Shown here piece after piece: positions 1-64,000 of a stretch of DNA of 64,000 nt (the stretch's first letter is position 1; every line of letters starts with the position of its first letter). The notes beneath the pieces were generated by a model. The model was not told where the DNA came from, made no database searches, and saw only the letters and a list, made by a program, of their open reading frames with translations. This DNA is from a virus, in the IMG/VR virus record IMGVR_UViG_3300015371_000004, positions 51,950 to 115,949 of that record. The stretch is one strand, 5' to 3'. The translations under genes were made by a program, and so were the position numbers.

Positions 1-139
1 TGAGACGATGAGTTGAGGTTCGGTAAGGCCCGGGGGTCGCCTGCGGGGGCTCCCGGTGGACTCTCCCCCTGAATCCCCGCCAACTGGCCTTCCTTGAGAC
101 AGGCCGCCGAGAACGCCCGGCGGCCCCTGCCGTATCTAG

Positions 140-168
140 GGAACCTTTTTGCCGTATAATACGTCTAA
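140..168 (+). promoter_or_regulatory. ECF-sigma-type promoter GGAAC-N17-CGTCTAA
   Basis: GGAAC at 140-144 and CGTCTAA at 162-168, followed by GGAGG RBS and ATG 187; same architecture at four other sites. Confidence 0.75.
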
Positions 169-186
169 ATAGGTGGAGGGTTCCTG

Positions 187-546
187 ATGAAGATGCTGAC
201 GAAGGAACTGGCAAGCACGATTCCCCCGCTCTACACCAACGAGAACGTCACGGACCCCATGGTGGTCGCCAAGTACTTCACCCCATGGTCGAACTGGACG
301 TGGTACGTCACCGAGGGTGGCGCCCGCGTCGGCGAGAACGAGAACACGGTCCCGCTGAGCGAGGTCGCGAACCTCGACGCGGCCGACGTGCTCTTCTTCG
401 GCTACGTCGAGGGCCTTGAGAACGAGCTGGGCTACTTCAGCCTGAACGAGCTGAAGTCGGTGAGAGGCCCGATCGGCCTGAAGATCGAGCGCGACCTCTA
501 CTTCACCCCGGCGCCGCTTTCAACTTTCAAGAAGGAGCGCACATGA
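187..546 (+). CDS. DUF2958-like protein
   Basis: KYFTPWSNWTWYVTE...FFGYVEGLENELGYFSLNEL...IERDLYF pattern typical of DUF2958; RBS present. Confidence 0.75.
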   Translation: MKMLTKELASTIPPLYTNENVTDPMVVAKYFTPWSNWTWYVTEGGARVGENENTVPLSEVANLDAADVLFFGYVEGLENELGYFSLNELKSVRGPIGLKIERDLYFTPAPLSTFKKERT

Positions 547-677
547 CCGTCTACGTCGTCAGCAACGATCTCAACGCGGTCGCGGTGTTCTCGACGTTCG
601 AGGCCGCCTCGCGATACGCAGAGCCCCGCGGGCTGCAAATCACGATCTTCGAGGTCGACGAGAAGGAGCGCACATGA
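530..677 (+). repeat. 17-bp direct repeat AGAAGGAGCGCACATGA at 530-546 and 661-677
   Basis: identical copies at consecutive gene junctions. Confidence 0.9.
543..677 (+). CDS. small hypothetical protein (44 aa, MTVYVVSNDL...EKERT)
   Basis: AAGGAG RBS and ATGA overlaps at both ends; below ORF-track cutoff, translated by hand. Confidence 0.6.
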   Translation: MTVYVVSNDLNAVAVFSTFEAASRYAEPRGLQITIFEVDEKERT

Positions 678-883
678 GAATCTACACGTCAGCCAATGAC
701 CCGCTCGACTTCTGCAAGCGCCACACCCCGTCCGAAAAGACCGCGGAGAAGCGGTACGGCAACGTCGGGGATGGCCCGGATGGCCGCGGCAATTGCTTCG
801 CCTACGACGCCGAGCACCCCGACTATGATGGCGAGCACAAGTGCCGGTCGTGCGGGCGCGTGCTCGATGAGACTGACAGCTAG
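674..883 (+). CDS. small Cys/His-rich hypothetical protein
   Basis: RBS and ATGA coupling; CxxC near C-terminus. Confidence 0.6.
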   Translation: MRIYTSANDPLDFCKRHTPSEKTAEKRYGNVGDGPDGRGNCFAYDAEHPDYDGEHKCRSCGRVLDETDS

Positions 884-1047
884 TTGTCGGGCGGGAAGTC
901 CGGCGAGACCTTGACCCAGCCCTGCTGACCCAGCTTCTGATCGCGCCACTCGCGCAGCGTCACCGTCTTGGTCTCACCCGTCTCCGGGTTCTGGGCTTCG
1001 TACGACTGTTCTTTCTCGTCGGTCGGTTCCTTCGCAGGATCGGGCAT
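880..1047 (-). CDS. small hypothetical protein (55 aa, MPDPAKEPTDEK...)
   Basis: GGAGG RBS; ATG overlaps stop of zeta-toxin-like gene; hand translation. Confidence 0.55.
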   Translation of the reverse strand: MPDPAKEPTDEKEQSYEAQNPETGETKTVTLREWRDQKLGQQGWVKVSPDFPPDN

Positions 1048-2162
1048 CAGATTCCTCCGCTGGAGAGCATACTGCCCCGGCGCTGAAAACGCCGCTGGAA
1101 ATTTTCGGCGTAGCGCTGGGCCGCCACGACTTCTCGATACGACCCGGGCTCGTCCGCCCGCCAGTACACCTCGTCGAGCGCCGTGAACCCCCAGACGTGC
1201 GGCGGCGCGACCTCGGTCAGCTTCCCGTGCCGGTTGAGCACGGTCGCCTTGGCGCCGCGGTTGTCGACGACGACGTACGCGTCGAACAGGTGCTTGACCT
1301 TCTCGAACGTCCGCCGCGGGCGCGTCCCGTACTGCTTGTCGTAGTTGGATTTGATGTAGCCGATCGGCACGTACCGGCCCTTGCCGGTCTCGGCCCGCTG
1401 CTTCATGTAGCGCTGGAGCGACCGGGAGACGGACGTGTTGATGTCGACGTCGGTGAAGCGCGCCTCCACCCGGTAGCCTGCCTGCTTGAGCGACTTGATC
1501 CGGCCCATGGCGCCGCCGCCGTAGCGCGCGGTCTCATAGTCGACGCCGCCCAGATCCTTCATGGTCGAATCGAGCACCATGTTGTACTTGTTCGCCCGGC
1601 CGATCTCGATCAGCCGATCGACGATGTCGTTCGACTCGTCGTGGAGGACGCTGGCGTTGCTGCCCGTCCACTCGGGGAAAAGCGTCTTGATGTCGTCGGA
1701 ATTGATGGCCAGCTTGTTCGAGTAGTCGAGGCCCGCCGCGGCCGTCGTCTTCCCCGAGGCCGTCATCCCGGACATCATCACGGCCACCGGATGCTGCTGG
1801 GGTTCGAGGGGGTTGGTGCGCGGCTTCCAGCCTGCCTTGGTGACCTCGTGGGTCAGCACCTTCTGAATGATCTCGTCGTGGAGCTTCTGGCGCTCGGTCG
1901 TGTACTCACCGGTCTTCTCGTCGAAGTACTTCGACTTGGTCCCGCGAGGGCCCCACTCGGCGAGCATCTTCCGGTTGGCCAGCTCGGCCTGCGCGATCTC
2001 CTTGGCGTACTTGGTCTCTTCCGGCGTGTCGGCGCTCTTGCGGACCTGCGCTTCGAGGTCGGTCGCGTGGCCCGGCTCGCAGTCGCCGACGCCTTTGTCG
2101 GCAAACTTCCCATCACGTGGATCGTGACAGGGGTTGAATTCGCTGAGGGGAACGAGGTGCAT
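1047..2162 (-). CDS. zeta-toxin-family P-loop kinase with N-terminal peptide tag
   Basis: VMMSGMTASGKTT Walker A, INSDDIK, LHDES, MVLDST, GYRVEA, RYVP motifs. Confidence 0.8.
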   Translation of the reverse strand: MHLVPLSEFNPCHDPRDGKFADKGVGDCEPGHATDLEAQVRKSADTPEETKYAKEIAQAELANRKMLAEWGPRGTKSKYFDEKTGEYTTERQKLHDEIIQKVLTHEVTKAGWKPRTNPLEPQQHPVAVMMSGMTASGKTTAAAGLDYSNKLAINSDDIKTLFPEWTGSNASVLHDESNDIVDRLIEIGRANKYNMVLDSTMKDLGGVDYETARYGGGAMGRIKSLKQAGYRVEARFTDVDINTSVSRSLQRYMKQRAETGKGRYVPIGYIKSNYDKQYGTRPRRTFEKVKHLFDAYVVVDNRGAKATVLNRHGKLTEVAPPHVWGFTALDEVYWRADEPGSYREVVAAQRYAENFQRRFQRRGSMLSSGGI

Positions 2163-2166
2163 CTCG

Positions 2167-3231
2167 TCAGGGGTTCCAGCGGAACACGGCCGGATTTTTT
2201 CGGAACTCCGCTCGACGGCGCTGCTCTTTCCGCACCTTCGATGGCACCGCAGCCCACCGCTTGGCCTGCTCAGGCGTATCGAACTTCTTCAGCACACCAT
2301 CCGCGTCTCTGACCTCCCACGGCCGTCTGGGCACGGGTGCCCACTGCAGCATCAGGCCGCCATTGTCTAGGCTGGGCAATCCGTCAAACCGACCAAAGCG
2401 CTCACGCGGCAGGTCCGTCCGCTCCGGCTCCTCACGTGGCTGCTTCCGTCGGCGCCTGAAGTTCTCGCGCGGCAGGTCAGTACGCGCTCCGGGGTCTGGG
2501 TTCATCAACGCCCGGGACAAGCGAGCCTTCGGCTGGTCAGGCTTCACGATCTCCGCCCTCGCATAGTCGCTATCGTTGATCGACGCGAACCTGACGATGA
2601 ACCCGGGCCGGTCGTACTTGCTGGCCTTCCGAATCGCGACGTCGTGGCCCGTCTGATTGGCACGTGCACGCGCCGCGGATGCCGCGTCATGGTAGCTGTC
2701 GAAATGTTCCCTCCCGGGCTGGTCGCCCCCACCCGTCGAGCAGAACTGCCCACCATCCGGCGACCCACCCGGCTTGTGGCAATCGTTGGCCTCGGCTACC
2801 TTCGCGGCGCCCGGGGCGACGACGGACATGAACGGATCCTTCTTCACGACGTCGATCGCCTGCTGCCGGACCTGCGTGAGCGCCGCCAGCCGCACCGACT
2901 CCTCGTTCCGGCCATGCATGACCCGGAGCGCCTGCAGCCGGTCCAGCTCCCGGCGCTGGGTGGCCACGAGGTCGTCCACGTTCATGCGGCCACTCTTGAC
3001 CAGATCGACGATGTCCCGGACGGCCGAATCAATGGGGCCCGGCTCGCGCCGTTCGAGGAGGGCCGTCCTCTTCTGGGCCTCCCGGTCCATGGCACAGCGA
3101 GCCATCGCCAAGGCGGCCGAGCCCGAGGGCCGCTTCTCCCGGCAGGGGCGGTCATCGGCCTGCTTCTGCAGCCACGAGTTCGAGGCGGCCGTGTTCGAGC
3201 CTTTGAGTGCTGCGACGTGGATGCGGCTCAT
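2167..3231 (-). CDS. hypothetical protein with internal EANDCH...GGQF tag
   Basis: long ORF; start moved to ATG 3231, 7 nt downstream of GGGGTAATAC. Confidence 0.7.
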   Translation of the reverse strand: MSRIHVAALKGSNTAASNSWLQKQADDRPCREKRPSGSAALAMARCAMDREAQKRTALLERREPGPIDSAVRDIVDLVKSGRMNVDDLVATQRRELDRLQALRVMHGRNEESVRLAALTQVRQQAIDVVKKDPFMSVVAPGAAKVAEANDCHKPGGSPDGGQFCSTGGGDQPGREHFDSYHDAASAARARANQTGHDVAIRKASKYDRPGFIVRFASINDSDYARAEIVKPDQPKARLSRALMNPDPGARTDLPRENFRRRRKQPREEPERTDLPRERFGRFDGLPSLDNGGLMLQWAPVPRRPWEVRDADGVLKKFDTPEQAKRWAAVPSKVRKEQRRRAEFRKNPAVFRWNP

Positions 3232-3247
3232 GTTTGGTGTATTACCC

Positions 3248-3775
3248 CTAGTCCGAGGGCCACGGGGCACGCTCAAGTTCGTATTCTTCCCGGTCTCGCT
3301 CCAGACGCGACCGATGGATCCCCCGCCGATAGCTGGCTTTCGTCTTCCCGCTCCAGCGCCGATTCCGGTGTTCCGCGCGCGCCTGTTGGCGGTACTTGTC
3401 GAGCAGGTCCTTGCTCATCGGCTTCTCAGGCGTGCCGCGAGCCATCGCGTCCAGCGCTTCTGGAGACATCCCTTTGAGGGCCCTAATTCCATGCCGCTGA
3501 AGCGCGGCCAGCTGGGCCTTCAGGTCCGCGTAGATTTCCTGCTGATTTTGCTGCTTGCGCGCGGCCTGCCGCGCCATCTTCTCAGCCCTCCGCTGCTGAT
3601 GGGCAGCGCCGCGCTGCTGGCGCGCCGCGCGCGCCCGGTCCACCGCGCTCATCCCGGTCGACGCGCAGAACTGCCCGCCGCCCGGCCCGGACGGATTATG
3701 GCAGGGGTTGGCTTCGCTGAACGGACGTCCCTCGCTGGCGGGCCATAGTTCCCACATACTCATCCCTCTCGACAA
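3248..3775 (-). CDS. basic hypothetical protein with N-terminal EANPCH...GGQF tag
   Basis: ORF directly after terminase; Arg/Lys-rich. Confidence 0.7.
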   Translation of the reverse strand: MSRGMSMWELWPASEGRPFSEANPCHNPSGPGGGQFCASTGMSAVDRARAARQQRGAAHQQRRAEKMARQAARKQQNQQEIYADLKAQLAALQRHGIRALKGMSPEALDAMARGTPEKPMSKDLLDKYRQQARAEHRNRRWSGKTKASYRRGIHRSRLERDREEYELERAPWPSD

Positions 3776-3777
3776 GC

Positions 3778-4656
3778 TCAGTACGTCTCCCCCGGAGGTG
3801 GGGGGTCGAGCGGCCGATGCCGAATTCGCACCCCACGCCGCTTCACGTCGTCCACCCGCTGGCAGACGAAGTCAGTCGTGTCCCGGATGGTCGAGGTCAC
3901 GAGGAGCTTGTAGGCCCCCGGAAACCGCGTCGTCAGGGACTTCATCAAGCCCGTGTGGATCCCCGGCGCCAAGTCCGTCTCGCCCGCCAGCATGAAGGCG
4001 GCCTCGTCCATGACCCCCATCATCGTGTGATACCCAAAGACGGCCGTCGAGATACTCGACACCGAGAGCCCATAGATCCGCTTGGGGAAGCGGGCCTTGC
4101 GCGCCCCCGCCTTGAATCCCCGGCCGACAAACCATGGCGAGTGCTCGACGCGCGCCTTGAACTCGGTGAAGACGACGTCCGAGGCCTGATCCTTCGAGGA
4201 CGAAGCGTTCAAGACCGCAATGCGCGAATTCGGGCCCAGCATGTAGAAGAGGTCCGCCCGCCTGAGGCAGACGAGCTTGTAGATCGTCCGGGCCATGGCG
4301 CAGCCCGCGATGAAGCCCTTGCCAGAGCCCGAGCCCGCCAAGATGTCGACCTCCCGGACCTGCGGCAGGTCGAAGTAGATCATCAGGTCGACCTTGTCCT
4401 GATTGACCAGCCCTTTGAGGTTCAGGTACTTGGCGCCGAGCATGAACTCCTCGACGTCGACCGGGATCTCGTCGTAGATGAGTTCGTAGACGGCTTCGAG
4501 GCCGGAGAGGTCCCCGGCCTGCGCGCGCTTGAGCAGCCGGTAGATCGCGGTGCGATCCGAGGGCGTCAGCCGCCGGATCTCGTCGAAGGCGTCGAAGCGC
4601 TCCTCTTCAGTCGCGTCCGGCGGGAGAGTCGGGGTCGGATTGAGGGATCTTGGCAT
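3778..4656 (-). CDS. terminase large subunit, ATPase domain only
   Basis: IPVDVEEF..KYLNL N-terminus, AGSGSGKG Walker A, SKDQASDVVF, VMDEAAF Walker B, LLVTST motif III; no nuclease domain. Confidence 0.7.
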   Translation of the reverse strand: MPRSLNPTPTLPPDATEEERFDAFDEIRRLTPSDRTAIYRLLKRAQAGDLSGLEAVYELIYDEIPVDVEEFMLGAKYLNLKGLVNQDKVDLMIYFDLPQVREVDILAGSGSGKGFIAGCAMARTIYKLVCLRRADLFYMLGPNSRIAVLNASSSKDQASDVVFTEFKARVEHSPWFVGRGFKAGARKARFPKRIYGLSVSSISTAVFGYHTMMGVMDEAAFMLAGETDLAPGIHTGLMKSLTTRFPGAYKLLVTSTIRDTTDFVCQRVDDVKRRGVRIRHRPLDPPPPGETY

Positions 4657-5080
4657 CGGCCTGCGTGCGGGTGAACATCTCGATCACAGCCCGGGCACCC
4701 TGCACGGAGACCCCGGCTTCCTGCAGCTTCTCGGCCGCCGTCCGCGCGCGCTCGGCCTCAGCCTGATCCACGTCCTCGTCGAAGTCGACGTTCTTGGCCA
4801 TGCGCGAGAGGAGCGACATCTCGTTGTAGATTTTCGGGTCGACCTTGCCTTCGGCCCGCTCTCTGAGCACCATCACGGCCACCCGCCACCGCTGCACGTT
4901 GAAGGTCAGCCACGGGATCTTGGCAGGCGCGCCGGTCGTCAAGAGACCGAGCGCCTTGTCCATCTCGGCTTCGGCCTCCTGCAGCTTGCGCGACCCCTCC
5001 TCGTCAGAGGGTGGCGTAAGCGCCGACTCGTTCGCGTGCGGGAGATCCCGCTCGACGACGGTCGCAATGGACTCGCTCAT
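4607..5080 (-). CDS. hypothetical helical protein, possible terminase small subunit
   Basis: position immediately upstream of TerL ATPase; function inferred from synteny only. Confidence 0.45.
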   Translation of the reverse strand: MSESIATVVERDLPHANESALTPPSDEEGSRKLQEAEAEMDKALGLLTTGAPAKIPWLTFNVQRWRVAVMVLRERAEGKVDPKIYNEMSLLSRMAKNVDFDEDVDQAEAERARTAAEKLQEAGVSVQGARAVIEMFTRTQADAKIPQSDPDSPAGRD

Positions 5081-5639
5081 GTTTGGGTACCGGAACTTCG
5101 CACAAAATGGATCGGTGGGTCAACAGCCGCGCCAGCATCTCGGCGTAGCGCTTGGCGATCCGGCTCTCACTGGCGGCAAAGTACGTGGCGGCCTGCGCCA
5201 GATGCTGCCGGACCCGTGGCGACGGCAGCCCGACCCGCTTGGCCGTCTCGGCCTGCGAGGACGTCTGCGAGAACTCCGCCAGAATCTGGGGCATGTGCTC
5301 GGGCGCATCCGGCCAGACCCGGCCCAGATCTCGCCGGACCTCCCAGATCATGAGTCTCGGATGGTCAAGGAGAAACGCTAGCCGCTCGCAGGCGCGCTGC
5401 ATGCGATGGCTGACGGCTTGCTGGGTGAGGTGCAGGGCCTCCCCAATTTGGTCCTGATTTTTTCCGGCGAAGAAATGCAGCTCGATGACGTCACGCTCGA
5501 CTGGCGGGATGGTCTTGAGCAGGCGGCGGACTTGGAGGAGGCGCTCCGGGTTGTGCTCGTCGGCAGGCCGCACAAACTCGATCCATGACCGCAGGTGGAA
5601 GGTCTCGGGATCGATGTCGGTGAGGCTCAGCTCGCGCAT
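5004..5639 (-). CDS. sigma-70 region-4-like HTH protein with a second HTH
   Basis: IPPVERDVIELHFFAGKNQDQIGEALHLTQQAVSHRMQRACERL, plus SQAETAKRVGLPSPRVRQHL. Confidence 0.7.
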   Translation of the reverse strand: MRELSLTDIDPETFHLRSWIEFVRPADEHNPERLLQVRRLLKTIPPVERDVIELHFFAGKNQDQIGEALHLTQQAVSHRMQRACERLAFLLDHPRLMIWEVRRDLGRVWPDAPEHMPQILAEFSQTSSQAETAKRVGLPSPRVRQHLAQAATYFAASESRIAKRYAEMLARLLTHRSILCEVPVPKHERVHCDRRRAGSPARERVGAYATL

Positions 5640-5643
5640 CGGC

Positions 5644-5838
5644 TCACTGAATCGGGAGATGCTGGAGGAGCCACCACCCGTTTTCGGGTAGCTCGGGATG
5701 CTGCTTGAGGTGACGCTCAAGAAGATAGAAGCCAAGGTTCTTGGCCGCGCAGGGCGTTTCCCCTATCGTCTCGAACATCAGCTGCTGTCCCGTCCCCTCC
5801 GTGAAGATCGTTTGGTACTTCCGGACCGGTCGACTCAC
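5644..5838 (-). CDS. hypothetical protein
   Basis: fills gap between NusG-like and sigma-4-like genes with GTGA overlap. Confidence 0.5.
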   Translation of the reverse strand: MSRPVRKYQTIFTEGTGQQLMFETIGETPCAAKNLGFYLLERHLKQHPELPENGWWLLQHLPIQ

Positions 5839-6329
5839 ACCCGCTCCAGCTCGTACAACGCCGCTCGTACCGAGATGTGCCTAGAGTGTAACCGAATTTG
5901 GACATCGGCACGATTTTGCCGTTTGTCGACCCGCTGCACCTTCCCGGTCATGCCCGTCCATGCCCCCAAGAGGAGGCGCACTTTCGAGCCCCGCCGGAGG
6001 AGCCGCGGACGCACCGACCGCCGGACGTCCTTCATCTGGGTCGGCGACAGCCGTTCGAAGGCCTGCCCGTCCGAGGTTCGTACAAGTTTGTCCACAAAAC
6101 GCGACCGCTCGACGCGCTGCACGTGCGCGTCCGGGCTCACCTCAAGGAAGGCGTAGCCCCCGTAGGCGTGGGCCCATGCGATGGTACCGGTGCAAGTTTC
6201 CGCAGGAAAGAAGACGCGAACGCCCGGCAGGTACCGGGCGAAGTCTCTCTGGATGTCAGCCGTGGGGACGTCGGACACCGTGTCCGCCAGCATTGCAATC
6301 ACCCACTCGCTGGCCGCACGCTTTGCCAC
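5835..6329 (-). CDS. nusG: NusG-family transcription factor (NGN + KOW)
   Basis: VFFP...YGGYAFLE NGN-like region; GSKVRLLLGAWTGMTGKVQRVD KOW motif. Confidence 0.75.
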   Translation of the reverse strand: MAKRAASEWVIAMLADTVSDVPTADIQRDFARYLPGVRVFFPAETCTGTIAWAHAYGGYAFLEVSPDAHVQRVERSRFVDKLVRTSDGQAFERLSPTQMKDVRRSVRPRLLRRGSKVRLLLGAWTGMTGKVQRVDKRQNRADVQIRLHSRHISVRAALYELERV

Positions 6330-6356
6330 TCTGAGGCGAGGACTTTACCACAACCG

Positions 6357-7079
6357 CTAGTGGGTCCCCTGCACAACATGCCTACTCAGAAGGTCAGTCA
6401 GGACGTTCGTCTGCCCGATTTGCAGCAGGGCGCCTGCATCTTTGGCGGGATACACCGGGGCGGATACCACGAACCCCTCGAAGGTTCCCATCTGCTGGAG
6501 CTTGAAGGCCGCGGCCCGACCGGGGAGGTCCGTGTCGAGGAGCGCCACCACCAGCTTGGCGTACCGACCAAGGAAGCGCCGCATGGGTCCCGCCACATTG
6601 GCGGTCAGGTTGGCGATCACGTCCGGCGCGCCCGCCGCGCGCACCCCGAAGTAGTCGAAGACGCCCTCCACCAAGACGACGCGCTGGCTCAGCCAGACAG
6701 CCGGGAGGGCTTCGTGCATGCCGAAGGCCCGCGGGTGGGCGCGGCTGACTTGGAAATCCGAATAGGCGTTCTGGCCTGCTTCGAGCTGGTCCGGAAGGAG
6801 CCTGACCTGAAACCCCGTCACACTGCCCATCGGATCCTTCAAGGGGAAGACGAGCCCGCCCCAGACCGGCCAGTGCTTGGTGGCCCACCCCAGAAAGGCC
6901 TTCGTGCCCACCGTGATCGGAGACAGGACCCCCACGTCATGGGCGGCAGCCACCTCCAGCGGGACCCCGCGCCCTTCGAGATAGGCGCGCGCGGCGCTCG
7001 CGTCGGGCGCCGACTGCAGGGCGTCAGAGGACCGTTTGACTAGCTCGCGGGTCCACGGACTTGAAGACGGTTCCGCCAT
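6357..7079 (-). CDS. DnaG-like primase catalytic/TOPRIM core lacking Zn finger
   Basis: ARAYLEGRG, LVFPLKDPMGSVTGFQVR, VLVEGVFD, LDTDLPG..AA, KDAG. Confidence 0.8.
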   Translation of the reverse strand: MAEPSSSPWTRELVKRSSDALQSAPDASAARAYLEGRGVPLEVAAAHDVGVLSPITVGTKAFLGWATKHWPVWGGLVFPLKDPMGSVTGFQVRLLPDQLEAGQNAYSDFQVSRAHPRAFGMHEALPAVWLSQRVVLVEGVFDYFGVRAAGAPDVIANLTANVAGPMRRFLGRYAKLVVALLDTDLPGRAAAFKLQQMGTFEGFVVSAPVYPAKDAGALLQIGQTNVLTDLLSRHVVQGTH

Positions 7080-7683
7080 GCAGGGACTCCTCGGCTTGGT
7101 AGGCCCGGTCAGCGTGGGCCAAAAATTCAGGGAGCTGGGTGACCATCAGGATCTGGAGCTTGAGCGACCGGCTCAGATCCTTGAGGAGCGCCCCGACACG
7201 GGAGAGGTAGCTGCCGTCCATCGAGACCATCGAGAACGGCTCGTCGAGCAGGATGAGCGGGGCCAGCCCCATCCGGCTGACCACGACCACCCGGAGAATG
7301 AAGGCCACCACAGACGCCGGGCCACCGCCGAAGGCATCGACGATCGGCTCGTCCACGTCTTCATGCCCGGGGCGATGGTGCACCAGATGCGGCTCCAGCC
7401 ACGGCTGGCGGAACTTCGTCTGGATGTCGAACCGGAACGTGAGGTCCTGATCGGGGAAGACGGTCTTCAGTCCGTAGGTGACCAGCCGCTCGACCTTGCC
7501 GACCGACTCGGCGCTCATGGTCTGGAGCAGCTTGTCGAGCGTGGCCTGCGTGACGGTCAGGAGCGTCGACTCCTGCTCGCCGCGGTCAACTTCGGCGGTG
7601 AGGGACGCGACGCGCTGCTGCTGTCCGCCGACGAGGCCGACGAGCCGTTCGGTTTGCTGGACGAGTTCGGGTAGGGTTTGCAT
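7024..7683 (-). CDS. SbcC/Rad50-like C-terminal half (signature + Walker B)
   Basis: coiled coil, FGGG signature, LILLDEPF, ILMVTQ. Confidence 0.8.
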   Translation of the reverse strand: MQTLPELVQQTERLVGLVGGQQQRVASLTAEVDRGEQESTLLTVTQATLDKLLQTMSAESVGKVERLVTYGLKTVFPDQDLTFRFDIQTKFRQPWLEPHLVHHRPGHEDVDEPIVDAFGGGPASVVAFILRVVVVSRMGLAPLILLDEPFSMVSMDGSYLSRVGALLKDLSRSLKLQILMVTQLPEFLAHADRAYQAEESLHGGTVFKSVDPRASQTVL

Positions 7684-8084
7684 CAGGGATGAACCTTGCA
7701 AGCGTCACGAGCGCAGTTTTGAAAAGAGGGTCCGTACTCGGCCGCGGATAGATATTTTCCGAGAGGTCAATCCGGCCGTTACACCAGAGCACGCGGTAGC
7801 GCGTACTTCGGACCTCCAACACAATGCCGCGGCTCTCAAACGGCAGCCATGGCCACCCGCGTGACACGACGTCCCCAACTTTGATGTGTCGGTCCTCGAC
7901 CGGCCGCGGATCGCTGGCGGCACTTTTCTTCATGGCTTTTTCTCGGCTAGCTGCTTCAGCGCCAGATCGCACAGCTCGACGAGGACCTTCAGGTCGACGC
8001 CCACCACCGCGCGCGGATGATTGACGACGCACGTCTTCGCGGTCTCGAAGATCCGCTTCAGCGCCTCAATGTCCGGCGCGGCAA

Positions 8085-8369
8085 TCACGCCAGCGCCTCG
8101 TTCGTGATCCGAATGACGTCGCTGCAGCCCGCAATTTCTTTCTTGATCGCGGCGTGCAGCTCGGCGACCGCCTTGTCCAGCTGGGCTTCAAGCGCCTTCA
8201 GCTCGACGTCGGCCTTGTCCGGCTCAACCCCCAGCGCGCGGATCTCCTGCTCGGTCTGCTCCAGCCGGGTCTTGGCCAGCGCCAGATTGGCCTCGGCCTT
8301 CGCGCGCAGCGTCCGCGCCTGACTCTCCAGCTCCCGCAGCTCGACAACTTTTTTGTAGGTCTGATCCAT
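8085..8369 (-). CDS. small coiled-coil protein
   Basis: heptad pattern; preceded by GGGGTATCAC. Confidence 0.65.
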   Translation of the reverse strand: MDQTYKKVVELRELESQARTLRAKAEANLALAKTRLEQTEQEIRALGVEPDKADVELKALEAQLDKAVAELHAAIKKEIAGCSDVIRITNEALA

Positions 8370-8392
8370 GGCGTCTCAGTGATACCCCAACC

Positions 8393-9151
8393 TCACAGCG
8401 ACACAGGCCCGCCGCCCGCCGGGACCTCCGGCAACATGGCCTGCTTGTTCCGGATCGAGACCCGGTAGGCCTCGCACTGCAGCGTGAACGGGCAGTACCG
8501 GCAATGGCTCCCGACCTTCGGAGACGTCAGGCCCGCCTTGAAGTCGAGCATCGTGCGATCGAGTGAGCGATCGAACGCCACGCGCTGGGCGGGCGTGAAC
8601 CGGATCCACGTGACCGTGCCCTTGCGGAAGCGCCACTGGCCCAAGTACGAAGGCTGATACGGCGTTCGCTCCAGCGCCGAGGCGTAGAACCAGAGCTGCT
8701 CCCGGTCGCCCTTGCCGGACTTACCATCGAGGAGTCGGTACCGGTTGTCGAGCCCCTTGACGAGCCAGTCCAGCCGTCCCTCGATCGACACGTCATGGAA
8801 GACCCGGCTGACTTGATACTCGACGAGTGCCGGGCCGACCAGCTGCTCCCGGCGCGCCGTCTCGACAATTTCAGGAATGAGATCGGTGACGACAACCACC
8901 TGACTCATGAGGTCGTTGGGCGTCTCCAGCGCGGCTCGCTGGAGCGCTGCGTACATTTTGGCGGTCGGGTTCGGTGTTTCCCACAGCCGCTCAGTGTAGA
9001 ACCGCTCCATGATCTTGTGCAGAAGCCGCCCACGCTCGCGGCCCTCGGACTGCACCTGCGGGATCTGCTCGGTCCGCCCCTCCCGCCGCCACGCCTGCTG
9101 CTGCGGGCAGCGCCGGAACGACGCGAACTCCGACCAGCCGACGCGTCTCAT
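8393..9151 (-). CDS. PD-(D/E)XK RecB/AddB/Cas4-like nuclease
   Basis: CPQQ, GRLLH, EGRLDWL, LDGKSG, QLWFYA, CRYCPFTLQC (4-Cys staple). Confidence 0.8.
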   Translation of the reverse strand: MRRVGWSEFASFRRCPQQQAWRREGRTEQIPQVQSEGRERGRLLHKIMERFYTERLWETPNPTAKMYAALQRAALETPNDLMSQVVVVTDLIPEIVETARREQLVGPALVEYQVSRVFHDVSIEGRLDWLVKGLDNRYRLLDGKSGKGDREQLWFYASALERTPYQPSYLGQWRFRKGTVTWIRFTPAQRVAFDRSLDRTMLDFKAGLTSPKVGSHCRYCPFTLQCEAYRVSIRNKQAMLPEVPAGGGPVSL

Positions 9152-9342
9152 TCCACTCCTCGACGCTTCAGCTCCTCGGTGATGATCTGGATCCGGGTCT
9201 CGCAGAACTCCACGTTCTCCGCGCGCGGGTCCGCGTCGCGGTCCAGCTTGAACGCCTCCCGCAGCTGCACGAGCCGATCATCAGGCCAGATCGGCGACCG
9301 GTAGAAGGCGCGCGCGTCGTCGTGGCTGCTCCGTGTTTTCAC
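9148..9342 (-). CDS. hypothetical protein
   Basis: overlapping start/stop with neighbours. Confidence 0.5.
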   Translation of the reverse strand: MKTRSSHDDARAFYRSPIWPDDRLVQLREAFKLDRDADPRAENVEFCETRIQIITEELKRRGVE

Positions 9343-10346
9343 GCCACCGCCTCCTCCGCCGCCGTCAGGTACTGCTGGACCCGCGCGCGCACATCGTCTT
9401 CCACGTCGAGCGCCGCGACCCGCTCCGAGAGGGACTGCGTCGACACCAGCGACAGAAAGTCGTCGGCGATCTGCTGCCCCAGCCCGGCCTCGAACTGCGC
9501 GGCTACAGTCTTCTCGTACGCGTAGCGTTTTAGATCAAAAATTTTCTCGGCCGGTTCGACCTTGAGCTTGACAAGGTGTCCCTTGAACTCAAACGTCAAC
9601 CCGTCCTCGCCCTGCGGGCCCATATACTCTGTGATACCCGCATAGATCGTTCGCTGCAGCTCCTCCCCCGCCAACGACCCACGCCCAAGCGCGCCGAAGT
9701 TCAGGAAGAGCTTGGACCCCACGCGCTGCGTGGCGACGGCCGAATGATCGTGGCCGAAGTGGTAGACCTGAAACGGATAGGCCGCCAGCGCTTCATAAGA
9801 GAGCACAGTCTGCCCAAAGAACTGCCCGCCGGTCTTCGACGCAAACGCGTGCGCGAGCACGATGGCAGGCTGGAACGTGCTGACCGTCTTGGCCACCGCC
9901 GCCCACTTGGCCGGGTCCTTCGCGTCCGGCCATGGGATCCCTACGATCTGGACCGGCATAAGCGCAATGCCCTCTAGCCTGACGTCCGTCGGCACGTGGT
10001 AGGGCTGGTAGGACACGTCGATCAGCGCGCCCGTCTCGAAGAGCACCCCGAGGGGCGTCGTGCTGAGCGAGTCGAGCCGGTTGTAGCGCTCGTCGTGATT
10101 GCCGGGAATTGCCAGCACCGGGACGCCCACCGTCTTCAGCCACGCGGCCAGTCGCGCGACGATCGCGTAGGACGTGTTCACCGAATTGAACAGATCCCCG
10201 GCCACCGCGATGACGTTGACCTTCTCCAGCTGCGCAATCTCGGCGACCTGATCGAGCTTGCGGAACATCGTGTCCGGCCAGCTGTCGAGTCGGCTCGACG
10301 GGGTCAGATGCCAAAGATGCCAGTCGTTCGTGTGGAGACACTTCAT
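9339..10346 (-). CDS. SbcD/Mre11-like metallophosphoesterase nuclease
   Basis: DWH, GDLF, PGNHD, LAH, GHDH motifs. Confidence 0.85.
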   Translation of the reverse strand: MKCLHTNDWHLWHLTPSSRLDSWPDTMFRKLDQVAEIAQLEKVNVIAVAGDLFNSVNTSYAIVARLAAWLKTVGVPVLAIPGNHDERYNRLDSLSTTPLGVLFETGALIDVSYQPYHVPTDVRLEGIALMPVQIVGIPWPDAKDPAKWAAVAKTVSTFQPAIVLAHAFASKTGGQFFGQTVLSYEALAAYPFQVYHFGHDHSAVATQRVGSKLFLNFGALGRGSLAGEELQRTIYAGITEYMGPQGEDGLTFEFKGHLVKLKVEPAEKIFDLKRYAYEKTVAAQFEAGLGQQIADDFLSLVSTQSLSERVAALDVEDDVRARVQQYLTAAEEAVA

Positions 10347-11545
10347 CCGAGGAGCGCCTCCAAGTCTTCGTCGATCTGGCCCTGCCCCAACGGGACCCGC
10401 TGGCCACAGACCGGGCAGATTTTCAGGTCATGCAGGGCAGTCGCCACCGCTCCCTCCGCCTGCTCAACGTCCTGACTCGACGCCCCGAAGGCCGCCTCTG
10501 CCATGCGCAGCGAGGCCAGCGCGTTCGCGAGCTGGTTCACCAGCGCGCGCAAGGCCGTCGCCGTGTCCATCGCTTTCGAGTACCCGAGCTGTGGACTTTC
10601 CGGAGGCGGGTGAAGGCCTTTGACCACCCAGAGCTTGCGGAGGCGCGCCGCCAGATCGGCCACGCGCCAGTGACGCTCTTGCAGGACTTCGATGCCCGAC
10701 GGCTCCCGGGCCGGAGGCAGCTCGACCATGACCCCCTTCTGGAGAGCTGCACGCTTGGGGATCAGGTTGGCCAGACGCTGGCCGATGTTCGCCTGCGCTT
10801 CAATCGGCCCAAGGTCGACGGCTGTGGGGAGGTCGGCAGCCACCGCGGCCTGCAGCATCCGGCGCCGTGCCAGCGCCGCAGTCAGGCGGGAGACCCGGTC
10901 ACGCAGGGCATCAACCCGCACACTCTCCAGCTTCAACCGCTCGACCGCCTCCACGAGCTTCGCGACCGGCGGCTCGATCGTCTCCACAATCGCCTGTGCC
11001 TTGGTCAGGTCTGCCCGCCTCAGCCCCAGCAGCTGGCGCGCCGACCTAAGATCCTTGGCGCACGCCGCGCTCGCCCGAAGCAGAATGTCCAGCCGGGACG
11101 CCCGCGTGAGGATCTCGCTGACCGTGCTCCCCGGCAGCTGCAGCATGAAGATCGGATCCAGCTGGCCCCCGACCTGCGGGCGGATCGACTCCTTGTCATC
11201 GAGCTTCAGATCCCGGTAGCCCGCGTCGACCAGTGGCTGTGGCGCGTAGCGGTTCACGTTGGTGAAGGGCTCACCGTTCACCGAGAACTCGTTCACGCTC
11301 TTGCCCTTCTCCCAGACCACATGAAGCGGCGGCCCGTCCTTGGCCGGAACGTCCGTCAGCTCGACGCGCGTCTTTGACTCGCCCTTGCGGACGAAGCCTG
11401 CGCCCGGCCGATTGAAGAGGGCCCCGGTCACCGCCCGGATCAGCGCGCTCTTGCCGAGGTTCGAGCGGCCGACGATCACCGTCAGCCCCTCAGCTTCCAC
11501 CTCGGCTGATTCGAGCGACTGGAAATTTTTAACGGAGATTTTCAT
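10343..11545 (-). CDS. SbcC/Rad50-like N-terminal half (Walker A to zinc hook)
   Basis: VKNFQS, GRSNLGKSA, Q-loop, coiled coil, terminal CPVCG hook. Confidence 0.85.
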   Translation of the reverse strand: MKISVKNFQSLESAEVEAEGLTVIVGRSNLGKSALIRAVTGALFNRPGAGFVRKGESKTRVELTDVPAKDGPPLHVVWEKGKSVNEFSVNGEPFTNVNRYAPQPLVDAGYRDLKLDDKESIRPQVGGQLDPIFMLQLPGSTVSEILTRASRLDILLRASAACAKDLRSARQLLGLRRADLTKAQAIVETIEPPVAKLVEAVERLKLESVRVDALRDRVSRLTAALARRRMLQAAVAADLPTAVDLGPIEAQANIGQRLANLIPKRAALQKGVMVELPPAREPSGIEVLQERHWRVADLAARLRKLWVVKGLHPPPESPQLGYSKAMDTATALRALVNQLANALASLRMAEAAFGASSQDVEQAEGAVATALHDLKICPVCGQRVPLGQGQIDEDLEALLG

Positions 11546-11753
11546 GTGGCCACGCCACGCGGGTCCGTGTAGATCAGCTCGACCTTCTCGACATGTGAGT
11601 ACTTGATCTCATGGTGGTCTGCGGCTGCCAAGCCCAGCTCACGCACCTGCGAGACGGAGTCATCGAGGGCAAATTCCTTCTGATAGACGAAGGAGACCAC
11701 GTGCTGCCACCGAACCCCCAACGGCGACACCTCGACTCGTGCGCCGTAGATCG

Positions 11754-12809
11754 TTACGCGCCACTGAGCCATTTGAGGATCCCCGCGTCGATGAGCTTCT
11801 GCTTGATCGCCTGCATGAAGGGCGGCGTGTTTAGCGCATGGTCGTAGAGCGCCGAGTCGCCCTGCCACTTCCCGCTCTGCCCGCCCCCGTCGTCGAAGAC
11901 GAACCACGCGGCCTTCTGCTCAATGACCCCGGCCGCCTTGGCCGCATCGAGCAGCGTCTGGATGTTGTCGATCCCGTACACCTGCCGCTCTTCATCGAAG
12001 CGGATCGTGAACTCCACCTTACGGAAGGCAGGCATCACCTTGGACTTGGCGATCTCGGCTTCGTGAATGCTGGCCACCGGGACTTCGCGCTCCTTGCCGA
12101 GAAAGTCGACGGTCTTGCGCGTCTTCGAGGACTTCTTGATCTGGCGGACCCGAATCCGCATCGAGGCGTAGTACTTCAGGGCGTTGCCGCCGGACGTCTC
12201 TTCGCTGTCCTTCCCAAACCCGCCGAAGCCCGTCGCGCGCAGCTGATTGATGAAGACCACGGCAGCCTTGTTCCGTTTGATCTCGTGGAGGAGACGCGGC
12301 AGCTCCTTCGAGAGGACCCGCGCGCGCGAGGCCAGCGCGGTGTCTTCCCCAACCTGCCCTTCCAGCTCCTTCTCAGGCACCATCGCGGCCACCGAATCGA
12401 CCACCACCAGATCCACGCCCGCCTTGACCATCCGGTCGACGATTTGGAGGGTATCCTCAGCCGTCCGCGGCGCCGCAAAGAGCCCCTTACCCTGATCCTT
12501 GTAGTCGAACCCAAGGCTGGCGGCGTACCGAAGGTCCAAGGCGTTTTCCACGTCCAAGTAGACCGGGTAGAGCCCGTGGATCTGCGCCGACGCGCAGGCC
12601 GTACACGCGAGCGTCGACTTACCGCCGCTGAACGGTCCGGCGACTTCGCAGATCCGGCTACGCGGGAAGCCGCCGATCCCCGTGATGACATCGATCGCGT
12701 ACGAGCCCGAGGAGACCGCTTCGGTGTGCTCGTCGATCTCCAGCGCCTCTGGGTGGTGGCGGGTGATGTGCTTGACGGCCTCGTCGAGGTTCTTGCGATT
12801 GACAGGCAT
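11754..12809 (-). CDS. recA: RecA recombinase
   Basis: GGFPRSRICEVAGPFSGGKST, VVDSVAAM, FINQLR, SGGNALKYYASMR. Confidence 0.95.
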   Translation of the reverse strand: MPVNRKNLDEAVKHITRHHPEALEIDEHTEAVSSGSYAIDVITGIGGFPRSRICEVAGPFSGGKSTLACTACASAQIHGLYPVYLDVENALDLRYAASLGFDYKDQGKGLFAAPRTAEDTLQIVDRMVKAGVDLVVVDSVAAMVPEKELEGQVGEDTALASRARVLSKELPRLLHEIKRNKAAVVFINQLRATGFGGFGKDSEETSGGNALKYYASMRIRVRQIKKSSKTRKTVDFLGKEREVPVASIHEAEIAKSKVMPAFRKVEFTIRFDEERQVYGIDNIQTLLDAAKAAGVIEQKAAWFVFDDGGGQSGKWQGDSALYDHALNTPPFMQAIKQKLIDAGILKWLSGA

Positions 12810-13304
12810 CTACCCCCTGCATCTGCGAACGAGGCCCATGAAGGTCTGGGCGTCCACCACGGCGTATAGCCGCGATCCCGCGCGTCTGAAAAACAGCACC
12901 GCCGTCGGTTGATCCTTCGTCACGGCAGCTTCCGCCTGCTTGAGCGCCTGCCAGATATTGAGCTGCTCTTGATTCTTGACTTCGGTCGCAAACGGAAACT
13001 GGGCGCTCGCGAACGGAGAGAAATGCAGGTCGACGCCCATCTGCGCGCCCGCTTTCACCCAGACGTCGCCGTCCTGCAGCCCCAGCTTGTCCCGGATGAG
13101 GGCCGCCACTTCCAGCACGGCCGCCCGGCCCTTCTGCTTCGAGCTTTGGCCCCCGCCCTTCGCGCGCCCGACGCTGCGGGACTTCAGCACGGCTTCCGCT
13201 CGCCGCGCGTACACCTTCCAGCACTCGTTGCAGTCCCGCCGCTTTCCGGACGGCAAGTTCGGAAAGCGCGGCAGACGGCCGTGCTCGTCACAGACCGGCT
13301 GCAC
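12810..13304 (-). CDS. Holliday junction resolvase-like PD-(D/E)XK nuclease
   Basis: SKQKGR..E, GVDL, FATEVKNQE..NIWQALKQA. Confidence 0.7.
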   Translation of the reverse strand: MQPVCDEHGRLPRFPNLPSGKRRDCNECWKVYARRAEAVLKSRSVGRAKGGGQSSKQKGRAAVLEVAALIRDKLGLQDGDVWVKAGAQMGVDLHFSPFASAQFPFATEVKNQEQLNIWQALKQAEAAVTKDQPTAVLFFRRAGSRLYAVVDAQTFMGLVRRCRG

Positions 13305-13307
13305 GCC

Positions 13308-14126
13308 TTAGCCGAGCAAGTCGTCGAGCGAGGCTCCCGGGAGCGGACCGGAGGCGGCGACTGCCGCGCCGGTAGGGGCCTCCCCAATCAGCTTGCGGAT
13401 CTCGTCGTCAGGCACGTCACGCCCGATGGCTCGCCGCAGTTCGCTGTGCACTGCGTCGAGCCAGTTCTTGAGCGCGACCCCGTACTCGGCCTGAAACTTC
13501 GCGTGCGCGACCATGGCCTCCGCACACGGGACGATCGTCATGTTCTGGTACTGCTCCTCAGTGCAGGTCACCTTGACGTCGTGGGTGGCCAGATCGTGCT
13601 CCTTGTGAACCTCCTGCAGCGTCTGGAAAATCTTCGCGCCGAAGACCCAGATTTTCAGCTCGAACGAGAACGGCTTCCGGAAGGCCCCCTTCGGGTCGGT
13701 CGCGTAGACGACCACCGGCGAGGCGAACTTCTTGCTCGACTCGCCGAGCATCTCGCAGCAGCCTTCCTTCTTCGTCATGACCTCGTTGTAGAGCGTCTTG
13801 CCGTCCGGCCCCTGCGTGGTCGTGCGCCGGAAGGACGAGCGACAGATCACCGGGCCCTTGGTCGCGTCATGGAAGTGACGCCGGGCCGCCTGAATCCGCT
13901 TGAGGTCCAAGACCGCCAGCCGGTCCGTGATGTTCTTGCGGCCTTTGTAGAAGTCGACTTGTGTCCGCGCCGCCGCGGCCTCATCGCCGATCTCAACCGT
14001 CTCGTACTGCGGCAGATCCCGGAACGATTGCCCAATCGCGTTGGGCTGCTGCGCCGTGGCCGGGGGTTGCGGAGCGGTCTGAGGCAGCGCCGCGTCGAGC
14101 GGATCCGCCACTGTGGGGGTATCCAT
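13308..14126 (-). CDS. single-stranded DNA-binding protein (gp32-like)
   Basis: His/Cys cluster, KIWVFG, HDVKVT, acidic C-tail SLDDLLG; recombination-operon context. Confidence 0.6.
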   Translation of the reverse strand: MDTPTVADPLDAALPQTAPQPPATAQQPNAIGQSFRDLPQYETVEIGDEAAAARTQVDFYKGRKNITDRLAVLDLKRIQAARRHFHDATKGPVICRSSFRRTTTQGPDGKTLYNEVMTKKEGCCEMLGESSKKFASPVVVYATDPKGAFRKPFSFELKIWVFGAKIFQTLQEVHKEHDLATHDVKVTCTEEQYQNMTIVPCAEAMVAHAKFQAEYGVALKNWLDAVHSELRRAIGRDVPDDEIRKLIGEAPTGAAVAASGPLPGASLDDLLG

Positions 14127-14176
14127 AGGGGAATTCTCCAGAAAATTTTGTGGGCCGAAGTTGGCCGTCGTGGCAG

Positions 14177-14593
14177 TTATACCCCGCGGCCCGGGTATTC
14201 TTTCGGCGGCCCAATGACCCCCGCCAGCCCGTCCTCGTAGTCCGTCTTGGGCTTGTAATTGTAGTCGTTGGCGTAGCCCATCACCCGCTTGAGAGCCGTC
14301 CCCATGACGTAGCTCACCCGCAGCCGCTCCCGCTTGACCTCGAAGAGTGCGCCGGTCGTCGGGTCCCGCCGCCGGGTCGCCGACAGCCGCTTGGTCCGGA
14401 GCGCGCCGAGGCCCGCCGGGAACTGGTACTTGCCCAGCTCGAACAACGACTTGAAGAGGCTCCGGATGACCACCATGTACAGTTCCTTCATCAGGTCCCG
14501 GCTCACGTGGTGCTGGTGCTTCTTGAGGTATTCCCGCGTGAGGGTCGCCATCTCGGCAAAGGCCTCTTCCTTGTAGTCCTTCTGATTCTTCAT
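14177..14593 (-). CDS. HU/IHF-family DNA-binding protein
   Basis: GLGALRTKRLSATRRRDPTTGALFEV...VSYVMGTALK beta-arm pattern. Confidence 0.7.
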   Translation of the reverse strand: MKNQKDYKEEAFAEMATLTREYLKKHQHHVSRDLMKELYMVVIRSLFKSLFELGKYQFPAGLGALRTKRLSATRRRDPTTGALFEVKRERLRVSYVMGTALKRVMGYANDYNYKPKTDYEDGLAGVIGPPKEYPGRGV

Positions 14594-14597
14594 CGGC

Positions 14598-15143
14598 TCA
14601 CTCCAGTATGTCTTCGAGACGCTCGTCGGCCGCCTCACGTTCCACCGGCTCGCGGGCATAGAAGGCGCGCACACCCGCCTGCGCCTGATCGACGTCCGGG
14701 TCGGTCGTCGCACGAATCGTTTCGGCCTCGGTCACGGGCGGCGGCCGGTACCCGGGGGCCTGCATCCCCACCTTCAGGCACTCCAAGAGCAGACGCACAT
14801 CCGAGGAGACCCGTGCCAGCTCCCGGCGCCGGACATGCGCGCTCTCCAACAGGAACTTCAGGCGCTCGTGCTCCGTCCGGATCACGTCGAGCTTCTCCCG
14901 CTCGCCTGCCTTGGACGACGACGGCGAGATCCGGACCACGGCCTCCTGCGCGATGCGTGAGGGCAGCACCTCGCTGATGGCCCGATTGACCGCCACGACC
15001 ACCTCGGCGACCTCGGCCTGCTTCCCGCGGGCCTCGATCAGCTTCTCCTGCAGGTAGACCGGGCCGTACGTTGGGTCGTGCGCGATCGGCACGACCATCC
15101 GGTCGAGCGTCCGGTACAGCGCCTTAATGTCGTCGTCAGTCAT
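14598..15143 (-). CDS. hypothetical coiled-coil protein
   Basis: operon-coupled ORF. Confidence 0.6.
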   Translation of the reverse strand: MTDDDIKALYRTLDRMVVPIAHDPTYGPVYLQEKLIEARGKQAEVAEVVVAVNRAISEVLPSRIAQEAVVRISPSSSKAGEREKLDVIRTEHERLKFLLESAHVRRRELARVSSDVRLLLECLKVGMQAPGYRPPPVTEAETIRATTDPDVDQAQAGVRAFYAREPVEREAADERLEDILE

Positions 15144-15820
15144 AATCGACAGCTCTCATACGCCTCGGCCGCATTCGATCGTAGATGTTCTACCACGCGG
15201 GCAAGGAGCGCCGGGATCGACTGCCGGGCACTCGGCTTGTGCAAGAGGTACGACGGGTGCACCAGCGGGATCACCTGCAGGACGCGCGACGGAGCGTCAT
15301 CGAGACGCACGCGCATCGGGGCAAAGCTCATCTTCCCCATGCTCGGCGAATGCACCCCCAAGACAAACCGTGACGCCTCCTCGCCCAAGGTCAGGAGCAC
15401 CTCCACGTGCTCGAACGTCTTCAGCTCCTCGCGCAGCCACTTCGTCCCGCACACCTGCACTTCCTTTTTGGTGGGCTTCCGATCGTCGTGCGTGTGGCAC
15501 TTCACGAGATTCATCACCAGAATTTTCTGCCGGTCGATCGCCATAGCCTGCAACCAGTCGTTCAAGACATCGCCCGCCCGGCCAACGAAGGGGCTTCCGT
15601 ACTGGTCTTCCTCGCGCCCCGGGTTCCGCCCCAGCACGCCGATCCGCGCCAAGAGGGGGCCATCGCCGGGCACGACCCGCGTGGCCTCCAGCCGCGCCGA
15701 GCAGGCCGTGCAGGCCAGCAGATCCGCGTACCACGGCACGTCGCTGTACCACTGGACACCTGACGGCCGCGGCTCAGGTTCCCCGCCGAGGATCGCGTCG
15801 AGGTCGACCGCGTCACTCAC
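15140..15820 (-). CDS. uracil-DNA glycosylase family 4
   Basis: CTAC, VPGDG, GRNPGREEDQYGSPFVGRAG, NLVKC, HPSYLL. Confidence 0.9.
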   Translation of the reverse strand: MSDAVDLDAILGGEPEPRPSGVQWYSDVPWYADLLACTACSARLEATRVVPGDGPLLARIGVLGRNPGREEDQYGSPFVGRAGDVLNDWLQAMAIDRQKILVMNLVKCHTHDDRKPTKKEVQVCGTKWLREELKTFEHVEVLLTLGEEASRFVLGVHSPSMGKMSFAPMRVRLDDAPSRVLQVIPLVHPSYLLHKPSARQSIPALLARVVEHLRSNAAEAYESCRL

Positions 15821-17082
15821 GAGAGCAGCTGCTGGGCTTCCGGCCACAGCTCCACCTGACTCTCGGGCAGCGGCTGCACCGAGCCCCACGTCGACCCGGC
15901 GCTGACCGACCAGTGCATGGCCGCCCGCTCGCGCCAGCGCGCCACTGTCGGCGTCGTCACCAGCGTGGCGTGCAGCTCCCGTAGAAACCCCCGGACATCA
16001 GCGTCGACCGGCAGCTCGGCCGCGACGGCGTGCCGGGTCAGGATCATCCGGGCCCGCCACTGCTGGTCGAGCGCGCGCGCCAGCCACGCCAAGAGTTCGC
16101 CGGTCTCCTCGTAGACCCGCTGCTCCTGCGCTGGATACGCCGACAGCACGCCTTCATAGACCGAGGCCGACGGCAACCCCTGCGCCACTGCATACTCGTC
16201 CGGCGTGCTCCACGTGATCGGGTCCTCGTGAGCCGCCATGGCCGTCCGGACAAACGGCGTCGACAGGGAAAACTGGGCCCAAAATTTTCCGGACTCGGAT
16301 GGCACCGCGACTCGAAGTTCGGTCGGCAGCGTATTGAGCGCCGGGCCAGCCGCCGCAAAGGTCCAGTGCCGGTGGAACCGCCACACCGGGTTCAGGTAGA
16401 CGTAGATGCCATCCCGTTCCGACGAGGCCACGCTGGCTGCCAATCCCCCCGCGCGCTGCGCGCAGAGGTCAGCCCGGCGCCACTCCTCGTACGTCCTGAG
16501 CCAGACGGGATCTTGGCTCACGGTCTTCCACAGCTTCGACCGGCGCACCGCGCGCACCGCCACCGTCCCGAGCGCAGGCTTCAGGGCAGGCGTGAGCCGA
16601 TTGACGATCGCGACCTGCTCATCGACGACAGCCTTGTACTTGGCCTCATCGAACACGACACCGTGCCGATTGAGCGCCACCAGTACGGGCGCCACCACCG
16701 CATTTTCCACCGGGCGCGCCAAGGGCTGATCAACGAACATGGCTCGCTCGACCGCCGACTCCAGCGACGTCACATGCCAGTCCGCATCGACTCTCGCGAA
16801 CACCTGCTCGACGCTCAGGTCCTGCAGGTGGTCCCACGCGATCGACTGACGAATCCCCGGCTGCAACGTCCGCAGGACGTCGACCACGTCCCATGTCGAC
16901 ACGAGACCCCGATGCTCTGTGAGCACCGTCGCGCAGGCCATCCAGTCAGCCGACGTCCATTCCCGTGTGTCGCCGCCGTAGGCCTCGCCATCCCGGACTG
17001 CGACCAGATAGCCCGCCCCAGCAGCCAGACCCAGTCGGCCACCGATGCCCGTCAGCGCTTTCAGATCGTGGAAGGTCTTCAC
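15817..17082 (-). CDS. degenerate (apparently inactive) family-A DNA polymerase paralog
   Basis: PVLVALNRHGVVFD, GPALNTLP..LR, motif A position FSLSTPFVR, motif C position MILTRHAV, C-terminal SAGSTWG. Confidence 0.55.
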   Translation of the reverse strand: MKTFHDLKALTGIGGRLGLAAGAGYLVAVRDGEAYGGDTREWTSADWMACATVLTEHRGLVSTWDVVDVLRTLQPGIRQSIAWDHLQDLSVEQVFARVDADWHVTSLESAVERAMFVDQPLARPVENAVVAPVLVALNRHGVVFDEAKYKAVVDEQVAIVNRLTPALKPALGTVAVRAVRRSKLWKTVSQDPVWLRTYEEWRRADLCAQRAGGLAASVASSERDGIYVYLNPVWRFHRHWTFAAAGPALNTLPTELRVAVPSESGKFWAQFSLSTPFVRTAMAAHEDPITWSTPDEYAVAQGLPSASVYEGVLSAYPAQEQRVYEETGELLAWLARALDQQWRARMILTRHAVAAELPVDADVRGFLRELHATLVTTPTVARWRERAAMHWSVSAGSTWGSVQPLPESQVELWPEAQQLLS

Positions 17083-17579
17083 GCGAGCACCGGCTGAAGC
17101 GCGCCGAGCAGCGCCGCATGGTCCTTCTTCGTGATCCGGCCCGTCCGATCCACCCGCTCAATCACCGGGAGTAGCTCCGGCTTCGCCAGCAGGAACTCCC
17201 GCAGCTCACGGATGTAAAGGTCGTCGGCCTGCGTGGCGGCCTTCGCCGTCCGCGCGTCGAGCCGGTACTTGTTCTGCCACGGCCCGCCGCTGTCCACGCG
17301 GCTGTAGGCCCGATCGAGCTGGAGAGGATGCAACCGGCGGGAAGCAGCGCGATGTTTGTTCCGCGCGACACTTTGACACACGAGGTAGAGGTAGGACGTG
17401 AAGGCCGAGCGGTCCTTGGTGTAGCGGTCGAGCAGCCCGTACTTGTGCACGCGCAGGTAGACGTCCTGCACCATGTCATCAAGGTCCTCCTGCCCGATCG
17501 ACGTCACCGTCTTGAGGAAAGCCCGTATCTTGCCGTCGTAGCGCTCTACCAGTGCCTCTAGGGTCCGCGGTGCGTCCAT
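17079..17579 (-). CDS. ECF-like sigma factor, region 2 only
   Basis: LVERYDGKIRAF...DLDDMVQDVYLRV...SAFTSYLYLVCQSVARNKHR; no recognisable region-4 HTH. Confidence 0.75.
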   Translation of the reverse strand: MDAPRTLEALVERYDGKIRAFLKTVTSIGQEDLDDMVQDVYLRVHKYGLLDRYTKDRSAFTSYLYLVCQSVARNKHRAASRRLHPLQLDRAYSRVDSGGPWQNKYRLDARTAKAATQADDLYIRELREFLLAKPELLPVIERVDRTGRITKKDHAALLGALQPVLA

Positions 17580-17598
17580 AAGCGTCGCTCCTAACTGT

Positions 17599-17627
17599 TT
17601 AGACGTTGGGTTGGCCTAAATTGTTCC
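17599..17627 (-). promoter_or_regulatory. ECF-type promoter upstream of sigma-2 gene
   Basis: reverse complement GGAAC-N17-CGTCTAA, then AGGAG RBS. Confidence 0.75.
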
Positions 17628-17712
17628 CATGCTCCCCAGCGCCAAAAACGGACGATACCACGCCTTACTACTCAGAAAAAGACCTAAATTACGGTTTCGT
17701 GTAAATAGGGCC

Positions 17713-18063
17713 CTACCCCCAATTCGGTGGACTCGCCTGCCGTGTCAATCCGGCGTCCTCCGTGAACTCTCCAGTCGTCGGGTCAAACGTCAGGGCCTTC
17801 GGGTCAGGCGCCCACGTGATCACCGCCACACGGCCCGGGCAGACGTCGAGCGGGCCCATGTACGTGGAGCCCTGCCCGAGGTTCGGGAATTGGAGGAAGA
17901 GTTCCCCCAAGGGTGGTGCGCTCCCCAAGGACACGAAGGTGTGAACCTGCTCCCCATAGAGCAAGAGAACCGGGTACCGCCCGGCTGGCTTGCCCGGGTA
18001 CTTTTTCCAGACGGCCCCCACCGCCGCGCGCGCGAACTCTTCCGCCTCAGCTCGGTCCATCAC
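17713..18063 (-). CDS. hypothetical protein
   Basis: coupled to vWA gene. Confidence 0.55.
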   Translation of the reverse strand: MMDRAEAEEFARAAVGAVWKKYPGKPAGRYPVLLLYGEQVHTFVSLGSAPPLGELFLQFPNLGQGSTYMGPLDVCPGRVAVITWAPDPKALTFDPTTGEFTEDAGLTRQASPPNWG

Positions 18064-18614
18064 GCCCTGAGGTAGCCGCGAACCGCGGACGACAGCTGCT
18101 TCATCGCTGCAGGCAGCGAGAACTTGTCCCCTGAGATGACCTCCTTCGGGTCAAGCCCGAGGTCGACGATCAGCTGCTGTGGCAGGGTCTTGTTGCCCAG
18201 CGTCAGGAACAGAATGGTCCAGCGCCCCGTCTTCCGCTTGTCCTGAATCATCCGGCGCACCTCGTCGAGCGTGTACTCCGAGGAGTTCTCCTCCTGCCCG
18301 TCGGTCACGATCGCCAAGACGACACGGTTCTCGCGCGCGTTGCGTTCGAGGTCCTCGATCGAATTGCCGATCGCGTCATACAGCGCCGTCCCGCCCGAGG
18401 GGCAATAGTCGCCCGGCTGCAGCGGCTGGAACGTGCTGAGCGACTGGAAGTCGCGCGCAATGACCACGTCGTCCTCGAAGAAGGCGAGCGAGACCTTCTG
18501 GTCCACGGGCTCACGCGCCAGCTGGTCGATGAACTTGTTCACCGCCTGCCGCACCGGCTCCTCGCTTCCGCACATCGAGCCACTCTGGTCGATCACAATC
18601 CGCGTGAAAAACAT
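18060..18614 (-). CDS. vWA domain protein
   Basis: DQSGSM MIDAS, GGTALYDAIG, IVTDGQEENSS. Confidence 0.85.
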   Translation of the reverse strand: MFFTRIVIDQSGSMCGSEEPVRQAVNKFIDQLAREPVDQKVSLAFFEDDVVIARDFQSLSTFQPLQPGDYCPSGGTALYDAIGNSIEDLERNARENRVVLAIVTDGQEENSSEYTLDEVRRMIQDKRKTGRWTILFLTLGNKTLPQQLIVDLGLDPKEVISGDKFSLPAAMKQLSSAVRGYLRA

Positions 18615-18623
18615 CGGCTCCTC

Positions 18624-19037
18624 TCAGTCATCGTCGCATCCATCCCAGTAGCCGTCGAACTTCGCCTTGGCATTCGACAGGGACAGCGTCACCTGACGCT
18701 GGTCCAGCACGGCCCCACACTCCCAGCAGAGCCACGGCTCGTCAGGGGCTGCCATCCCCGGCGCCTGCGTGTCCTCCGGGTCCGTGAGGTGCGAGACCGC
18801 GTGGATCGCCTCGTCGAGGCGGCCCACCGGCACCCACCACGTCTTCCCGGCCTGCGACCACCGGCCCCCGAGGGCCTTGACGTACCCCTTGGCCTTATAG
18901 GTCCGCGTCCCCCGAATCGGGACGAAGTTATCAACCGTGACGTTCGGCGGCGGCGCTCCGAAGGGCTCATCGCAATTCGGGCAATACCAGCCCCCGCGAC
19001 GATCTCGAAACGGCTGACAGACCGGGCTACAAGGCAC
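18624..19037 (-). CDS. hypothetical protein with CxxC motifs
   Basis: TYKAKGYVKALGGRWS..KTWWV segment; preceded by GGGGTATTAC. Confidence 0.55.
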   Translation of the reverse strand: MPCSPVCQPFRDRRGGWYCPNCDEPFGAPPPNVTVDNFVPIRGTRTYKAKGYVKALGGRWSQAGKTWWVPVGRLDEAIHAVSHLTDPEDTQAPGMAAPDEPWLCWECGAVLDQRQVTLSLSNAKAKFDGYWDGCDDD

Positions 19038-19056
19038 CTCAGCCGGGTAATACCCC

Positions 19057-19455
19057 TCAGATGCGGATCTCGATCGTGCGAACCGAGACGAACAGGTAAT
19101 ACCCGTGGCGGCTGAACGGCAGGTACCCCTTCCCGATCGCCGAGGCCACGATTGCCCCGTCGAGGACCCGCTGGTTCTCCATGAGCGCGCCGGGACGGTG
19201 CGCCTTCACGACGCGGAACAGCCGCTTGGCCTGCGCCGTGTCGAGCGCGCGCGTGGGAATGATCTTGACCTCGGCGCCCTTCGGGTAACAGTAGCGCAGC
19301 TCCGGCCGGTACCGGTTGAGCGTCTCAACAAGGAGCTTGAGCGCCGACTGGCTCTCGGGCTGGGCCGTCTGCGGATGGGCCGCGCGCGCCAGCAGGTGCT
19401 TGGCCTGCCGGAGCACCGTCTCCGGCGACTTCAGCTTTACTGCGTGGGGCGCCAT
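19057..19455 (-). CDS. hypothetical protein
   Basis: 3' part of ORF 19057-19983 from ATG 19455. Confidence 0.55.
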   Translation of the reverse strand: MAPHAVKLKSPETVLRQAKHLLARAAHPQTAQPESQSALKLLVETLNRYRPELRYCYPKGAEVKIIPTRALDTAQAKRLFRVVKAHRPGALMENQRVLDGAIVASAIGKGYLPFSRHGYYLFVSVRTIEIRI

Positions 19456-20042
19456 AGGCTGCTCGCGTCGATGACAGAGTCTGGGGCAAAGATGATCGGA
19501 TCCAAGCCGTCCCAAACCCCGCAGCGCTTGTGCCAGATCAGCCACCCGCACGTCACCGAGTCCGTCGAGGGCTCGCCTCTGCTGTTCAGCCGATACCGGA
19601 TCCGCGGCAGCACGAGGTTCTGCGTCGGCGGGAGATCCCGCAGCAGCGACCGCCTCAGCCCACCCTTGAGCGGTTCGAGAAAGGACAGGCGTACGTGCAT
19701 GGCGATCCCGGAGGTCACGACCGGCCACGCGTGCTGGAGAATCGGCGCCGCGATCGAGAACGCCGGGTTGACCGCCACCCAGTCGACCATGCCCGGCAAA
19801 AACTGGCGCCAGTAGCGCGGGTCGGAGGCGTCCTCGTGGGCCATCGCGTCCCACTGCGGGTCGAGATCGTTCGTGATGAACGCGACCTCGGGATACCGCG
19901 CGCCAATGACCCTCGTCATCGCGCCAGCACCCACGCAGGGATCGACCACCGTCCCCTGAAACCGCACGTGGTCGCAGAGCCACTCGGTCACGAAGGGCGG
20001 GGTCTCGTAGAACTCGTAGTCTATTTGTGCCGGTGTGGCCAT
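19437..20042 (-). CDS. DNA amino-methyltransferase
   Basis: FYETPP, VDPCVGAGA motif I, NPAF motif IV, RLSFLEP. Confidence 0.8.
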   Translation of the reverse strand: MATPAQIDYEFYETPPFVTEWLCDHVRFQGTVVDPCVGAGAMTRVIGARYPEVAFITNDLDPQWDAMAHEDASDPRYWRQFLPGMVDWVAVNPAFSIAAPILQHAWPVVTSGIAMHVRLSFLEPLKGGLRRSLLRDLPPTQNLVLPRIRYRLNSRGEPSTDSVTCGWLIWHKRCGVWDGLDPIIFAPDSVIDASSLWRPTQ

Positions 20043-20219
20043 AGCGCGATCTCGCCGGATGGTCCGGTCTCCGCCGGTTCGGCGAGGATCTTCGCCGCCC
20101 GCTGCCGCAGGAGGTCCGCTTGGGCCCGGCGGCGCGCGGTGCTCTCCCGCAACCGCTCGTCCGCCTTCTGCGTGCTCTGGCGCTCGCGGAGGCGCGCGCC
20201 CTTGTCCTTCAGGAGCTGA

Positions 20220-20648
20220 TCAAGCCTTCGGTCTTCGTCCGTTTGTTGCGCCCGACGCCACCAGCCCATCTCGTCCTCCCTCTGGTATTACCCCGTCGCG
20301 CCGGTCACGTGGGAGCAGGAACGGATAGCGGTCGCGTCGATTCTGGTCAGGCGTCCCCCAGTAGCCATGGAAGGGATTGACGCATTCCTCATTGTCGCAT
20401 TCGGGCAGGTGGCAGGCCTCGAAGCCGTTGTGGTCGTAGAGCGCGGTGTTGTCCCTGATGCAGAGGGCGACCCGGAAGGCCGGGACGATCAGCTGTTTCT
20501 TGGTGCCCGGGTCTCGGCAGATCCAGATCACCGGGCGCCTGTAGCCGCCGAGCTTGATCGACATGGCGCCGGTCCAGTCCCAGCAGCTGAACCAGTCGGT
20601 GATGACCACCTTGTCCCAGAACCTGCGGCGGAGCGGCTCGTCGATCAC
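20220..20648 (-). CDS. HNH endonuclease
   Basis: RFWDKV, CWDWTG, ACHLPECDNEECVNPFH.YWGT..QN. Confidence 0.75.
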   Translation of the reverse strand: MIDEPLRRRFWDKVVITDWFSCWDWTGAMSIKLGGYRRPVIWICRDPGTKKQLIVPAFRVALCIRDNTALYDHNGFEACHLPECDNEECVNPFHGYWGTPDQNRRDRYPFLLPRDRRDGVIPEGGRDGLVASGATNGRRPKA

Positions 20649-20651
20649 CTA

Positions 20652-20927
20652 CTACTCCATCCGAACAAGCCCATCGACAGGGAGATCGAGCGTGAACTCC
20701 ACGCCCCCAAGGCAGTCATGGAGAAGCGCGGGCAGCTCGCGGCGCAGCTCCTCAGACATATCCCGGAAGTTGACGCAGTGCAGCAAGCTCAGCACGCTGT
20801 ACGCGCGGACGTCGGGGACATTGCCGATCACCTTGATGATTTTGTCGATGACGCAGATGTTAAAGCTGCCATCGCCAACCATTTTGCGGAGCGCGGCGAT
20901 GACCGCCGCCCGTTCAATGGCGTCCAC
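20652..20927 (-). CDS. hypothetical protein
   Basis: GTG 6 nt downstream of GGGGTATAAC. Confidence 0.55.
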   Translation of the reverse strand: MDAIERAAVIAALRKMVGDGSFNICVIDKIIKVIGNVPDVRAYSVLSLLHCVNFRDMSEELRRELPALLHDCLGGVEFTLDLPVDGLVRME

Positions 20928-21310
20928 GCGGAGGTTATACCCCAGCCCTAAGGCCACGTGTAGGGAGTCTTCCAGACCTCCCTGATCATCGTCGCGACCC
21001 CACCTTCGACCGTGCCCGTCCGCCAGCCTTGCTCGACCAGCGACGCCCACTCAATCGAGTGGTAAATTGTCTTTCGATACTCGTAGCGTCGAAACATCAG
21101 GCTTCCTCCCATCCGCCAAGGACCACCCACTTGCCGGTCGCCAGCTCTCGGCCGTAGTGGAGACCTCGGTGATTCTTGTACTGGAAGATTCGGAACCGTC
21201 GGCCGTCCTTCTGAGCAACACCGTAGACGTAGCGCCCGGACTGGCCGTCGGTACTGCGGTGAAGCGCGTCCCTGATTCCGTAAAAGTTCGTCACCAACGC
21301 AACCCTCCCT

Positions 21311-22027
21311 TCACTCAACGGGATCCCCGGCCACGACCTCGACGTTCGATCCGGCCGTGAAGACCCTCGTGCCGTTCGCCAGCTCCAACCCCACCCTCTC
21401 GTAGTTCTCGTCGTCAGCGAAGCCATAAGACCGGGCCAGCGCCGAGTAGGCGGAACGCTTGAACTTGTCTTTGCCAGCCCAGAAGACCCGGCCGACCGTG
21501 CCCTTCGGGACCTTCCGGCCCTTGACCACCTTGACCGTCCGGCCGACCTTGGGGAGCTTGGCCTCGGCCGCCGCGCGCGCTGCGCGGGCCCTAGCTCGCT
21601 TGCGCTCCGACCATGCCTCGTAGGCCGCGAGGACCTCGGGGGTCGCATCCACGCTGGCGCCGTTCGGGTAGGACCAGCCGCGGGTTGAGGCGTAGGTGAC
21701 GCGCTCGGTCTTGCCCTCCTCTGGATTCCAGACCACCGCGTAGAAGTCGCTGTCGTCGTAGCCGTTGTACTCGCCCGTCGAGAGCACCAGCCCCTCGTGG
21801 GTGGTCTTCATGTAGAGCGGGCCATGCACGAAGCACCGACCGCCGTCCCGGAGGTAGTCGGTCAAGCAGCCCTCGGAGAGGGCTCCAGATTTGTCGTAGC
21901 CTTTGGCCCGGTTGGGGCACTTGCTGTCGTGAGAGACCGCGCCCGTCTCGTGGCCGGGGTAATCATTGACCGTCTCGACGTTCGGCAGGCCAGCCTCGTC
22001 GGGTCCGGTCATCATACGGATCGCCAT
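21311..22027 (-). CDS. hypothetical phage protein (YDDSDFYAVVWN; KVVKGRKVPKG)
   Basis: first gene after ECF promoter; GGAGG RBS. Confidence 0.7.
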   Translation of the reverse strand: MAIRMMTGPDEAGLPNVETVNDYPGHETGAVSHDSKCPNRAKGYDKSGALSEGCLTDYLRDGGRCFVHGPLYMKTTHEGLVLSTGEYNGYDDSDFYAVVWNPEEGKTERVTYASTRGWSYPNGASVDATPEVLAAYEAWSERKRARARAARAAAEAKLPKVGRTVKVVKGRKVPKGTVGRVFWAGKDKFKRSAYSALARSYGFADDENYERVGLELANGTRVFTAGSNVEVVAGDPVE

Positions 22028-22046
22028 CTTTCCTCCTTCCACTTAT

Positions 22047-22091
22047 TTAGACGTACGGAAGGCAGGAAAAGTTCAATTACAGGACTGTAAT
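22047..22091 (-). promoter_or_regulatory. ECF-type promoter with palindromic operator
   Basis: TGAAC-N17-CGTCTAA; ATTACAG-GA-CTGTAAT at 22076-22091. Confidence 0.75.
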
Positions 22092-22092
22092 C

Positions 22093-22278
22093 CTAGATGG
22101 GGTGGTTGGGGGTATCGGGGAGTCGACCCAGCCGCCTGAGCCGGGCCAGCTCATCTTCCAGTTCGGCGTAGTAGGCGGCCTCCTCGGCCGTCCTGACAAG
22201 CCTCTGCCGACGGGCTTGGTCCAGCGTCATGCCCCGCTGGATCGCGGCCCACATCGACTCCATGCGGTCGGTGTCCAT
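22093..22278 (-). CDS. small helical protein downstream of zeta-like toxin
   Basis: ATG 5 nt after GGGGTAGTAC. Confidence 0.6.
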   Translation of the reverse strand: MDTDRMESMWAAIQRGMTLDQARRQRLVRTAEEAAYYAELEDELARLRRLGRLPDTPNHPI

Positions 22279-22286
22279 ACGTGGTA

Positions 22287-23378
22287 CTACCCCGTCTCCA
22301 GCGTCTTCTTCCGGGCCTTGAGCCGGAAGCTCTTCCAGAGCCGCTTGTTGTGGATGACGAGCGCCGGGCCGCGCGCCGAGGCCACCAGCCGCGGCTCCCC
22401 CAGCTTGTTCGTGTCCCAGAGCCGGAACTCCGTGAAGAGCCCCCGGCGGACCACCCGCGGGACCACCTGCGAGACACCCCGATGAGCCTCCCGGATGTAG
22501 GGGTGCGGCGTGTAGCGCCCCTGCCGTGGGCCCGGCTTGAGCGCCCCCTGATCGGACAACCGGAGCGCCAGTTCCACCGAATTCGTCGCGTAGTCGGCGA
22601 TCACCCGGTAGCCCTTCTTCCGGAACCCTTCGAGCTTGTCCGTCAGCTTGTCGATGCTGCTGTCGCCCACGCCATCGAGCACGATGTCCTGCCCGTTGCT
22701 GAGCGCCTTCATGATCACCTTGAACGTGATGTCGCTGCTCTCCTCATGGCTGAGCGTCGAGGCCCGGTGGTCCCCGCCCAAGACCATCGCCTGATACTCC
22801 GGGATCCGCGCTTTGACCGCGTCCGGGTTGGCGTAGACCGCGAGGCCCGTCGGCGGGAACTTCACCAGCCCGGTATTGACCATGGTCGACTTGCCACTGG
22901 CCGGGCCGCCGCCCGTCATGTAGACCGTCTGGTTGGTGCTCTTCGGGATGCCGCGTGTCAGCTCGTCCACAATCCGGTCGTGGAGCTTCAGTCGCTCAGC
23001 CGTATAGACTCCGTCCTTCGAGTATATCTGCTTGGTGTCCGGCGGCAGCGCCTCGAAGTCCTCGCAGATCCCGGTGCCCTTCGGCGCGAACCGGCCGCCG
23101 ATGCCCGAGCCTGCGGGCTCATGGCAGCGGTTGAATTCCTGAAGACGCCGGGTCCAGTCCCGCCTCCGGCTGAGCAGGAAGTCAGCCCAGCTGACGTTTC
23201 CCGTCCGGCGTTTCCACTGCTGGAAATGGCTCTGCAGGACCTTGAGGACGCCAACCGCCGTGCCGCTGTCCGCCGGTCTTCCCCGATGGGAAGCGAAGCG
23301 GCCAAGCCGGTCGTGGTAGTGGTTGTACTCCCGGGTCCGCGGCAGCTCGGGCTCGGAATTCGAGGCGGGAACAATCAC
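22287..23378 (-). CDS. second zeta-toxin-family kinase with two peptide tags
   Basis: MTGGGPASGKST, NPDAVK, HEESS, VLDGVG, GYRV, LWDTN. Confidence 0.8.
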   Translation of the reverse strand: MIVPASNSEPELPRTREYNHYHDRLGRFASHRGRPADSGTAVGVLKVLQSHFQQWKRRTGNVSWADFLLSRRRDWTRRLQEFNRCHEPAGSGIGGRFAPKGTGICEDFEALPPDTKQIYSKDGVYTAERLKLHDRIVDELTRGIPKSTNQTVYMTGGGPASGKSTMVNTGLVKFPPTGLAVYANPDAVKARIPEYQAMVLGGDHRASTLSHEESSDITFKVIMKALSNGQDIVLDGVGDSSIDKLTDKLEGFRKKGYRVIADYATNSVELALRLSDQGALKPGPRQGRYTPHPYIREAHRGVSQVVPRVVRRGLFTEFRLWDTNKLGEPRLVASARGPALVIHNKRLWKSFRLKARKKTLETG

Positions 23379-23655
23379 ACTAAAGGCGGGCGCACAAGCT
23401 CAGGGGGCGCTTTGGCCAGCATCCGCTCGGCTTCCTTGTGCTTCGACCATCCGACGTGCCCGCAGTCCTTGCAGCGGTACTCCACAAACTTTGACCCGAT
23501 CCGCGATCCTCCGCGCCCGTCCCTTCGCGGGCGCCAGCGCCCCGTGGCTTCGAGGTTCATGCCTCTCGTCGTTCCCATAAAGGCGCGCCGCCACGTCCGG
23601 CACTTCGCGCAGACGAAGTAGTACGGCTGGCCCGTTCCACCATTCGTCCCGGGCA

Positions 23656-23889
23656 TCAGTCCGCCTTGAAGTCGAAGTAGACCCGCGGGCTGTGTTTGAA
23701 GACCAGCGTCCCCCGGACTCCATCGGCCCGCCGCCTCACCACCACGTAAGGCGCCAGAAAACCGATGACCTCGAAGTCCCGGGTCAGCTCGTCGGTTGTC
23801 CACGTCTGGCCCGTCGGCACGAATGCCGGGTCGTTGATTTCAGGGACCAACGCGCGGCGCGCGCCTTCCGTCGGATCATCGGTCTGCAT
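23656..23889 (-). CDS. hypothetical protein
   Basis: GGAGG RBS; coupled ORF. Confidence 0.65.
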   Translation of the reverse strand: MQTDDPTEGARRALVPEINDPAFVPTGQTWTTDELTRDFEVIGFLAPYVVVRRRADGVRGTLVFKHSPRVYFDFKAD

Positions 23890-24142
23890 TGGCTCCTCCC
23901 ATCGCTACCCGTTTCTGAGCCCACACCAAGTGCTTCCGCAAGGACGCGTGCAGGTCCTTGCGATACGTCTTGGCCGAATAGAGCCCCGCGCGCACGGCCG
24001 CCTCCCCAAGCGCTTCGAGCCGGGGCAGCAGCTCGTGCGGCACCGTCGCGGGCCACGCTGGGATCCCCGTCCACAGCGCCGTGTTCTCGGCCAGCCATGA
24101 GACCTTGTCTTCGATCGTCGTCCGGCTAGGCCCTCGCGCCAC
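23876..24142 (-). CDS. hypothetical protein
   Basis: GAGG RBS; coupled ORF. Confidence 0.55.
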   Translation of the reverse strand: MARGPSRTTIEDKVSWLAENTALWTGIPAWPATVPHELLPRLEALGEAAVRAGLYSAKTYRKDLHASLRKHLVWAQKRVAMGGANADR

Positions 24143-24461
24143 GCGCCGCCTCCTCTGCCAGAACTCGATCGCGTGCTTCCAACCCGGACATCCGGATCAG
24201 CTTCGCGATGATGATCTCCCATGCCCGGATGGCCGCGAACTTCGTCGGGTAGATCGGCGCGCCCTTGAGCAGCGGGTTGTCGACCGTCCAGCCCCGGCCC
24301 AGCCTGCGAACCGGGTAGCTGGCCGACCCGAACCGGCTGTTGTGCGTGAGCACCATCCGCTCGTCCTCCGTCAGGCGCGCGCCGTTTTCGTAGGCCTCTT
24401 CAGCGAGGGCGTCGCCAGTCTTGGTGATCTCGTCGTGGTAGTCCCGGCCTTCGTTTTTCAT
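24126..24461 (-). CDS. hypothetical protein
   Basis: coupled ORF. Confidence 0.55.
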   Translation of the reverse strand: MKNEGRDYHDEITKTGDALAEEAYENGARLTEDERMVLTHNSRFGSASYPVRRLGRGWTVDNPLLKGAPIYPTKFAAIRAWEIIIAKLIRMSGLEARDRVLAEEAARGARA

Positions 24462-25367
24462 GTCAGATCCTTGCCGCAATAGCGGGTGAGATACAGGCGT
24501 TGAAGTACGTGCGTGGGCGCGTTAGTGTCGAACTTGACGTGGGCGACCCGCAGGCGGCGCTTCAGCCAGAGCCGTCGCGGAATCTGAGCAGCCTCCGGCA
24601 GTCGAGGCCCGCGCCCATAGAACATCTGGTCAAGCGCTCCCGCTCGACTGACGGTTCTCATCGGATCCTCCGACCCTTCGTGGAATGCGGCCCGGCAAAC
24701 CGGGCAAAGATGACGTCGTAATTGGCGTCCCGGACGACCACGGTGGCTGACCGACCCCGGCGCCATGTGCGGGCGGCGGCGTTGATGGCCAGCTGACGCG
24801 CGGAGGCCGGAGGATCTTCCCGGTCGCCAAACTCGGCGGCGCCCAAGAACTCACCCCGGCTGCCGGTGCGTTCAACGAGAAAGGTTTCTGACGTCATGAC
24901 GCCCTCACAGGGATCACCGCGGTCGCCGCGCCTGTCCGCCATGCGCGCCCGCTCGCGCGGCTGTCGATCACGAGCCGGTACCACCCGGCCTTACTCGTTT
25001 TGACGTTGAGGACGTTGGACTTCGGGAACCGAAAGCGCTCACCAATCACCAGCGCCGAGAAGGGGACCGCTTCGGGCCCACCAAGCACCTTCGCCCACGC
25101 CATCCGATTGCCCTCTCTCAAGTGCCGATCGAGATTCGTCATGAGTCCCTCCCGAGAAGGTTCAGCGCCTCGCGCGCCGCGGCTCGTGCCGCCACCGTCA
25201 GCGTCATGCCGGACCGACGCAGGGTCCCCGGGGACACCCGGTACGGCCGCGCGCGGTACGCCGTCAGCAGCCGCTTGAAGCTCAGGGCCGCGTTGCGCAC
25301 CTCAGTGGCTTTCCACCCCATCTTCAGGCTCGTTGGAAGGGACATCCTCAAACCTCCTACCACTTAT

Positions 25368-25412
25368 TTAGACGTAAGGTAGGGTCAAAAGGTTCCATTA
25401 CAGAACTGTAAT
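25368..25412 (-). promoter_or_regulatory. ECF-type promoter with palindromic operator
   Basis: GGAAC-N17-CGTCTAA; ATTACAG-AA-CTGTAAT at 25397-25412. Confidence 0.75.
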
Positions 25413-25601
25413 CTACTCCCCCTTCGGGCGCCGGAGCAGCTCGTCGACCTCCCGCTTGCTGACGTGCACCCGCCCGGGCGCCACCCCCTCGATCTGGACC
25501 TCGACCGCGCCCGCCTTCCGGGACACGACCTCGGCCGGGTACCACGACTCGGCAAACCGGACCTCGACCTTGTCGCCCCTCTTGAGTTTCAACCTCGACA
25601 T
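25413..25601 (-). CDS. small SH3/Tudor-like protein
   Basis: KRGDKVEVRFAESWYPAEVV pattern. Confidence 0.55.
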   Translation of the reverse strand: MSRLKLKRGDKVEVRFAESWYPAEVVSRKAGAVEVQIEGVAPGRVHVSKREVDELLRRPKGE

Positions 25602-25818
25602 CGTCAGATCCTCGGCCAGCAGTGATGACTGATGGATTCGGCCAAGAGGGCGGCCACCTGCTCGGCCGTGTGTGACCGCGACCCCGGCATGTTGATCCGG
25701 ATCTTCCGGCCCGCCATCACGAGCGAGGCGTCGTAGCCTTTCTGCCGGTTCCCGTCGATCACGATCTGGACGTTGTAGACCTCAATCGGGTCCATCGGCT
25801 TTTCCACGGCGCTCCTCC

Positions 25819-26223
25819 TCACGCGGCCACCTCCGAATTCGTGAAGGTGAGGACGTTCGCCTTCAGCTCCTCGTAGATCGGCCGCTCGCGCACGGTCGCC
25901 ACGATCTTGGCCAGCGTCTTCGCGTTGAAGGCCTTGGCCTCGTCCAAGAACGCCTTCTTACCGCTCTGCCCCATCGTGAAGCGCTCCGAGAAGAAGTGCT
26001 CGCCCCGGCTCAGCTCGACCTTCGTCACGTGCAGGTAATACCCGCGCCGGTCGGTCTGGTAGGTGAAGTAGTTGATCCCGCCCTTGCTGTAGGCCACTGA
26101 GACCTTCAGGTAGGGCTCGAAGACGTCGAGGGCGGACGGCTCGGACGGCGGACCCGCGAGCGCGATCAGCTCGATCGGGACCTCCTGCTTGCGGACTTTC
26201 AGATCGGACACGGTAAACGGCAT
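25819..26223 (-). CDS. hypothetical protein
   Basis: GAGGAGGAG RBS. Confidence 0.65.
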   Translation of the reverse strand: MPFTVSDLKVRKQEVPIELIALAGPPSEPSALDVFEPYLKVSVAYSKGGINYFTYQTDRRGYYLHVTKVELSRGEHFFSERFTMGQSGKKAFLDEAKAFNAKTLAKIVATVRERPIYEELKANVLTFTNSEVAA

Positions 26224-27315
26224 GGTCTCCTCCTCTTAGGCTTGCAGTGTAGGCACGTCACCTTCTCGGCCTTGTCCGTGTGGACCACGTCGAAGCTCTT
26301 CCGACCACACGCCGTCCGATACGGGTGACGCCGCGACAGTCGATGAACGCGGGGCTCTCTCACACGGTCTCCTCTCCGATTGCCTTGGCCAGCTCAGCCA
26401 AGGCCAGCTCGGCATACGTGTCCGCCTCAGTCGCCTCCCGGCGGGCCTTATCGGCTCGATCCTGCTCGTCCGCCGCCAGCCGTCGAAGCGCCTGCCACGC
26501 CGTCGTCGACCAGAGCTTTATCTGGTAGGCGTCCCAGCGCGTCCTATCGTCGAGGGTCACGAGATGCTTGCCGATGCCCTTGACCGTCCGCGCCGAGACT
26601 TCCACGGCCGAGGGATCGCCGTGAAATCGGGGCACTCGATGCGCCCGGTAGAGGGTCTGACCTTTCACGACGTCCAAGGCTGGAGCCATCACGCGGCCTC
26701 CTTGAATTCCACGGTTGCCCGGCTCAAGACCTTCGGGCCCGACCAGCTCACGAGGGTCGTCGCGGTCGGCGCCGTCCGATACCAGCGCCGGAGCAGCCGG
26801 AGCGCCGCGGGCCAGCCCTTCAGCGTCGTGCGCCGCCAGCGACCTCGAATCACTTTGACCGGAGTCATGACGCCCTCCATCGGTCGAGCGCCCGATCGCG
26901 CGCAGGCGACGGCGGGAGATCGGCGAACGGGGCCACACTCGACGCCACCGCCCGGCGGGCCGTGGCCAGCGCCAAGGCCGCCCGCGTCTTGTCCTCAAAC
27001 GTGTCGGTCGAGACCCGGAGACTCGCGTCCGGGACCCGCGTCAGAATCGACTTGGCCGTCAAGAAGACTTCCTCGATCGAGCCGAGAAAGTAGGCCAGCC
27101 GGGAGCCGTCTGGATTCGTCATGTAGAGCCGGTATCGCGTCATTGCATTCCTCCTCATGTCAGCCTCCACGCCACCCGCGCCAGCGTCAGCGACGGCCGG
27201 AACAGCGGGTTTCTCAGCACCAGCCCCGTCAAATAGGCCAGCCGAAAGACCGCCACCGCCAGCTCGTCCGCCCAAAACAGAAGCGCCGCCATTGCCCCAA
27301 CCTCCCTACACCTAT

Positions 27316-27360
27316 TTAGACGTGTGGAAGGGGCAAAAGGTTCCAATTACAGAAGTGTAA
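27316..27360 (-). promoter_or_regulatory. ECF-type promoter with imperfect operator
   Basis: GGAAC-N17-CGTCTAA; ATTACAG-AA-GTGTAA at 27346-27360. Confidence 0.75.
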
Positions 27361-27736
27361 GGCTAGGGCAGCCGCCCTACGTCGATGGAGCCGATGAGCC
27401 AGAGGAGGAAGAGCGCGACGGCTGCGGCGGCGACTTCAACGCTCGCGTCCGATCGGAAGGCGCGGCCCGGGTCGTCGGCCTCGGGCGGGGGTGTCGGGCG
27501 GCTGGTCGCTCAGGTCGTCACTCCAGATCAACCGGCTCATGTGTCCTCCTTGGCAATCGCGTCGAGCGCCTTCGCGCGCTCGGCAGGAAACGCCCCAATC
27601 GCCCGGGCCAAGGCGTCGCGCATCGGCGGGACCAGCACGGCCATGTAGCAGGCCGCCAGCTCGGCATCCGTATGCAGGGCCAGCGGCGCCCCGCAGATTT
27701 TGCAGCCGCGCGTGCCGCTGGCGTAGACAGCGCTCA

Positions 27737-28156
27737 TCAGGTCGGCCGCCACTCGCCGGGGTGCAGCGCGTAGTAGGGCTGATTGTAGAGGTAGCGCGTC
27801 ATCGGCGCCGGGCCCGACTCGCCCACGCACGAGAGCCACCACCAGCCGTCTTGGAGCGGCCCGCCGACCTCGGAGAGAAACCGGCCCGCCCACCCGTAGA
27901 CGTGGACCTTCTCAGCCTCGTCGTGGAAGACCGTCTCCCCCGGATAGCATTCCCGGGCCAGCGCGACCAAGCCGCGCTTGACCGCCCAGTAGCTCGGCTC
28001 GGCAATCGGGATCCGCAGGCCCGCGGCGTCGGGCGTCTTGGGCACCCGCACCAAGAGGGCCTGCACCTTCTGGTGCAGGATGTCGCGCCGGATCGCGTCC
28101 TCCATCACGTCCCACCGGGACCCGTCTTCGGCTTCGAAGATCGTCAGCTGTTTCAT
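27737..28156 (-). CDS. hypothetical protein
   Basis: GGAGG RBS; ATGA coupling. Confidence 0.6.
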   Translation of the reverse strand: MKQLTIFEAEDGSRWDVMEDAIRRDILHQKVQALLVRVPKTPDAAGLRIPIAEPSYWAVKRGLVALARECYPGETVFHDEAEKVHVYGWAGRFLSEVGGPLQDGWWWLSCVGESGPAPMTRYLYNQPYYALHPGEWRPT

Positions 28157-28782
28157 TTTCGCCTCCGCGCCGCCTTGGTCGGTGGTTTGGTCGCGTAGTC
28201 CGACAGGGTCTTCTTCCGGAACGCCTTCGCTTTCTTCGCGAGATTCCCGGCCGCGACCAGCTGCCGCCAGTGCGCCTCGACCTCCGGATGGGCATGGGTC
28301 TTCTCGGCCAAGAGCTTCTCGGCCTGCTCACCCAGCCACGGCTGCCATCCGAGGATCGCCTCCCGCAGCCGCTGCTGGAGGTTGAACTGGGGGTAGAGCG
28401 CATCCTCCCCCTTGAGGAGGATGAAGGGCCCCTTGATGCCCCGCGTCCGCCGGATGACGTCGAAGTCGGCGCAGCTGGCCTGAAACCCGGTCATGCCCAG
28501 CGTCCCGCAGACGTAGTTGAACGTCGCCGTCGCCGAGAGACTCGCCGCGTAGACGCACGTCCCATAGGTATGCGCCCCAGTCACCAGCCCCCGGATGTAG
28601 TCGCCCAGCTCGGCCTCGGTCTTCGGCCACGGCGCCGCCGCGTCCCGCATGGCCGCTTCGACGTGACCGGCCGCCTTGGCCTCCCGTTCGGCCTTCCGCT
28701 CGTCCTTCTGCAGCTGAGTCCTGATTTGCGTCTTGGCCGACGCCCCCCAGCTCTTTCGCTTCTTCTGTGCCTTCCGCCTCAT
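28153..28782 (-). CDS. hypothetical phage protein
   Basis: RBS; coupled ORF. Confidence 0.65.
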   Translation of the reverse strand: MRRKAQKKRKSWGASAKTQIRTQLQKDERKAEREAKAAGHVEAAMRDAAAPWPKTEAELGDYIRGLVTGAHTYGTCVYAASLSATATFNYVCGTLGMTGFQASCADFDVIRRTRGIKGPFILLKGEDALYPQFNLQQRLREAILGWQPWLGEQAEKLLAEKTHAHPEVEAHWRQLVAAGNLAKKAKAFRKKTLSDYATKPPTKAARRRK

Positions 28783-29120
28783 CCCTGCCTCCCCGGTGTC
28801 ACCTTCGTCGCCTGCCCGCTCCGGAGCAAGGCTTCCGTGATGTCCCCGTCTTGGACGCAGAGCTGCGCAGCCGTCAGCGTCACCACGTCCGGGACGTCGT
28901 AGACGAGAAACCGCAGCTGCCCCTCCTCAAACAGGAAATCCAGATCCTTGGCCAGCTCCGGGTCGGTCGGCTCCCACGCGCAGACGATGTACTTCGGCAG
29001 CCGCCCGAGGATCCGCTCATAGGCCACCCGGACCGCCTCGGTGAGGGCCTCAGCCGACCCGGCAGGCGCCTGCCCCTCAATCTCTCCGACCGAACACGTC
29101 CAACTGCGCCGATCCGTCAT
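28779..29120 (-). CDS. hypothetical protein
   Basis: GGAGG RBS downstream of GGGGTAACAC. Confidence 0.6.
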   Translation of the reverse strand: MTDRRSWTCSVGEIEGQAPAGSAEALTEAVRVAYERILGRLPKYIVCAWEPTDPELAKDLDFLFEEGQLRFLVYDVPDVVTLTAAQLCVQDGDITEALLRSGQATKVTPGRQG

Positions 29121-29179
29121 GACCCCTCCTGCCCCTCTACCGGCATCACGTCCCCCTTCTGCCAGAGTGTTACCCCAAC

Positions 29180-30390
29180 CAGAGGGTCTTCTCCCTGAGA
29201 GTCGTCTGCTTCAGCTCAGGGTCAGAGAATTCCCCGGAAAATTTCTCTACGGGGGACGGATCTGGGGAGGGGACTCATCATGCTCTGCGTTTAGCGCGAT
29301 CTGGCCCGGTCGATCGCGAGGACGACGCTCGGGTCAGCGGAGCGAAGACGCCACGGGCCTGCCGCGCCCACGCTCAGGCTGTAGCTCAGGCCAATTCAGA
29401 TGTGCAACAGGGTCAAACACTGAGTAGGGCAGGTGGCAGTCTGTGATCTGTGTGCGTATTGTGAGGATGTACCGGTACAGGGCCCCACGCCACAGGAGCA
29501 GCGCCTGCCTGCGGTAGGAGGGGCGGGTATGCCTCAGGGCCTCGGTGAGCTGCAGGTAGTCCTGCAGGGCCTTCTCCAGCCGAAATTCGGTCCGATACTT
29601 TTCAGAGCGCCAAATAGGCATACCGGGCAGGGTCGAGCATACCACCCCAGACAAGCCTCCTGATCACGTATCCAGAAAGTCAGCCTCCACTGTCAGGAAA
29701 TTTGTCTTTAGATTCAACAACTTACAGTCGATCTGGGGCGACGTCTGATAACAGGTCTTATGTTGAGTCGTCACAGGGGTTAACTCTTTTAGAATCAGTG
29801 AGTTAACTCTTTCGCTTTGCGGGCGAAACTGCATAGACGCGTGCATAGGGCAGGCTTACGTAGAAATTGTGGCGAGCTGGGCTCTGGGCTTTCGCCTAGA
29901 GCTGCGCTCGGTGTCGCCTCGGGGAAAACGTCCTCTCTCGATCAAAAGACTGAGCAATTCTGCTAATCCCAATACTGGGAATCAGGGGCACTTTCGCCTG
30001 TGTGTGCTTCCCACTTTGCCTGTGTGAGGGGGCTGGAGGGGTGTAGGGCCCCTAAAATGACCAGAATTGTCCTCAGCAGAGTACAGATCCGAGCTAGATC
30101 TCCCCCTATAGCAGCACTGATACTGACCTAGTAGAGCATGACTATGAATGAGGGAATGACTGCACTACTGAGGGGGATATGACTGAGGGAGGAGAGGGGA
30201 ATGAGGGGAGGCTCAGTAATAGGGGGCTGGTATATAGACCAGCTGATGAGGGGCCGGTTTTCTCAGGGGATTTTTGCTGAGGGTGTGGGTATATGAGGTT
30301 CAGAAGCGAAGAGAAGACGACACGGTCACGGGAACAAGTATTCGGGGGCTGGGAACAAGAATACGGGCCCGAGAAGGCCACGAAAAACGG
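29180..30390. other. compositionally atypical, largely non-coding island (candidate origin, terminus or packaging region)
   Basis: lower GC, visibly CpG-poor, clustered CTGAG/CTCAG, two IHF-like sites; only weak ORFs. Confidence 0.5.
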
Positions 30391-30391
30391 G

Positions 30392-30730
30392 TCAGAGACG
30401 GGGGTCTTTGAGATGCAGGGTGAGGACATTTCCCTCACACGAGAGCGTGAGATCGAGGGAGGTGTCATTGACCAGTTTGAGGCGGGGCATGTCTTCGAGG
30501 AGGGCAATCACCTCGGCAAGAGAGACGGACTCGTCAGCTGAGGCATAGAAGTCGATGCTGAAGGGGGGCGGCGTCTCGGGGACCGGGTGGAGGCCGGAGT
30601 GGCCCATGCTGAGAATGGGGGCGTCGAAGGGCAAGGACCGGGAGGCCTCGGCGTGTTGGCGTTCGAGGGCGTCCGAGCAGGCCCGGAGAATTCTGATGGC
30701 GCGCTGGCGCGGGGTCTCAGGGTCGGTCAT
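30392..30730 (-). CDS. hypothetical protein
   Basis: ORF in minus-strand operon. Confidence 0.5.
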   Translation of the reverse strand: MTDPETPRQRAIRILRACSDALERQHAEASRSLPFDAPILSMGHSGLHPVPETPPPFSIDFYASADESVSLAEVIALLEDMPRLKLVNDTSLDLTLSCEGNVLTLHLKDPRL

Positions 30731-30919
30731 GGGGTGGGAGGGTCAGCCAGCCGAGGAGCTGGAGGAGGCCGGAGACGACGAGCGTCAGGACGAGGAGCGG
30801 CCAGAAAAGAGCCAGCGCCCCGCGCATGTTCAGGGAATCGAGGGGCCGGGCGCAGAACCGGGCGACGAGGATCCCGAGGCCCACGTAGGCACCGACCGAG
30901 ACGGTCCACGCGAGAACGG

Positions 30920-31111
30920 TCATGGCTGGGCGGCCTGCTGGGTCATCCACGCGGTCACTTCCTCTTCGACCCAGCGGATGGTGCGAGCCGTCAGGTAGCG
31001 CCGACGCGGGAACGTCCCGGCCTGTTCGAGGCGGAGGATAGTCGACCGGCTCAGCGTCGTCAGGGCCGAGACCTCGTCGAGCCGGAGCATGCGGAGCGGG
31101 GCGTCCGTCAT
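30920..31111 (-). CDS. AlpA-family HTH regulator
   Basis: MLRLDEVSALTTLSRSTILRLEQAGTFPRR...RWVEEEV.AW. Confidence 0.85.
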   Translation of the reverse strand: MTDAPLRMLRLDEVSALTTLSRSTILRLEQAGTFPRRRYLTARTIRWVEEEVTAWMTQQAAQP

Positions 31112-31490
31112 GGACGGCGCCGGGGACCGGGGGCCGGGATGGGTGGAATCGGCTGGGCCTCGGCGAGGGCCTGCTGATAGGCCTGCTGGCTGAGCCGGGC
31201 GTTGAGCTGCCGCTGCTGAATCTCAAGGACGAGCAGGTCCTTGACGAAGGGCAGGAGTTCCTGCCGGGTATAGGTCAGACAGGCCGTCAGGGCCGTGAGC
31301 GCGTCTTCGAGCACGCCTTGGCCGCTCTCGGTGGTAGCTTGGGCAAGGGCCTGCTCGTATTTCTTGGGCATGGGGAATCTCCTTGAGGAATACGCCTTCG
31401 GGGGACGACGAGAGACAAACCGATGAGAAAGCCCTCGCCGCACCCTGCCACGGGCCACCTCCCTGCGGTGCCCCCGAAGTCGAGAGAGTA

Positions 31491-31721
31491 TTACCCCGAA
31501 TGCCGGTGGGGCGTCGAGACGACCCGCACGGTGCCCTGCGGCTGCCATTCGAGGACGGTGCCGCAGATGGTGCACTGCCAGCGCGCGCAGTCGCCATGGC
31601 CGTGCACCTCAAAGGTCGGGCTATGGGGGTAGAGCGTGCCTGCCGAGACGAGCGTCACACGCTCGACGCGGACCAGATCGGCATTGGCGCACATCGGACA
31701 GACCAGCGGTTCGTTGGCCAT
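31491..31721 (-). CDS. Zn-ribbon protein
   Basis: CPMC...CTIC. Confidence 0.55.
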   Translation of the reverse strand: MANEPLVCPMCANADLVRVERVTLVSAGTLYPHSPTFEVHGHGDCARWQCTICGTVLEWQPQGTVRVVSTPHRHSG

Positions 31722-32362
31722 CAGAGAATCTCCTGCCAGTTGACGTTGGGCGGCACGGGTTCATCGGGCTCGGCCCTGAGGAGCGTCAGACTCCACCAGC
31801 TGGCCTCGTCGGCCAGAAGCAGGCGCCCGGGGGCCGGGGCCGTGCGGGGATGGTCCTGCCGCAGATGGTCGCGCATCGCCTTGACAAGCAGCCCCGCGTC
31901 GGTCTCCCACGTGCTCTCGGTGAGCAGGCCGCAGTTCAGGCATTTGAGCCAGTACGCAGTCAGGTCTTCTTTGTGGACGCCTGGCGGGACGCTGAGGATC
32001 GGGCCCAGCTCGACGCCCACGGTGTCCGGCCAGCGCGCGAGTCGCTGGGGGAGGAGCAGCCCCAACGGATGGACCGCCCAGCCGTAGAGATACTGGTCGC
32101 TGGCGCTGGAAAATGCCCAGCTGTGCCCCGGGGACCCGGAGACCGGCCCCATGGCGACCGGGACAAACCCTCCGGCCGATGGACTGGAGCCCTGTGCCAC
32201 CCCGACACTCGGCCCTCGGCGCCCGATCCCCCCGACGTAGGGCGGGTAAAAACCGGAGTGTGCACGCGTCAGACACGCCACGCACACCAACTCCGTGTCG
32301 TCGAGGCGGATCGGGCTGAGCGCGACCGGCATCACCCGCTGGCAGGTGTGGCAGACGGGCAT
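31721..32362 (-). CDS. Zn-finger protein
   Basis: CHTC/CVAC and CLNC...HLRQDH. Confidence 0.6.
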   Translation of the reverse strand: MPVCHTCQRVMPVALSPIRLDDTELVCVACLTRAHSGFYPPYVGGIGRRGPSVGVAQGSSPSAGGFVPVAMGPVSGSPGHSWAFSSASDQYLYGWAVHPLGLLLPQRLARWPDTVGVELGPILSVPPGVHKEDLTAYWLKCLNCGLLTESTWETDAGLLVKAMRDHLRQDHPRTAPAPGRLLLADEASWWSLTLLRAEPDEPVPPNVNWQEIL

Positions 32363-32787
32363 CAGAGATTTCCCAAGAGGGCGGGCCAGTCAATCGAGGG
32401 CGGCGGCCCCTCATCCTCGACGAGGAAGACGCCCACGGCGCGCATCCACTGCGGGCGGATGTCAGTCCGGGCAAACACATGCGAGATGAAGTGCTGACCC
32501 GCCTCGCGCTCGATCACCTCGATGGACGTCTCTTCGGAGGACCGCGACTGCCAGCCACAGCCCACCTTAGGGCAGACCATCCAGTAGACGTAGCCCGAGG
32601 TCAGAAACCCGTGCGCTTTCTTGAGCAGGCTGGCCATGGTCGCGGGCGGGTCGCAGTTCATGACGACGTAGGCGCCGATGAGATTGGGGGGCGCGTCGGG
32701 CAGGCACGACGCGCAGATGAACGCATCGCCCAAGATCAAAGGCACGTCGCAGGTGCCCTTGCAGACCCCGCAGGTTTCGGTCGCCAT
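32362..32787 (-). CDS. Zn-finger protein
   Basis: CGVC/CASC and CPKVGC...HFISH. Confidence 0.6.
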   Translation of the reverse strand: MATETCGVCKGTCDVPLILGDAFICASCLPDAPPNLIGAYVVMNCDPPATMASLLKKAHGFLTSGYVYWMVCPKVGCGWQSRSSEETSIEVIEREAGQHFISHVFARTDIRPQWMRAVGVFLVEDEGPPPSIDWPALLGNL

Positions 32788-33554
32788 CAGAGCACGTCGT
32801 CGAAGTTGACCGCCGACGGCGGCGGGGGCGGATCTTCAGTGTGTGCGCGCAGCCGCTCGATCTCCCGGAGCATCGCGACCATGAGGCCCGGCAAGGAGAT
32901 CATGACCCGCTGGCCCGCGATTGTCAGCCCGAAGCTCATCTGATACAGCTGGGCGTCGTGCTGGACTTCCTGACAGACCAGTTCAAGTTCGGCGAGCGAC
33001 ACGGTGTCGAGCGGGAAGGCCATGGGCGTATAAATGGGCGCAGGCGGTGGCAGCCACCGGCTTTTGTCGAGCATATGAGCCCCGGACCGGAGCACGCGCC
33101 GGTTCCCGAAGGCTGTTTCGGTTGTGAGTGTGAAGTGGGCGACATCCACGACATCGGGCTGCGTCGGCGAGTGCACATAGGAGACCGGTGGAAAGTTCGA
33201 GACCTCTAGGGACGGTCGGCCGGAGGGCACCGTCATTTCCATCCACCAGCCGGTCATGTCGACGAGGATGACCCGCTCCCCGGCTTTCAGTGACCCGGTC
33301 GGGGTGGAGGCCGACGGGCACTTCGGGCAGAGGGGCATGAACTGGCCCCGTCGAAGGTCCAGCCGCCATGCCGGATACTGCGTGAGCAGGATCTGCAGGA
33401 GATCCTGCAGGGTGTACGGCTCGTCACGCTCGGCGAGGAGATACCGCACGCGGGTGCCGCAGCCCGCGCACTCGGCCGTCTGCGTCAGCATGGTCGGCAC
33501 GTGGGCAGGCTTACCGGCCACGGCACCGGGGACAGAGAATGCGCCCGCCGACAT
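32787..33554 (-). CDS. Zn-ribbon-containing hypothetical protein
   Basis: CAGC...CPKC. Confidence 0.55.
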   Translation of the reverse strand: MSAGAFSVPGAVAGKPAHVPTMLTQTAECAGCGTRVRYLLAERDEPYTLQDLLQILLTQYPAWRLDLRRGQFMPLCPKCPSASTPTGSLKAGERVILVDMTGWWMEMTVPSGRPSLEVSNFPPVSYVHSPTQPDVVDVAHFTLTTETAFGNRRVLRSGAHMLDKSRWLPPPAPIYTPMAFPLDTVSLAELELVCQEVQHDAQLYQMSFGLTIAGQRVMISLPGLMVAMLREIERLRAHTEDPPPPPSAVNFDDVL

Positions 33555-33674
33555 AGACCGGTGACCAGCCTGCGGCGATGGCGGCCTGTATGGTCGGAAC
33601 CTCAGTGCCGAGCGGCGTCGGTGGGGGCGGGACCTCGACCTTGAAGGTCTGGCGGAACCCGCAGCGCGTGCACT

Positions 33675-34229
33675 CTAGGGCTGAGGTGACGAATCGCTGC
33701 TTGGTGAGTCGATCGAGACGCATGCTGCCCCCACGAGTGGCCAGCCCTGATCCTTCGTCGACAGGATCCGCGGGCGGCCGGGCCACTGAATCCCGATGGC
33801 CGGATCGTCCCACCTCAGGCCCGCTTCGGCCTCCGGCCGGTACGCGCCGGTGACGGTGTAGACCACGATCGTCCCCTCGCGCATCACGAAGTAGCCGTGC
33901 GCGCACCCTGCGGGCACGGCCAGCGCCCACGGGGACTGATCGCTCAGGTAATACCCCACCCAGCGCCGGAAGGTGTCACCGGGCCTCAGGTCCACGATCA
34001 CATCAAAGATTTCGCCCTTGATCACGCTGATGAGCTTGGCCTGCTCGTACGGCGGCTGCTGGTAGTGCAGGCCGCGAAGCGTCCCGTAGTACGGATTCTC
34101 GACGACGTTGACCTGCGTGACGGGGCTGATGGGGCTGACGGTCGAGAGCGCGCCGCGCACGTCCCGGAACGCGAATTTCGGGACGAGTTGCACGCCGGGC
34201 AGGTCTTCGAGTGGCAGACCGGATGCCAT
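33675..34229 (-). CDS. rmlC: dTDP-4-dehydrorhamnose 3,5-epimerase family (cupin)
   Basis: FRDVRG, GTLRGLHYQ, QAKLISVIKGEIFDVIVDLR, VPAGCAHGY, WDDPAIGIQWP, LSTKD. Confidence 0.9.
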   Translation of the reverse strand: MASGLPLEDLPGVQLVPKFAFRDVRGALSTVSPISPVTQVNVVENPYYGTLRGLHYQQPPYEQAKLISVIKGEIFDVIVDLRPGDTFRRWVGYYLSDQSPWALAVPAGCAHGYFVMREGTIVVYTVTGAYRPEAEAGLRWDDPAIGIQWPGRPRILSTKDQGWPLVGAACVSIDSPSSDSSPQP

Positions 34230-34350
34230 TACGCGATGCGCTTGCGCAGGATCACCTGCCACTTCTGCGGGCCTTCCGACCATGCCGCGATGTAGACACT
34301 CCACCCATCGGCCTCCAGCTTCGCCAATTCAGTGGGGAGTTCCCCCGAGG

Positions 34351-34866
34351 TCAGTTTGCAGACTTTGTACTCGAACACGGGTCCTCCTCGGCCGCCTCGA
34401 ACATGGCCAACGCCGCCCGGTACCGCTTGGCGAGGGCTGCCGGGCAGCCGTCGCGCAGATTATCACGCAGGTCGGCGAGCTTGACCGCGCGCGCCAGCCC
34501 ATTTCTCGACGTGATGATGCGCAGGATGTACTTCAGGTAGGTCTCCTCGGGCTGCCGTGTGAGCACGACCACCGCATAGACCACCTCGGGCCAGAACAGG
34601 TCGGCCAGATGCTCGATCTGCGTGTCGGTGTCTTCGAGAATGTCGTGCAGCCACGCCACCCGCTCGGCCATGATCAGGTCCCGCCCGTGGAGGCCCGATT
34701 CGTTCCGGACGGCCAAGGCCACCCGCTCCACGTGGGCCAGCTTGGGCTGGCCCTGCTTGTCCTCGCCCCGCATGGTCATCCGGGCGAAAAGCTGCGCGTC
34801 CCCATACAGGGACGCGCCATACCCGCCGACGGTGGGTAACGATTTTGTCATTGATACGGTCTCCAT
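34351..34866 (-). CDS. HD-domain hydrolase (small alarmone hydrolase/Mesh1-like)
   Basis: HVERVA, AWLHDILEDT, LT...Y..YI, VKLADLRDN. Confidence 0.8.
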   Translation of the reverse strand: METVSMTKSLPTVGGYGASLYGDAQLFARMTMRGEDKQGQPKLAHVERVALAVRNESGLHGRDLIMAERVAWLHDILEDTDTQIEHLADLFWPEVVYAVVVLTRQPEETYLKYILRIITSRNGLARAVKLADLRDNLRDGCPAALAKRYRAALAMFEAAEEDPCSSTKSAN

Positions 34867-34884
34867 CAGATTCCTCCCATAGGG

Positions 34885-34933
34885 GTTATACCCCAACCCT
34901 GTGACCCAACCTGTCACGCGGCCGGGGTATAAC
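34885..34933. promoter_or_regulatory. back-to-back GGGGTATAAC elements at the strand switch
   Basis: GTTATACCCC at 34885-34894 (minus) and GGGGTATAAC at 34924-34933 (plus). Confidence 0.75.
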
Positions 34934-35002
34934 TCTCATGAAGGCAGGGATTGGACGACGGCAATCAGGCCGACCCGCTCCCTACCAGACAGGATGGTCC
35001 CA

Positions 35003-36124
35003 GTGAAGCAAGGTCGATCCCTCCAAGAGCTGGCCGCCGAACTCGAACGCCAGACGGTTACCCGCAAAGACTACATCGCGCCGCAGGGCAAGCTCGAAGC
35101 CGTGACGAACGGGGATGGAGCGCAGGTCACCATTCGCGGGCTGAACGGTGACGAGTACGGCGTCACCCCGCACGCCCACCGCCAGATCGCGGAAGTGCTG
35201 GGCATTCCCCAGCGCTACTACGACACGATGCTCGTCGAGCAGCCCCAGCTGCTGACCCAGAACATCAACACATGGCTCAAGGCCACCCCGGACGAGGGAC
35301 GCATGGTCCGCACCCTCGATGCCAAGGTCCGCGCCTTCATGAGCCCGAAGTACCGCCCGCTCGACAACTACCCGCTGGCCGGTGCGGTGCTGCCCAAGCT
35401 CATCGAGGTCGGCGCCGAGGTCCAGTCCTGCGAGCTGACCGCCACGCGCCTCTACATCAAGGCCACCCTCCCGGGACTCTCCGATGAGCTGCCCGAGGGC
35501 CTGCAGTGGGGCGTGGGCCACAACCGGGTCGAAGGCGGCAAGATTTGCGCCGCCGTCGTCATCGCCAACAGCGAAGTCGGCGCGGGCACGCTCCGGGTCG
35601 AGCCCTCGGTCTTCACGTCCAGCTGCACGAATCTCCTGATTCTCGTGGCCGCGGCGATGAAGAAGTATCACATCGGGCGCGCGTTCGATGCGCAGGAAGA
35701 CTTCAGCATCTACCGCGACGAGACCCGGGAGCAGGACGACAAGGCCTTCTTCATGAAGGTGCAGGACGTCGTCGAACGGGCCTTCAATCGGGAGGCCTTC
35801 AAGGCCGCAGCTGACGGGATCCGCAAGGCGGCCCTGACGCCGATTGCCAAGGACAAGGACGCGCTCAACCTGCCTGCCACGGTCGAGCAGACCGTGAAGG
35901 TGCTGGCCCTGCCTGAGCGGACCGGCTCGAACATCCTGACCCACTTGGCCGCGGGCGGCGACTTCAGCCTCTGGGGGCTGTCGAGCGCCATCACGCGGAC
36001 GGCCAACGATGCGGCCGATTACGAGGAGGCCACCGCGCTCGAACGGGCCGGGGGTCGCGTGCTCGCGCTGCCGGAGAGGGACTGGAATGCCATTCTTACC
36101 GCTGGCGATAAAGCCGCCGCGTAA
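35003..36124 (+). CDS. DUF932-family protein
   Basis: KQGRSLQELAAEL, IPQRYYD, RAFMSPKYRPLDN, IANSEVGAG, CTNL, LERAGG; start may be ATG 34994. Confidence 0.75.
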   Translation: MKQGRSLQELAAELERQTVTRKDYIAPQGKLEAVTNGDGAQVTIRGLNGDEYGVTPHAHRQIAEVLGIPQRYYDTMLVEQPQLLTQNINTWLKATPDEGRMVRTLDAKVRAFMSPKYRPLDNYPLAGAVLPKLIEVGAEVQSCELTATRLYIKATLPGLSDELPEGLQWGVGHNRVEGGKICAAVVIANSEVGAGTLRVEPSVFTSSCTNLLILVAAAMKKYHIGRAFDAQEDFSIYRDETREQDDKAFFMKVQDVVERAFNREAFKAAADGIRKAALTPIAKDKDALNLPATVEQTVKVLALPERTGSNILTHLAAGGDFSLWGLSSAITRTANDAADYEEATALERAGGRVLALPERDWNAILTAGDKAAA

Positions 36125-36323
36125 GCGGGCGACACGTCACACGCAACCGAGGGGCCCTGCCCCTCGGTTGGTCCGTCGAGTGTGGCTGGGCACGAAGCAG
36201 CATCAGGACTGGGCCCCCTGCCCACGGTGCAGGGCTCTCACCCCATGGATCCTCGGCGCACGGGGCAGCCACTGGGTCCGATGGTGTAACGCTTGTCAGA
36301 TTTCCTTTTGAAGGGAGCCGAGT

Positions 36324-36521
36324 ATGGTGGACCTCGACACGCAGTTTCAGGCGCCGACCGAGCAGCAAGTCATTCGGATGAAAGTCATCCAAGGCGCCGC
36401 GAAGGCACTGGCGATGGCGATCATCAACAACGCTCCTGCAGGCGAAGGGCAAGTGGACGCCCTCAAGAAAGTCCGCGAGGCGATGATGGCCGCGAACATC
36501 TTGATCGTCTTGGAAAAGTAG
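36324..36521 (+). CDS. Acb2/Tad1-like helical-hairpin protein (candidate signalling-nucleotide sponge)
   Basis: F.AP...Q..RM..I..AAK.LA..I..NAP.G...AL.K.REAMM.AN pattern. Confidence 0.55.
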   Translation: MVDLDTQFQAPTEQQVIRMKVIQGAAKALAMAIINNAPAGEGQVDALKKVREAMMAANILIVLEK

Positions 36522-37183
36522 GGAGGATCCCATGTGTAAATGCGGATGCAACGTCGGGGATTGCTCATGCGACACGGGCGCGTACGCCTTTTTCCGGTGG
36601 GTGCAGGAGGAGTTTGCGGAGTGGGCCGCGAACCTGATCTTCTGGCACTGGCGCTGAGGGAAGCCATGGCTCGCGTACAGATTCACGTCGTCGATCGCTA
36701 TGCCAACGGGGCTGCCATCAATCGGGCCTACGATCAGGCCGCCACCGACTTTCAGCAGCGCGGTGGCGCCCATGTGACCCTCGATGAAGGCCTCATGACC
36801 GTGCGGGTCACGATCACCCCGGATATTGGCGACTGGGCGGCTATCCACCCTGATCGCAAAGGGGACTGGCCCACGATGCTTCGATGACCGCGCCACCCAA
36901 GCCGACGCCACCTCCGCTCCGAGAGCAGGCGGACTTCACAGTCAGCACGATCATCGGGCTCTGGTTCATCGTGGTCCTCTTAATCGTCGTCGGCGTCACC
37001 GTGGGTGCGCTGATCTGGCCGCGACCCGGGGTATAACCCTCCGCACGCCATGAATGTTCCGGTCAAGCGGTTACTTCGACGTAACTACAGGTGGCGTGTC
37101 AGGCACTACCAGTTCGTGGAAATGGGCCTGCTTTGGGCGTTTCTATCTAGCCTGATGGTGCTCGCATATTTTCTCGATGGCCG

Positions 37184-38938
37184 ATGAAGACAATCCCTGA
37201 AGTCCTCGCCGAGGCACGCCGGACCGGCGACGTGAGCTTGGCGCCCTGCGCCTTGCTCACCGACGTCTTCGATCTCGGCCCGCCCTACAAAGTCGGCATC
37301 CTGCACCTGCTGCTCCAGCGTCGGCTGCTCCTCAACGATCCGGTGGGCACCGGCAAGACCGCCTGCGCGCTGGGCGCCTACGCGTACTACCGGCAGAAGG
37401 CGCTCGGCCGTCTCGTCGTCTTGGCCAATGACTCAGCGCTCTTCCAGTGGCAGGCCGAGGTCCACCGGCTCACGACGTTCAAGGCCGAGGTCTACGGCTA
37501 CAAAGGGAAGCAGATGCTGGAGCCGGACGCGCGCCGCGCGCGCTACCTCGCCAGTCCGGCTGACGTCTGGATCCTGACGTACGGGCTGGCCGCTCGGGAC
37601 ATCCCGACGCTGCTCCAGCACCCGTTCATTCTGGTCTGCGACGAAATCCAGTTCATGCGCGGCAGCGGGCAGCGGCGCAAGGTCGTTGAGATCGTGGGAG
37701 GCCGAAAGCACACGACGTGGAAGGCGGCGCTCCTCCACCCGGCCGCACGCGCCCTGAGCACCCGGGCGATCGGGGCGTGGGGACTCAGCGCCACGCCCTT
37801 CATGAAGCAGATCGAGGACGTGCACGGCGTCTACGACGTCCTCGTGCCCGGGCTCCTCGGCACGCGGCCCCAGTTCCAGAAGCGCTACATCCGGACCATG
37901 AACCTGACCCGGAAGGACGGGCGCACCTTCCCGAAGGTCATCGGCTACATGAACGAGGCCGAGCTGACCGCGAGACTCGCGCCCTACACGCTGGCGCGCG
38001 ACGAGGGCCAGCTGGCCGCCTACCTGCCCAAGGTCCTGCCGCTCCGGCGGGTCGATGTCGAGCTAGGGCCCGCGCAGCGCGCGCTCTACGACCGGATCCT
38101 CACCGAGTTCCCGGGCGGGACGCCGACGGCGGGCGAGAAGCTCGCCGCCCTCGTCCATGCGCAGATGGCGACCGACGCGCCCGCGGCGCTCGGCTATCCC
38201 AAGGTGCCCTCGGCCAAATGGGAGGCCCTCAAGGACTTTCTGACCGACGAGACGGCGGGCAAGCAGGCCGTCGTCTACACATTCTTCGCCTCCGTCGCGC
38301 GCTGGCTCCACGAGCAGTGCACCGCGGCAGGCATCACGGCCGGGCTCATCACGGGAGACCAGAGCACCGTCAAGCGGTTTGACGTGCAGCAGGCCTTCCA
38401 GAAGGGTGAGATCCGCGTCGTGATCGTAACCTCTGCAGGGATCTATGGGGTGAACCTCCGGGCGCCCGTGTTTGTGTTCTACGGGCTCCCGTGGGTCTGG
38501 GGCGACAGTATTCAGGCGGTCGGCCGAACCCGCCGACGCGTCACGAACGGCCATCCGGGTAGCCTCATGGTCCTTGCATTGCTCGCCACCAACACGATGA
38601 ACGAACACGCTCTCGCTGCCTTGCGGCAGAGTCAGGAGGCCAACGAGCGCCTGTACGGCCCGATCCGGAATTCATCAAAACATTCAGCGTTAAGGACGAT
38701 TCCGGAGAGCACGATGATGTCGAGTAGTACGATCAGTACTACGAGAGATCAAGATCCTACTTTAAGTACTCAGAGATCTTTGGATCTTGATTTTGATCTG
38801 AAGAGTGAGGGGGATGAGTCTGATGGGCTCAAGGGCCTCTCGGACTCGTCCTCCCTCCATGCCCTCTTTGCGTCCGTGAAGCGGGGAGTGGCCCCCGAGA
38901 CCGGGCCCCTCCCGGAGTTCTTTGCGGACGCCTCCTAG
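37184..38938 (+). CDS. SNF2-family helicase/ATPase
   Basis: NDPVGTGKT, QWQAE, LTYG, CDEIQ, LSATP, SAKW, AGIYGVNL, QAVGRTRR. Confidence 0.85.
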   Translation: MKTIPEVLAEARRTGDVSLAPCALLTDVFDLGPPYKVGILHLLLQRRLLLNDPVGTGKTACALGAYAYYRQKALGRLVVLANDSALFQWQAEVHRLTTFKAEVYGYKGKQMLEPDARRARYLASPADVWILTYGLAARDIPTLLQHPFILVCDEIQFMRGSGQRRKVVEIVGGRKHTTWKAALLHPAARALSTRAIGAWGLSATPFMKQIEDVHGVYDVLVPGLLGTRPQFQKRYIRTMNLTRKDGRTFPKVIGYMNEAELTARLAPYTLARDEGQLAAYLPKVLPLRRVDVELGPAQRALYDRILTEFPGGTPTAGEKLAALVHAQMATDAPAALGYPKVPSAKWEALKDFLTDETAGKQAVVYTFFASVARWLHEQCTAAGITAGLITGDQSTVKRFDVQQAFQKGEIRVVIVTSAGIYGVNLRAPVFVFYGLPWVWGDSIQAVGRTRRRVTNGHPGSLMVLALLATNTMNEHALAALRQSQEANERLYGPIRNSSKHSALRTIPESTMMSSSTISTTRDQDPTLSTQRSLDLDFDLKSEGDESDGLKGLSDSSSLHALFASVKRGVAPETGPLPEFFADAS

Positions 38939-39518
38939 GTTCCGGGGCGGTCGGCCGGGACAGACGGCCGCGCAAGCGGGCTGGGAACTTCGGCGCGCAA
39001 GACGAACGGGCCGTCCCGGGTCAATGTAGCCGGGGGCGGCGATTGGGAGCGCTGGAGATTGCGGCTCGGCCGCCAATTCTGCGTTGGGGGAATACACGGT
39101 ATGGCAATCTGGTTGGTCCCAGTGACCGTGACTGAATACGGCCGCCGGGCAAGGGTTGAGGCGGACACCAAGGTCGAGGCGATCCGCAAGGCGCGCGCCG
39201 CCGACTGGGAAGAGCTGCTTGACGCGGAGCGCTACCGTGTCCGCATCGCAGGGCGAACCGAGCCGGAGTTTGTCGGCCACACGAAGCGAACCCCATGACC
39301 CACCTCGAAGCCTACGAGCGGGCCGCCAAGATTTGGGGCCATGACCGCATCCTGAACGTCCACGTGACGGTTGGGGGCGGGGCCGATGTCGAGCTGAAGC
39401 CGGGCATGTCGTGGGAGCCCGGGCCCAGCGTCCGGGGCCACCTCATGTGCTGGCACGTGCTCGACTCGAATGGGCACCCTGCCTGTCATGACGAATGCCG
39501 GAAGCTGGAGGGCTGACG

Positions 39519-39740
39519 ATGGCATTAAAGCGCAACGATTCGTGTTTTCAGAAAGCGGCTGACGACGAGCCGATATTCACCTTGCGGGCAAAGGACGTCC
39601 TCGCGCCGCAGATTGTCGAAGCATGGGCTGATCTAGCACAGCGTCACGGCACGCCAGAGGCGAAGCTCACCGAGGCCCGAGAATGTGCTGTGTCGATGCG
39701 CGTCTGGCAAATCAGCCATACCGCGAAGATCCCAGACTGA
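39519..39740 (+). CDS. small phage protein (DDEPIFTLRAKD motif)
   Basis: GGAGG RBS; motif familiar from small phage proteins. Confidence 0.6.
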   Translation: MALKRNDSCFQKAADDEPIFTLRAKDVLAPQIVEAWADLAQRHGTPEAKLTEARECAVSMRVWQISHTAKIPD

Positions 39741-39750
39741 AGGACGGGAC

Positions 39751-40167
39751 ATGCCTGAGACCATCATGAACCTGACCTCAGGCCGCGCGCCACGGCTGAC
39801 GGACCCTTTCACCGACAGCCTGCTCCTCATCTGTCGGCTGCTGGTCTGCCGGGGGGAGGGACGATTGCGGCTGGCCTACGCCGAAAAAGACGAGACCATG
39901 GACTTTGACCCTGAGGCACAGGAGCATCTGAAGCTCGACGGGAAGCGGCTGGGTCGGGACATCCGGGTCTACGGGTTCATGGGCCGCCTCTCTGCCGTAG
40001 GAGAGGGCACGGCTCTTGGGTGCTTTGCCGAAGAGATCCTCGCGCCACTCAAAGTGGCCCGGCCGGAGGCGTTCACGGCGACGCTGCCTGCCATCCGCAA
40101 GCTGAGCCTCTTTCTGGTGGAGGAGCTACAGCAGGACTGGGTCAACCTCTGGGCGGAGGAGAACTAA
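39751..40167 (+). CDS. hypothetical protein
   Basis: ORF in plus operon. Confidence 0.55.
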   Translation: MPETIMNLTSGRAPRLTDPFTDSLLLICRLLVCRGEGRLRLAYAEKDETMDFDPEAQEHLKLDGKRLGRDIRVYGFMGRLSAVGEGTALGCFAEEILAPLKVARPEAFTATLPAIRKLSLFLVEELQQDWVNLWAEEN

Positions 40168-40381
40168 TGGGGCGCCTGCAGTTTGATTGCACCGAGGACG
40201 TCTTTCTCGACCGTGTCTTCAACAGGCGGGCCGTGTCGGGTCCTCCGTCGATCTTTACCACCCTGCGCGACGTACTGATCGACCACGTCCACGGGACGGT
40301 GTCGATCATTGTCGAAGACCCGGAGGTCGCCGACATCCCAGAGGGAAACAAGCCCTACCCGATTCGGTTGGACCCGATCTG

Positions 40382-40960
40382 ATGAGCAAAGGCCTGACCC
40401 CGCTCCCGGTTCCAGCACAGGTGGCCGCGGCAGCTGCCCGCTACCGCCAGCAGGTGGTCCATCTGCTCGACCAGCTGAAGAGCCCGCTGACCCCGGCCCA
40501 GAACGCGGTCGCCATCCTCGGCGCCCTCTCGGCGGCGTGGGTGGAGTTTGCCGTCCATGGCCATGACCTCGTTACGACCGGGACCGACGAGGACCGCGCG
40601 CTCTTTAGCAAGGCCCGGGCGGTCTACGCCAACCAGATGTGGGCGATTGGCGGCAGCGCGTCCCCGGATCTGGCGGCTGACGCGATGGGCTGGGTGAAGC
40701 CCAGCAAGCACGTGCTGCTGCTCCATCCGGACGGCCGATCCGAAGAGGCCACGATCACTGAGGGCACCGACCATCGCGCGCTCCTCGGTCTCTCGAAGTC
40801 GGCGTACGTCGAGATTGTGCCCCTGCCGGACCGCCGCCTCTTGGCCTTTTCTCCCCAGCGCGGCGAGGTCAACGTCGAGGCCACCAAGCTCCTCCGGAGC
40901 GTCAAGCCCGCATCGGTCGCCATCCGCGGCTGCGCCCTCGTCACGCGTGACGTAGAATAG
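40382..40960 (+). CDS. hypothetical protein
   Basis: 3' part of ORF 40187-40960 from ATG 40382. Confidence 0.55.
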   Translation: MSKGLTPLPVPAQVAAAAARYRQQVVHLLDQLKSPLTPAQNAVAILGALSAAWVEFAVHGHDLVTTGTDEDRALFSKARAVYANQMWAIGGSASPDLAADAMGWVKPSKHVLLLHPDGRSEEATITEGTDHRALLGLSKSAYVEIVPLPDRRLLAFSPQRGEVNVEATKLLRSVKPASVAIRGCALVTRDVE

Positions 40961-41163
40961 GCGGCATGCTGACACTGGTCCTCGCGTGGGTGTGCGTGAT
41001 CTTCGCGTTGGTGATTGGCCTGCAGCAGGCGCTCGCCGCGCCGCGCAACAGCCCACAGCTCTGGTACGCGCTGGCCCTCATCACACTGGCCATCGCGATG
41101 ATCCTGACCACGAAGCTCTGGCCGCTGACCTCGTAAGGGGTATAACAGCCGCGGACGTTCCTT

Positions 41164-41751
41164 CTGGGCACCACGCCAGCCTGCTCGACGTGTGGCGATA
41201 GCAAGCACATCCGAACCCCCGCGGGCTGGCGCCGATGCGCGTGCGCGCGCCATGCGCAGGTTCTCCCGGTCATCCGGCATGGGGAGGAGGCCTTCCCGGA
41301 TCGCTACCTGACCGACCTGCCCTTCCCGACCGACCAGAACCTGCTCTACATCGGCGACGTCGAGCACGCCTACACCGACTGGCGCTACCGGGTCTGGCGG
41401 TCCGTCGTGGACTACCACCGGCTCTACGAGTACCTCGACGCCTACCGGATCGTCGAGATCCACTTCGAGAAGGACGACAAGTACCAGACTGAGCGCGAGC
41501 TGGTCTCGCTCGACCTGCTGATCGTGGTGCTGGGGCTGGCCGAGCTGCAGAACCGGATGCTGGGCCCGATTGTCTGCAAGGTGCTCACGCTCCGCCAGCA
41601 CGAAGGCCGCCCCACGTGGATCTATCTCCCGATGCTGCTCGGGAAGGTGCGCGACGTGTACGGGGAGGCCCTGTCCACGCTACTCGCGAACTTCCCTAGC
41701 GTTCGCCCGGGCGTCAGCGTGCACGCGCCGCGCAACGTGTCGCATATCTGA
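41164..41751 (+). CDS. degenerate DnaC/DnaI-like helicase loader with probable non-canonical start
   Basis: open frame from 41146 with CSTC...CAC Zn motif, NLLYIGD, SLDLLIVVLG, RQHEGRPTWI; adjacent to DnaB. Confidence 0.6.
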   Translation: MGTTPACSTCGDSKHIRTPAGWRRCACARHAQVLPVIRHGEEAFPDRYLTDLPFPTDQNLLYIGDVEHAYTDWRYRVWRSVVDYHRLYEYLDAYRIVEIHFEKDDKYQTERELVSLDLLIVVLGLAELQNRMLGPIVCKVLTLRQHEGRPTWIYLPMLLGKVRDVYGEALSTLLANFPSVRPGVSVHAPRNVSHI

Positions 41752-43235
41752 TGCAGCTGCCCGACGCCGTCCTTCGGAGCGTGCTCAGGCTCCCGGCCGA
41801 CGATGGGGCCGTCATCGAAGCCAACTTCGTCACCGTGCACGCCGCGGCCGACGAACTCCTCGATGCGGGGAGCATCGATCGGCAGCTCATCGAGTTCACC
41901 GCCGACGTCTTCCAACGGTCGAAGGGCTACCCGGACTACGCGCTGGTCTACGGCCACTTCCGGGGCAAGGCGGATCAAGGGGACGGCGTGGCCATGGCGG
42001 TCGCGACCCGGCTGGACCTCGTCACGGTCTCACCCCCGGCGCTGCTCCTCGGGGCCGCCCTCACGTATGCGCTCGATCAGTTTCGGGCGGACGTCTTCGG
42101 TCAAGCGCTTGGGCAGGCGCTCTTTCAGGCCAGCCAGATCCTCGGATCCGGGATCGATCAGACCGTCATGCACCACGGCCAGCGGATCACCCAGCGGCTG
42201 CAGGGACCGCAGCACGCCTACGATTTCCTGTCGAACGAGATGGGCCATCTGTCAAAAGTGACAGTCGGCGCGCCTGCCGAGGGGTCGCTCCATGAGGACA
42301 CCGAGGCAGTCTGGAAGCTCTACGAGTACCGGCGGGATCACCCGCTGGAGACCGGGATCCTCTCGGGGATCGACACAATCGACTCGGCCCACCATGGCCT
42401 CAGGCGCGGGGATCTGGCACTCGTCCTCGGGTTCACGGGGCACTTCAAGACCACGTTCACGATGAGCTGGGCCTACAAGGCGGCCATCCGGCAAGGCAAG
42501 CACGTCGCCGTCGTCTCGTGTGAGACGGCGCTCGATGATCTGCGCGCGATCTTCTACGTAATGCACGCGACCCATCCGAAGTTTCAGGATGACCCCAGCT
42601 ACCTGACCATCAGTGTGGACGCGGTGGTCCGGGGCACGCTGACCCGGGCGCAGGAGCGCTTCTTCAAGCACGTCATCGACGACCTGAAGACGAACACGAC
42701 GTACGGACGCGTGGTCTACCGGGAGCCCTCGGCCGACATGACGGTCGCCGACATCCAGCGCTGGGCCGAGGCGCGCAACCGCGAGACCGAGATCGCGCTC
42801 CTCCTCATCGACTACTTGGGGCTGGTCAAGCCCAGTGCCTCTCTGCGCGCCGCCGACACCGGCTCCCGGCTCAATGACGTGATTCGATCGTCCAAGCTCC
42901 TTGCCATGGGATTTGCCGCCGGGCGCGGGGTATCACTCCTCAGCCCGTTCCAAGCGAGTCGCGAGGGCTGGAAGAATGCGGAGAAGGTGGGCGGCAAGTA
43001 CCGGCTGAGCGATTTCTCGTGGGCGAACGAAGCCGAGAAGAGCGCCGACGTGATCTACTACGTCTGGCTCGACGATCTGCTCCGCAGCTCGAAGGAACTG
43101 GCGATTGGCAATCTGAAGACGCGGGTGGTGCCGATGATTCCCGATCAGTTTCGCATTTTCGTGGACCCGGTGACGCGCCTCGTCGACAATCTCGACCTGA
43201 CGTCGCCTGCGCAGGCACCCGTCGACATTTCGTGA
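41751..43235 (+). CDS. dnaB: DnaB-like replicative helicase
   Basis: SGIDTID...GLRRGDLALVLGFTGHFKTT, VSCE, LIDYLGLV, FQASR, EAEKSAD. Confidence 0.85.
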   Translation: MQLPDAVLRSVLRLPADDGAVIEANFVTVHAAADELLDAGSIDRQLIEFTADVFQRSKGYPDYALVYGHFRGKADQGDGVAMAVATRLDLVTVSPPALLLGAALTYALDQFRADVFGQALGQALFQASQILGSGIDQTVMHHGQRITQRLQGPQHAYDFLSNEMGHLSKVTVGAPAEGSLHEDTEAVWKLYEYRRDHPLETGILSGIDTIDSAHHGLRRGDLALVLGFTGHFKTTFTMSWAYKAAIRQGKHVAVVSCETALDDLRAIFYVMHATHPKFQDDPSYLTISVDAVVRGTLTRAQERFFKHVIDDLKTNTTYGRVVYREPSADMTVADIQRWAEARNRETEIALLLIDYLGLVKPSASLRAADTGSRLNDVIRSSKLLAMGFAAGRGVSLLSPFQASREGWKNAEKVGGKYRLSDFSWANEAEKSADVIYYVWLDDLLRSSKELAIGNLKTRVVPMIPDQFRIFVDPVTRLVDNLDLTSPAQAPVDIS

Positions 43236-43245
43236 GGAGGGGCCT

Positions 43246-43509
43246 ATGACACGGATACCCGGGGAACCTCAGACACCCGAGGTACGGGGGAAGGGACAGA
43301 AGATCGGCAACCTGCATCGGGACTGTCGGGTCTACCGGTACGAAGACGAGCAGCCTGAGACATGGTACGTCGTCCCGATGGCGGGGACACCGGCTGCGGC
43401 GCTCTTGGCCAAAGATGCGGCTGGGCGCTGGCCGACCTTCCCTACCTACGAGGCGGCGACCGCGGCGATCGATGCGGTCGTGCCGGACCTGCCCAGCGCC
43501 TTCAAGTGA
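43246..43509 (+). CDS. hypothetical protein
   Basis: GAGGAGG RBS. Confidence 0.55.
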   Translation: MTRIPGEPQTPEVRGKGQKIGNLHRDCRVYRYEDEQPETWYVVPMAGTPAAALLAKDAAGRWPTFPTYEAATAAIDAVVPDLPSAFK

Positions 43510-43522
43510 GAGGAGACCTCTT

Positions 43523-43723
43523 GTGAACGGACGGATTACACGCTTACTCGTCGACAAAGGGTTCGGGTTCATTCAGGACGCCGAGGGCACCGAGTACTTC
43601 TTCCATCGGAGCGCCGTTGAGGGCGCGGACTTCCGGCTGCTGGCTGAAGGGCAGACCGTCATCTTCGATCCGGAGGAGGGTCAGAAGGGTCCGCGCGCGG
43701 CCAACGTCAAGGTCCAAGGCTGA
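43523..43723 (+). CDS. cold-shock domain protein
   Basis: KGFGFI (RNP1), YFFHRSA (RNP2), EGQKGPRAANV; AGGAG RBS before GTG 43523. Confidence 0.9.
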   Translation: MNGRITRLLVDKGFGFIQDAEGTEYFFHRSAVEGADFRLLAEGQTVIFDPEEGQKGPRAANVKVQG

Positions 43724-43725
43724 CC

Positions 43726-44244
43726 GTGATTTCGGCCGCATGGTTCTCGTCGCAGATCACCATCTTCCAAGTGCTCGAAGCCTTGGGGGTGGGTGACGGC
43801 GGCCCGGAAGAGACGCGCCAGATCGCCTGCCCGGTCCATCAGGACCGGCGGCCCTCGGCGCGCGTCTACGGCGGCGACGAGAACCGGCTCTACTGCTTCA
43901 CCTGCGGTCGGGGCTGGGACGTGGTCGGCCTTGTCATGGCCGTCCAGCACCTGACCTACCCAGCCGCGGCCGACTGGCTGATGGAGACGTTCAACCTCGG
44001 GCGGCCGTCCGACCTGCCCGGCCAGATCCGGCAGGCGCTCCTGTCCACAGCGACGTCGATCCAGCCGCTTTTCTCGATGACCGAGCAGGCGCTCCGGGAG
44101 TCCCGATTGACCATGGGGTGCGACCGCTACACCCGGGCCTCGATGGCGCTCGACGTCGTGCAGGAGCTGTACCTGACGAAGGCGATCGACCGGAAGACCG
44201 CGCAGCAGGACCTGACGCGCATTCTTCGTTTCGTGAAGAGGTGA
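43726..44244 (+). CDS. CHC2 zinc-finger (primase Zn-binding domain) protein
   Basis: CPVHQDRRPS...YCFTCGRGWDVV. Confidence 0.8.
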   Translation: MISAAWFSSQITIFQVLEALGVGDGGPEETRQIACPVHQDRRPSARVYGGDENRLYCFTCGRGWDVVGLVMAVQHLTYPAAADWLMETFNLGRPSDLPGQIRQALLSTATSIQPLFSMTEQALRESRLTMGCDRYTRASMALDVVQELYLTKAIDRKTAQQDLTRILRFVKR

Positions 44245-44608
44245 GCATGACCGACCCCGTGCAGGGCCGCCCGCTTCGCGTACTGCGCAAGCTGAACGTC
44301 GGCTACCGCCGCTATTCCAAACGGATGGACCGGCTACGTGCGCTCCGCGCCTCGCCCCCGCGGCGCCGGGTCAAGAAACCGGGGAACCGGCGATGACCGT
44401 CCGACTCCTAATCGAGCTGCTGAAGCAGGCGCCGCCGGACGCCCTTGTGGTCAGCCCAGACTCCGGCCAGCTCTTCGAAGTGAACGCGTACGAAGACCGG
44501 AAGGTGCATGTCCTGCACGGCCGACCGTACCGGTGCGATGGGCCCGCGTTCGGCTGCATGCACTGCGGAGTGGGCCACACCCCGGTCGCCGCGATCTATT
44601 TGTAGCCC

Positions 44609-46816
44609 GTGTTCACCGTTCTCACCGACGACCAGTCGTTTGTCGGCGGCGCGCGCTCGTGGATGGCCTCCACGGACTACCGGCTGGCCACGTCTCCCGA
44701 TGACCTCTGGAACTACGCCGATGGCTATCTGCAGCGGGGGATCTCCCCGGCCGCCGACTTCGAAGCCACCGGGCTGAACGTCTGGACCGACAAGATCGTC
44801 GGCATGTCCCTCAGCTTCGAGAAGGGGCACGGCATCTACGCGCCCTGCCGCCACTTCGAAGGCGCCGAGTACAACATCCCCGTCCCCACGCTCGTCGAGG
44901 TCATCGACGCGATCGACAAGCGCGCCGACGAGTGCTGGTGGTACCACAGCGACTTCGACCATGAGATGGCCCGGAACGACTGGCGGTGGCAGCCGACGTT
45001 TGGCAAGTGGCGGGACGCCATGATCGGCGTCTTTCTGGAGTTCCCGGACGCGCTGACCCACGGCCTCAAGGACACGGCGTACCGGCTGCTCGGCTGCGAG
45101 CTGATCGAGTATCTGGAGATCATCGGCTACGTCAAGCGCAAGGGGCAGCCGATCCCCGGGTTCGAACGGGTCCATCCAGTCGATGCCCCGTCCTATGCCT
45201 GCGCCGACAGCGACTTCACCCGGCGGCTGGCGCGGCTCTCCATCGTCCAGAAGGCGATCAAGGACCAGTCGCTCATCTGGGATCTGGAGCACAAGATCCT
45301 GCCGCCCATCCGCGCCGGGATCGACCATGGGGTCCCGACCGACGGGATCTACCTGACGCTGCTCTCGGCTGACGTGCGCCGTCAGCTGGCGATCCTCGAA
45401 CAGGAGGTCAAGGAGGCGCTGGGCGTCCCCACCGACTTCAACCTCCGGAGCCGGGAGAAGCTGGGCGACCGGCTCGAAGCCCTTGGCGTGCCGGTCGCCG
45501 AGCGGGTCACAAAGATCAACCCGCGGACGGGCGCCGGGTTCATGTCGACACGGAAGGCCACGCTCGACCTCCATGCGGACCGGTTCCCGTTCTGCGCGTC
45601 CCTCGTGAAGTACGCCGAGCTGGGCGCCGCCGAGCGCAATTACATCCGCAAGGCGATTGCCGCGCGCGACCACTTCGGCCCCAAAGTCCGGATTGCCTTC
45701 AACACCATCGGCGCGCCGACCGGGCGCATGTCCTCCGGGGGCGCGGGAAGGACGCAGGCCGAGGCGTTCTCGAAGGGGTACGCGAACCTCAACGGGCAGT
45801 CATGGCCGGACCCGGAGAAGAAGGACTACCTGCCGGACGTCCGGGCGGGGGTGAGCGTGGCCGCGCTCGACACCGACGAGTGGGTCATCGTCGCCATCGA
45901 CTACGAGCAGGTCGAGCTGCGGGTCCTCGCCAACGTCTCGGGCGAGGAGGTCTGGGCGGAGTCCTTCCGGAAGGGGATCGACATTCACCGGACGACGTAC
46001 GCCACGGCCCACAATGTCCCGGTCGCGACGGTCGACAAGCCGAAGCGCAAGAAGGGCAAGACGCTCTCCTTCGCGATCGTCTATCAGGCCACCCCGAAGA
46101 CGGTCGCCAAGCAGGCCGGGATCCCGGAGGCCGAGGCCGACCGGCTCATCAAGGCCGTGCTCGACCGCTGCCCGCGCCTGAAGAAGTGGGTCCTCGCCAC
46201 CAAGGCCCATGCGGCGGCCTACGGGTTCGTCCAGACGTTCTTTGGCCGTCGGCGCGTGCTCAAGCATTACTTCGGGGGCGACTACTCCACCAAGGCCGCG
46301 AGGAAGCTGAAGGCGCAGGGGGAGCGTGAAGGCGTGAACGCGCCGATCCAAGGGGGAGCGGCCGACGTCTTCAAGATTGCCGTCTACAAGGTCGCCAAGC
46401 TCCTGCAGGGCCTACGTGCGGAGGAGGACTGGATCCCGATCATGTGGGTGCACGATGAGACGGTCTCCCTTGTCCGCCGGAGCCGCCTGTACGAGCTGCT
46501 GCCCAAGGTGGTCGAGACGATGGAGTTCAAGGTCAAGGGCTGGACCGTTCCCCTGAAGGTGGTGCCCGAAGTGGGCTGGAACTGGGGGCTGGACGACCGG
46601 CGCAACCGGGGCGCAGGGCTCCTCTCGTGGGGAACATGGTGCCAGCGGTACCCACCGGAGACGGCCTCGACGCCCTTGGTCTGCTGGCTGCCCGCCTCAG
46701 CCTACCCGGCGCCGCCGCCAGCCCCAGCTCCGGAGCCCGAGGACGAGACGCTCGACGATCTGCTCGATGAGGACCTCGACGACATCACCGATGCGCTCGA
46801 TGGGGACTCGGGGTAA
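44609..46816 (+). CDS. polA: family-A DNA polymerase with 3'-5' exonuclease
   Basis: DFEATG ExoI, YACAD ExoIII, TGRMSS, IDYEQVELR motif A, KTLSFAIVY motif B, NAPIQG, WVHDE motif C. Confidence 0.92.
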   Translation: MFTVLTDDQSFVGGARSWMASTDYRLATSPDDLWNYADGYLQRGISPAADFEATGLNVWTDKIVGMSLSFEKGHGIYAPCRHFEGAEYNIPVPTLVEVIDAIDKRADECWWYHSDFDHEMARNDWRWQPTFGKWRDAMIGVFLEFPDALTHGLKDTAYRLLGCELIEYLEIIGYVKRKGQPIPGFERVHPVDAPSYACADSDFTRRLARLSIVQKAIKDQSLIWDLEHKILPPIRAGIDHGVPTDGIYLTLLSADVRRQLAILEQEVKEALGVPTDFNLRSREKLGDRLEALGVPVAERVTKINPRTGAGFMSTRKATLDLHADRFPFCASLVKYAELGAAERNYIRKAIAARDHFGPKVRIAFNTIGAPTGRMSSGGAGRTQAEAFSKGYANLNGQSWPDPEKKDYLPDVRAGVSVAALDTDEWVIVAIDYEQVELRVLANVSGEEVWAESFRKGIDIHRTTYATAHNVPVATVDKPKRKKGKTLSFAIVYQATPKTVAKQAGIPEAEADRLIKAVLDRCPRLKKWVLATKAHAAAYGFVQTFFGRRRVLKHYFGGDYSTKAARKLKAQGEREGVNAPIQGGAADVFKIAVYKVAKLLQGLRAEEDWIPIMWVHDETVSLVRRSRLYELLPKVVETMEFKVKGWTVPLKVVPEVGWNWGLDDRRNRGAGLLSWGTWCQRYPPETASTPLVCWLPASAYPAPPPAPAPEPEDETLDDLLDEDLDDITDALDGDSG

Positions 46817-46831
46817 TACTCAGGCGGCACA

Positions 46832-47167
46832 ATGACTGATTGGACCACCGTCATGCTCTGGCTCTTCATGGCGCAGCTCTTGATGCTCGGCGTCTGGGTC
46901 TACGTGGCCAAGACGATCGGGGCGCCTCCAGCCGCCTTCATTTTCATGCCCATTTCTCATGCCCTCAAGCTCCTCTGGGCATGGGGCCTCGTGATCTTGG
47001 CCGTCGTGCTGGCGCTGTTCGCCGGGAGCGCGCTGGTCGTCTGGCTGTCGAGCCTCGCCATGGCGCTGACCGGGCTTGCCCTCGTCACCCGGGCCACTCG
47101 GTCGTACGCCCACATGCTGATCGAGCGGGGCGCCGACAAGTTTCGGAAGCGGTATGGGCGAGCCTGA
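46832..47167 (+). CDS. membrane protein
   Basis: multiple hydrophobic segments; preceded by GGGGTAATAC. Confidence 0.6.
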   Translation: MTDWTTVMLWLFMAQLLMLGVWVYVAKTIGAPPAAFIFMPISHALKLLWAWGLVILAVVLALFAGSALVVWLSSLAMALTGLALVTRATRSYAHMLIERGADKFRKRYGRA

Positions 47168-47438
47168 GTTCACGCCGGATTGGGACAAGCGCGTGCCACC
47201 GCTCACGCCGCGGGATACGTGGGACAAGCAGCTTGGGGTCTACGTGGCCTTTGGAATTATGTTCTTTATGTTCTTTGCGGCTGTATTCACCATCGCTTAC
47301 GGCCTCGGTCGGCAGGCCGGGATTTGGCGCACGTGCCAGCAGCTGGGCTACTCGTTCGGGGAAGAGCGAGCTGGTGGGGTCATCGTCTGCTGGACCGACG
47401 AGCGGCATGAGTTCACGCCGGGGCCGGTGAAGAAGTGA
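47154..47438 (+). CDS. membrane protein
   Basis: one hydrophobic segment. Confidence 0.55.
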   Translation: MGEPEFTPDWDKRVPPLTPRDTWDKQLGVYVAFGIMFFMFFAAVFTIAYGLGRQAGIWRTCQQLGYSFGEERAGGVIVCWTDERHEFTPGPVKK

Positions 47439-47770
47439 TTCACAAGATCAACCCCGTGCAGAGCGGGCTGGCGAACTTCACGCCCGCGGAGAGGACCGAG
47501 TGGGCCTACATCGGCGGGCGGCTCTTCTTTCGCAACATGCCCCCGAAACTTGCGGCCCACAAGGGCGGCAATTCGATCGACAGCACCTCCCGGCTCTGGT
47601 ACCGGCCCTCGGGGGAAACCGCTGGCGGGATGCGCTGGGACGTGGACCCGACCCCGCCGCATCTGATGTGTGAGTGCGGCAGCGACACCTTCGTGCTGTC
47701 GTACGGCGACTACCAGCTGATTGCCACGTGCACGAACTGTCAGTACACCGAGAGCGTCTTCGATGGCTAA
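47435..47770 (+). CDS. Zn-ribbon hypothetical protein
   Basis: CECG...CTNC. Confidence 0.55.
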   Translation: MIHKINPVQSGLANFTPAERTEWAYIGGRLFFRNMPPKLAAHKGGNSIDSTSRLWYRPSGETAGGMRWDVDPTPPHLMCECGSDTFVLSYGDYQLIATCTNCQYTESVFDG

Positions 47771-49592
47771 GCCCATCTATCTTGGCCAGCATGCCTCGCT
47801 CGCGCTCGACAAGCTCCTGACGACGCGCCTCCTCGTACAGGCGATGTCCGGGGCGGGCAAGACGTACGCGCTCCGGCGGCTGCTCGAACAGAGTCACGGC
47901 GCCGTCCAGCATCTGGTCATCGACCCGGAGGGTGAGTTCCCCTCCCTCCGGAGTCGATTCGATTACGTCTTGGCGGCCAAGCGTGAGGGCGATACGCTGG
48001 CGGATCCACGGACGGCCAAGCTCCTCGCCGAGCGGCTCCTCGAACTAGGCGTCTCGGCGGTGCTCGACATCTACGAGCTGCAGCACCATCAGCGGATCGC
48101 GTTCGTGAAGACCTTCCTCGAAACGCTGGTCGATGCGCCCAAGCGGCTCTGGCATCCGGTGCTCGTGGTCCTCGATGAGGCGCATGTCTACGCGCCCGAG
48201 AAGACCGGCGCCGAGAGCCTGAGCGCGGTCATTGATCTGGCGACTCGGGGGCGGAAGCGCGGCTACTGCCTGATCGCGGCCACCCAGCGGCTCTCGAAGT
48301 TCCACAAGGACGTGGCGGCTGAACTCGGCAACAAAATGATCGGGCGGACGACGCTCGACGTGGATCTGAAGCGCGCAGCCGACGAGCTGGGGCTCATGAA
48401 GGAGGACTGGGCGGCGCTCCGCGACCTGAAGGACGGCGAGTTCTATGCCTTCGGGCCCGCGTTCAATCACGTGAGCGTGAAGACCATCACGGTCGGCGAC
48501 GTGCAGACGCATCACCCGAAGTCTGGGGCGCACGCCGCGGCCGTCGTGCCGCCGCCCTCCGACAAGGTCAAGGCCGTCTTGGCGAAGATTGCCGACCTGC
48601 CTGCCGAAGTCGAGCAGAAGGCGAAGACCGAGGCCGATCTCAAGAAGCAGATCGCCGAGCTGCAGCGGGAGAACCGGCAGTGGAAGACCGCGACGGTGGG
48701 TGGGGCGATCCATGGGGCGCCGAAGCCTGCGATCTCCGACACCACGCGCGGGCTCTTCAAGGCGGTCGTTCAGGCGACGGACAATGTGGCTGGCGTCATC
48801 GAGACGCTGGAGGCCGAGGCGCAGGCCGCGCTCAGGAAAGCGATGGCGCCGGTTGTGGTCAAGCTGCGCGCCCCGCTTGAGAATCTGCGTAAAGCGCAGC
48901 GCGGGATCTCAGTCCTGCTTGATGGGCAGAAGACGCTGGCGGCGGCCACCGCGATCAACGTAGAGATGCACAAGCTGGCAAAGATGGGGGAGCTGCCTCC
49001 GGGTCGGATCAAGGAGCTGCCAGCTTCGAAGCGCCGCGTGTTCGGCGGGTTCATTCGCGCGCCTCTGCCTGCCCCCGGAGAAGAGATGCTCACCGGCCCG
49101 GAGCAGCGGATTCTGAACGCGCTGGCCCAGCTCGACCAACTCGGCAACACCGAGCCGACCGAGACGGCCGTGGCCTTCCTCGCGCGCTACACGGTGAGCG
49201 GCGGTGGGTTCAACAATCCCAAGGGTCGCCTGCGCAGCCGGGGCTGCATCGAGTACCTGCCCGGCGGACGGCTCCGGCTGACCGAGCAGGGGAAGGCACG
49301 CGCCCACTGGCCGGACGTCCCGGTCACCAATGAGGACCTGCACGCGAACATCTTCAGCTTACTAGACGGACCGCAGACCAAGATCCTCAAGCCGCTCTTG
49401 GACATCTATCCCGGGGAGCTGTCTCTCGATGAGCTGGCCGAGCGGACCGGCTACAGTGTGGACGGCGGTGGGTTCAACAATCCCAAGGGCCGACTCCGAT
49501 CGCTCGGGCTGATCGAGTACCGGCCGCAACGCAAGGTCGTCGCGTCGGCGGCCTGCTTCGTTGAGGAGCCCGTTGAAGGACCCCATGTATAA
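47763..49592 (+). CDS. HerA/DUF87-like P-loop ATPase with coiled coil and tandem winged-helix-like tail
   Basis: AMSGAGKT, IDPEGEF, LDEAH, GRKRG, ATQR; duplicated GGGFNNPKGRLRS.G.IEY. Confidence 0.75.
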   Translation: MAKPIYLGQHASLALDKLLTTRLLVQAMSGAGKTYALRRLLEQSHGAVQHLVIDPEGEFPSLRSRFDYVLAAKREGDTLADPRTAKLLAERLLELGVSAVLDIYELQHHQRIAFVKTFLETLVDAPKRLWHPVLVVLDEAHVYAPEKTGAESLSAVIDLATRGRKRGYCLIAATQRLSKFHKDVAAELGNKMIGRTTLDVDLKRAADELGLMKEDWAALRDLKDGEFYAFGPAFNHVSVKTITVGDVQTHHPKSGAHAAAVVPPPSDKVKAVLAKIADLPAEVEQKAKTEADLKKQIAELQRENRQWKTATVGGAIHGAPKPAISDTTRGLFKAVVQATDNVAGVIETLEAEAQAALRKAMAPVVVKLRAPLENLRKAQRGISVLLDGQKTLAAATAINVEMHKLAKMGELPPGRIKELPASKRRVFGGFIRAPLPAPGEEMLTGPEQRILNALAQLDQLGNTEPTETAVAFLARYTVSGGGFNNPKGRLRSRGCIEYLPGGRLRLTEQGKARAHWPDVPVTNEDLHANIFSLLDGPQTKILKPLLDIYPGELSLDELAERTGYSVDGGGFNNPKGRLRSLGLIEYRPQRKVVASAACFVEEPVEGPHV

Positions 49593-50298
49593 CCGCACGC
49601 TCCACCCGGATGATCTGACGAGCGGCCCGCTCGTCCCGTACGTCGAACGGCTCGCCGCCTTCGAGAAGCGGCTTTCCTCGCTCGGGATTGCCTACCGGAA
49701 GGACCATGGCTACCGGGCGTGGGAGTACGCGACCCTGCTCCAGCTCTTGGAAGACCGAGCCGTCCCGAAGGATGCCGCCATCCTCGACACGGGCAGCGGC
49801 GCGTCCTACCTCCCGCTCTATCTGGTCGCCGAGGCGGGCTACACCAACGTCACGGTCACCGACTCGATGGCCTACGGCGACATCGAGCCGATGCTCGTCG
49901 AGCAGTGTCTGGGGCTCGGGATCCTCGTGCCGATGCGCCGGGTGTCGGTGGAGGGTCTGATCGAGGAGTTCGGTCCGGCAACCTTCGACGTCTCGATCTG
50001 CGTCTCGACCATCGAGCATGTGGCCAACGATCTCTACCCGGCGGCGATGCGCAGCCTGATCGAGGTGACGAAGCCGGGCGGGATCGTCTATCTCACGACG
50101 GACGTCTTCCCGGATTTCCAGTCCCACGCGGCCTCGCCCTTCAAGCAGATCCAGCACACGATCTTCACCCCGACCGGGCTGACCCGGCTGCCTGACGTCT
50201 ACCCGGTGGACTACATCGGGCCGGTCGACTTCACCTACCGGGGGAGCTTTGTCCACAACTACACGTTCGGGGCGATGGCGTTCACGAGGAGAGCGTGA
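49585..50298 (+). CDS. class I SAM-dependent methyltransferase
   Basis: RAWEY, ILDTGSGAS, FDVSICVSTIEHV, KPGG. Confidence 0.8.
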   Translation: MYNRTLHPDDLTSGPLVPYVERLAAFEKRLSSLGIAYRKDHGYRAWEYATLLQLLEDRAVPKDAAILDTGSGASYLPLYLVAEAGYTNVTVTDSMAYGDIEPMLVEQCLGLGILVPMRRVSVEGLIEEFGPATFDVSICVSTIEHVANDLYPAAMRSLIEVTKPGGIVYLTTDVFPDFQSHAASPFKQIQHTIFTPTGLTRLPDVYPVDYIGPVDFTYRGSFVHNYTFGAMAFTRRA

Positions 50299-51077
50299 GA
50301 GACGTCTCCATCTGCTTCGTGTACTTCAAGACGTTAGAGCTGCGGCATCTCGACGCGGCGTGGTTCAGCGTCTCGAAGCAGGACTTCTCGTACGTCAACA
50401 CGGTCTACTTTCTTGACAACAGCACGGACGATGACCTCTTCGCCATTCAGGAGGTCCTCAGCCGCTACCCGCTGCCGGTGCCACTTGTCTTCTGCTCGGA
50501 CAAGCATGGGCGGTCCGATCGGACGCAGTCATGGTCGGTCAATCGTGTCTGCCAGATGGCGGTCGGGCCGTGGATCTTTTTCACGAGGGCTGACTACATT
50601 CTCGACTTCGACGCGGTGACTCGCATGGCCGGGCGAGCGCGCGCGATGGAGGCCGCCGGTCAGAAGCCGTTCGTCTCGGGCTGGTGCTGGCAGATGGCCT
50701 ACGACCGGGAGGCCGCCAACCTGAACGCCTTCGTCGACATCGAGCAGTACGGCTGGCGGGAGAAGGGGATGGCGGCGCTCCTCCCCGGCCCTGATGGGAC
50801 GGGCGGGCATCCGTACGCCTTCCGTTTCCACGAGACCGACCGGGACGCGGGCGTCTGGATGACCCAGAAGACCTACATGGCGCAGGCGGGCTGGATGAAC
50901 GAGAAGATGGTGTCGTGGGGCTTCCAGCAGTCGGTGTGGCAGCGGGTGCTCCAGCGATCGGCGGGCGTCACGTGCCACGCGATCGAAGACTACCTCTTCG
51001 CCCATCAGCATCACTGGGCGCCGCGCGACTTCACGACGGCGCACGATGAGTACGGGCGGTTCGGCGGGAGCCAATGA
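50295..51077 (+). CDS. GT-A fold (GT2-like) glycosyltransferase
   Basis: LDNSTDD, FTRADYILD, MNEKMVSWG, HQHH. Confidence 0.6.
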   Translation: MRDVSICFVYFKTLELRHLDAAWFSVSKQDFSYVNTVYFLDNSTDDDLFAIQEVLSRYPLPVPLVFCSDKHGRSDRTQSWSVNRVCQMAVGPWIFFTRADYILDFDAVTRMAGRARAMEAAGQKPFVSGWCWQMAYDREAANLNAFVDIEQYGWREKGMAALLPGPDGTGGHPYAFRFHETDRDAGVWMTQKTYMAQAGWMNEKMVSWGFQQSVWQRVLQRSAGVTCHAIEDYLFAHQHHWAPRDFTTAHDEYGRFGGSQ

Positions 51078-51470
51078 ATCTGGGCGACTCCGGATGGGCC
51101 GTGCTTGACCTGCTGCTCTTCATGGTCTGGGCGAACGCGCGCGGGTGGTGGACGTGGAGGCGCCCGTGACCCTCTACTTCGGCTGTGGGATTCACGAGGC
51201 GGGCGACTCCTTGGAGACGAACTGCCCAATCTGTACGCGGGAGGCGCATGACCGGCACGTTCGGAGCGCAGGCACTACCTCCGAATTGCGCAAGGGTGAC
51301 TTGACGGTCGAGGCGTATCTGGATGGGAGTTTCGAGATCCAGCTGAAAGGGCATGGCAGGCTCCGTGTCTTTGGCTACGACGTGGAGGCGCAAGCCATGA
51401 ACCTCATCGACCTGCTGCAAGCGTACCTGCTGGTCCGGAAGACCAACCATTTCCGGGTGAAGGATGACCG

Positions 51471-51860
51471 ATGATGAACCTCATCGACTTGCGTGAACAC
51501 GTTGTCGACCCCTTCGAGCGCGGCAAGATCATCGAGTGGCTGGAGCGCGAAGGCTTCAAGGACTACAGTGGCCTCGGCTATTGGGAGAAGTGCTACTCGC
51601 TGAACTACAGCTACCCAGTGATGCGCGTCGGGATGCCCGAGGGGCAGCTCTGCGCGACGATCGCGTTGTCGGACGCCAGCACGACGGACGCCGTGCATCA
51701 GGATCGGCGCACCGTGTACCTTGGGGAGGCGTACACCGTGCCGGTCATCGCGGCCTTGTGGGCCGTGCTGAATCTCTTCGACTTCGATGAGAGCCGCAGT
51801 CACGCGTACTGGCGCGACTATCACGAGCGGCGGTATCCGATGCCCGCTAAGAAGGAGTGA
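51471..51860 (+). CDS. hypothetical protein
   Basis: coupled ORF. Confidence 0.55.
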   Translation: MMNLIDLREHVVDPFERGKIIEWLEREGFKDYSGLGYWEKCYSLNYSYPVMRVGMPEGQLCATIALSDASTTDAVHQDRRTVYLGEAYTVPVIAALWAVLNLFDFDESRSHAYWRDYHERRYPMPAKKE

Positions 51861-52479
51861 CCGATGCCCAATAACCCCCCGATCCCCTTCGGGTCTGCGC
51901 TGCCGATCAACGTCAAGGCGCCGATTCACCATGCGGCCAACGGCAGCTGCGTCTTCACGTGCAGCTGCGGCATGGGGCCGATGATGATCGGCAGCTACGA
52001 CTCGGCGGTCGTCTGCACGGGCTGCCACACGCTCTGGCAGATTCAGGAAGCGCACATGCGGCGGACGCCGGAGGGCGTCGAGGTGCTCGTCAAGCTCGGG
52101 CACACCCAAGCGCCAGCCACGAGGCCCATGTGAGCTACCAGCGCTGGACGACCGGCGACGCCTACGTGTACGGCTACGAGATCCAGTCGACAGGGGAGCG
52201 CGGGTTCGTCTGTTGCGCCTGCGAGCTGCAGACGGACATCACCCAGCCGAGCGGCTACCTGAACCACTTCACGACGTACCGCGGGATCATCGCGCATTTG
52301 GAGACCTACCACACCGACTCCGAGTACGCCTTGGAGACCCTCCGCGCCGAGGCTGAGGTGATGGGGCTCGATGGGGTCTACCCGTTGCGTGATGATCCAA
52401 ACTTCGACCGCCTCACCGAGATCGCCATCCGCCTCAATGCTGACCCGGCTCGCCAAGCCAAAGGCCGGGTGAACCCTAG

Positions 52480-52821
52480 ATGATTACCACGACGATTACA
52501 ATCAACAAGGAGACGTTTATGCCTGAAGGCGATCCGCAGCTGAGGATCACAGCGGCCCGCAAGGGCCCCGTCAAGAAGGGAAGCAAGGGCACGAAAAAGA
52601 AGGCCAAGGCCAAAGAGAAGACCTCGATCCCCATCGCGACCGTCGCCGGGCGGCTCCTGAACGGACGGGGGCTCGTCGAGGCCGAGCGCTGGCTCCGGAA
52701 CCTGACGCTCTATGACACGTCGGCGACCGACGAGGACCGGACCAACGCGCTGACCATCCTCGGGGCGATCGAAGGGATGCGGCGGCTGGCGGGGTCGGCG
52801 CTGACCCAGCGGGAGAAGTAA
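52480..52821 (+). CDS. hypothetical Lys-rich protein
   Basis: coupled ORF; AAGGAG before an internal ATG. Confidence 0.55.
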   Translation: MITTTITINKETFMPEGDPQLRITAARKGPVKKGSKGTKKKAKAKEKTSIPIATVAGRLLNGRGLVEAERWLRNLTLYDTSATDEDRTNALTILGAIEGMRRLAGSALTQREK

Positions 52822-53064
52822 GGGTGCCCGGGCCCGTCAGCGAGTCGAGTCGGGGGCCGTCTGACGACGCTCCCTACGTCCCTAACTGGTGCTACCCGAA
52901 GGGCCCGCGGATGTGCCCGTGCGGCCACCATGAGGGCTACCACGACGATCACGGCGCCTGCCTGCACGCGGCTCGCTGTGGGTGCGTGGGCATTCCAGTC
53001 GACTGCGTGACTCCGGACGATGAGATGGTAGACTGAGGCTTCCGAAGAGAGGCTCGTACGGCAG

Positions 53065-53107
53065 ACAGCCGAGGGTGGCCTGCCCCACTCTCGGCTGTTT
53101 TTGTTTT
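53065..53107 (+). terminator. rho-independent terminator
   Basis: ACAGCCGAGGGTGG / CCACTCTCGGCTGT stem followed by TTTTGTTTT. Confidence 0.8.
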
Positions 53108-53413
53108 CCCTACCGCGGATGAATCTTCGGCGCCGGAGGCGGCGTATGCGTCCCCGGAGGCGTCGTCGGCGGTGACGTCGGCGGCGTCGAGGGCGGCGGA
53201 CTCGGTGGCGAAGGCGGCGACGGGTTCGAAGGATTGGGCACGGTCAGCTCACTTTCTGGAGGCGCAGCTCCGCCTACCATCCTGCACGTTCGGTGCCTAC
53301 CTGAGCATCTTGGGTTTGTAGACCCGCCATTCATGTAGGCGGGTACGTCACCCGCCAACCTTGGCATCCACTGGAGGGCGCCACCCTCCTGACAACGGAC
53401 AGAAGGTTGGTAC

Positions 53414-55033
53414 ATGGGGAAGATCATCAGTCTGGCCAGCTCGGCCTATCAGATGAGCGAGCCGAGCGCCTGTGAAGTCCAAGGCTCCGGGTTGCCGCTC
53501 GGGCCGGTGCCACCGAAGAAAATCCACTGCATTCTCCCGTCGAGCCCGTGGCTCGCCGACTCGAAGACCAACATTCCTCTCGGCGTGCTCTACGTGGCGG
53601 GCCTGCTCCGGGCTCATGGCCACGAGGTCTGCGTCACCTCGATGCTCGACAAGCGCTACGAGGGGAACATCCACCTGCCCGAGGAGGTCATGGACGCCGA
53701 CGTCCATATGTTCGGGTTCTGTACGCCGCAGTTTGGGGAGGCGCTTGAGCTGGCGGCCTACATCAAGGACCGGGTTCCGAACGCCCTCCTTGTGGCGGGT
53801 GGGCCCCATCCGAGCTACGAACCGGCCGAGGTGAAGGCCGCCGTCCGGCAGGAGAGCTACCACACCAAGGGCCCGCTCCGGGCCCGGCGCGACTACGGCA
53901 AAGGGATTGACACCCGGCCACTCTTTGACACCGTCATTGTCATGGAAGGTGAGCGCGCGGTGCTCCAGATGCTGTCCGACTGGTATCAGGGCGTGCTCCA
54001 GCCCTTCTACTACGGGGACAAGCAGGACGCCATGGATCTGGACGCGATCCCGTTCCCGGCGTGGGACCTGCTCCCCGATGATCACATCTTCAACGACGGC
54101 GTCGCGGTCATGAAGAAGCGCTACATGGAGTCGCCGGTCCGCCCGGGCACGTGGCCGGTGATGTCGATGATCGGGACCCGCGGCTGCCCCTACAAATGCA
54201 CGTACTGCTCGACGCCGTGGATCGGGCAGAAGCCGCGGTACCGCTCGCCCGCCAATCAGATCGCCGAGCTGCAGGCGATCTTCGATCAGGGCGTCCGGCA
54301 GATCAAATGGCAGGACGACACCTACACGCTCCACCGGACCAAGCTCCGGGAGCTGGCCGAGGCGATCGATCAGGCGTTCGGGCGGGAGACGTTCGCCAGC
54401 CGCGTGCACACCCGGGTCAACACCATGGACGACCACGTCGCCGAGTCGCTCACGATGATGAGCTGCAAGGTCACCTGCTTCGGCATCGAGTCGGGGTCTC
54501 AGCAGGTGCTCGACGCCAACCAGAAGGGCACCAAGGTCGCCCAGAACACGGCCGCGCTCATCAAGGCCAAGGAGCACGGGTTCTCGACGGTGGCGTTTCT
54601 GGTGGCCGGGCTGGCAGGCGAGACCATGGAGACGGCCAAGGAGACGCTCGGCTGGCTGGAGAAGGTCCGGCCGTCCCTCGACTACTGCAATCTGGCGGTC
54701 GGGATCCCCTACCCCGGCTCCCGGTTCTGGACCCATCCGAGGGAGTCAGGGATCGAGATCGTCGACTACAACTACGACAACACATGGATTGTCGGGTTCA
54801 ATGCGCGCGACGAGATTCTGGTCCGGCCCGACGGCTGCACCATCGACGAGATGTTCCGGATCAAGGAGATGATGTTCAAGGGGCTCTGCGATCTCGGATT
54901 TGCGAAGGCGGAGTGGGACGAGGACGTCCGCATCCGTCGGCAGCAGGAGGCCGCGGCCAGCGCAGGCGTGCTTGCGAAAGCGGCCGAAGAAGGTGGGACT
55001 GCGGCCGGGAGCCTGAGCTACGCCGGGCACTGA
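53414..55033 (+). CDS. B12-binding radical SAM protein (class B methyltransferase-like)
   Basis: PLGVLYVAG, VAGGPHPS, TRGCPYKCTYC, FGIESGSQ, GLAGET. Confidence 0.9.
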   Translation: MGKIISLASSAYQMSEPSACEVQGSGLPLGPVPPKKIHCILPSSPWLADSKTNIPLGVLYVAGLLRAHGHEVCVTSMLDKRYEGNIHLPEEVMDADVHMFGFCTPQFGEALELAAYIKDRVPNALLVAGGPHPSYEPAEVKAAVRQESYHTKGPLRARRDYGKGIDTRPLFDTVIVMEGERAVLQMLSDWYQGVLQPFYYGDKQDAMDLDAIPFPAWDLLPDDHIFNDGVAVMKKRYMESPVRPGTWPVMSMIGTRGCPYKCTYCSTPWIGQKPRYRSPANQIAELQAIFDQGVRQIKWQDDTYTLHRTKLRELAEAIDQAFGRETFASRVHTRVNTMDDHVAESLTMMSCKVTCFGIESGSQQVLDANQKGTKVAQNTAALIKAKEHGFSTVAFLVAGLAGETMETAKETLGWLEKVRPSLDYCNLAVGIPYPGSRFWTHPRESGIEIVDYNYDNTWIVGFNARDEILVRPDGCTIDEMFRIKEMMFKGLCDLGFAKAEWDEDVRIRRQQEAAASAGVLAKAAEEGGTAAGSLSYAGH

Positions 55034-55340
55034 ACGGGGGTATAACCGAATCGTGAGCCAAGCCATCCAGTCGTCGTTTGTCTGCACCAAGCCGGGCCGG
55101 TACGTCGTCAAGGCGACGCGGACGGACACGACGGACCTGCTCAGCGTCTACGTCGATCGGGTCAAGAAGCTCTGGACCGACGACCCAGTCAACCAGCAGG
55201 TGACCGGGACGCTCAAGCTCAGCACCCATGACGTGGTCGAATCGACCGGCACGCTCACCATCGAGCGCATCGTGGACGAACTCGCCGAGTGAATCTGCTA
55301 CAGTAGAGCACCGAATTTCCCCTTGAAGGAGGGATCCACC

Positions 55341-55667
55341 ATGCCGCTCGCGCTAGCCTGCTCGAATGAAGAGAAAATCAAAGTCACCGCCAGCCCCACG
55401 ACCCCCGGTGGCAATCCGGCAACCCTCGACGGCGGCCTACAGGCGGAGGTGATCTCCGGCGACGGCACGGTCGAGCCCGATCCGTCTGACCCGAACTCGT
55501 TTTTCGCGGTGAGCGGTGTCGCGCTTGGCATCACTGAGTTTCGGGTCCATGGTGACGCGGACCTCGGCAGCGGCGTCGTGGAAATTCAGGACATCGTGAC
55601 GCTGACGGTCGGCGGTGCCATGGCGGCCAACTTTGGCCTGACGGCCTCGGCGCCGATCCCGAAGTAG
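55341..55667 (+). CDS. small beta-rich (Ig-like) protein
   Basis: GGAGG RBS; beta-strand pattern, DADLG. Confidence 0.55.
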   Translation: MPLALACSNEEKIKVTASPTTPGGNPATLDGGLQAEVISGDGTVEPDPSDPNSFFAVSGVALGITEFRVHGDADLGSGVVEIQDIVTLTVGGAMAANFGLTASAPIPK

Positions 55668-55674
55668 GGACATC

Positions 55675-56031
55675 ATGAGCAAAGTCGACGAGGCCATCGC
55701 CGAGATCGATCAGGCGCTGGCCGACATGGCCCCCGCGCATGAAGGGCTGAACGACTACAGCGCCTTGGACATCAAGCCGGAGACCAAGGCACAGGTCGAC
55801 GCGGCCATTGCGCTCTACGACACGCGGAAAACCAAGCTCGAAGCGGCGCGCGAGGGTCTCGTGAGTCTGGTCGGGAACGGGTACCCGGTCTTGGAGATCC
55901 CGGACGTGAGCGCTTCGGTCTTGGCCGACCTCCAAGAGAACGCGGCGACCATCGAGGCGGCGCTGGCGAAGTTCTCCTCGAACGCGCCGACATCCCTCGG
56001 ACTATCGGGAGCACCGCCGGTCCCGAAGTAG
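55675..56031 (+). CDS. hypothetical helical protein
   Basis: ORF; C-terminus (LGLSGAPPVPK) resembles that of the upstream gene (FGLTASAPIPK). Confidence 0.6.
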   Translation: MSKVDEAIAEIDQALADMAPAHEGLNDYSALDIKPETKAQVDAAIALYDTRKTKLEAAREGLVSLVGNGYPVLEIPDVSASVLADLQENAATIEAALAKFSSNAPTSLGLSGAPPVPK

Positions 56032-56358
56032 GTTCCCGTGGCTGTCGTCGTCATCGCCCCGTGCGGCTGCTCGTTGATCAAGGTCAAGGCCGGGCTGTGT
56101 GACAGTTATGGCCCGGCCGACGTCCCGGCCCTCGAACGGGGGGAATTCCCGCCCAGCCGGGACGAGCTGCCGACGGCCCCGATGTCGACCCTCCGTGAGC
56201 TGCTCCGCTGCCCGGCCTGCCGCCAGCACTTCGACGAACAGATCTGTCTGGCGGCCGATGACCTCTCCATGGTCCTGTCCGAGGACCAGATCGCCGCCGC
56301 CAAGCACCTGCTCCAGAAGCACCACGCCAAGCACGGCTGACCGGGGTATAACCCCGGT

Positions 56359-56910
56359 ATGGATGACCTTCGGCTCTTGGTAATGACGGAGGCCCGGTTC
56401 CGGGAAATCTGGAACGGGAGCGTCACAGATGGCGAGGACGGGAGCTGCAAGCTCGTCGAGCTATTCGCAGAAGTCCGCGCGCAGGCAACCCGCGTCCGTG
56501 AGCTGGAGCAGGCGAAGACCAAGGTCTACCTCGTCTGGTCGGGGCGGTACTCCGACAAGAAAGTTGTGGCCGCCGCGTCAACTCCCGGGTACGCCCAGAA
56601 GCTGATCGAGACGTTCGGGGACGGGCTGGACCAGCCGCGGATCGAGCCACGCGGCCTTGACCAGTACGTCGATGAAGTCGCGGCTGGACTTCGGCCGTAC
56701 GACGTGGTGATGCGCGGCGAGGAAACCACTGCCAAACTCAGTGAGTACCCGGAGACCGTTGGGAAGCCTGTCTATAAGATCGTGTACGCCAACCTCAACC
56801 TTCCAACTGCATACGTAGTGACGGTTTGGGCCACCGACGACGCGCACGCGATCAAAATTGCCTCCGACAAGATCGCCGCATTCAAGGCCGCCGATGCACC
56901 TGTGTCCTGA
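56359..56910 (+). CDS. hypothetical protein
   Basis: ATG 6 nt after GGGGTATAAC; KVYLVWSGRYSD motif. Confidence 0.6.
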   Translation: MDDLRLLVMTEARFREIWNGSVTDGEDGSCKLVELFAEVRAQATRVRELEQAKTKVYLVWSGRYSDKKVVAAASTPGYAQKLIETFGDGLDQPRIEPRGLDQYVDEVAAGLRPYDVVMRGEETTAKLSEYPETVGKPVYKIVYANLNLPTAYVVTVWATDDAHAIKIASDKIAAFKAADAPVS

Positions 56911-56920
56911 GGAGATCGCG

Positions 56921-57424
56921 ATGGCGTTGCCTATGGCCGCCCACGTCTGGCACTTCGTCTACGTCGTGATTCACAAGGTCGCCCTCGTCTTTCACGGGAT
57001 CCGCTACGGAGTCCCATGGAGCCGTCTCTGGCGCCATGACCTCTCGAAGTTCCGGAAGGATGAGTGGTCGGACTACACCGAGGCGTTCTGGGCGTCCTTG
57101 CAGCGCCTTCCGCTCCCCAAGCGGTTCCGGCAGGTGGTCCTGACCCACGCCCTTCGGAATCGCCATCACTGGGAGCGCTGGTGCGTCATTCAGAGCGCGA
57201 TCTTTGCTGACGGTAAGTCCCACACGGTCTTTCCGGACGTCGTGCCGCATCAGATGGATGACGTGTCCGTGCGGGAGATGGTGGCCGACTGGCACGCCGC
57301 GGCGGCCTCGAAAGCCGCCTTCGGGCTCCCCCATGACTCGCCGCGGGACTTCTACGAGCTGAACCGGGACCAGATTCGGTTGCACCCGGCCACCCGTCAA
57401 CGTGTGGAAGAATTACTGCAATGA
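56921..57424 (+). CDS. DUF5662-like HD-related protein
   Basis: HK, HDLSKF..DEW, NRHHWE, EMVADW, LHPATR. Confidence 0.7.
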   Translation: MALPMAAHVWHFVYVVIHKVALVFHGIRYGVPWSRLWRHDLSKFRKDEWSDYTEAFWASLQRLPLPKRFRQVVLTHALRNRHHWERWCVIQSAIFADGKSHTVFPDVVPHQMDDVSVREMVADWHAAAASKAAFGLPHDSPRDFYELNRDQIRLHPATRQRVEELLQ

Positions 57425-57626
57425 CCTACTATTTAGTGCCCGTCGAGATGTGCGAAGCGCTCGTGCGTGTCTTCGAACGGGAGTACGTCCAGCGCACGCC
57501 GGACGGTGAGCTGGTGCAGGAGTTCATGCGGCGGGTCGACCGGAAGACGTTTGAGAAGCAGATCGACCTCTTCCCTCGTCACAAGGAACTGCTCAAGGAC
57601 GAGGGGCCTGCGCCGAACAAGCTGTT

Positions 57627-57932
57627 CTAAAGATTCGCCAGCACGGTGAATTTCAACCGGGACGTGTACCACTGCCCGGAGGGCAGGAGCGACCGCGTCT
57701 GCACTTCCCAGTTCCCCGCCTGATTAATATCCCCGTCGATGGTGTTGTAGTCGACGAAGCCGGACGCATTTTGGAAGGCCGAGGGCGTGACGGTGAAGGT
57801 GGTGCCGTCGGGCCGCTTGAAGGTGACCGGCGACTCAATGGCGGTCGTGAGATCGACCGGACGCCCGTTCGGATGCTTCACCCGCAGGCGGATCTTTGTG
57901 TTGATCGGGTTGACCTGTAGGTGCGCAGGCAT
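57627..57932 (-). CDS. BppU-N-like small virion beta-sandwich protein
   Basis: VDLTTA, FKRPDG, GFVDY...GDINQAGNWEVQ; AGGAG RBS. Confidence 0.6.
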   Translation of the reverse strand: MPAHLQVNPINTKIRLRVKHPNGRPVDLTTAIESPVTFKRPDGTTFTVTPSAFQNASGFVDYNTIDGDINQAGNWEVQTRSLLPSGQWYTSRLKFTVLANL

Positions 57933-60478
57933 CAGTCCTCCTTGGCGCTCGCGCCGCCGGTCCCGGCAATCACGGTCGTGATGGTCACGACCCCGTTGAG
58001 TTCCTGCACGAGCTTGACGTCTCCGCTCAGATCCTGCACGAGGTAGACGTCCCCTTCGAGAATAAAGTGCGGGGACGCCAGAATCGTGGACGTCCCCACA
58101 TACGCGAAGCTCTGCAGGCGGAAGAAGCGGTCGGCCTGCACGAAGTCCGGGTAGCTCGGCGCCCAGCTGAGCGGCGGCACGGCCTGCGCGGACAGGAACC
58201 CCGTCGGCTCGAAGGTGGAGGGCACTCGGGACGCGTGCACCTCCTGCCGCGGGATCCAGACCGGCCACTGCCCGCGCCATCCGAACTGGTCGACGGGGAC
58301 CGGGAGCACGAGCGACCCCACGACCACGCTGGAGGCGAGCGGCACCGGGAGCAGAAGGCTCGGGTAGTCCGGCGACCAGCTGAGCGGCACGACTTGCGGC
58401 AGCGGGTGCCGGAAGACGGCCGGATGGTGGGCCGCGGTCAGCGTGACCGGCGGTAGCCAGACCGGGTAGGTCGGTGACCAGCTCAGCAGGGGCGCCGCCG
58501 CCATGGGCAGCGGACTCTTGAAGTAGAACGGCTGCTGAGCGGTCAGGATCGAGCGGCCGGGCTCAATGAAGAGCGGGTAGCTCGGCCCCCATGAGAGCGG
58601 CGGAGCCGCGGCCATCGGCAGCGGGGACTTGAAGTAGGCCTGCTGCTGAGCGGCAAGGAGGGCCTTCGGCGGCGGATGGAGGTCCGGCCACACGCCCTGC
58701 CAGTGGAGCTGGTCGACCGCCTGAACGACGTAGACGAGCGCCTGATAGGGCAGCGTCTGCACCGGCAGGCGCGTCGGCTGCGGCCAGACCGGCGTCCAGC
58801 TGAGGAGCGGCGCCGCGGGCATCGGCAGCGGCGACTTGAAGTAGGCCGGAACCCTCGACGCATGGACGAGTGACGCGAAGACCTGATCCGGCCACGACCC
58901 GCGCCAGCCAAACTGGCTCGTGGGGACGGCGATCGGGAACGGGTCGAAGAAGACCGCCCGCTGGAGCGCGGCGGCGAGCGAGAGCGCGCCGAGCGCGCGG
59001 TCTGGATAGACCGGCCCCCATGAGAGCGGAGGCGCTGCCGCCATGGGCAGCGGGCTCTTAAAGAAGGCCTGCTGCTGACCTGTCAGAAGTGACAGGGGCG
59101 GCGCGAGGAGGTCCGGGTAGACGCCACGCCAGCCCAACTGGTCGACCGCCTGAACGACGTAGACGAGCGAGAGCCACCCCGGTGTGACCAAGGCGCTGCG
59201 GGTCGCCTCGGGATAGCTCGGGGCCCAGCTGAGCAGCGGCGCCGAGGCCATGGGCAGCGGCGACTTGAAGTAGAACGGCGTCGCGGCTGTCAGAAGCGAC
59301 AGAGGACCGAGGGCTCGGTCAGGGTAGCTTGGCCCCCATGACAACGGCGGCGCCGCAGCCATCGGCAGCGGCGACTTGAAGTAGCTCGGGACGTGCGCGG
59401 CCGTCAGCTCGCGGCGGAAGACCTGATCGGGCCAGACCCCTCGCCACGCGAACTGATCCGGTGCCGTGATCGGGAACGGGTTGAAGAAGTGCCACCGCTG
59501 CAGCGCCGCGTGCAGGCTGAGCGGCCCGGTCGCGAAGTCCGGGTACGTTGGGTGCCACGAGAGGGCTGGGGCCGCCGCCATCGGCAGCGGCGACTTGAAC
59601 GAGGACGGCCACAGGTGCGCGCCGGTCCACGGGACGAGGTGCTGGTCGGGCTCCTGTCCGCGCCACCCCAGCCGGGCGATGTCGTCCGGCTCACGAAGCG
59701 GCCGGACATACCAGCCGGTGGGCTCAGGAATGCGCCGTTCGATCCAATCCGGGCGTTGACTGCGCCACCCGAGGCGCGCGATGTCCGGCGGCTCGTTCTG
59801 CGGCTTCGCATACCACCCGCTGTAGTCCGGCCGGTGCCGGATGACCTGATCCGGGAAGACCCCGCGCCACTGATAGAGCGCGCTGAGTTCAGGCCCACGA
59901 ACAGACCACCCTTCGTAGGTCGGGATCTGCCGGTCTATTCGAGCCGGATAGTTCGGAGACCACGACAGCGGCGGTGCAGCTGGGAGCGGGGTCTCAGGCT
60001 TGAAGTACCAGTCCAGCTGCGACGCGTGGACGTCTTGACGCTCAACACGATCCGGGAAGTAGCCGCGCCATGCGTACTGGTCGACGTTCTGGACGACTGG
60101 CGTGAACGAGGACCAGAAGTGGAATGGCGCGAGCGGCGCGTGAAAGCTCGGCCGGAAGAGATAGTCTTGGAACTCCGGATACCACTGCGAAATCTCTTCT
60201 TCGGCGGCCTCGGGCAGCGTCGAGCCGATCGCGTAGGGCTGCTCAAGGACCACGTCGTAGCACGGCGTCCAGTCGAGCTGGTTCGGGTTGTACGTGGACG
60301 GAATAACCGCCCCGGCCACAAAGAAGATGGCTGGGATCAGATTGGCGGTGATGACGCCGCGTAGTCCAACTTGATCGGGGTAGCTTGGGAGCCAGCTGTT
60401 CTTCGGAATGTTCTGGCCCGGTACCATGACCGGACCGAAGATTTGCTGCTGATTCTCGGTGAGCGGGTCCTGCGCCAT
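57932..60478 (-). CDS. 848-aa Trp/Pro-rich repeat protein (probable virion component)
   Basis: ~22 W-x-(P/G)-x-(Y/W/F)-P-D-like units; 7 copies of FKSPLPM. Confidence 0.75.
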   Translation of the reverse strand: MAQDPLTENQQQIFGPVMVPGQNIPKNSWLPSYPDQVGLRGVITANLIPAIFFVAGAVIPSTYNPNQLDWTPCYDVVLEQPYAIGSTLPEAAEEEISQWYPEFQDYLFRPSFHAPLAPFHFWSSFTPVVQNVDQYAWRGYFPDRVERQDVHASQLDWYFKPETPLPAAPPLSWSPNYPARIDRQIPTYEGWSVRGPELSALYQWRGVFPDQVIRHRPDYSGWYAKPQNEPPDIARLGWRSQRPDWIERRIPEPTGWYVRPLREPDDIARLGWRGQEPDQHLVPWTGAHLWPSSFKSPLPMAAAPALSWHPTYPDFATGPLSLHAALQRWHFFNPFPITAPDQFAWRGVWPDQVFRRELTAAHVPSYFKSPLPMAAAPPLSWGPSYPDRALGPLSLLTAATPFYFKSPLPMASAPLLSWAPSYPEATRSALVTPGWLSLVYVVQAVDQLGWRGVYPDLLAPPLSLLTGQQQAFFKSPLPMAAAPPLSWGPVYPDRALGALSLAAALQRAVFFDPFPIAVPTSQFGWRGSWPDQVFASLVHASRVPAYFKSPLPMPAAPLLSWTPVWPQPTRLPVQTLPYQALVYVVQAVDQLHWQGVWPDLHPPPKALLAAQQQAYFKSPLPMAAAPPLSWGPSYPLFIEPGRSILTAQQPFYFKSPLPMAAAPLLSWSPTYPVWLPPVTLTAAHHPAVFRHPLPQVVPLSWSPDYPSLLLPVPLASSVVVGSLVLPVPVDQFGWRGQWPVWIPRQEVHASRVPSTFEPTGFLSAQAVPPLSWAPSYPDFVQADRFFRLQSFAYVGTSTILASPHFILEGDVYLVQDLSGDVKLVQELNGVVTITTVIAGTGGASAKED

Positions 60479-60480
60479 GG

Positions 60481-61293
60481 TCAGGCCGCCCTACGCGGAA
60501 CCCAGAGCCCAGACTGGCGGCGCACGAGTACGTCCGGAGCCTTGCGGCACCCGGGTGTCATCCCGCCCTGCATGACCGGACGCTCAGGCCCTTGGAGCGC
60601 GGTATCGGCGTAGCGCCCCCGCCATCCGAGCGTGCGAACATCAGCGGGATGGACCGCGATTGTGAAGGCCGTCCAATCATCAAGCGTCCCGGCCACACTC
60701 CAGACACCAGCGTTCTCGGAACTCGCGGTCGCCGTCCTGTTGGCCGCGCCACACGTGACGTTTGTGGTCACCGCACCGACCGTGCCGCTATTCGCAAACA
60801 GCTGATTCGAGGCGTAGTTGGTCGGATACGTCGTGACGCCGGTCTGCTCACCTTCCATCCCATACACGGTGATCCACAGATAGTCCTTGGACCCACCGGT
60901 TGGTGTGACGGTTCCCGCATCCGGCTGTGTCGCGCTGCCCGTCGTGCGCGCGCCGACCTCTGGGGCTTGAACGGTCGGACTCTCGGCGCCAGTAATCCGC
61001 CACGACAACGCGGCGAACTTCGCATTGCCATTCGCGGTGAGCGTGACCGTCGCGCCTTCAGACCCATCGGCCTTCCGCCACGCAAGACTCTGCACGTCAT
61101 CGGCCGCGTCCGGGCTCTCGTCGAAAATTTCATTCCATCCAGCAGGCCACGTGTGACCGCCAATGATAGCCACCCGGATATAAGCGATCAGGAGGTCGCC
61201 GGAGAGGATGCCCGTCGGAAGATTGATCGCGGCGGTGCCTGTTGCGGTGGTGCCGTTCGTCGTATTCGTCTGGCTGACGGATGGGAACGCCAC
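60481..61293 (-). CDS. Thr/Gly-rich virion fibre/adhesin-like protein
   Basis: LPTGILSGDLLIA, TWPAGW, WRKADGSEG; GTG overlaps upstream stop. Confidence 0.65.
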   Translation of the reverse strand: MAFPSVSQTNTTNGTTATGTAAINLPTGILSGDLLIAYIRVAIIGGHTWPAGWNEIFDESPDAADDVQSLAWRKADGSEGATVTLTANGNAKFAALSWRITGAESPTVQAPEVGARTTGSATQPDAGTVTPTGGSKDYLWITVYGMEGEQTGVTTYPTNYASNQLFANSGTVGAVTTNVTCGAANRTATASSENAGVWSVAGTLDDWTAFTIAVHPADVRTLGWRGRYADTALQGPERPVMQGGMTPGCRKAPDVLVRRQSGLWVPRRAA

Positions 61294-62534
61294 TACCGCA
61301 TCCCACGACGCAGAATCGTCGGATGACCGCCCATCCACCCCATCGGGGGTGGGTGCGTGACGCTGACCGTGGGCGTGGTCGCCCTCACGCTCAGCATGGC
61401 CGACTGCAGGGTCGTCCCGGACGCGCCGACCACCGTCTGATAATTCACCTCGTCGGTGGCCACCACCGCATCCGAATTGCTCGCATCTTCAAAGAACCCA
61501 GTCGCCCCCGATCCGATGCTGATCGACTGGTTCCCATTCGCCCCATTCTTCCGGAATCGAATCGTCGAGGTCGCCGTGACCCCATTCGAGATCACGTGGC
61601 TCGTCATCTTTGAGAACGTGTGGCTGACTGGCACTTCCTGACGCACATCCGCCTCGGTCGTGGTCGACTCCAGCTCGCCAGCGAGCCCGTTGTAGTACGT
61701 CGTCGCCGCCGACAGAAAGACGTTTCCGTTCAGCGCCCCGATCGTATAGGCGGCATCCGTGACCAGCTCGGCCGAGAGCAGCGGGAAGTTCGACGACACC
61801 ATCGCCAACCCGGCGGTGACCGAGAGATTGATGGTGTCCCCAGCCGCAATCGTGTCCGTGTGCGTCGTATCCTCGAACTGGCCGCTCGCGCCTGATCCGA
61901 GCGTGACGATGTTGGTCCCGTCCGCCCCGTTGATCCGCGTCTTGAAGGTGAGGGGATTCGCGCCGTTATTCGTGCCGACCACGAACAGCGCCTTGAGCGA
62001 CCCACCCGCCAGCACCTTCCAGTGATGATCCGATTCCGTCGTGGTCAGGCCCAGCGCCGAGCGTCCAATAATGTTGGTGAACAGCGTGTTGTCGCTGAAG
62101 TTGACGGTCAGGTTCGTCGAGTTTAGACAGTAGGTCGAGAACTGCGTGGGCGACGCCGTCTCGAACTGCGTGGACACTAGGCCAAACGTGACCAGCGTCC
62201 CGCCCGTGCTGACAAAGCGGAGGCCCACGAGGTCCCCGGCCGCGACCGCATCGCTGTGCGTCGTGTCCGTGAACTCCCCGGTCGCGCTCGCGCCGACCGT
62301 GAACGTGAGCGTCCCGTTCGCGGTGTTGATGCGCGAGGTCGCCACAATGGACGTGTGGTCGTTGTTGAGGATGCGCGCGTACAGCTGACTTAGGGTGCCC
62401 GCCGTCCGGAACGTGCGCTGCTGACTCGCTTCGGTCAACAGCATGTTCGGATGCCCGATCCCGACGCAGCAGTGCCGCGTATTGGCGTCGGACGTGAAAC
62501 CGCCCGCCCGGCGTGTGAGCATCAGGGCCTTCAC
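61293..62534 (-). CDS. Thr/Gly-rich virion protein with three internal repeats
   Basis: R.NGANG...GSGATG.FED.T.SD.V.AGD-like unit three times. Confidence 0.7.
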   Translation of the reverse strand: MKALMLTRRAGGFTSDANTRHCCVGIGHPNMLLTEASQQRTFRTAGTLSQLYARILNNDHTSIVATSRINTANGTLTFTVGASATGEFTDTTHSDAVAAGDLVGLRFVSTGGTLVTFGLVSTQFETASPTQFSTYCLNSTNLTVNFSDNTLFTNIIGRSALGLTTTESDHHWKVLAGGSLKALFVVGTNNGANPLTFKTRINGADGTNIVTLGSGASGQFEDTTHTDTIAAGDTINLSVTAGLAMVSSNFPLLSAELVTDAAYTIGALNGNVFLSAATTYYNGLAGELESTTTEADVRQEVPVSHTFSKMTSHVISNGVTATSTIRFRKNGANGNQSISIGSGATGFFEDASNSDAVVATDEVNYQTVVGASGTTLQSAMLSVRATTPTVSVTHPPPMGWMGGHPTILRRGMR

Positions 62535-62866
62535 CGCCGCACAACCTTCGCCGGAACATTGCGCGCGGCCAGCTCGCTACGTACGGCCACCTCATCCGCG
62601 GCGCTCAGGCCGCGAAACGAGACAATGGGCTGGCGGTCGGCCCCGAACGTCACGACCGGCTCCTCATTCGCCAGTCCAGGGACCGCGGCGCGGGCAGCCG
62701 CCACCGCTTGATTCTTTGGCTTGTTCTCGCCGTGGTAGACGGACGCGAACACGTCCGCGTGCCCGGCATGCACCGGGCACGCCGAGACGACGGTGTGCTG
62801 GCCGGTCTCCCAGTCCAGTACGTCGATCACGCAGCCACAGGTATCTGGTCTCCACCGCGTCGCCAT
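62531..62866 (-). CDS. small protein with WRPDTCGC and CPVH motifs
   Basis: GGAGG RBS; coupled ORF. Confidence 0.6.
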   Translation of the reverse strand: MATRWRPDTCGCVIDVLDWETGQHTVVSACPVHAGHADVFASVYHGENKPKNQAVAAARAAVPGLANEEPVVTFGADRQPIVSFRGLSAADEVAVRSELAARNVPAKVVRR

Positions 62867-64000
62867 CTAGCCTCCGCAGGTCTTCGTCATGAGCGGCGTC
62901 GTCACGGCCGGGACGCCGGTCGCCGTCCAGACGATGTAGAACGAATGCACGCCGGGCGCCACGTTCGCATTCTTCGAGAAGGGCGCCGTGTTATCCGAGC
63001 CCAGCACGATGTTCGCGTCCCGACGGAAACTGGCCGTCCAGTTGTGCATCGTATCCGGGGGCATCGTCGCCTCCAGCACATAAATGCAGTTGGTCTGCGT
63101 CGCGGTCGGTGGCGGAACTGGCTGAGGCGCCGCGTTGTCTACCGTGCGGGTCAGCGGCGTCACGAGCGACCCGTTGTTCCCCGCCGCGTCCTTCCCGATC
63201 ACGGAGAACGTATGCGACGTATTGGCCAGCGTCGTGGTATCCACGCTGAAGGAGTACGGCGCGCTCGTGAGTGGAGCCCCGGCATTCGTCCCGTCAATCA
63301 CGAGCTGCAGGCTCGTGCAGGCGACGTTGTCGCTGCAGGTCGCCGTGATGGTGATCGTGTTCTTCAGCGGAGACGGCGGCACCGTCAAGGTGACCGCCGG
63401 TGGCACCGTGTCCGGTGGCGGCGGCTGTGACCCAATCGTGACCGACGCCGTCTGGGGGGCCCCATTCGCCACGACGCGGACGACCGCGATGGAGCCCACC
63501 GGGAACCGGTTCGACCCGCCTTCGTCCACGTAGACCGTGAACACCGTTCCAGCAGTGTTGAAGGGCCCAGTCGGGCCATTCACAAGCGGCCCGTTGACCG
63601 TCGTGCTGACACCGGCCACCCAGCTTGGTGTTGCGTCCGACTCCCACGTGCCATTCCCATTGGCCGCATCGACGCGGACCGATGAGAGAGTCACGGACGA
63701 GGGGAATGTCACTGAGAATGCGGCGTCTCGTGTCCCGTTCGGGCTCAAGACCCGTCCCGGCGAGACCTTGTCATACAGCTGGTTCCCGAGGTAGGCGACC
63801 GTCAGCGTCGGCGGCGGACCCCCATTCTTGACCGTCACCGTGACGACGGCTGACGTCGTACTGTTGCCCGCGGCGTCTCGCGCGACCGCCGTGAGCGTGT
63901 GCTGGCCATCAGCCACCCCGAGCGTGGACCACTGAGTGGTCCATGGCGGCGAGGTGAACTCGCTGCCGAGGTTCGCGCCGTCGAGCTTGAACTGCACCCC
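62867..64000 (-). CDS. Ig-like domain virion protein (5' truncated by window)
   Basis: VQFKLDGANLG, HTLTAVARDAAGN, DTVPPAVTL, KDAAGN. Confidence 0.75.
   Translation of the reverse strand, partial: GVQFKLDGANLGSEFTSPPWTTQWSTLGVADGQHTLTAVARDAAGNSTTSAVVTVTVKNGGPPPTLTVAYLGNQLYDKVSPGRVLSPNGTRDAAFSVTFPSSVTLSSVRVDAANGNGTWESDATPSWVAGVSTTVNGPLVNGPTGPFNTAGTVFTVYVDEGGSNRFPVGSIAVVRVVANGAPQTASVTIGSQPPPPDTVPPAVTLTVPPSPLKNTITITATCSDNVACTSLQLVIDGTNAGAPLTSAPYSFSVDTTTLANTSHTFSVIGKDAAGNNGSLVTPLTRTVDNAAPQPVPPPTATQTNCIYVLEATMPPDTMHNWTASFRRDANIVLGSDNTAPFSKNANVAPGVHSFYIVWTATGVPAVTTPLMTKTCGG

Follow-up and report, generated by a model that had tools for sequence, protein, structure and literature searches.

Sigma factors made of two subunits have been described for T4 (gp55/gp33), SPO1 (gp33/gp34), SigO-RsoA and Tn916 Sig7-8 (bioRxiv 10.64898/2026.10.01.756105). 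In B. subtilis SigO-RsoA, Tn916 Sig7-Sig8 and SPO1 gp33/gp34, region-2-like and region-4-like functions are divided between separate polypeptides, as in the phage studied here. However, in SigO-RsoA and Sig7-Sig8 the genes adjoin each other and a single promoter needs both proteins, whereas the two genes of the present phage lie 11.4 kb apart. Moreover, their families are not equally widespread, and a different gene is the fixed neighbour of the region-4 protein.

Like the 166-aa protein encoded here, T4 gp55 is a small phage protein with a sigma region-2 fold; our model of the 166-aa protein superposes on gp55 (PDB 7d7d chain F) with Z 7.3 and an rmsd of 2.3 over 93 residues. In both phages a -10-like-only promoter class is found, TATAAATA in T4 as compared to GGGGTAnnAC here, where the reader is a putative one. 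However, gp55 falls outside the ECF-type region 2 sequence family, of which the 166-aa protein is a clear member (Pfam, above cut-off), and the latter has an additional C-terminal three-helix domain. No link of this sigma to a gp33 or sliding-clamp (gp45) coactivator was found. Finally, gp55 is a late sigma, whereas the promoters of the window (the whole 64,000-nucleotide stretch of soil phage DNA analysed) head replication genes rather than late genes. With ECF (group 4) sigmas such as E. coli RpoE and P. aeruginosa AlgU, the 166-aa sigma has the sequence and fold of region 2 in common. As in these factors, regions 1.1 and 3 are missing and a GGAAC...CGTC promoter is located upstream, but the protein falls short of the usual ECF sigma length by 20-40 residues and no region 4 can be recognised in its sequence.

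The NusG paralogues RfaH, LoaP, UpxY and ActX are operon-specific antiterminators. Their NGN and KOW domains are shared by a NusG paralogue of the window which, like them, heads a very long co-directional gene block. It differs from them in being phage-encoded and conserved across many large phages, and no ops-like or leader element was identified for it. To our knowledge, none of the NusG paralogues described so far is paired with a sigma region-4 protein. Lambda Q contacts the beta flap and also binds DNA, the latter via an HTH; it is encoded immediately ahead of the late operon. The 211-aa protein encoded beside our NusG paralogue shows a weak Phage_antitermQ match (Pfam) over its HTH, which at E 0.0045 is below cut-off and confers no significant membership of the Q-type antiterminators. 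In contrast to lambda Q, it has the canonical four-helix fold of sigma4 with a further HTH domain behind it, and its gene is coupled to a NusG-like gene.

Table 1. Coordinates of the features discussed, numbered along the window
Feature	Position	Strand	Basis or remark
ECF-type promoter	140..168	+	serves small-gene island
GGGGTAATAC promoter-like site	3239..3248	-	7 nt before in-frame ATG, leaderless geometry
Terminase large-subunit ATPase domain, 292 aa	3778..4656	-	Walker motifs, PHROG
Acidic helical ORF, 157 aa	4607..5080	-	between sigma4-HTH2 gene and terminase ATPase
sigma4-HTH2 gene, 211 aa	5004..5639	-	Pfam r4, AF2 model, VIA
Terminator-like hairpin with T-rich tail	5730..5746	-	consensus scan only; count not above chance for region
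NusG paralogue (NGN + KOW), 164 aa	5835..6329	-	phrog_6386, family profile
GGGGTATCAC promoter-like site	8379..8388	-	
GGGGTATAAC promoter-like site	14176..14185	-	50 nt upstream of 272-aa gene
Uracil-DNA glycosylase (UDG)	15140..15889	-	Pfam UDG E 6.5e-29; G001 orthologue 35% identity
421-aa ORF	15817..17082	-	start overlaps sigma gene stop by 4 nt
ECF-derived sigma gene, 166 aa	17079..17579	-	Pfam r2, AF2 model, VIA
ECF-type promoter GGAAC-N17-CGTCTAA of sigma gene	17599..17627	-	3' end 19 nt before ATG
GGGGTATTAC promoter-like site	19047..19056	-	heads three-gene operon just upstream of sigma gene
ECF-type promoter	25368..25396	-	TTACAGTTCTGTAA palindrome beside its -35 element
ECF-type promoter	27316..27344	-	TTACACTTCTGTAA palindrome beside its -35 element
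Divergent GGGGTATAAC pair	34885..34933	-/+	34885-34894 (-), 34924-34933 (+)

The ECF-derived sigma

The 166-aa ORF matched Pfam Sigma70_r2 at aa 10-82 (E 2.1e-7, above cut-off) and gave no Pfam region 4 match. Its AF2 model, computed from an alignment that included ECF sigmas, reached a mean pLDDT of 86.7. In it, a sigma2 domain (aa ~7-94) is joined by a disordered linker (95-116) to a conserved C-terminal domain of three helices (117-165), which has pLDDT above 90. As judged by VIA, the model superposes on ECF sigma2 domains with Z 8-10.5 and rmsd 1.6-3.1. The best PDB matches include 1or7, 2mao and 8z6g, and the sigma2 domain is nearest to region 2 of E. coli sigmaE, at about 30% identity. 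The original prediction of an ECF-like region 2 was borne out, with one caveat on the stated lack of a region-4 HTH: according to the model, the protein is not a bare region 2 but has a conserved C-terminal domain of its own.

Among 1.8 billion proteins, the family has just 4 representatives, of 153-169 aa, the relatives P0003, P0004 and P0009 coming from Logan contigs. All 4 retain the ECF region 2.1-2.4 pattern and a conserved C-terminus ending in ...LQPVLA. With respect to a cryptic region 4, a custom ECF sigma4 HMM gave ~0 bits for the 4 members as compared to 20.7 bits for the orthologue in the related phage G001, and hhalign of the tail against ECF C-termini likewise gave zero signal (probability 0.3%). 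In the MAFFT alignment, however, the tail lines up with the region-4 HTH of ECF sigmas apart from a short deletion. In addition, some ECF sigmas, P0095 among them (profile 6-162, residues 23-180), align nearly to the end of the family profile, Foldseek alignments with full-length sigmaE span 159-176 columns, and sigma4-type clusters came up for the tail in a language-model search (scores 0.79-0.81, a lead only). The C-terminal domain is probably a reduced region 4, which would still dock on RNA polymerase but read no -35 element.

The sigma gene is located upstream of the UDG gene in G000 and in G001, making UDG a synteny anchor. The 421-aa ORF that adjoins it is without Pfam or PHROG family and has no counterpart at that position in G001; no anti-sigma gene was found beside the sigma gene. 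Across the 116-kb record, region 2 and region 4 are each encoded by exactly one gene. The record is without 24% of the genome, and the absent part could encode another sigma.

Two putative promoter classes and their counterparts in a complete relative

Both DNA motifs pointed out in the original prediction are far above chance. In the window, 18 GGGGTANNAC sites were counted for 0.88 expected, with 0/100 shuffles reaching 18, and GGAAC-N15-19-CGTCTAA occurs 4 times for 0.04 expected. All GGGGTANNAC sites of the window are co-oriented with the local genes, as are the 23 GGGGTAnnAC sites of the record. The latter are often 6-16 nt before the start codon (leaderless or near-leaderless) and precede replication, recombination and DNA-metabolism genes. 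Among the genes behind GGGGTANNAC are those of an SNF2 and a DnaB helicase, the one that follows PolA, and others in the surroundings of a radical SAM enzyme. The divergent GGGGTATAAC pair marks the split between the leftward and rightward gene arms. Besides the promoter of the sigma gene, the phage has 8 further ECF-type promoters. The temporal order is not obvious, as 8 of the GGGGTANNAC sites are upstream of the sigma gene and on its strand; no terminator-like site separates the upstream operon from the sigma gene.

G001 (129,940 bp, 100% complete by CheckV) has 51 collinear genes in common with the window's phage. Its sigma, at the orthologous position, has 184 aa and a region 4 that is still recognisable, and region 2 shows no more than 31% identity; therefore it may differ in promoter preference. 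Upstream of its gene is a TTGACA-N17-CATACT promoter. As to co-occurrence, both gene families are present in G001, whereas the ECF-type and GGGGTANNAC classes are absent from it. G001 has instead 13 sites of a -35-less class, (C)TGTATAAC; these GTATAAC sites are all on the gene strand, many of them 6-19 nt before start codons and often leaderless. One -10-only site is positionally orthologous (window 14176, G001 45874): in G001, CTGTATAAC is found 76 nt upstream of the orthologue of the 272-aa gene. No conserved -35 was found upstream of the -10-only motif in either phage.

Could the 166-aa protein instead act as a decoy or inhibitor, bound to the beta-prime clamp helices and shutting off host transcription, with GGGGTAnnAC being read by something else or being no promoter? 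The family is tiny and fast-evolving and shows no recognisable region 4. However, the region 2.1-2.4 pattern kept by all 4 members argues against such a role, and the strict co-orientation of the motif, its intergenic position 6-21 nt ahead of start codons and the conservation of its core in G001 fit a promoter class with a dedicated reader. We consider a decoy improbable.

The orthologous small genes stand behind ECF-type promoters in the window's phage as compared to sigma70-consensus promoters with an operator in G001. Because the G001 sigma gene is also preceded by a sigma70-consensus promoter and the ECF-type class is missing there, this class, taken to be the early one, behaves as if host-read and swapped between the two phages. 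This bears on an alternative in which the 166-aa protein is an autoregulated compact ECF sigma reading GGAAC-N17-CGTCTAA, its own promoter included. In that case the three-helix domain would represent a minimal HTH of region 4, and the host primary holoenzyme, possibly modified by a phage factor, would read GGGGTAnnAC as extended -10-like, -35-independent promoters. The -10 elements recognised by sigmaE are of the GTC type, and an ECF-type promoter ahead of an ECF-like sigma gene is a classic sign of autoregulation; for phage early genes to depend on a host ECF sigma would be unusual. A sigma2 domain most like region 2 of sigmaE/AlgU, together with an ECF-type promoter ending 19 nt before the start codon of its own gene, therefore fits this alternative, as do the MAFFT, P0095 and Foldseek alignments and, as a lead, the language-model clusters. 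On the other hand, the sigma4 HMM and hhalign results and the sigma70-consensus promoters of the G001 orthologues speak against it. Also, the invariant last C of GTAnnAC replaces T-7 of the sigma70 -10 element, which primary sigmas need. Overall, we regard autoregulation as rather unlikely.

The sigma4-HTH2 protein and its NusG-like partner

The 211-aa ORF matched Pfam Sigma70_r4 (E 7e-16) and r4_2 (E 4e-14) at aa 35-88 and HTH_24 at aa ~124-148 (E 5.7e-6), with no Pfam match to region 2. In the model, a disordered N-terminus is followed by sigma region 4 (aa 27-96) and a five-helix HTH domain (98-174), and the chain ends in a tail that is disordered and basic. In VIA, residues 27-96 could be superposed on sigma4 domains (Z 8-10.2, rmsd 0.7-3.8), the fold being the canonical four-helix one. 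PHROG matches are to sigma factors and transcriptional regulators. Pfam and the model thus agree with the predicted region-4-like HTH plus second HTH without region 2. The gene neighbourhood was also correctly predicted. The 164-aa NusG-like protein matched phrog_6386, 'transcription antiterminator' (E 8e-9), and its family profile matched full-length bacterial NusG (E 6e-7) and the Spt5 KOW (E 8e-11). The 292-aa terminase ORF shows Walker A (GSGSGKG) and Walker B (MDEAAF) motifs in its translation and a weak terminase-large PHROG match (phrog_2, E 0.0024), and it is 46% identical to its G001 orthologue.

The sigma4-HTH2 family is large and virus-only. In IMG/VR we collected 68 loci from large phages; the contigs measure 16-619 kb, most of them over 60 kb. 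In 65 of the 68 loci a NusG-like gene, called with a custom HMM (E 1e-29 to 1e-81), is located directly upstream on the same strand, and in many loci the two ORFs overlap by 4-8 nt. A Toprim primase (55 loci) and a 225-aa gene (45 loci) are also found upstream of the module. A terminase follows the module in the closest relatives only; in about 60 other loci, no nearby homologue of the window's terminase ATPase was found.

Small terminases commonly carry N-terminal HTH domains, and in the window and in G001 the 211-aa gene is two genes upstream of the terminase ATPase. The protein could accordingly be a small terminase subunit whose HTH domains bind pac or cos, with no transcription role. Its basic C-terminal tail would suit this function, and one BFVD row reads 'Terminase small subunit', though merely at E 0.19 and TM 0.18. 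In contrast, the NusG-like gene is still present in the loci without a nearby ATPase homologue, neither Pfam nor PHROGs returned a terminase-small family, and the fold is that of sigma4. Furthermore, a separate 157-aa ORF, with no Pfam or PHROG family match and with a homologue at the same position in G001, directly precedes the terminase ATPase and is the better positional candidate for the small subunit. A terminase function of the 211-aa protein is thus highly improbable.

The distribution of the module also bears on the split sigma factor of the original prediction, in which the 166-aa region 2 and the 211-aa region 4 would jointly read GGAAC-N17-CGTCTAA. Consistent with this idea are the precedents of two-subunit sigmas, the single region-2 and region-4 genes of the record, and the presence of the 166-aa family together with the module in G001 as well as in the window's phage, and probably in one more relative (P0004 and P0008, longest contig 116,863 bp each). 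However, the two genes belong to separate modules, and the region-4 family is tied to the NusG-like gene. PF04542 (region 2) was found in just 10/50 module-carrying records, most of which are fragments, and in the phages inspected it is part of complete sigmas, either r1.2-r2-r3-r4 or r2 plus r4. The 485-kb record LR745208.1 encodes 2 paralogues of the sigma4-HTH2 protein, yet region 2 gave no match in it at E <= 1. The recognition helix is nearly identical in the window (TQQAVSHR) and in G001 (SQQAVSHR), yet G001 has no ECF-type promoters, which argues against the sigma4-HTH2 protein reading GGAAC. Finally, the 166-aa protein has its own C-terminal domain and its G001 orthologue its own region 4. 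Because of the NusG pairing, the sigma complement of the relatives, the conserved recognition helix and this C-terminal domain, the split sigma is not supported, and we give joint reading little credence. The sigma4-HTH2 protein is the constant partner of the phage NusG-like gene and not the missing half of the 166-aa sigma. Therefore, the phage has two transcription devices, not one split sigma.

Proposed transcription programme

The reading that we favour, tentatively and with slightly less than even confidence, combines a compact sigma for -35-less middle promoters with a separate NusG/sigma4 late-transcription module, as two devices rather than sigma halves. From the domain identities, motif statistics, synteny and phyletic patterns established above, we infer the promoter readers, RNA polymerase binding and antitermination as follows. 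A host ECF holoenzyme would read GGAAC-N17-CGTCTAA and switch on the 166-aa sigma gene; the other 8 ECF-type promoters of the phage would be read likewise. The 166-aa sigma would in turn direct host core polymerase to the -10-only GGGGTAnnAC promoters, resembling T4 gp55 in working principle. This scheme, proposed originally as a host ECF sigma inducing the region-2 factor, fits best and agrees with the G001 comparison, its promoter readers remaining putative rather than proven. The evidence supports the wider proposal that the phage follows a multi-step transcription programme whose cis and trans parts can both be seen in the window.

The 211-aa protein may work with the NusG paralogue encoded just upstream. 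In the window's phage and in G001, the pair stands where the packaging and structural genes begin, and neither phage showed a recurring promoter motif in its late region. By analogy with sigma4 and lambda Q, the sigma4 domain could bind the beta flap, and the NGN domain could bind the beta-prime clamp helices. Together they might render the polymerase processive or termination-resistant over the ~57-kb late region, a putative antitermination role suggested by domain identities and gene position. The terminator-like hairpin of Table 1 is located within the 195-nt spacer between the NusG-like and sigma4-HTH2 genes. This spacer is unique to the window's phage, whereas the two genes adjoin or overlap each other in its relatives.

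The 166-aa sigma factor and its gene

Our results partly support the original interpretation. The reading we favour is that the 166-aa protein is a truncated ECF-type sigma factor for -10-only promoters, with a widespread and uncharacterised NusG/sigma4 module beside it. The window makes up the final 64 kb of the IMG/VR viral record (115,949 bp, 65% G+C), which is estimated to be 76% complete, and about a quarter of the phage genome is missing from it. A GC3-based gene call gave 152 genes. The leftward arm, from about 34,900, carries replication and recombination genes (UDG, RecA, SbcCD-like, PD-(D/E)XK nuclease, Toprim primase), then packaging and structural genes; the rightward arm, from 34,900, carries a SNF2 helicase, DnaB, PolA and others. 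By megablast, the region had no match in the phage collection. The sequencing runs that hold parts of the record are rhizosphere and soil DNA metagenomes, with no RNA run among those listed.

The only Pfam match of the 166-aa protein is Sigma70_r2 (PF04542; E 2.1e-7, 31.1 bits against a 24-bit cut-off), and its best sequence matches in the PDB correspond to region 2 of E. coli sigmaE. The ECF-like region 2 of the original prediction is therefore confirmed. Comparison of its profile with 103 ECF sigmas using hhalign gave E 3e-32. AlphaFold2, run with a 44-row alignment, yielded a model of mean pLDDT 86.7 with a sigma2 helical domain (residues 7-94), a low-confidence linker (95-116) and a tail of three confident helices (117-131, 134-146 and 151-165, pLDDT above 90). 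Region 2 of this model superposes on ECF sigma2 structures (Z 8-10.5, VIA) and on T4 gp55 (Z 7.3). Regions 1.1 and 3 are absent, as in the ECF family, since only r2 was detected and the linker 95-116 is disordered. Judged by its sequence, the protein is a member of the ECF-type region 2 group. Foldseek searches of the PDB and BFVD with the models of the 166-aa and 211-aa proteins gave nothing at E <= 0.001.

Among 1.8 billion representative proteins, searched exhaustively with a profile, only three full-length relatives were found, of 153, 159 and 169 aa; the remaining matches were ordinary ECF sigmas of about 190-210 aa, matching region 2. The same profile found no relatives in viral contigs and one distant region-2 match in metagenome contigs. 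With tblastn, the single match was the sigma of Rhodothermus phage RM378 (E 7e-4). All four family members share a C-terminus (...PEL..VIERVDRTGR.T..D...L..LQPVLA) with the same end point, and the stop codon of the 166-aa gene overlaps with the beginning of the gene that follows. We therefore rejected the possibility of a full-length sigma broken by a frameshift, and the short length is real. The next gene, a 421-aa ORF, overlaps the sigma gene by 4 nt and is translationally coupled to it. It matched no family in Pfam or PHROGs, and G001, the complete collinear relative IMGVR_UViG_3300043579_000184, lacks it at the equivalent position. Co-transcription of an anti-sigma factor with an ECF sigma is common, not universal.

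The nature of the C-terminal tail was then considered. No Pfam region 4 model matched the protein, our own region-4 HMM (built from 103 ECF sigmas) scored near 0 bits on the C-terminal domain, and hhalign of the tail alone against ECF C-termini gave a probability of 0.3%. In the MAFFT register, the tail falls on the region-4 HTH with a deletion, as a compact HTH. In the global hhalign register, obtained with ECF sigmas and also with the G001 orthologue as the target, it falls on region 4.1 and the first HTH helix and stops before the recognition helix, giving a truncated region 4. Neither placement is significant. The predicted lack of a region-4 HTH thus holds at the level of detectable sequence, yet the conserved three-helix C-terminal domain shows that the protein is not a bare region 2, and it may contain a cryptic region 4. 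No relevant report of a phage ECF sigma without region 4 was found in a literature search.

Promoter classes in the window's phage and in G001

Two DNA motifs occur far above expectation. The GGGGTANNAC motif, of the GGGGTAnnAC class, is found 18 times in the window (0.9 expected), each time on the strand of the local genes; the whole record has 23 sites, many of them 6-21 nt ahead of a start codon. GGAAC-N15-19-CGTCTAA, the ECF-type class, is found four times in the window (0.04 expected), and about nine full-consensus copies in the record read GGAAC[CT]TTTT...ACGTCTAAATA. Most ECF-type promoters combine a TTACA-N4/5-TGTAA palindrome adjoining the -35 element with a strong Shine-Dalgarno sequence and a small gene downstream. 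The palindrome resembles an operator at which a phage repressor or activator could bind. Two divergent promoter pairs share such palindromes, and positions of these inverted repeats are listed in the table. A scan for sigma70-type promoters around the 166-aa and 211-aa genes found none.

Positions of the features discussed, in the window unless another record is named
Feature	Record	Position (strand)	Remark
166-aa ECF-type sigma gene	window	17079-17579 (-)	
ECF-type promoter of the 166-aa gene	window	17599-17627	ends 19 nt before ATG
421-aa ORF	window	15817-17082 (-)	
211-aa sigma4-HTH2 gene	window	5004-5639 (-)	
NusG-like gene	window	5835-6329 (-)	
Terminator-like hairpin	window	5730-5746	
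Terminase large-subunit homologue	window	3778-4656 (-)	
Gene next to the terminase homologue	window	3248-3775 (-)	
371-aa kinase-like protein gene	window	1047-2162 (-)	head/packaging region
Small gene with ECF-type promoter	window	187-546	
GGGGTATAAC -10-only sites, examples	window	34885-34933 and 14176	
TTACA-N4/5-TGTAA inverted repeats	window	25397-25412, 27345-27360 (-)	
TTACA-N4/5-TGTAA inverted repeats	G000 (the window's phage)	14531-14614, 51888-51930	
Sigma70-consensus promoters, examples	G001	36936-36990, 90240, 91273, 95378	
GTTGTACTCG repeat segments	G001	67812, 71329, 76070, 77732, 81886, 101059	
DNA_pol3_delta2 gene	L003 (LR745208.1)	5493-7379	

G001 (129,940 bp, CheckV 100%) has 51 collinear genes in common with the window's phage, including a conserved block of the NusG-like gene, the sigma4-HTH2 gene (37% identity), a 146-aa gene and the terminase ATPase. 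Immediately upstream of UDG, where the window's phage has the 166-aa gene, G001 encodes a 184-aa protein. This protein matches Pfam region 2 (E 5e-8), is 31% identical to the 166-aa protein over region 2, and has a C-terminus recognised by our region-4 HMM (E 1e-7). As a query in viral contigs it found only itself.

Neither motif class of the window is present in G001; k-mer enrichment revealed two analogous classes in their place. The first consists of 13 copies of (C)TGTATAAC, 13/13 on the gene strand; seven of them precede a start codon by 6-19 nt, one of these lying 9 nt ahead of the NusG-like gene. The second consists of 14 sigma70-consensus promoters (TTGAC-N17-TATAAT-like); their spacer contains a CCACAGGTGG palindrome, and a Shine-Dalgarno sequence and a small gene lie downstream. 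Small genes that have ECF-type promoters in the window's phage have orthologues in G001, and at least one of them (window 187-546) is there under the sigma70-type class. Upstream of the G001 sigma gene stands TTGACA-N17-CATACT. No conserved -35 element was found upstream of the GTAnnAC element in either phage. One GTAnnAC site (n=1) is positionally orthologous, upstream of a 272-aa gene in the window's phage and of a 269-aa gene in G001. We searched the packaging and structural regions of both phages for a repeated motif that could be a third, late promoter class, and looked for intergenic motifs common to the two; only GC-rich noise was returned. In the structural region of G001, a repeated coding segment (...GTTGTACTCG..., opposite strand) occurs near the starts of at least six genes.

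In this comparison, the class with -35, -10 and operator elements behaves like one that host holoenzymes read and that the two phages have exchanged; it is ECF-type in the window's phage and sigma70-type in G001. The host-type class would also drive the phage sigma gene in each of them. The -10-only GTAnnAC class is the one retained by both, along with the sigma gene. This retention matches the logic of the first of two schemes in the original prediction, in which a host ECF sigma induces the phage sigma factor, which reads the -35-less GGGGTAnnAC promoters. This scheme is plausible. Primary sigmas need T-7 at the last -10 position; the invariant C at that position of GTAnnAC thus argues for a dedicated reader.

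The 166-aa protein might instead read GGAAC-N17-CGTCTAA itself, and so regulate its own gene. Its sigma2 domain is sigmaE-like, and an ECF-type promoter lies ahead of its gene, which for ECF-like sigma genes is a textbook sign of autoregulation; reliance of early genes on a host ECF sigma would in turn be unusual. The exchange seen with G001 suggests that the promoter of the 166-aa gene belongs to the host-read class, and we consider autoregulation rather unlikely. If the 166-aa protein does read GGGGTAnnAC, it would demonstrate that an ECF-type sigma can lose recognition of the -35 element and still act through the -10 element only. The protein would then be a naturally occurring intermediate form that links ordinary ECF sigmas to T4 gp55, which is highly divergent, and also a small orthogonal part for synthetic circuits. 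The swap of promoter classes between related phages for orthologous genes offers a clean case in which to study how phages retarget host holoenzymes.

The NusG-like/sigma4-HTH2 module

The 211-aa ORF matched both region-4 models (E 7e-16 and 4e-14) and has a second HTH near aa 124-148 and no region 2, in line with the original description. In its structural model, a four-helix domain (residues 27-96) superposes on nineteen sigma region-4 structures (Z 8-10.2, rmsd 0.7-3.8), and a second, five-helix domain (98-174) has pLDDT above 90; both termini are disordered. The structure and profile comparison envisaged for both proteins thus recovered the sigma2 and sigma4 folds, with no significant region-4 match for the C-terminal domain of the 166-aa protein. 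BFVD held no informative match to the second domain of this 211-aa ORF product, and an Atlas search returned its own virus family and TPR-like helical matches only. The Atlas holds several virus-only clusters of 65-182 members named just by the region-4 domain.

An IMG/VR pattern scan identified relatives of the 211-aa protein in 68 loci (27-38% identity, contigs of 16-619 kb), usually with both domains covered. An HMM built from three NusG-like proteins was run on all ORFs of these loci. In 65/68, a NusG-like gene (E 1e-29 to 1e-81) on the same strand ends directly where the sigma4-HTH2 gene begins, in many cases with an overlap of 4-8 nt between the ORFs. The three other loci comprise one paralogue and two weak region-4-only matches. 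Homologues of the window's Toprim primase and of a 225-aa gene lie upstream in 55 and 45 loci, respectively. Terminase ATPase homologues were found downstream only in the two closest loci, G001 and the close-relative locus L010, and none was found nearby in about 60 loci. In genome contigs, the sigma4-HTH2 profile found four MAG contigs that are not informative on the host.

The NusG-like protein of the window matches phrog_6386 (E 8e-9) and, taken alone, no Pfam family. When 32 family members were combined in a profile, it matched bacterial NusG over the full length (8ehq_G residues 3-156, E 5.6e-7) as well as Spt5 KOW domains (E 8e-11), showing the order of NGN then KOW typical of NusG/Spt5. 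The prediction of a NusG paralog beside the 211-aa ORF and of a terminase downstream is therefore borne out: a terminase ATPase with Walker A and Walker B motifs lies two genes downstream. This large-subunit homologue has only 292 aa, carries the ATPase motifs, and has a G001 counterpart of 294 aa in the same arrangement; neither the homologue nor the gene after it matched a nuclease-domain family. A 371-aa protein of the head/packaging region has a zeta-toxin/AAA_33 kinase-like domain (E 1e-21) and matches a PHROG annotated 'minor head protein'.

Two other identities were considered for the 211-aa protein. A small terminase (TerS) was rejected, since its fixed genomic partner across loci is the NusG-like gene, terminase adjacency is seen in few loci, and no TerS family was matched in Pfam or PHROGs. 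Membership of the lambda Q family (PF06530) was likewise rejected, with 17.4 bits against a 26-bit cut-off over the HTH only. The spacer of 195 nt that separates the NusG-like and sigma4-HTH2 genes is phage-specific and contains a terminator-like hairpin, from a scan that was not above chance.

In RNA polymerase, region 4 domains of sigma bind the beta flap and NGN domains of NusG bind the beta-prime clamp helices. The NusG/sigma4 pair could occupy both of these sigma docking sites. Complex prediction of the two proteins with 32-row alignments scored 0.30 and 0.27 against a mark of 0.32, without controls, and counts neither way. The long co-directional block entered past the NusG paralogue suggests processive antitermination. 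No description of a phage NusG and sigma4 pairing was found in a literature search. Conserved and often translationally coupled in dozens of phages of 60-620 kb, this pairing is of wider relevance. Big phages of a large clade share it as a core module for transcription.

Relation between the two proteins

The whole 116-kb record has exactly one region 2 gene and one region 4 gene, on separate polypeptides as in a split sigma. The second scheme of the original prediction joined the 166-aa and 211-aa proteins into a bipartite sigma reading GGAAC-N17-CGTCTAA. An obligate pair travelling together was not observed: the 166-aa family is present in 0/68 sigma4-HTH2 loci, where jackhmmer with the 166-aa protein found nothing. 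PF04542 was detected in 10/50 module-carrying records; most of these records are fragments, so its absence means little. The matches inspected are complete sigmas, with regions 1.2-2-3-4 or regions 2 and 4. In LR745208.1, a 485-kb record with two sigma4-HTH2 paralogues, no region 2 was found at E <= 1. Together with the jackhmmer result, these observations show that the module exists without any region-2-only partner. Moreover, the recognition helix of sigma4-HTH2 is nearly identical in the two phages (TQQAVSHR here, SQQAVSHR in G001) and yet G001 has no GGAAC class, which argues against the bipartite sigma. We regard this scheme as unlikely.

The claim of a split sigma is therefore not sustained; the fixed partner across the module loci is the NusG-like gene. 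Known split sigmas include T4 gp55/gp33, SPO1 gp33/gp34, SigO-RsoA and Tn916 Sig7-Sig8 (bioRxiv 10.64898/2026.10.01.756105). The 166-aa and 211-aa proteins fail to travel together. The 166-aa protein would work most like T4 gp55, from which it differs by the ECF-type membership of its region 2 in sequence.

A broader reading, to which we give a low probability, is that the NusG paralogue and sigma4-HTH2 form an undescribed two-protein RNA polymerase factor of large phages, beside a gp55-like truncated ECF sigma acting on -10-only promoters. The NGN domain would take the beta-prime clamp-helix site normally used by sigma region 2, and the sigma4 domain the beta-flap site. In this way the pair would stand in for sigma at the two docking points, or hold on to the polymerase once sigma has gone, and the second HTH would act as a DNA reader, programming late transcription.

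Two minor observations concern the module. In LR745208.1, a clamp-loader-like gene (DNA_pol3_delta2) lies upstream of the NusG/sigma4 pair and shows weak intein-like matches (PT-HINT, Intein_splicing), both below the Pfam cut-offs. Positions 35-169 of the sigma4-HTH2 profile, spanning both its sigma4 and HTH2 parts, align with PDB 9n9q chain C (261-aa RpoE, 'RNA-guided transcription complex'; E 0.0011), perhaps the closest protein of known structure in which an additional C-terminal domain comes after region 4.

Follow-up and report, generated by a model that had tools for sequence, protein, structure and literature searches.

What has become of a polymerase-like protein whose gene lies between a sigma factor gene and a UDG gene in this phage, and what might it do there? 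The gene is found within the window analysed here, a 64,000-nucleotide stretch of a 116-kb viral record, at 15817..17082 on the minus strand, and encodes 421 amino acids from a GTG start. The original prediction, made from the sequence, held the product to be a catalytically dead paralog of the family A DNA polymerase (PolA), translationally coupled to its neighbours; we refer to it as pseudo-PolA. The GC3 of the ORF is 0.83, similar to that of the neighbouring genes, while the antisense ORF has a GC3 of 0.70. The protein had no match in Pfam, PHROGs or NCBIfam, nor among PDB sequences by phmmer or hmmsearch, and PF00476 did not match any of the five members of the pseudo-PolA family described below at E-values up to 0.1-1. 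When the entire 116-kb record was searched in six frames with PF00476 at E-values up to 10, the phage's intact PolA was the sole match.

The fold was assessed using an AF2 model of pseudo-PolA (pLDDT 79.4, pTM 0.76). Foldseek comparison with Klenow-type structures had been suggested as a check on the prediction, and family A polymerases indeed came out on top: the top PDB matches all belonged to this family, with E-values of about 1e-9 to 2e-9 and a probability of 1.00. In VIA, residues 1-404 of the model aligned with Pol I large fragments at Z-scores of 16-18.5, covering KlenTaq 296-832 (Z 18.5 to M. smegmatis Pol1, 17.5 to KlenTaq and 17.3 to Pol theta), and superpositions had an rmsd of about 4 Å across 354-391 residues. 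The structure predicted by AF2 and compared in Foldseek and VIA is therefore a PolA fold. Given a full-length match at these Z-scores, and conservation of the protein on four further contigs, we do not consider the resemblance to be due to chance.

The model can be divided in the manner of a Pol I large fragment, with all segments encoded on the minus strand. A vestigial 3'-5' exonuclease-like domain (residues 1-120; 16723..17082) aligns to KlenTaq from residue 296 on. It is followed by a thumb (residues 125-220; 16423..16710), matched by hhalign to the PolA thumb, which comprises an entry helix-strand and then a long hairpin of helices whose tip is basic; in the AF2 model the thumb helices span residues 125-139, 146-171 and 192-218. 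The N-terminal half of the palm (residues 221-285; 16228..16422) has PALNTLP (16324-16344) in place of PNLQNIP, and SLSTPFVR (16246-16269) in place of DYSQIELR. Between the two halves of the palm lies a fingers remnant (residues 286-343; 16054..16227) of three helices (294-300, 306-314 and 317-342), with no O-helix or motif B. The C-terminal half of the palm (residues 344-404; 15871..16053) contains the motif C hairpin with its turn TRHA (16027-16038), a TTPxVxxWR insertion that is specific to the pseudo-PolA family, and a terminal AG.TWG motif.

Motif positions were determined by a profile-profile alignment in hhalign of the pseudo-PolA family profile A1 with a PolA profile of 17 sequences, which placed residues 130-283 on PolA 230-442 (E 2.7e-4, probability 42%). 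Here, VAPVLVALNRHGVVFD falls on the conserved L.PVL..M..GV.LD thumb entry of PolA, PALNTLP falls on PNLQNIP, and FSLSTPFVR falls on motif A in a register that holds to within one residue. With the AF2 model and residue spacing used for the C-terminus, these data confirm that the thumb entry, the PNLQNIP-like motif and the terminal motif occur in PolA order, as had been proposed. The column equivalent to the motif A Asp (Klenow D705) reads S/S/S/S/A in the five family members, or L/F/I/L/L in the +1 register, and no column within residues 256-294, which form the motif A strand and helix, has acids in at least three of the five. The expected replacement of motif A by SLSTPFVR thus holds, with no acid at the site in 5/5 members. 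Motif C was placed using the AF2 β-hairpin (strands 345-349 and 352-358, turn T-R-H-A) and its spacing to the terminal G.TWG. In this register, taken from AF2 secondary structure, the turn at the Klenow D882/E883 site reads TRHA, TRGA, VKGA, VRGA and VRGA across the family, so that the predicted substitution of motif C by TRHA is also seen, again with no acid at the hairpin-placed site in 5/5 members. A weak C-terminal hhalign match (E 0.0076) puts motif C in another register, and residues 344-408 contain no column with acids in at least three of the five members, whichever register is used.

Similar losses are seen outside the palm. The Exo I strand, which is the first β-strand (LGLAAGAG), is free of acids in every member, showing that the Exo I D-x-E motif is absent, and D65 is the only invariant acid in the exonuclease-like domain, a pattern short of that of an active DEDDy enzyme. 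The fingers are shortened as predicted, with about 60 residues separating the helix of motif A from the hairpin of motif C, compared to about 160 in Klenow, and no R...K...F/Y...Y pattern representing motif B and the O-helix (R754, K758, F762, Y766) was found in residues 286-343 of the family alignment. With regard to the canonical primer-terminus contacts, hhalign places the TGR arginine in a deletion and shows no conservation of the PNLQNIP Q. Judging by the alignment, several of these contacts seem to have been lost, and DNA binding in the mode of Pol I is therefore not assured. Overall, the structural model and the family alignment show a predicted PolA fold that has lost its catalytic carboxylates and most of its fingers. 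Acidic catalytic residues were sought in the palm of all five members and none was found; the proposal of a catalytically dead PolA-fold protein is borne out by the fold, the motif mapping and this family-wide absence of palm acids.

A search of 1.8 billion representatives yielded four full-length relatives, at 32-43% identity and all on Logan contigs: P0001 (69,104 bp), P0002 (116,863 bp), P0003 (16,016 bp) and P0005 (2,683 bp). The resulting five-member alignment has 46 invariant columns, and conservation is greatest in the palm: residues 344-404 are the best-conserved region (mean pairwise identity 0.46), and W234, R235, F236, W240, R257, W268 and R279 are invariant. Since full-length relatives exist on other contigs, pseudo-PolA represents a small conserved family and not a decaying gene. 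A pseudogene or decaying duplicate was likewise rejected on the grounds of full-length conservation in five lineages, and, with the neighbour-like GC3 also counted in favour, we consider it very likely that pseudo-PolA is a dead PolA-fold protein kept by selection. It nonetheless diverges faster than PolA or UDG, with 38% identity compared to 56% between the same two phages. The longest contig of one relative, P0002, measures 116,863 bp, a length shared by the longest contigs of P0129, an orthologue of UDG, and P0010, an intact PolA, and all three are probably encoded on one contig of that length.

Other sequence collections gave no further members. There was no match to pseudo-PolA in 50,697 phage records by tblastn, nor in a k-mer-based homologue search, and no related loci were found in IMG/VR using the protein or profile A1, or in JGI metagenomes using profile A1. 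A metagenome scan was also performed for P0004, a gene call of 121 amino acids. The best 80 of its 135 matches all fell within the first 66 residues, mostly 1-29, and none of these 80 was in the part of P0004 that matches pseudo-PolA; the N-terminal part of P0004 appears to be a widespread peptide unrelated to pseudo-PolA. The ESM Atlas leads to viral clusters of 404-430 amino acids with little or no PF00476 signal, which we regard as a lead only.

The phage does encode an intact family A DNA polymerase elsewhere, as had been reported: a protein of 735 amino acids at 44609..46816 on the plus strand (PF00476 E 4.9e-65). Its exonuclease residues D50/E52 and its polymerase residues in motif A (D431), motif B (R480/K484/F488) and motif C (D616/E617) show no variation in alignments A2 and A4. 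The gene is part of a replication module (DnaB, PolA, helicases) at 37-50 kb, on the strand opposite to pseudo-PolA. The term ‘paralog’ in the original prediction cannot be demonstrated, as sequence similarity between pseudo-PolA and the phage's own PolA is undetectable (BLASTP E 0.13; hhalign against that PolA alone, E 0.43). Two other identities were considered and rejected. A split active polymerase, comparable to the exo/pol fission of S-SBP1-type phages, does not agree with the absence of both catalytic motifs and the presence of an intact PolA, and a T7-RNAP-like enzyme does not agree with best structural matches that are all DNA PolAs, or with the absence of the catalytic Asp residues.

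The genomic setting is a tight operon of five genes on the minus strand, encoding in order a sigma region 2 protein, pseudo-PolA, a family-4 UDG, ORF181 and a weakly HU-like protein. Its putative start is an ECF-type promoter-like element, GAAC-N17-CGTCTAA (17599..17626), which lies directly upstream of the sigma gene and is followed by an SD (taggag) and an ATG; five exact copies of the element occur in the window, compared to 0.02 expected. A further putative phage promoter sequence is GGGGTANNAC. No terminator-like sites were found between 11000 and 19200. The first gene (17079..17579) encodes a sigma-70 family protein of 166 amino acids (PF04542 Sigma70_r2, E 2.1e-7) in which region 2 alone is detectable (TIGR02937 ECF superfamily, E 3.2e-8, below cut-off), and a separate region-4 protein is encoded at 5004-5735. 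Read directly from the sequence, the sigma stop and the pseudo-PolA start overlap in GTGA, and the junction of pseudo-PolA and UDG is likewise GTGA; the public UDG gene call of 226 amino acids is consistent with this start. These two 4-nt overlaps support the suggested translational coupling of pseudo-PolA to both sigma and UDG, and favour co-ordinated synthesis. ORF181 (14598..15143), a helical protein with no family match, has a start that overlaps the UDG stop in ATGA. The last gene (14177..14593) has an SD, starts 4 nt past the ORF181 stop, and encodes 138 amino acids with a weak HU/IHF-like signal (PF00216 E 0.099, below threshold); its stop is overlapped by a −10-only-like element, GGGGTATAAC. 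Downstream on the same strand lie RecA, an SbcC/SbcD-like pair and a conserved nuclease-like ORF.

The co-encoded UDG (15140..15820, minus strand) is a family-4 (Fe-S) homologue, matching PF03167 at E 6.5e-29 and T. thermophilus UDGa (1UI0) at E 3.6e-28, and scoring 115.5 bits with TIGR00758, under the cut-off of 125.3. It keeps the four Fe-S Cys residues and the equivalents of N80, F54, E47 and H155 (T. thermophilus UDGa numbering). Motif 1, however, has an R-N doublet instead of E-G/A (E41-G42 in UDGa); among seven UDG kin, the doublet is RN in five, with QN and ST in the others. In UDGa, the E41Q change alone cuts activity 888-fold, and paired changes can rescue it (PMC5387724). The activity of this UDG is itself uncertain because of the R-N doublet.

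In G001, a related complete phage, this sigma adjoins UDG on the upstream side, and no pseudo-PolA separates the two. Two unannotated ORFs near this locus (415 and 348 amino acids) are unrelated to pseudo-PolA, and profile A1 gave no match in five IMG/VR phages with a related PolA. The arrangement in G001 indicates that pseudo-PolA is a lineage-specific add-on, and that neither sigma nor UDG universally needs it. A UDG-exo-PolA fusion was found in phages with a PolA that is a distant relative of the one encoded here (28% identity).

On balance, we favour the explanation that pseudo-PolA is a conserved, PolA-derived pseudo-enzyme acting as a non-catalytic scaffold in DNA repair or replication, with UDG as its likeliest partner. 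That it is a non-catalytic accessory in DNA metabolism is probable; that UDG specifically is the partner is a tentative suggestion. Structure and sequence show that pseudo-PolA derives from a Pol I-type DNA polymerase of family A: the architecture of vestigial exonuclease, thumb and palm has been kept, whereas both polymerase carboxylates, those of Exo I, and the greater part of the fingers, including the O-helix, have been lost. With these gone, dNTP binding, canonical two-metal DNA synthesis and proofreading are not possible. The sequence further indicates that the protein is produced from one ECF-promoter-driven transcript. Its thumb/palm cleft or conserved Trp/Arg-rich palm would bind DNA or a partner protein, most likely the co-translated UDG. 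Pseudo-PolA and UDG may then be an unfused, role-inverted counterpart of UDG-PolA fusions, with the polymerase being the dead component here. A precedent for physical UDG-PolA association has been described (Czernecki et al. 2023, PMC10201439). We counted in favour of this explanation the nearby UDG, RecA and SbcC/SbcD-like pair, and the co-occurrence of P0002 with UDG and PolA; counted against a UDG partnership or Pol I-like DNA binding were the primer-terminus contacts that seem to be missing, the uncertain activity of this UDG, the presence in G001 of UDG without pseudo-PolA, and the N-terminal position of UDG in the fusions compared to its downstream gene position here.

The same gene order can be read in terms of transcription. 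In T4 late transcription, the sliding clamp gp45 acts with gp55/gp33, and by analogy pseudo-PolA, positioned on DNA ends, nicks or forks, could be a co-factor that tethers or activates sigma-RNAP at −10-only promoters, coupling late transcription to replication. Besides the T4 precedent, this agrees with the GTGA coupling to a region-2-only sigma, the separate region-4 protein and the occurrence of GGGGTATAAC at a downstream operon gene boundary, but we consider it rather unlikely, as in G001 this sigma is followed immediately by UDG in a locus that lacks pseudo-PolA. A more elaborate version, in which the dead polymerase senses DNA structures (primer ends, nicks, gaps) and co-activates the co-translated sigma as a replication-coupled late-transcription switch, perhaps handing uracil/AP DNA to UDG, is distinctly unlikely. 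It is conceivable, if doubtful, that pseudo-PolA is instead a replication or recombination accessory, either as a scaffold for the active PolA, RecA, SSB or a helicase, or as a competitor for primer ends. Inactivated polymerases do serve as scaffolds elsewhere (PMC2669801, PMC12132391), RecA, the nuclease-like ORF and the SbcCD-like pair are encoded downstream on the same strand, and an intact PolA co-occurs here, as it probably does on P0002's contig of 116,863 bp; however, the pseudo-PolA gene is outside the replication module, which is on the other strand at 37-50 kb.

Two further readings are less compatible with the data. Palm conservation, with invariant Trp, Arg and Phe residues and the TTPxVxxWR insertion, could reflect an enzymatic activity retained through non-canonical residues such as the conserved palm Arg, His or Trp, but the palm strands have no conserved acid and the fingers that would hold a nucleotide are missing, making this hardly credible. 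We know of no precedent for a dead-PolA enzyme using non-canonical palm residues. A role as an anti-defence decoy or inhibitor, directed at sensors or nucleases by which the host detects the fold of the phage polymerase, is prompted by the ability of Avs19 to recognise family A polymerases by fold (PMC13581612), and would suit a lineage-specific add-on that evolves faster than PolA or UDG (38% vs 56% identity). However, Avs19 sensors are activated on binding the PolA fold (PMC13581612), so a decoy would be expected to trigger and not block them. As the operon setting is of repair type and no defence-related neighbour was seen, we find this role very improbable.

Pseudo-PolA is recognisable by structure alone and is missed by sequence profiles, which makes it probable that the ‘hypothetical proteins’ of phages include more of this type than have been counted. 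Its start/stop coupling to sigma and UDG leads to testable hypotheses on the links between phage repair, replication and transcription, and, as a naturally ‘fingerless’ Pol I scaffold, it could be used to probe the function of thumb and palm alone. In the literature searched, we found no dead but conserved polymerase of family A described, and the inactivated polymerases documented there in structural or adaptor roles are all of family B (Pol epsilon, UL8, F12).

Compared with known systems, residues 1-404 of pseudo-PolA have the same architecture as family A large fragments (KlenTaq, E. coli Klenow, M. smegmatis Pol1, Pol theta/nu), with thumb-entry, PNLQNIP-like and terminal G.NW-like motifs in the same order, but pseudo-PolA lacks the PF00476 signal, the catalytic acids and the O-helix, and has 421 residues compared to about 540-600. 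The UDG-PolA fusions of N4-like cluster 17, SPO1 and kin (PMC10201439) similarly express a family-4 UDG and PolA-fold modules together. In the fusions, a single polypeptide in which UDG docks between the exo and pol domains, it is the polymerase that works while UDG has often lost its activity; here the dead partner is the polymerase and UDG keeps most pocket residues. There are also two genes here, with UDG downstream instead of N-terminal. Inactivated family B polymerases acting as scaffolds include the C-terminal half of Pol epsilon, herpesvirus UL8 and poxvirus F12 (PMC2669801, PMC12132391, PMC4304020). As in pseudo-PolA, the fold has been kept under selection after loss of catalytic residues, presumably for a structural or adaptor role, although these cases are eukaryotic, archaeal or from eukaryotic viruses and have no link to UDG or sigma, and pseudo-PolA has the family A fold. 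Finally, as in the late transcription system of T4 (gp55 region-2-like sigma, gp33, gp45), a region-2-only sigma is found here beside a replication-derived protein, together with −10-only-type elements, but the neighbour of sigma is a dead polymerase and not a clamp, and G001 has the sigma without pseudo-PolA.

The source is a linear IMG/VR virus record of 115,949 bp (window, bases 51950-115949; G+C approximately 65%), with an estimated completeness of 76%. The minus strand carries the genes between approximately 1 and 29 kb of the window, among them a 363-aa ORF (22287-23378(-)) whose product contains a Zeta-toxin-type kinase domain (PF06414, E 5.8e-21), and a plus-strand replication module at 37-50 kb encodes an SNF2-type helicase, a DnaB-type helicase, the intact 735-aa PolA and a HerA-like ATPase. 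Pseudo-PolA, of 421 aa, is encoded from a GTG start at 15817-17082(-). In terms of codon-position G+C, its GC3 is 0.83, like that of its neighbours; a long antisense ORF (16030-17097) has 0.70. We found no match to pseudo-PolA in Pfam, PHROGs, NCBIfam or PDB sequences, nor in 50,697 phage records, and when 1.84 billion representatives were scanned exhaustively with phmmer, only six proteins were returned. Four are full-length relatives (P0001, P0002, P0003 and P0005), which show 35-43% identity to pseudo-PolA in the phmmer scan and 32-41% in the five-sequence alignment A1, where 46 columns are invariant. All four are Logan-assembly singletons, on contigs of 69,104, 116,863, 16,016 and 2,683 bp, respectively. 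The other two matches are fragments, P0006 being short and P0004 near-identical to pseudo-PolA. P0004 is a 121-aa gene call on a JGI contig of 1,545 bp; across residues 23-121 it shares 99% identity with the pseudo-PolA C-terminus, residues 1 to approximately 29 match a peptide present on many unrelated metagenome contigs, and it probably reflects a chimeric contig or wrong start.

An AlphaFold2 model was built from A1 (mean pLDDT 79.4, pTM 0.76). Among the Foldseek matches listed for the PDB, all are family A DNA polymerases (E from 2e-9, probability 1.00), those named being Pol theta, KlenTaq, M. smegmatis Pol1, apicoplast Pol and Pol nu, and the named BFVD matches are nearly all phage PolAs. 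VIA-align gave a Z of 18.5 for M. smegmatis Pol1 (rmsd 4.0 A, 354 residues) and of 17.5 for KlenTaq, where model residues 1-404 span KlenTaq 296-832, i.e. the whole large fragment including the vestigial exonuclease domain of Taq. Because of the Foldseek and VIA-align matches to family A polymerases, pseudo-PolA is predicted to have a PolA fold.

When A1 was compared by hhalign with a 17-sequence PolA profile (A2), residues 130-283 fell on PolA 230-442 (E 2.7e-4, probability 42%). The thumb-entry motif was placed on L.PVL..M..GV.LD, PALNTLP on PNLQNIP, ELRVAV on IR.AF, and FSLSTPFVR, to within one residue, on motif A (DYSQIELR). In the column of the catalytic Asp the five members have S/S/S/S/A or, in the other register, L/F/I/L/L, with no acid in any of them. 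The position of motif C was set from a β-hairpin in the model (strands 345-349 and 352-358), the turn of which reads TRHA in pseudo-PolA and TRGA, VKGA, VRGA and VRGA in the relatives. Between this turn and the terminal AG.TWG there are 48 residues, versus 42 in Klenow, a spacing that fits; the extra length is explained by a short helix (378-385) that bears TTPxVxxWR, the most conserved motif of the family. In a weak C-terminal hhalign match (E 0.0076), AG.TWG aligns with VG.NWG but motif C is displaced by several residues. As a register-independent test, all A1 columns with at least three acidic residues of five were listed: the motif A strand and helix (256-294) hold none of them, nor does the stretch between 344 and 408, and acidic residues are likewise missing from the Exo I strand (LGLAAGAG) in A1. 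The motif A helix and motif C hairpin are separated by approximately 60 residues (three helices), compared to approximately 160 in Klenow, and the O-helix pattern is absent between them. In short, the original prediction of a dead polymerase scaffold holds, with the modelled PolA fold kept and conserved acids missing from the palm at both motif A and motif C; the term paralog, as applied to the phage PolA, is unproven.

Five exact copies of GAAC-N17-CGTCTAA occur in the window, at 141-168(+), 17599-17626(-), 22047-22074(-), 25368-25395(-) and 27316-27343(-), against 0.02 expected by chance, and are predicted ECF-type promoters. Downstream of the copy at 17599-17626(-) come an SD and the ATG of the sigma gene (17079-17579(-)), and we predict that this copy drives the sigma/pseudo-PolA/UDG operon. 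Pseudo-PolA overlaps both the sigma gene and the UDG gene (15140-15820(-)) by GTGA, which supports the coupling first proposed, and because neither GTG start is preceded by an SD, expression of pseudo-PolA and UDG probably depends on translational coupling. The junction of UDG with ORF181 (14598-15143(-)) is ATGA, and ORF181 is followed at +4 nt, with an SD, by a 138-aa gene (14177-14593(-)). No terminator-like site was found between 11000 and 19200. The sequence GGGGTATAAC at 14166-14176(-) overlaps the stop of the last operon gene, precedes ORF272, and fits the -10-only element GGGGTANNAC.

The longest contig is 116,863 bp for P0002, for the PolA orthologue P0010 and for the UDG orthologue P0129 alike, so pseudo-PolA probably co-occurs with intact PolA and UDG in a second phage. 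Identity to the proteins of this phage is 56% for P0010 and P0129 but 38% for P0002, and pseudo-PolA probably evolves faster than the other two. None of five IMG/VR phages with related PolAs has a detectable pseudo-PolA. The complete phage G001 (IMGVR_UViG_3300043579_000184, 129,940 bp; PolA 34% identical) carries a syntenic block of sigma_r2, UDG, two ORFs, and homologues of ORF272, a 164-aa ORF and RecA. Its sigma_r2 and UDG ORFs (5230-5784 and 5988-6692 of G001:C1:38000-50000) are separated by approximately 200 nt with nothing between. Because this junction lacks pseudo-PolA, the gene is lineage-specific, having been either inserted into an older sigma-UDG junction or lost from one, and is not universally required by its two neighbours. 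Two more distant large phages, G002 and G003 (PolA 28% identical), each have two intact PolAs, one a 954-aa open frame and one a 1016-aa fusion of UDG, 3'-5' exo and PolA with a GEAAG motif 1; a PolA gene lies at 3983-7033(+) of G002 locus L131, with a counterpart in G003.

As to function, we favour, with some confidence, a non-catalytic accessory in DNA repair or replication, taken as a broad class. Of the residues for canonical DNA contacts in PolA, the TGR arginine is lost to a deletion and the Q of PNLQNIP varies, while R257, aligned with the R of IR.AF, is invariant. Conservation in A1 is highest in the two halves of the palm, at a mean pairwise identity of 0.42 and 0.46 versus 0.29-0.33 elsewhere, and these are rich in invariant Trp and Arg. 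Because some canonical contacts are lost while R257 and the palm are conserved, the protein might still bind DNA as Pol I does, though this is not certain, and the palm could just as well bind a protein. The co-translated UDG is the likeliest partner, although as a specific assignment this is tentative. The homology of this UDG to family 4 is clear (1UI0, E 3.6e-28), with a score below the TIGR00758 cut-off, and the four Fe-S cysteines and equivalents of N80, F54, E47 and H155 are retained. In motif 1, R-N takes the place of the usual E-G/A doublet; it is kept in the closest kin and replaced by QN or ST in some others. In T. thermophilus UDGa, E41Q alone causes an 888-fold loss of activity and paired changes can compensate (PMC5387724), so activity and specificity are uncertain here and either may be altered.

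A replisome or recombination scaffold ranks second and is rather unlikely; farther downstream, the minus strand also carries ORF272, the 164-aa ORF (12810-13304(-)), RecA (PF00154, E 1.8e-58) and, just beyond RecA, a gene pair with SbcD/Mre11-like phosphoesterase and SbcC/Rad50-like ATPase N-termini (9339-11545(-)), both below family cut-offs. The 164-aa ORF has no family match, its D...EVK pattern suggests a PD-(D/E)xK nuclease, and, at 54% identity to its G001 counterpart, it is better conserved than any other protein of the shared block. Somewhat less likely again is a co-activator of sigma. The sigma product matches Sigma70_r2 only, and a region-4-only sigma-70 protein with a second HTH is encoded 12 kb away (5004-5735(-); PF04545, E 1.1e-15), an arrangement that would fit a split sigma. 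An anti-defence role seems very improbable; Avs19 senses the PolA fold (PMC13581612), which would argue against a simple decoy. A cryptic enzyme, ranked last, is slightly more improbable still.

No description of a dead family A polymerase came up in the literature searched, and inactivated polymerases retained as scaffolds were from family B only. Czernecki et al. 2023 do not describe a dead PolA (PMC10201439). They do report exo/pol gene fission, as well as fusions of UDG to PolA, with the UDG domain packed between exo and pol and, in N4-like enzymes, itself catalytically dead (PMC10201439).
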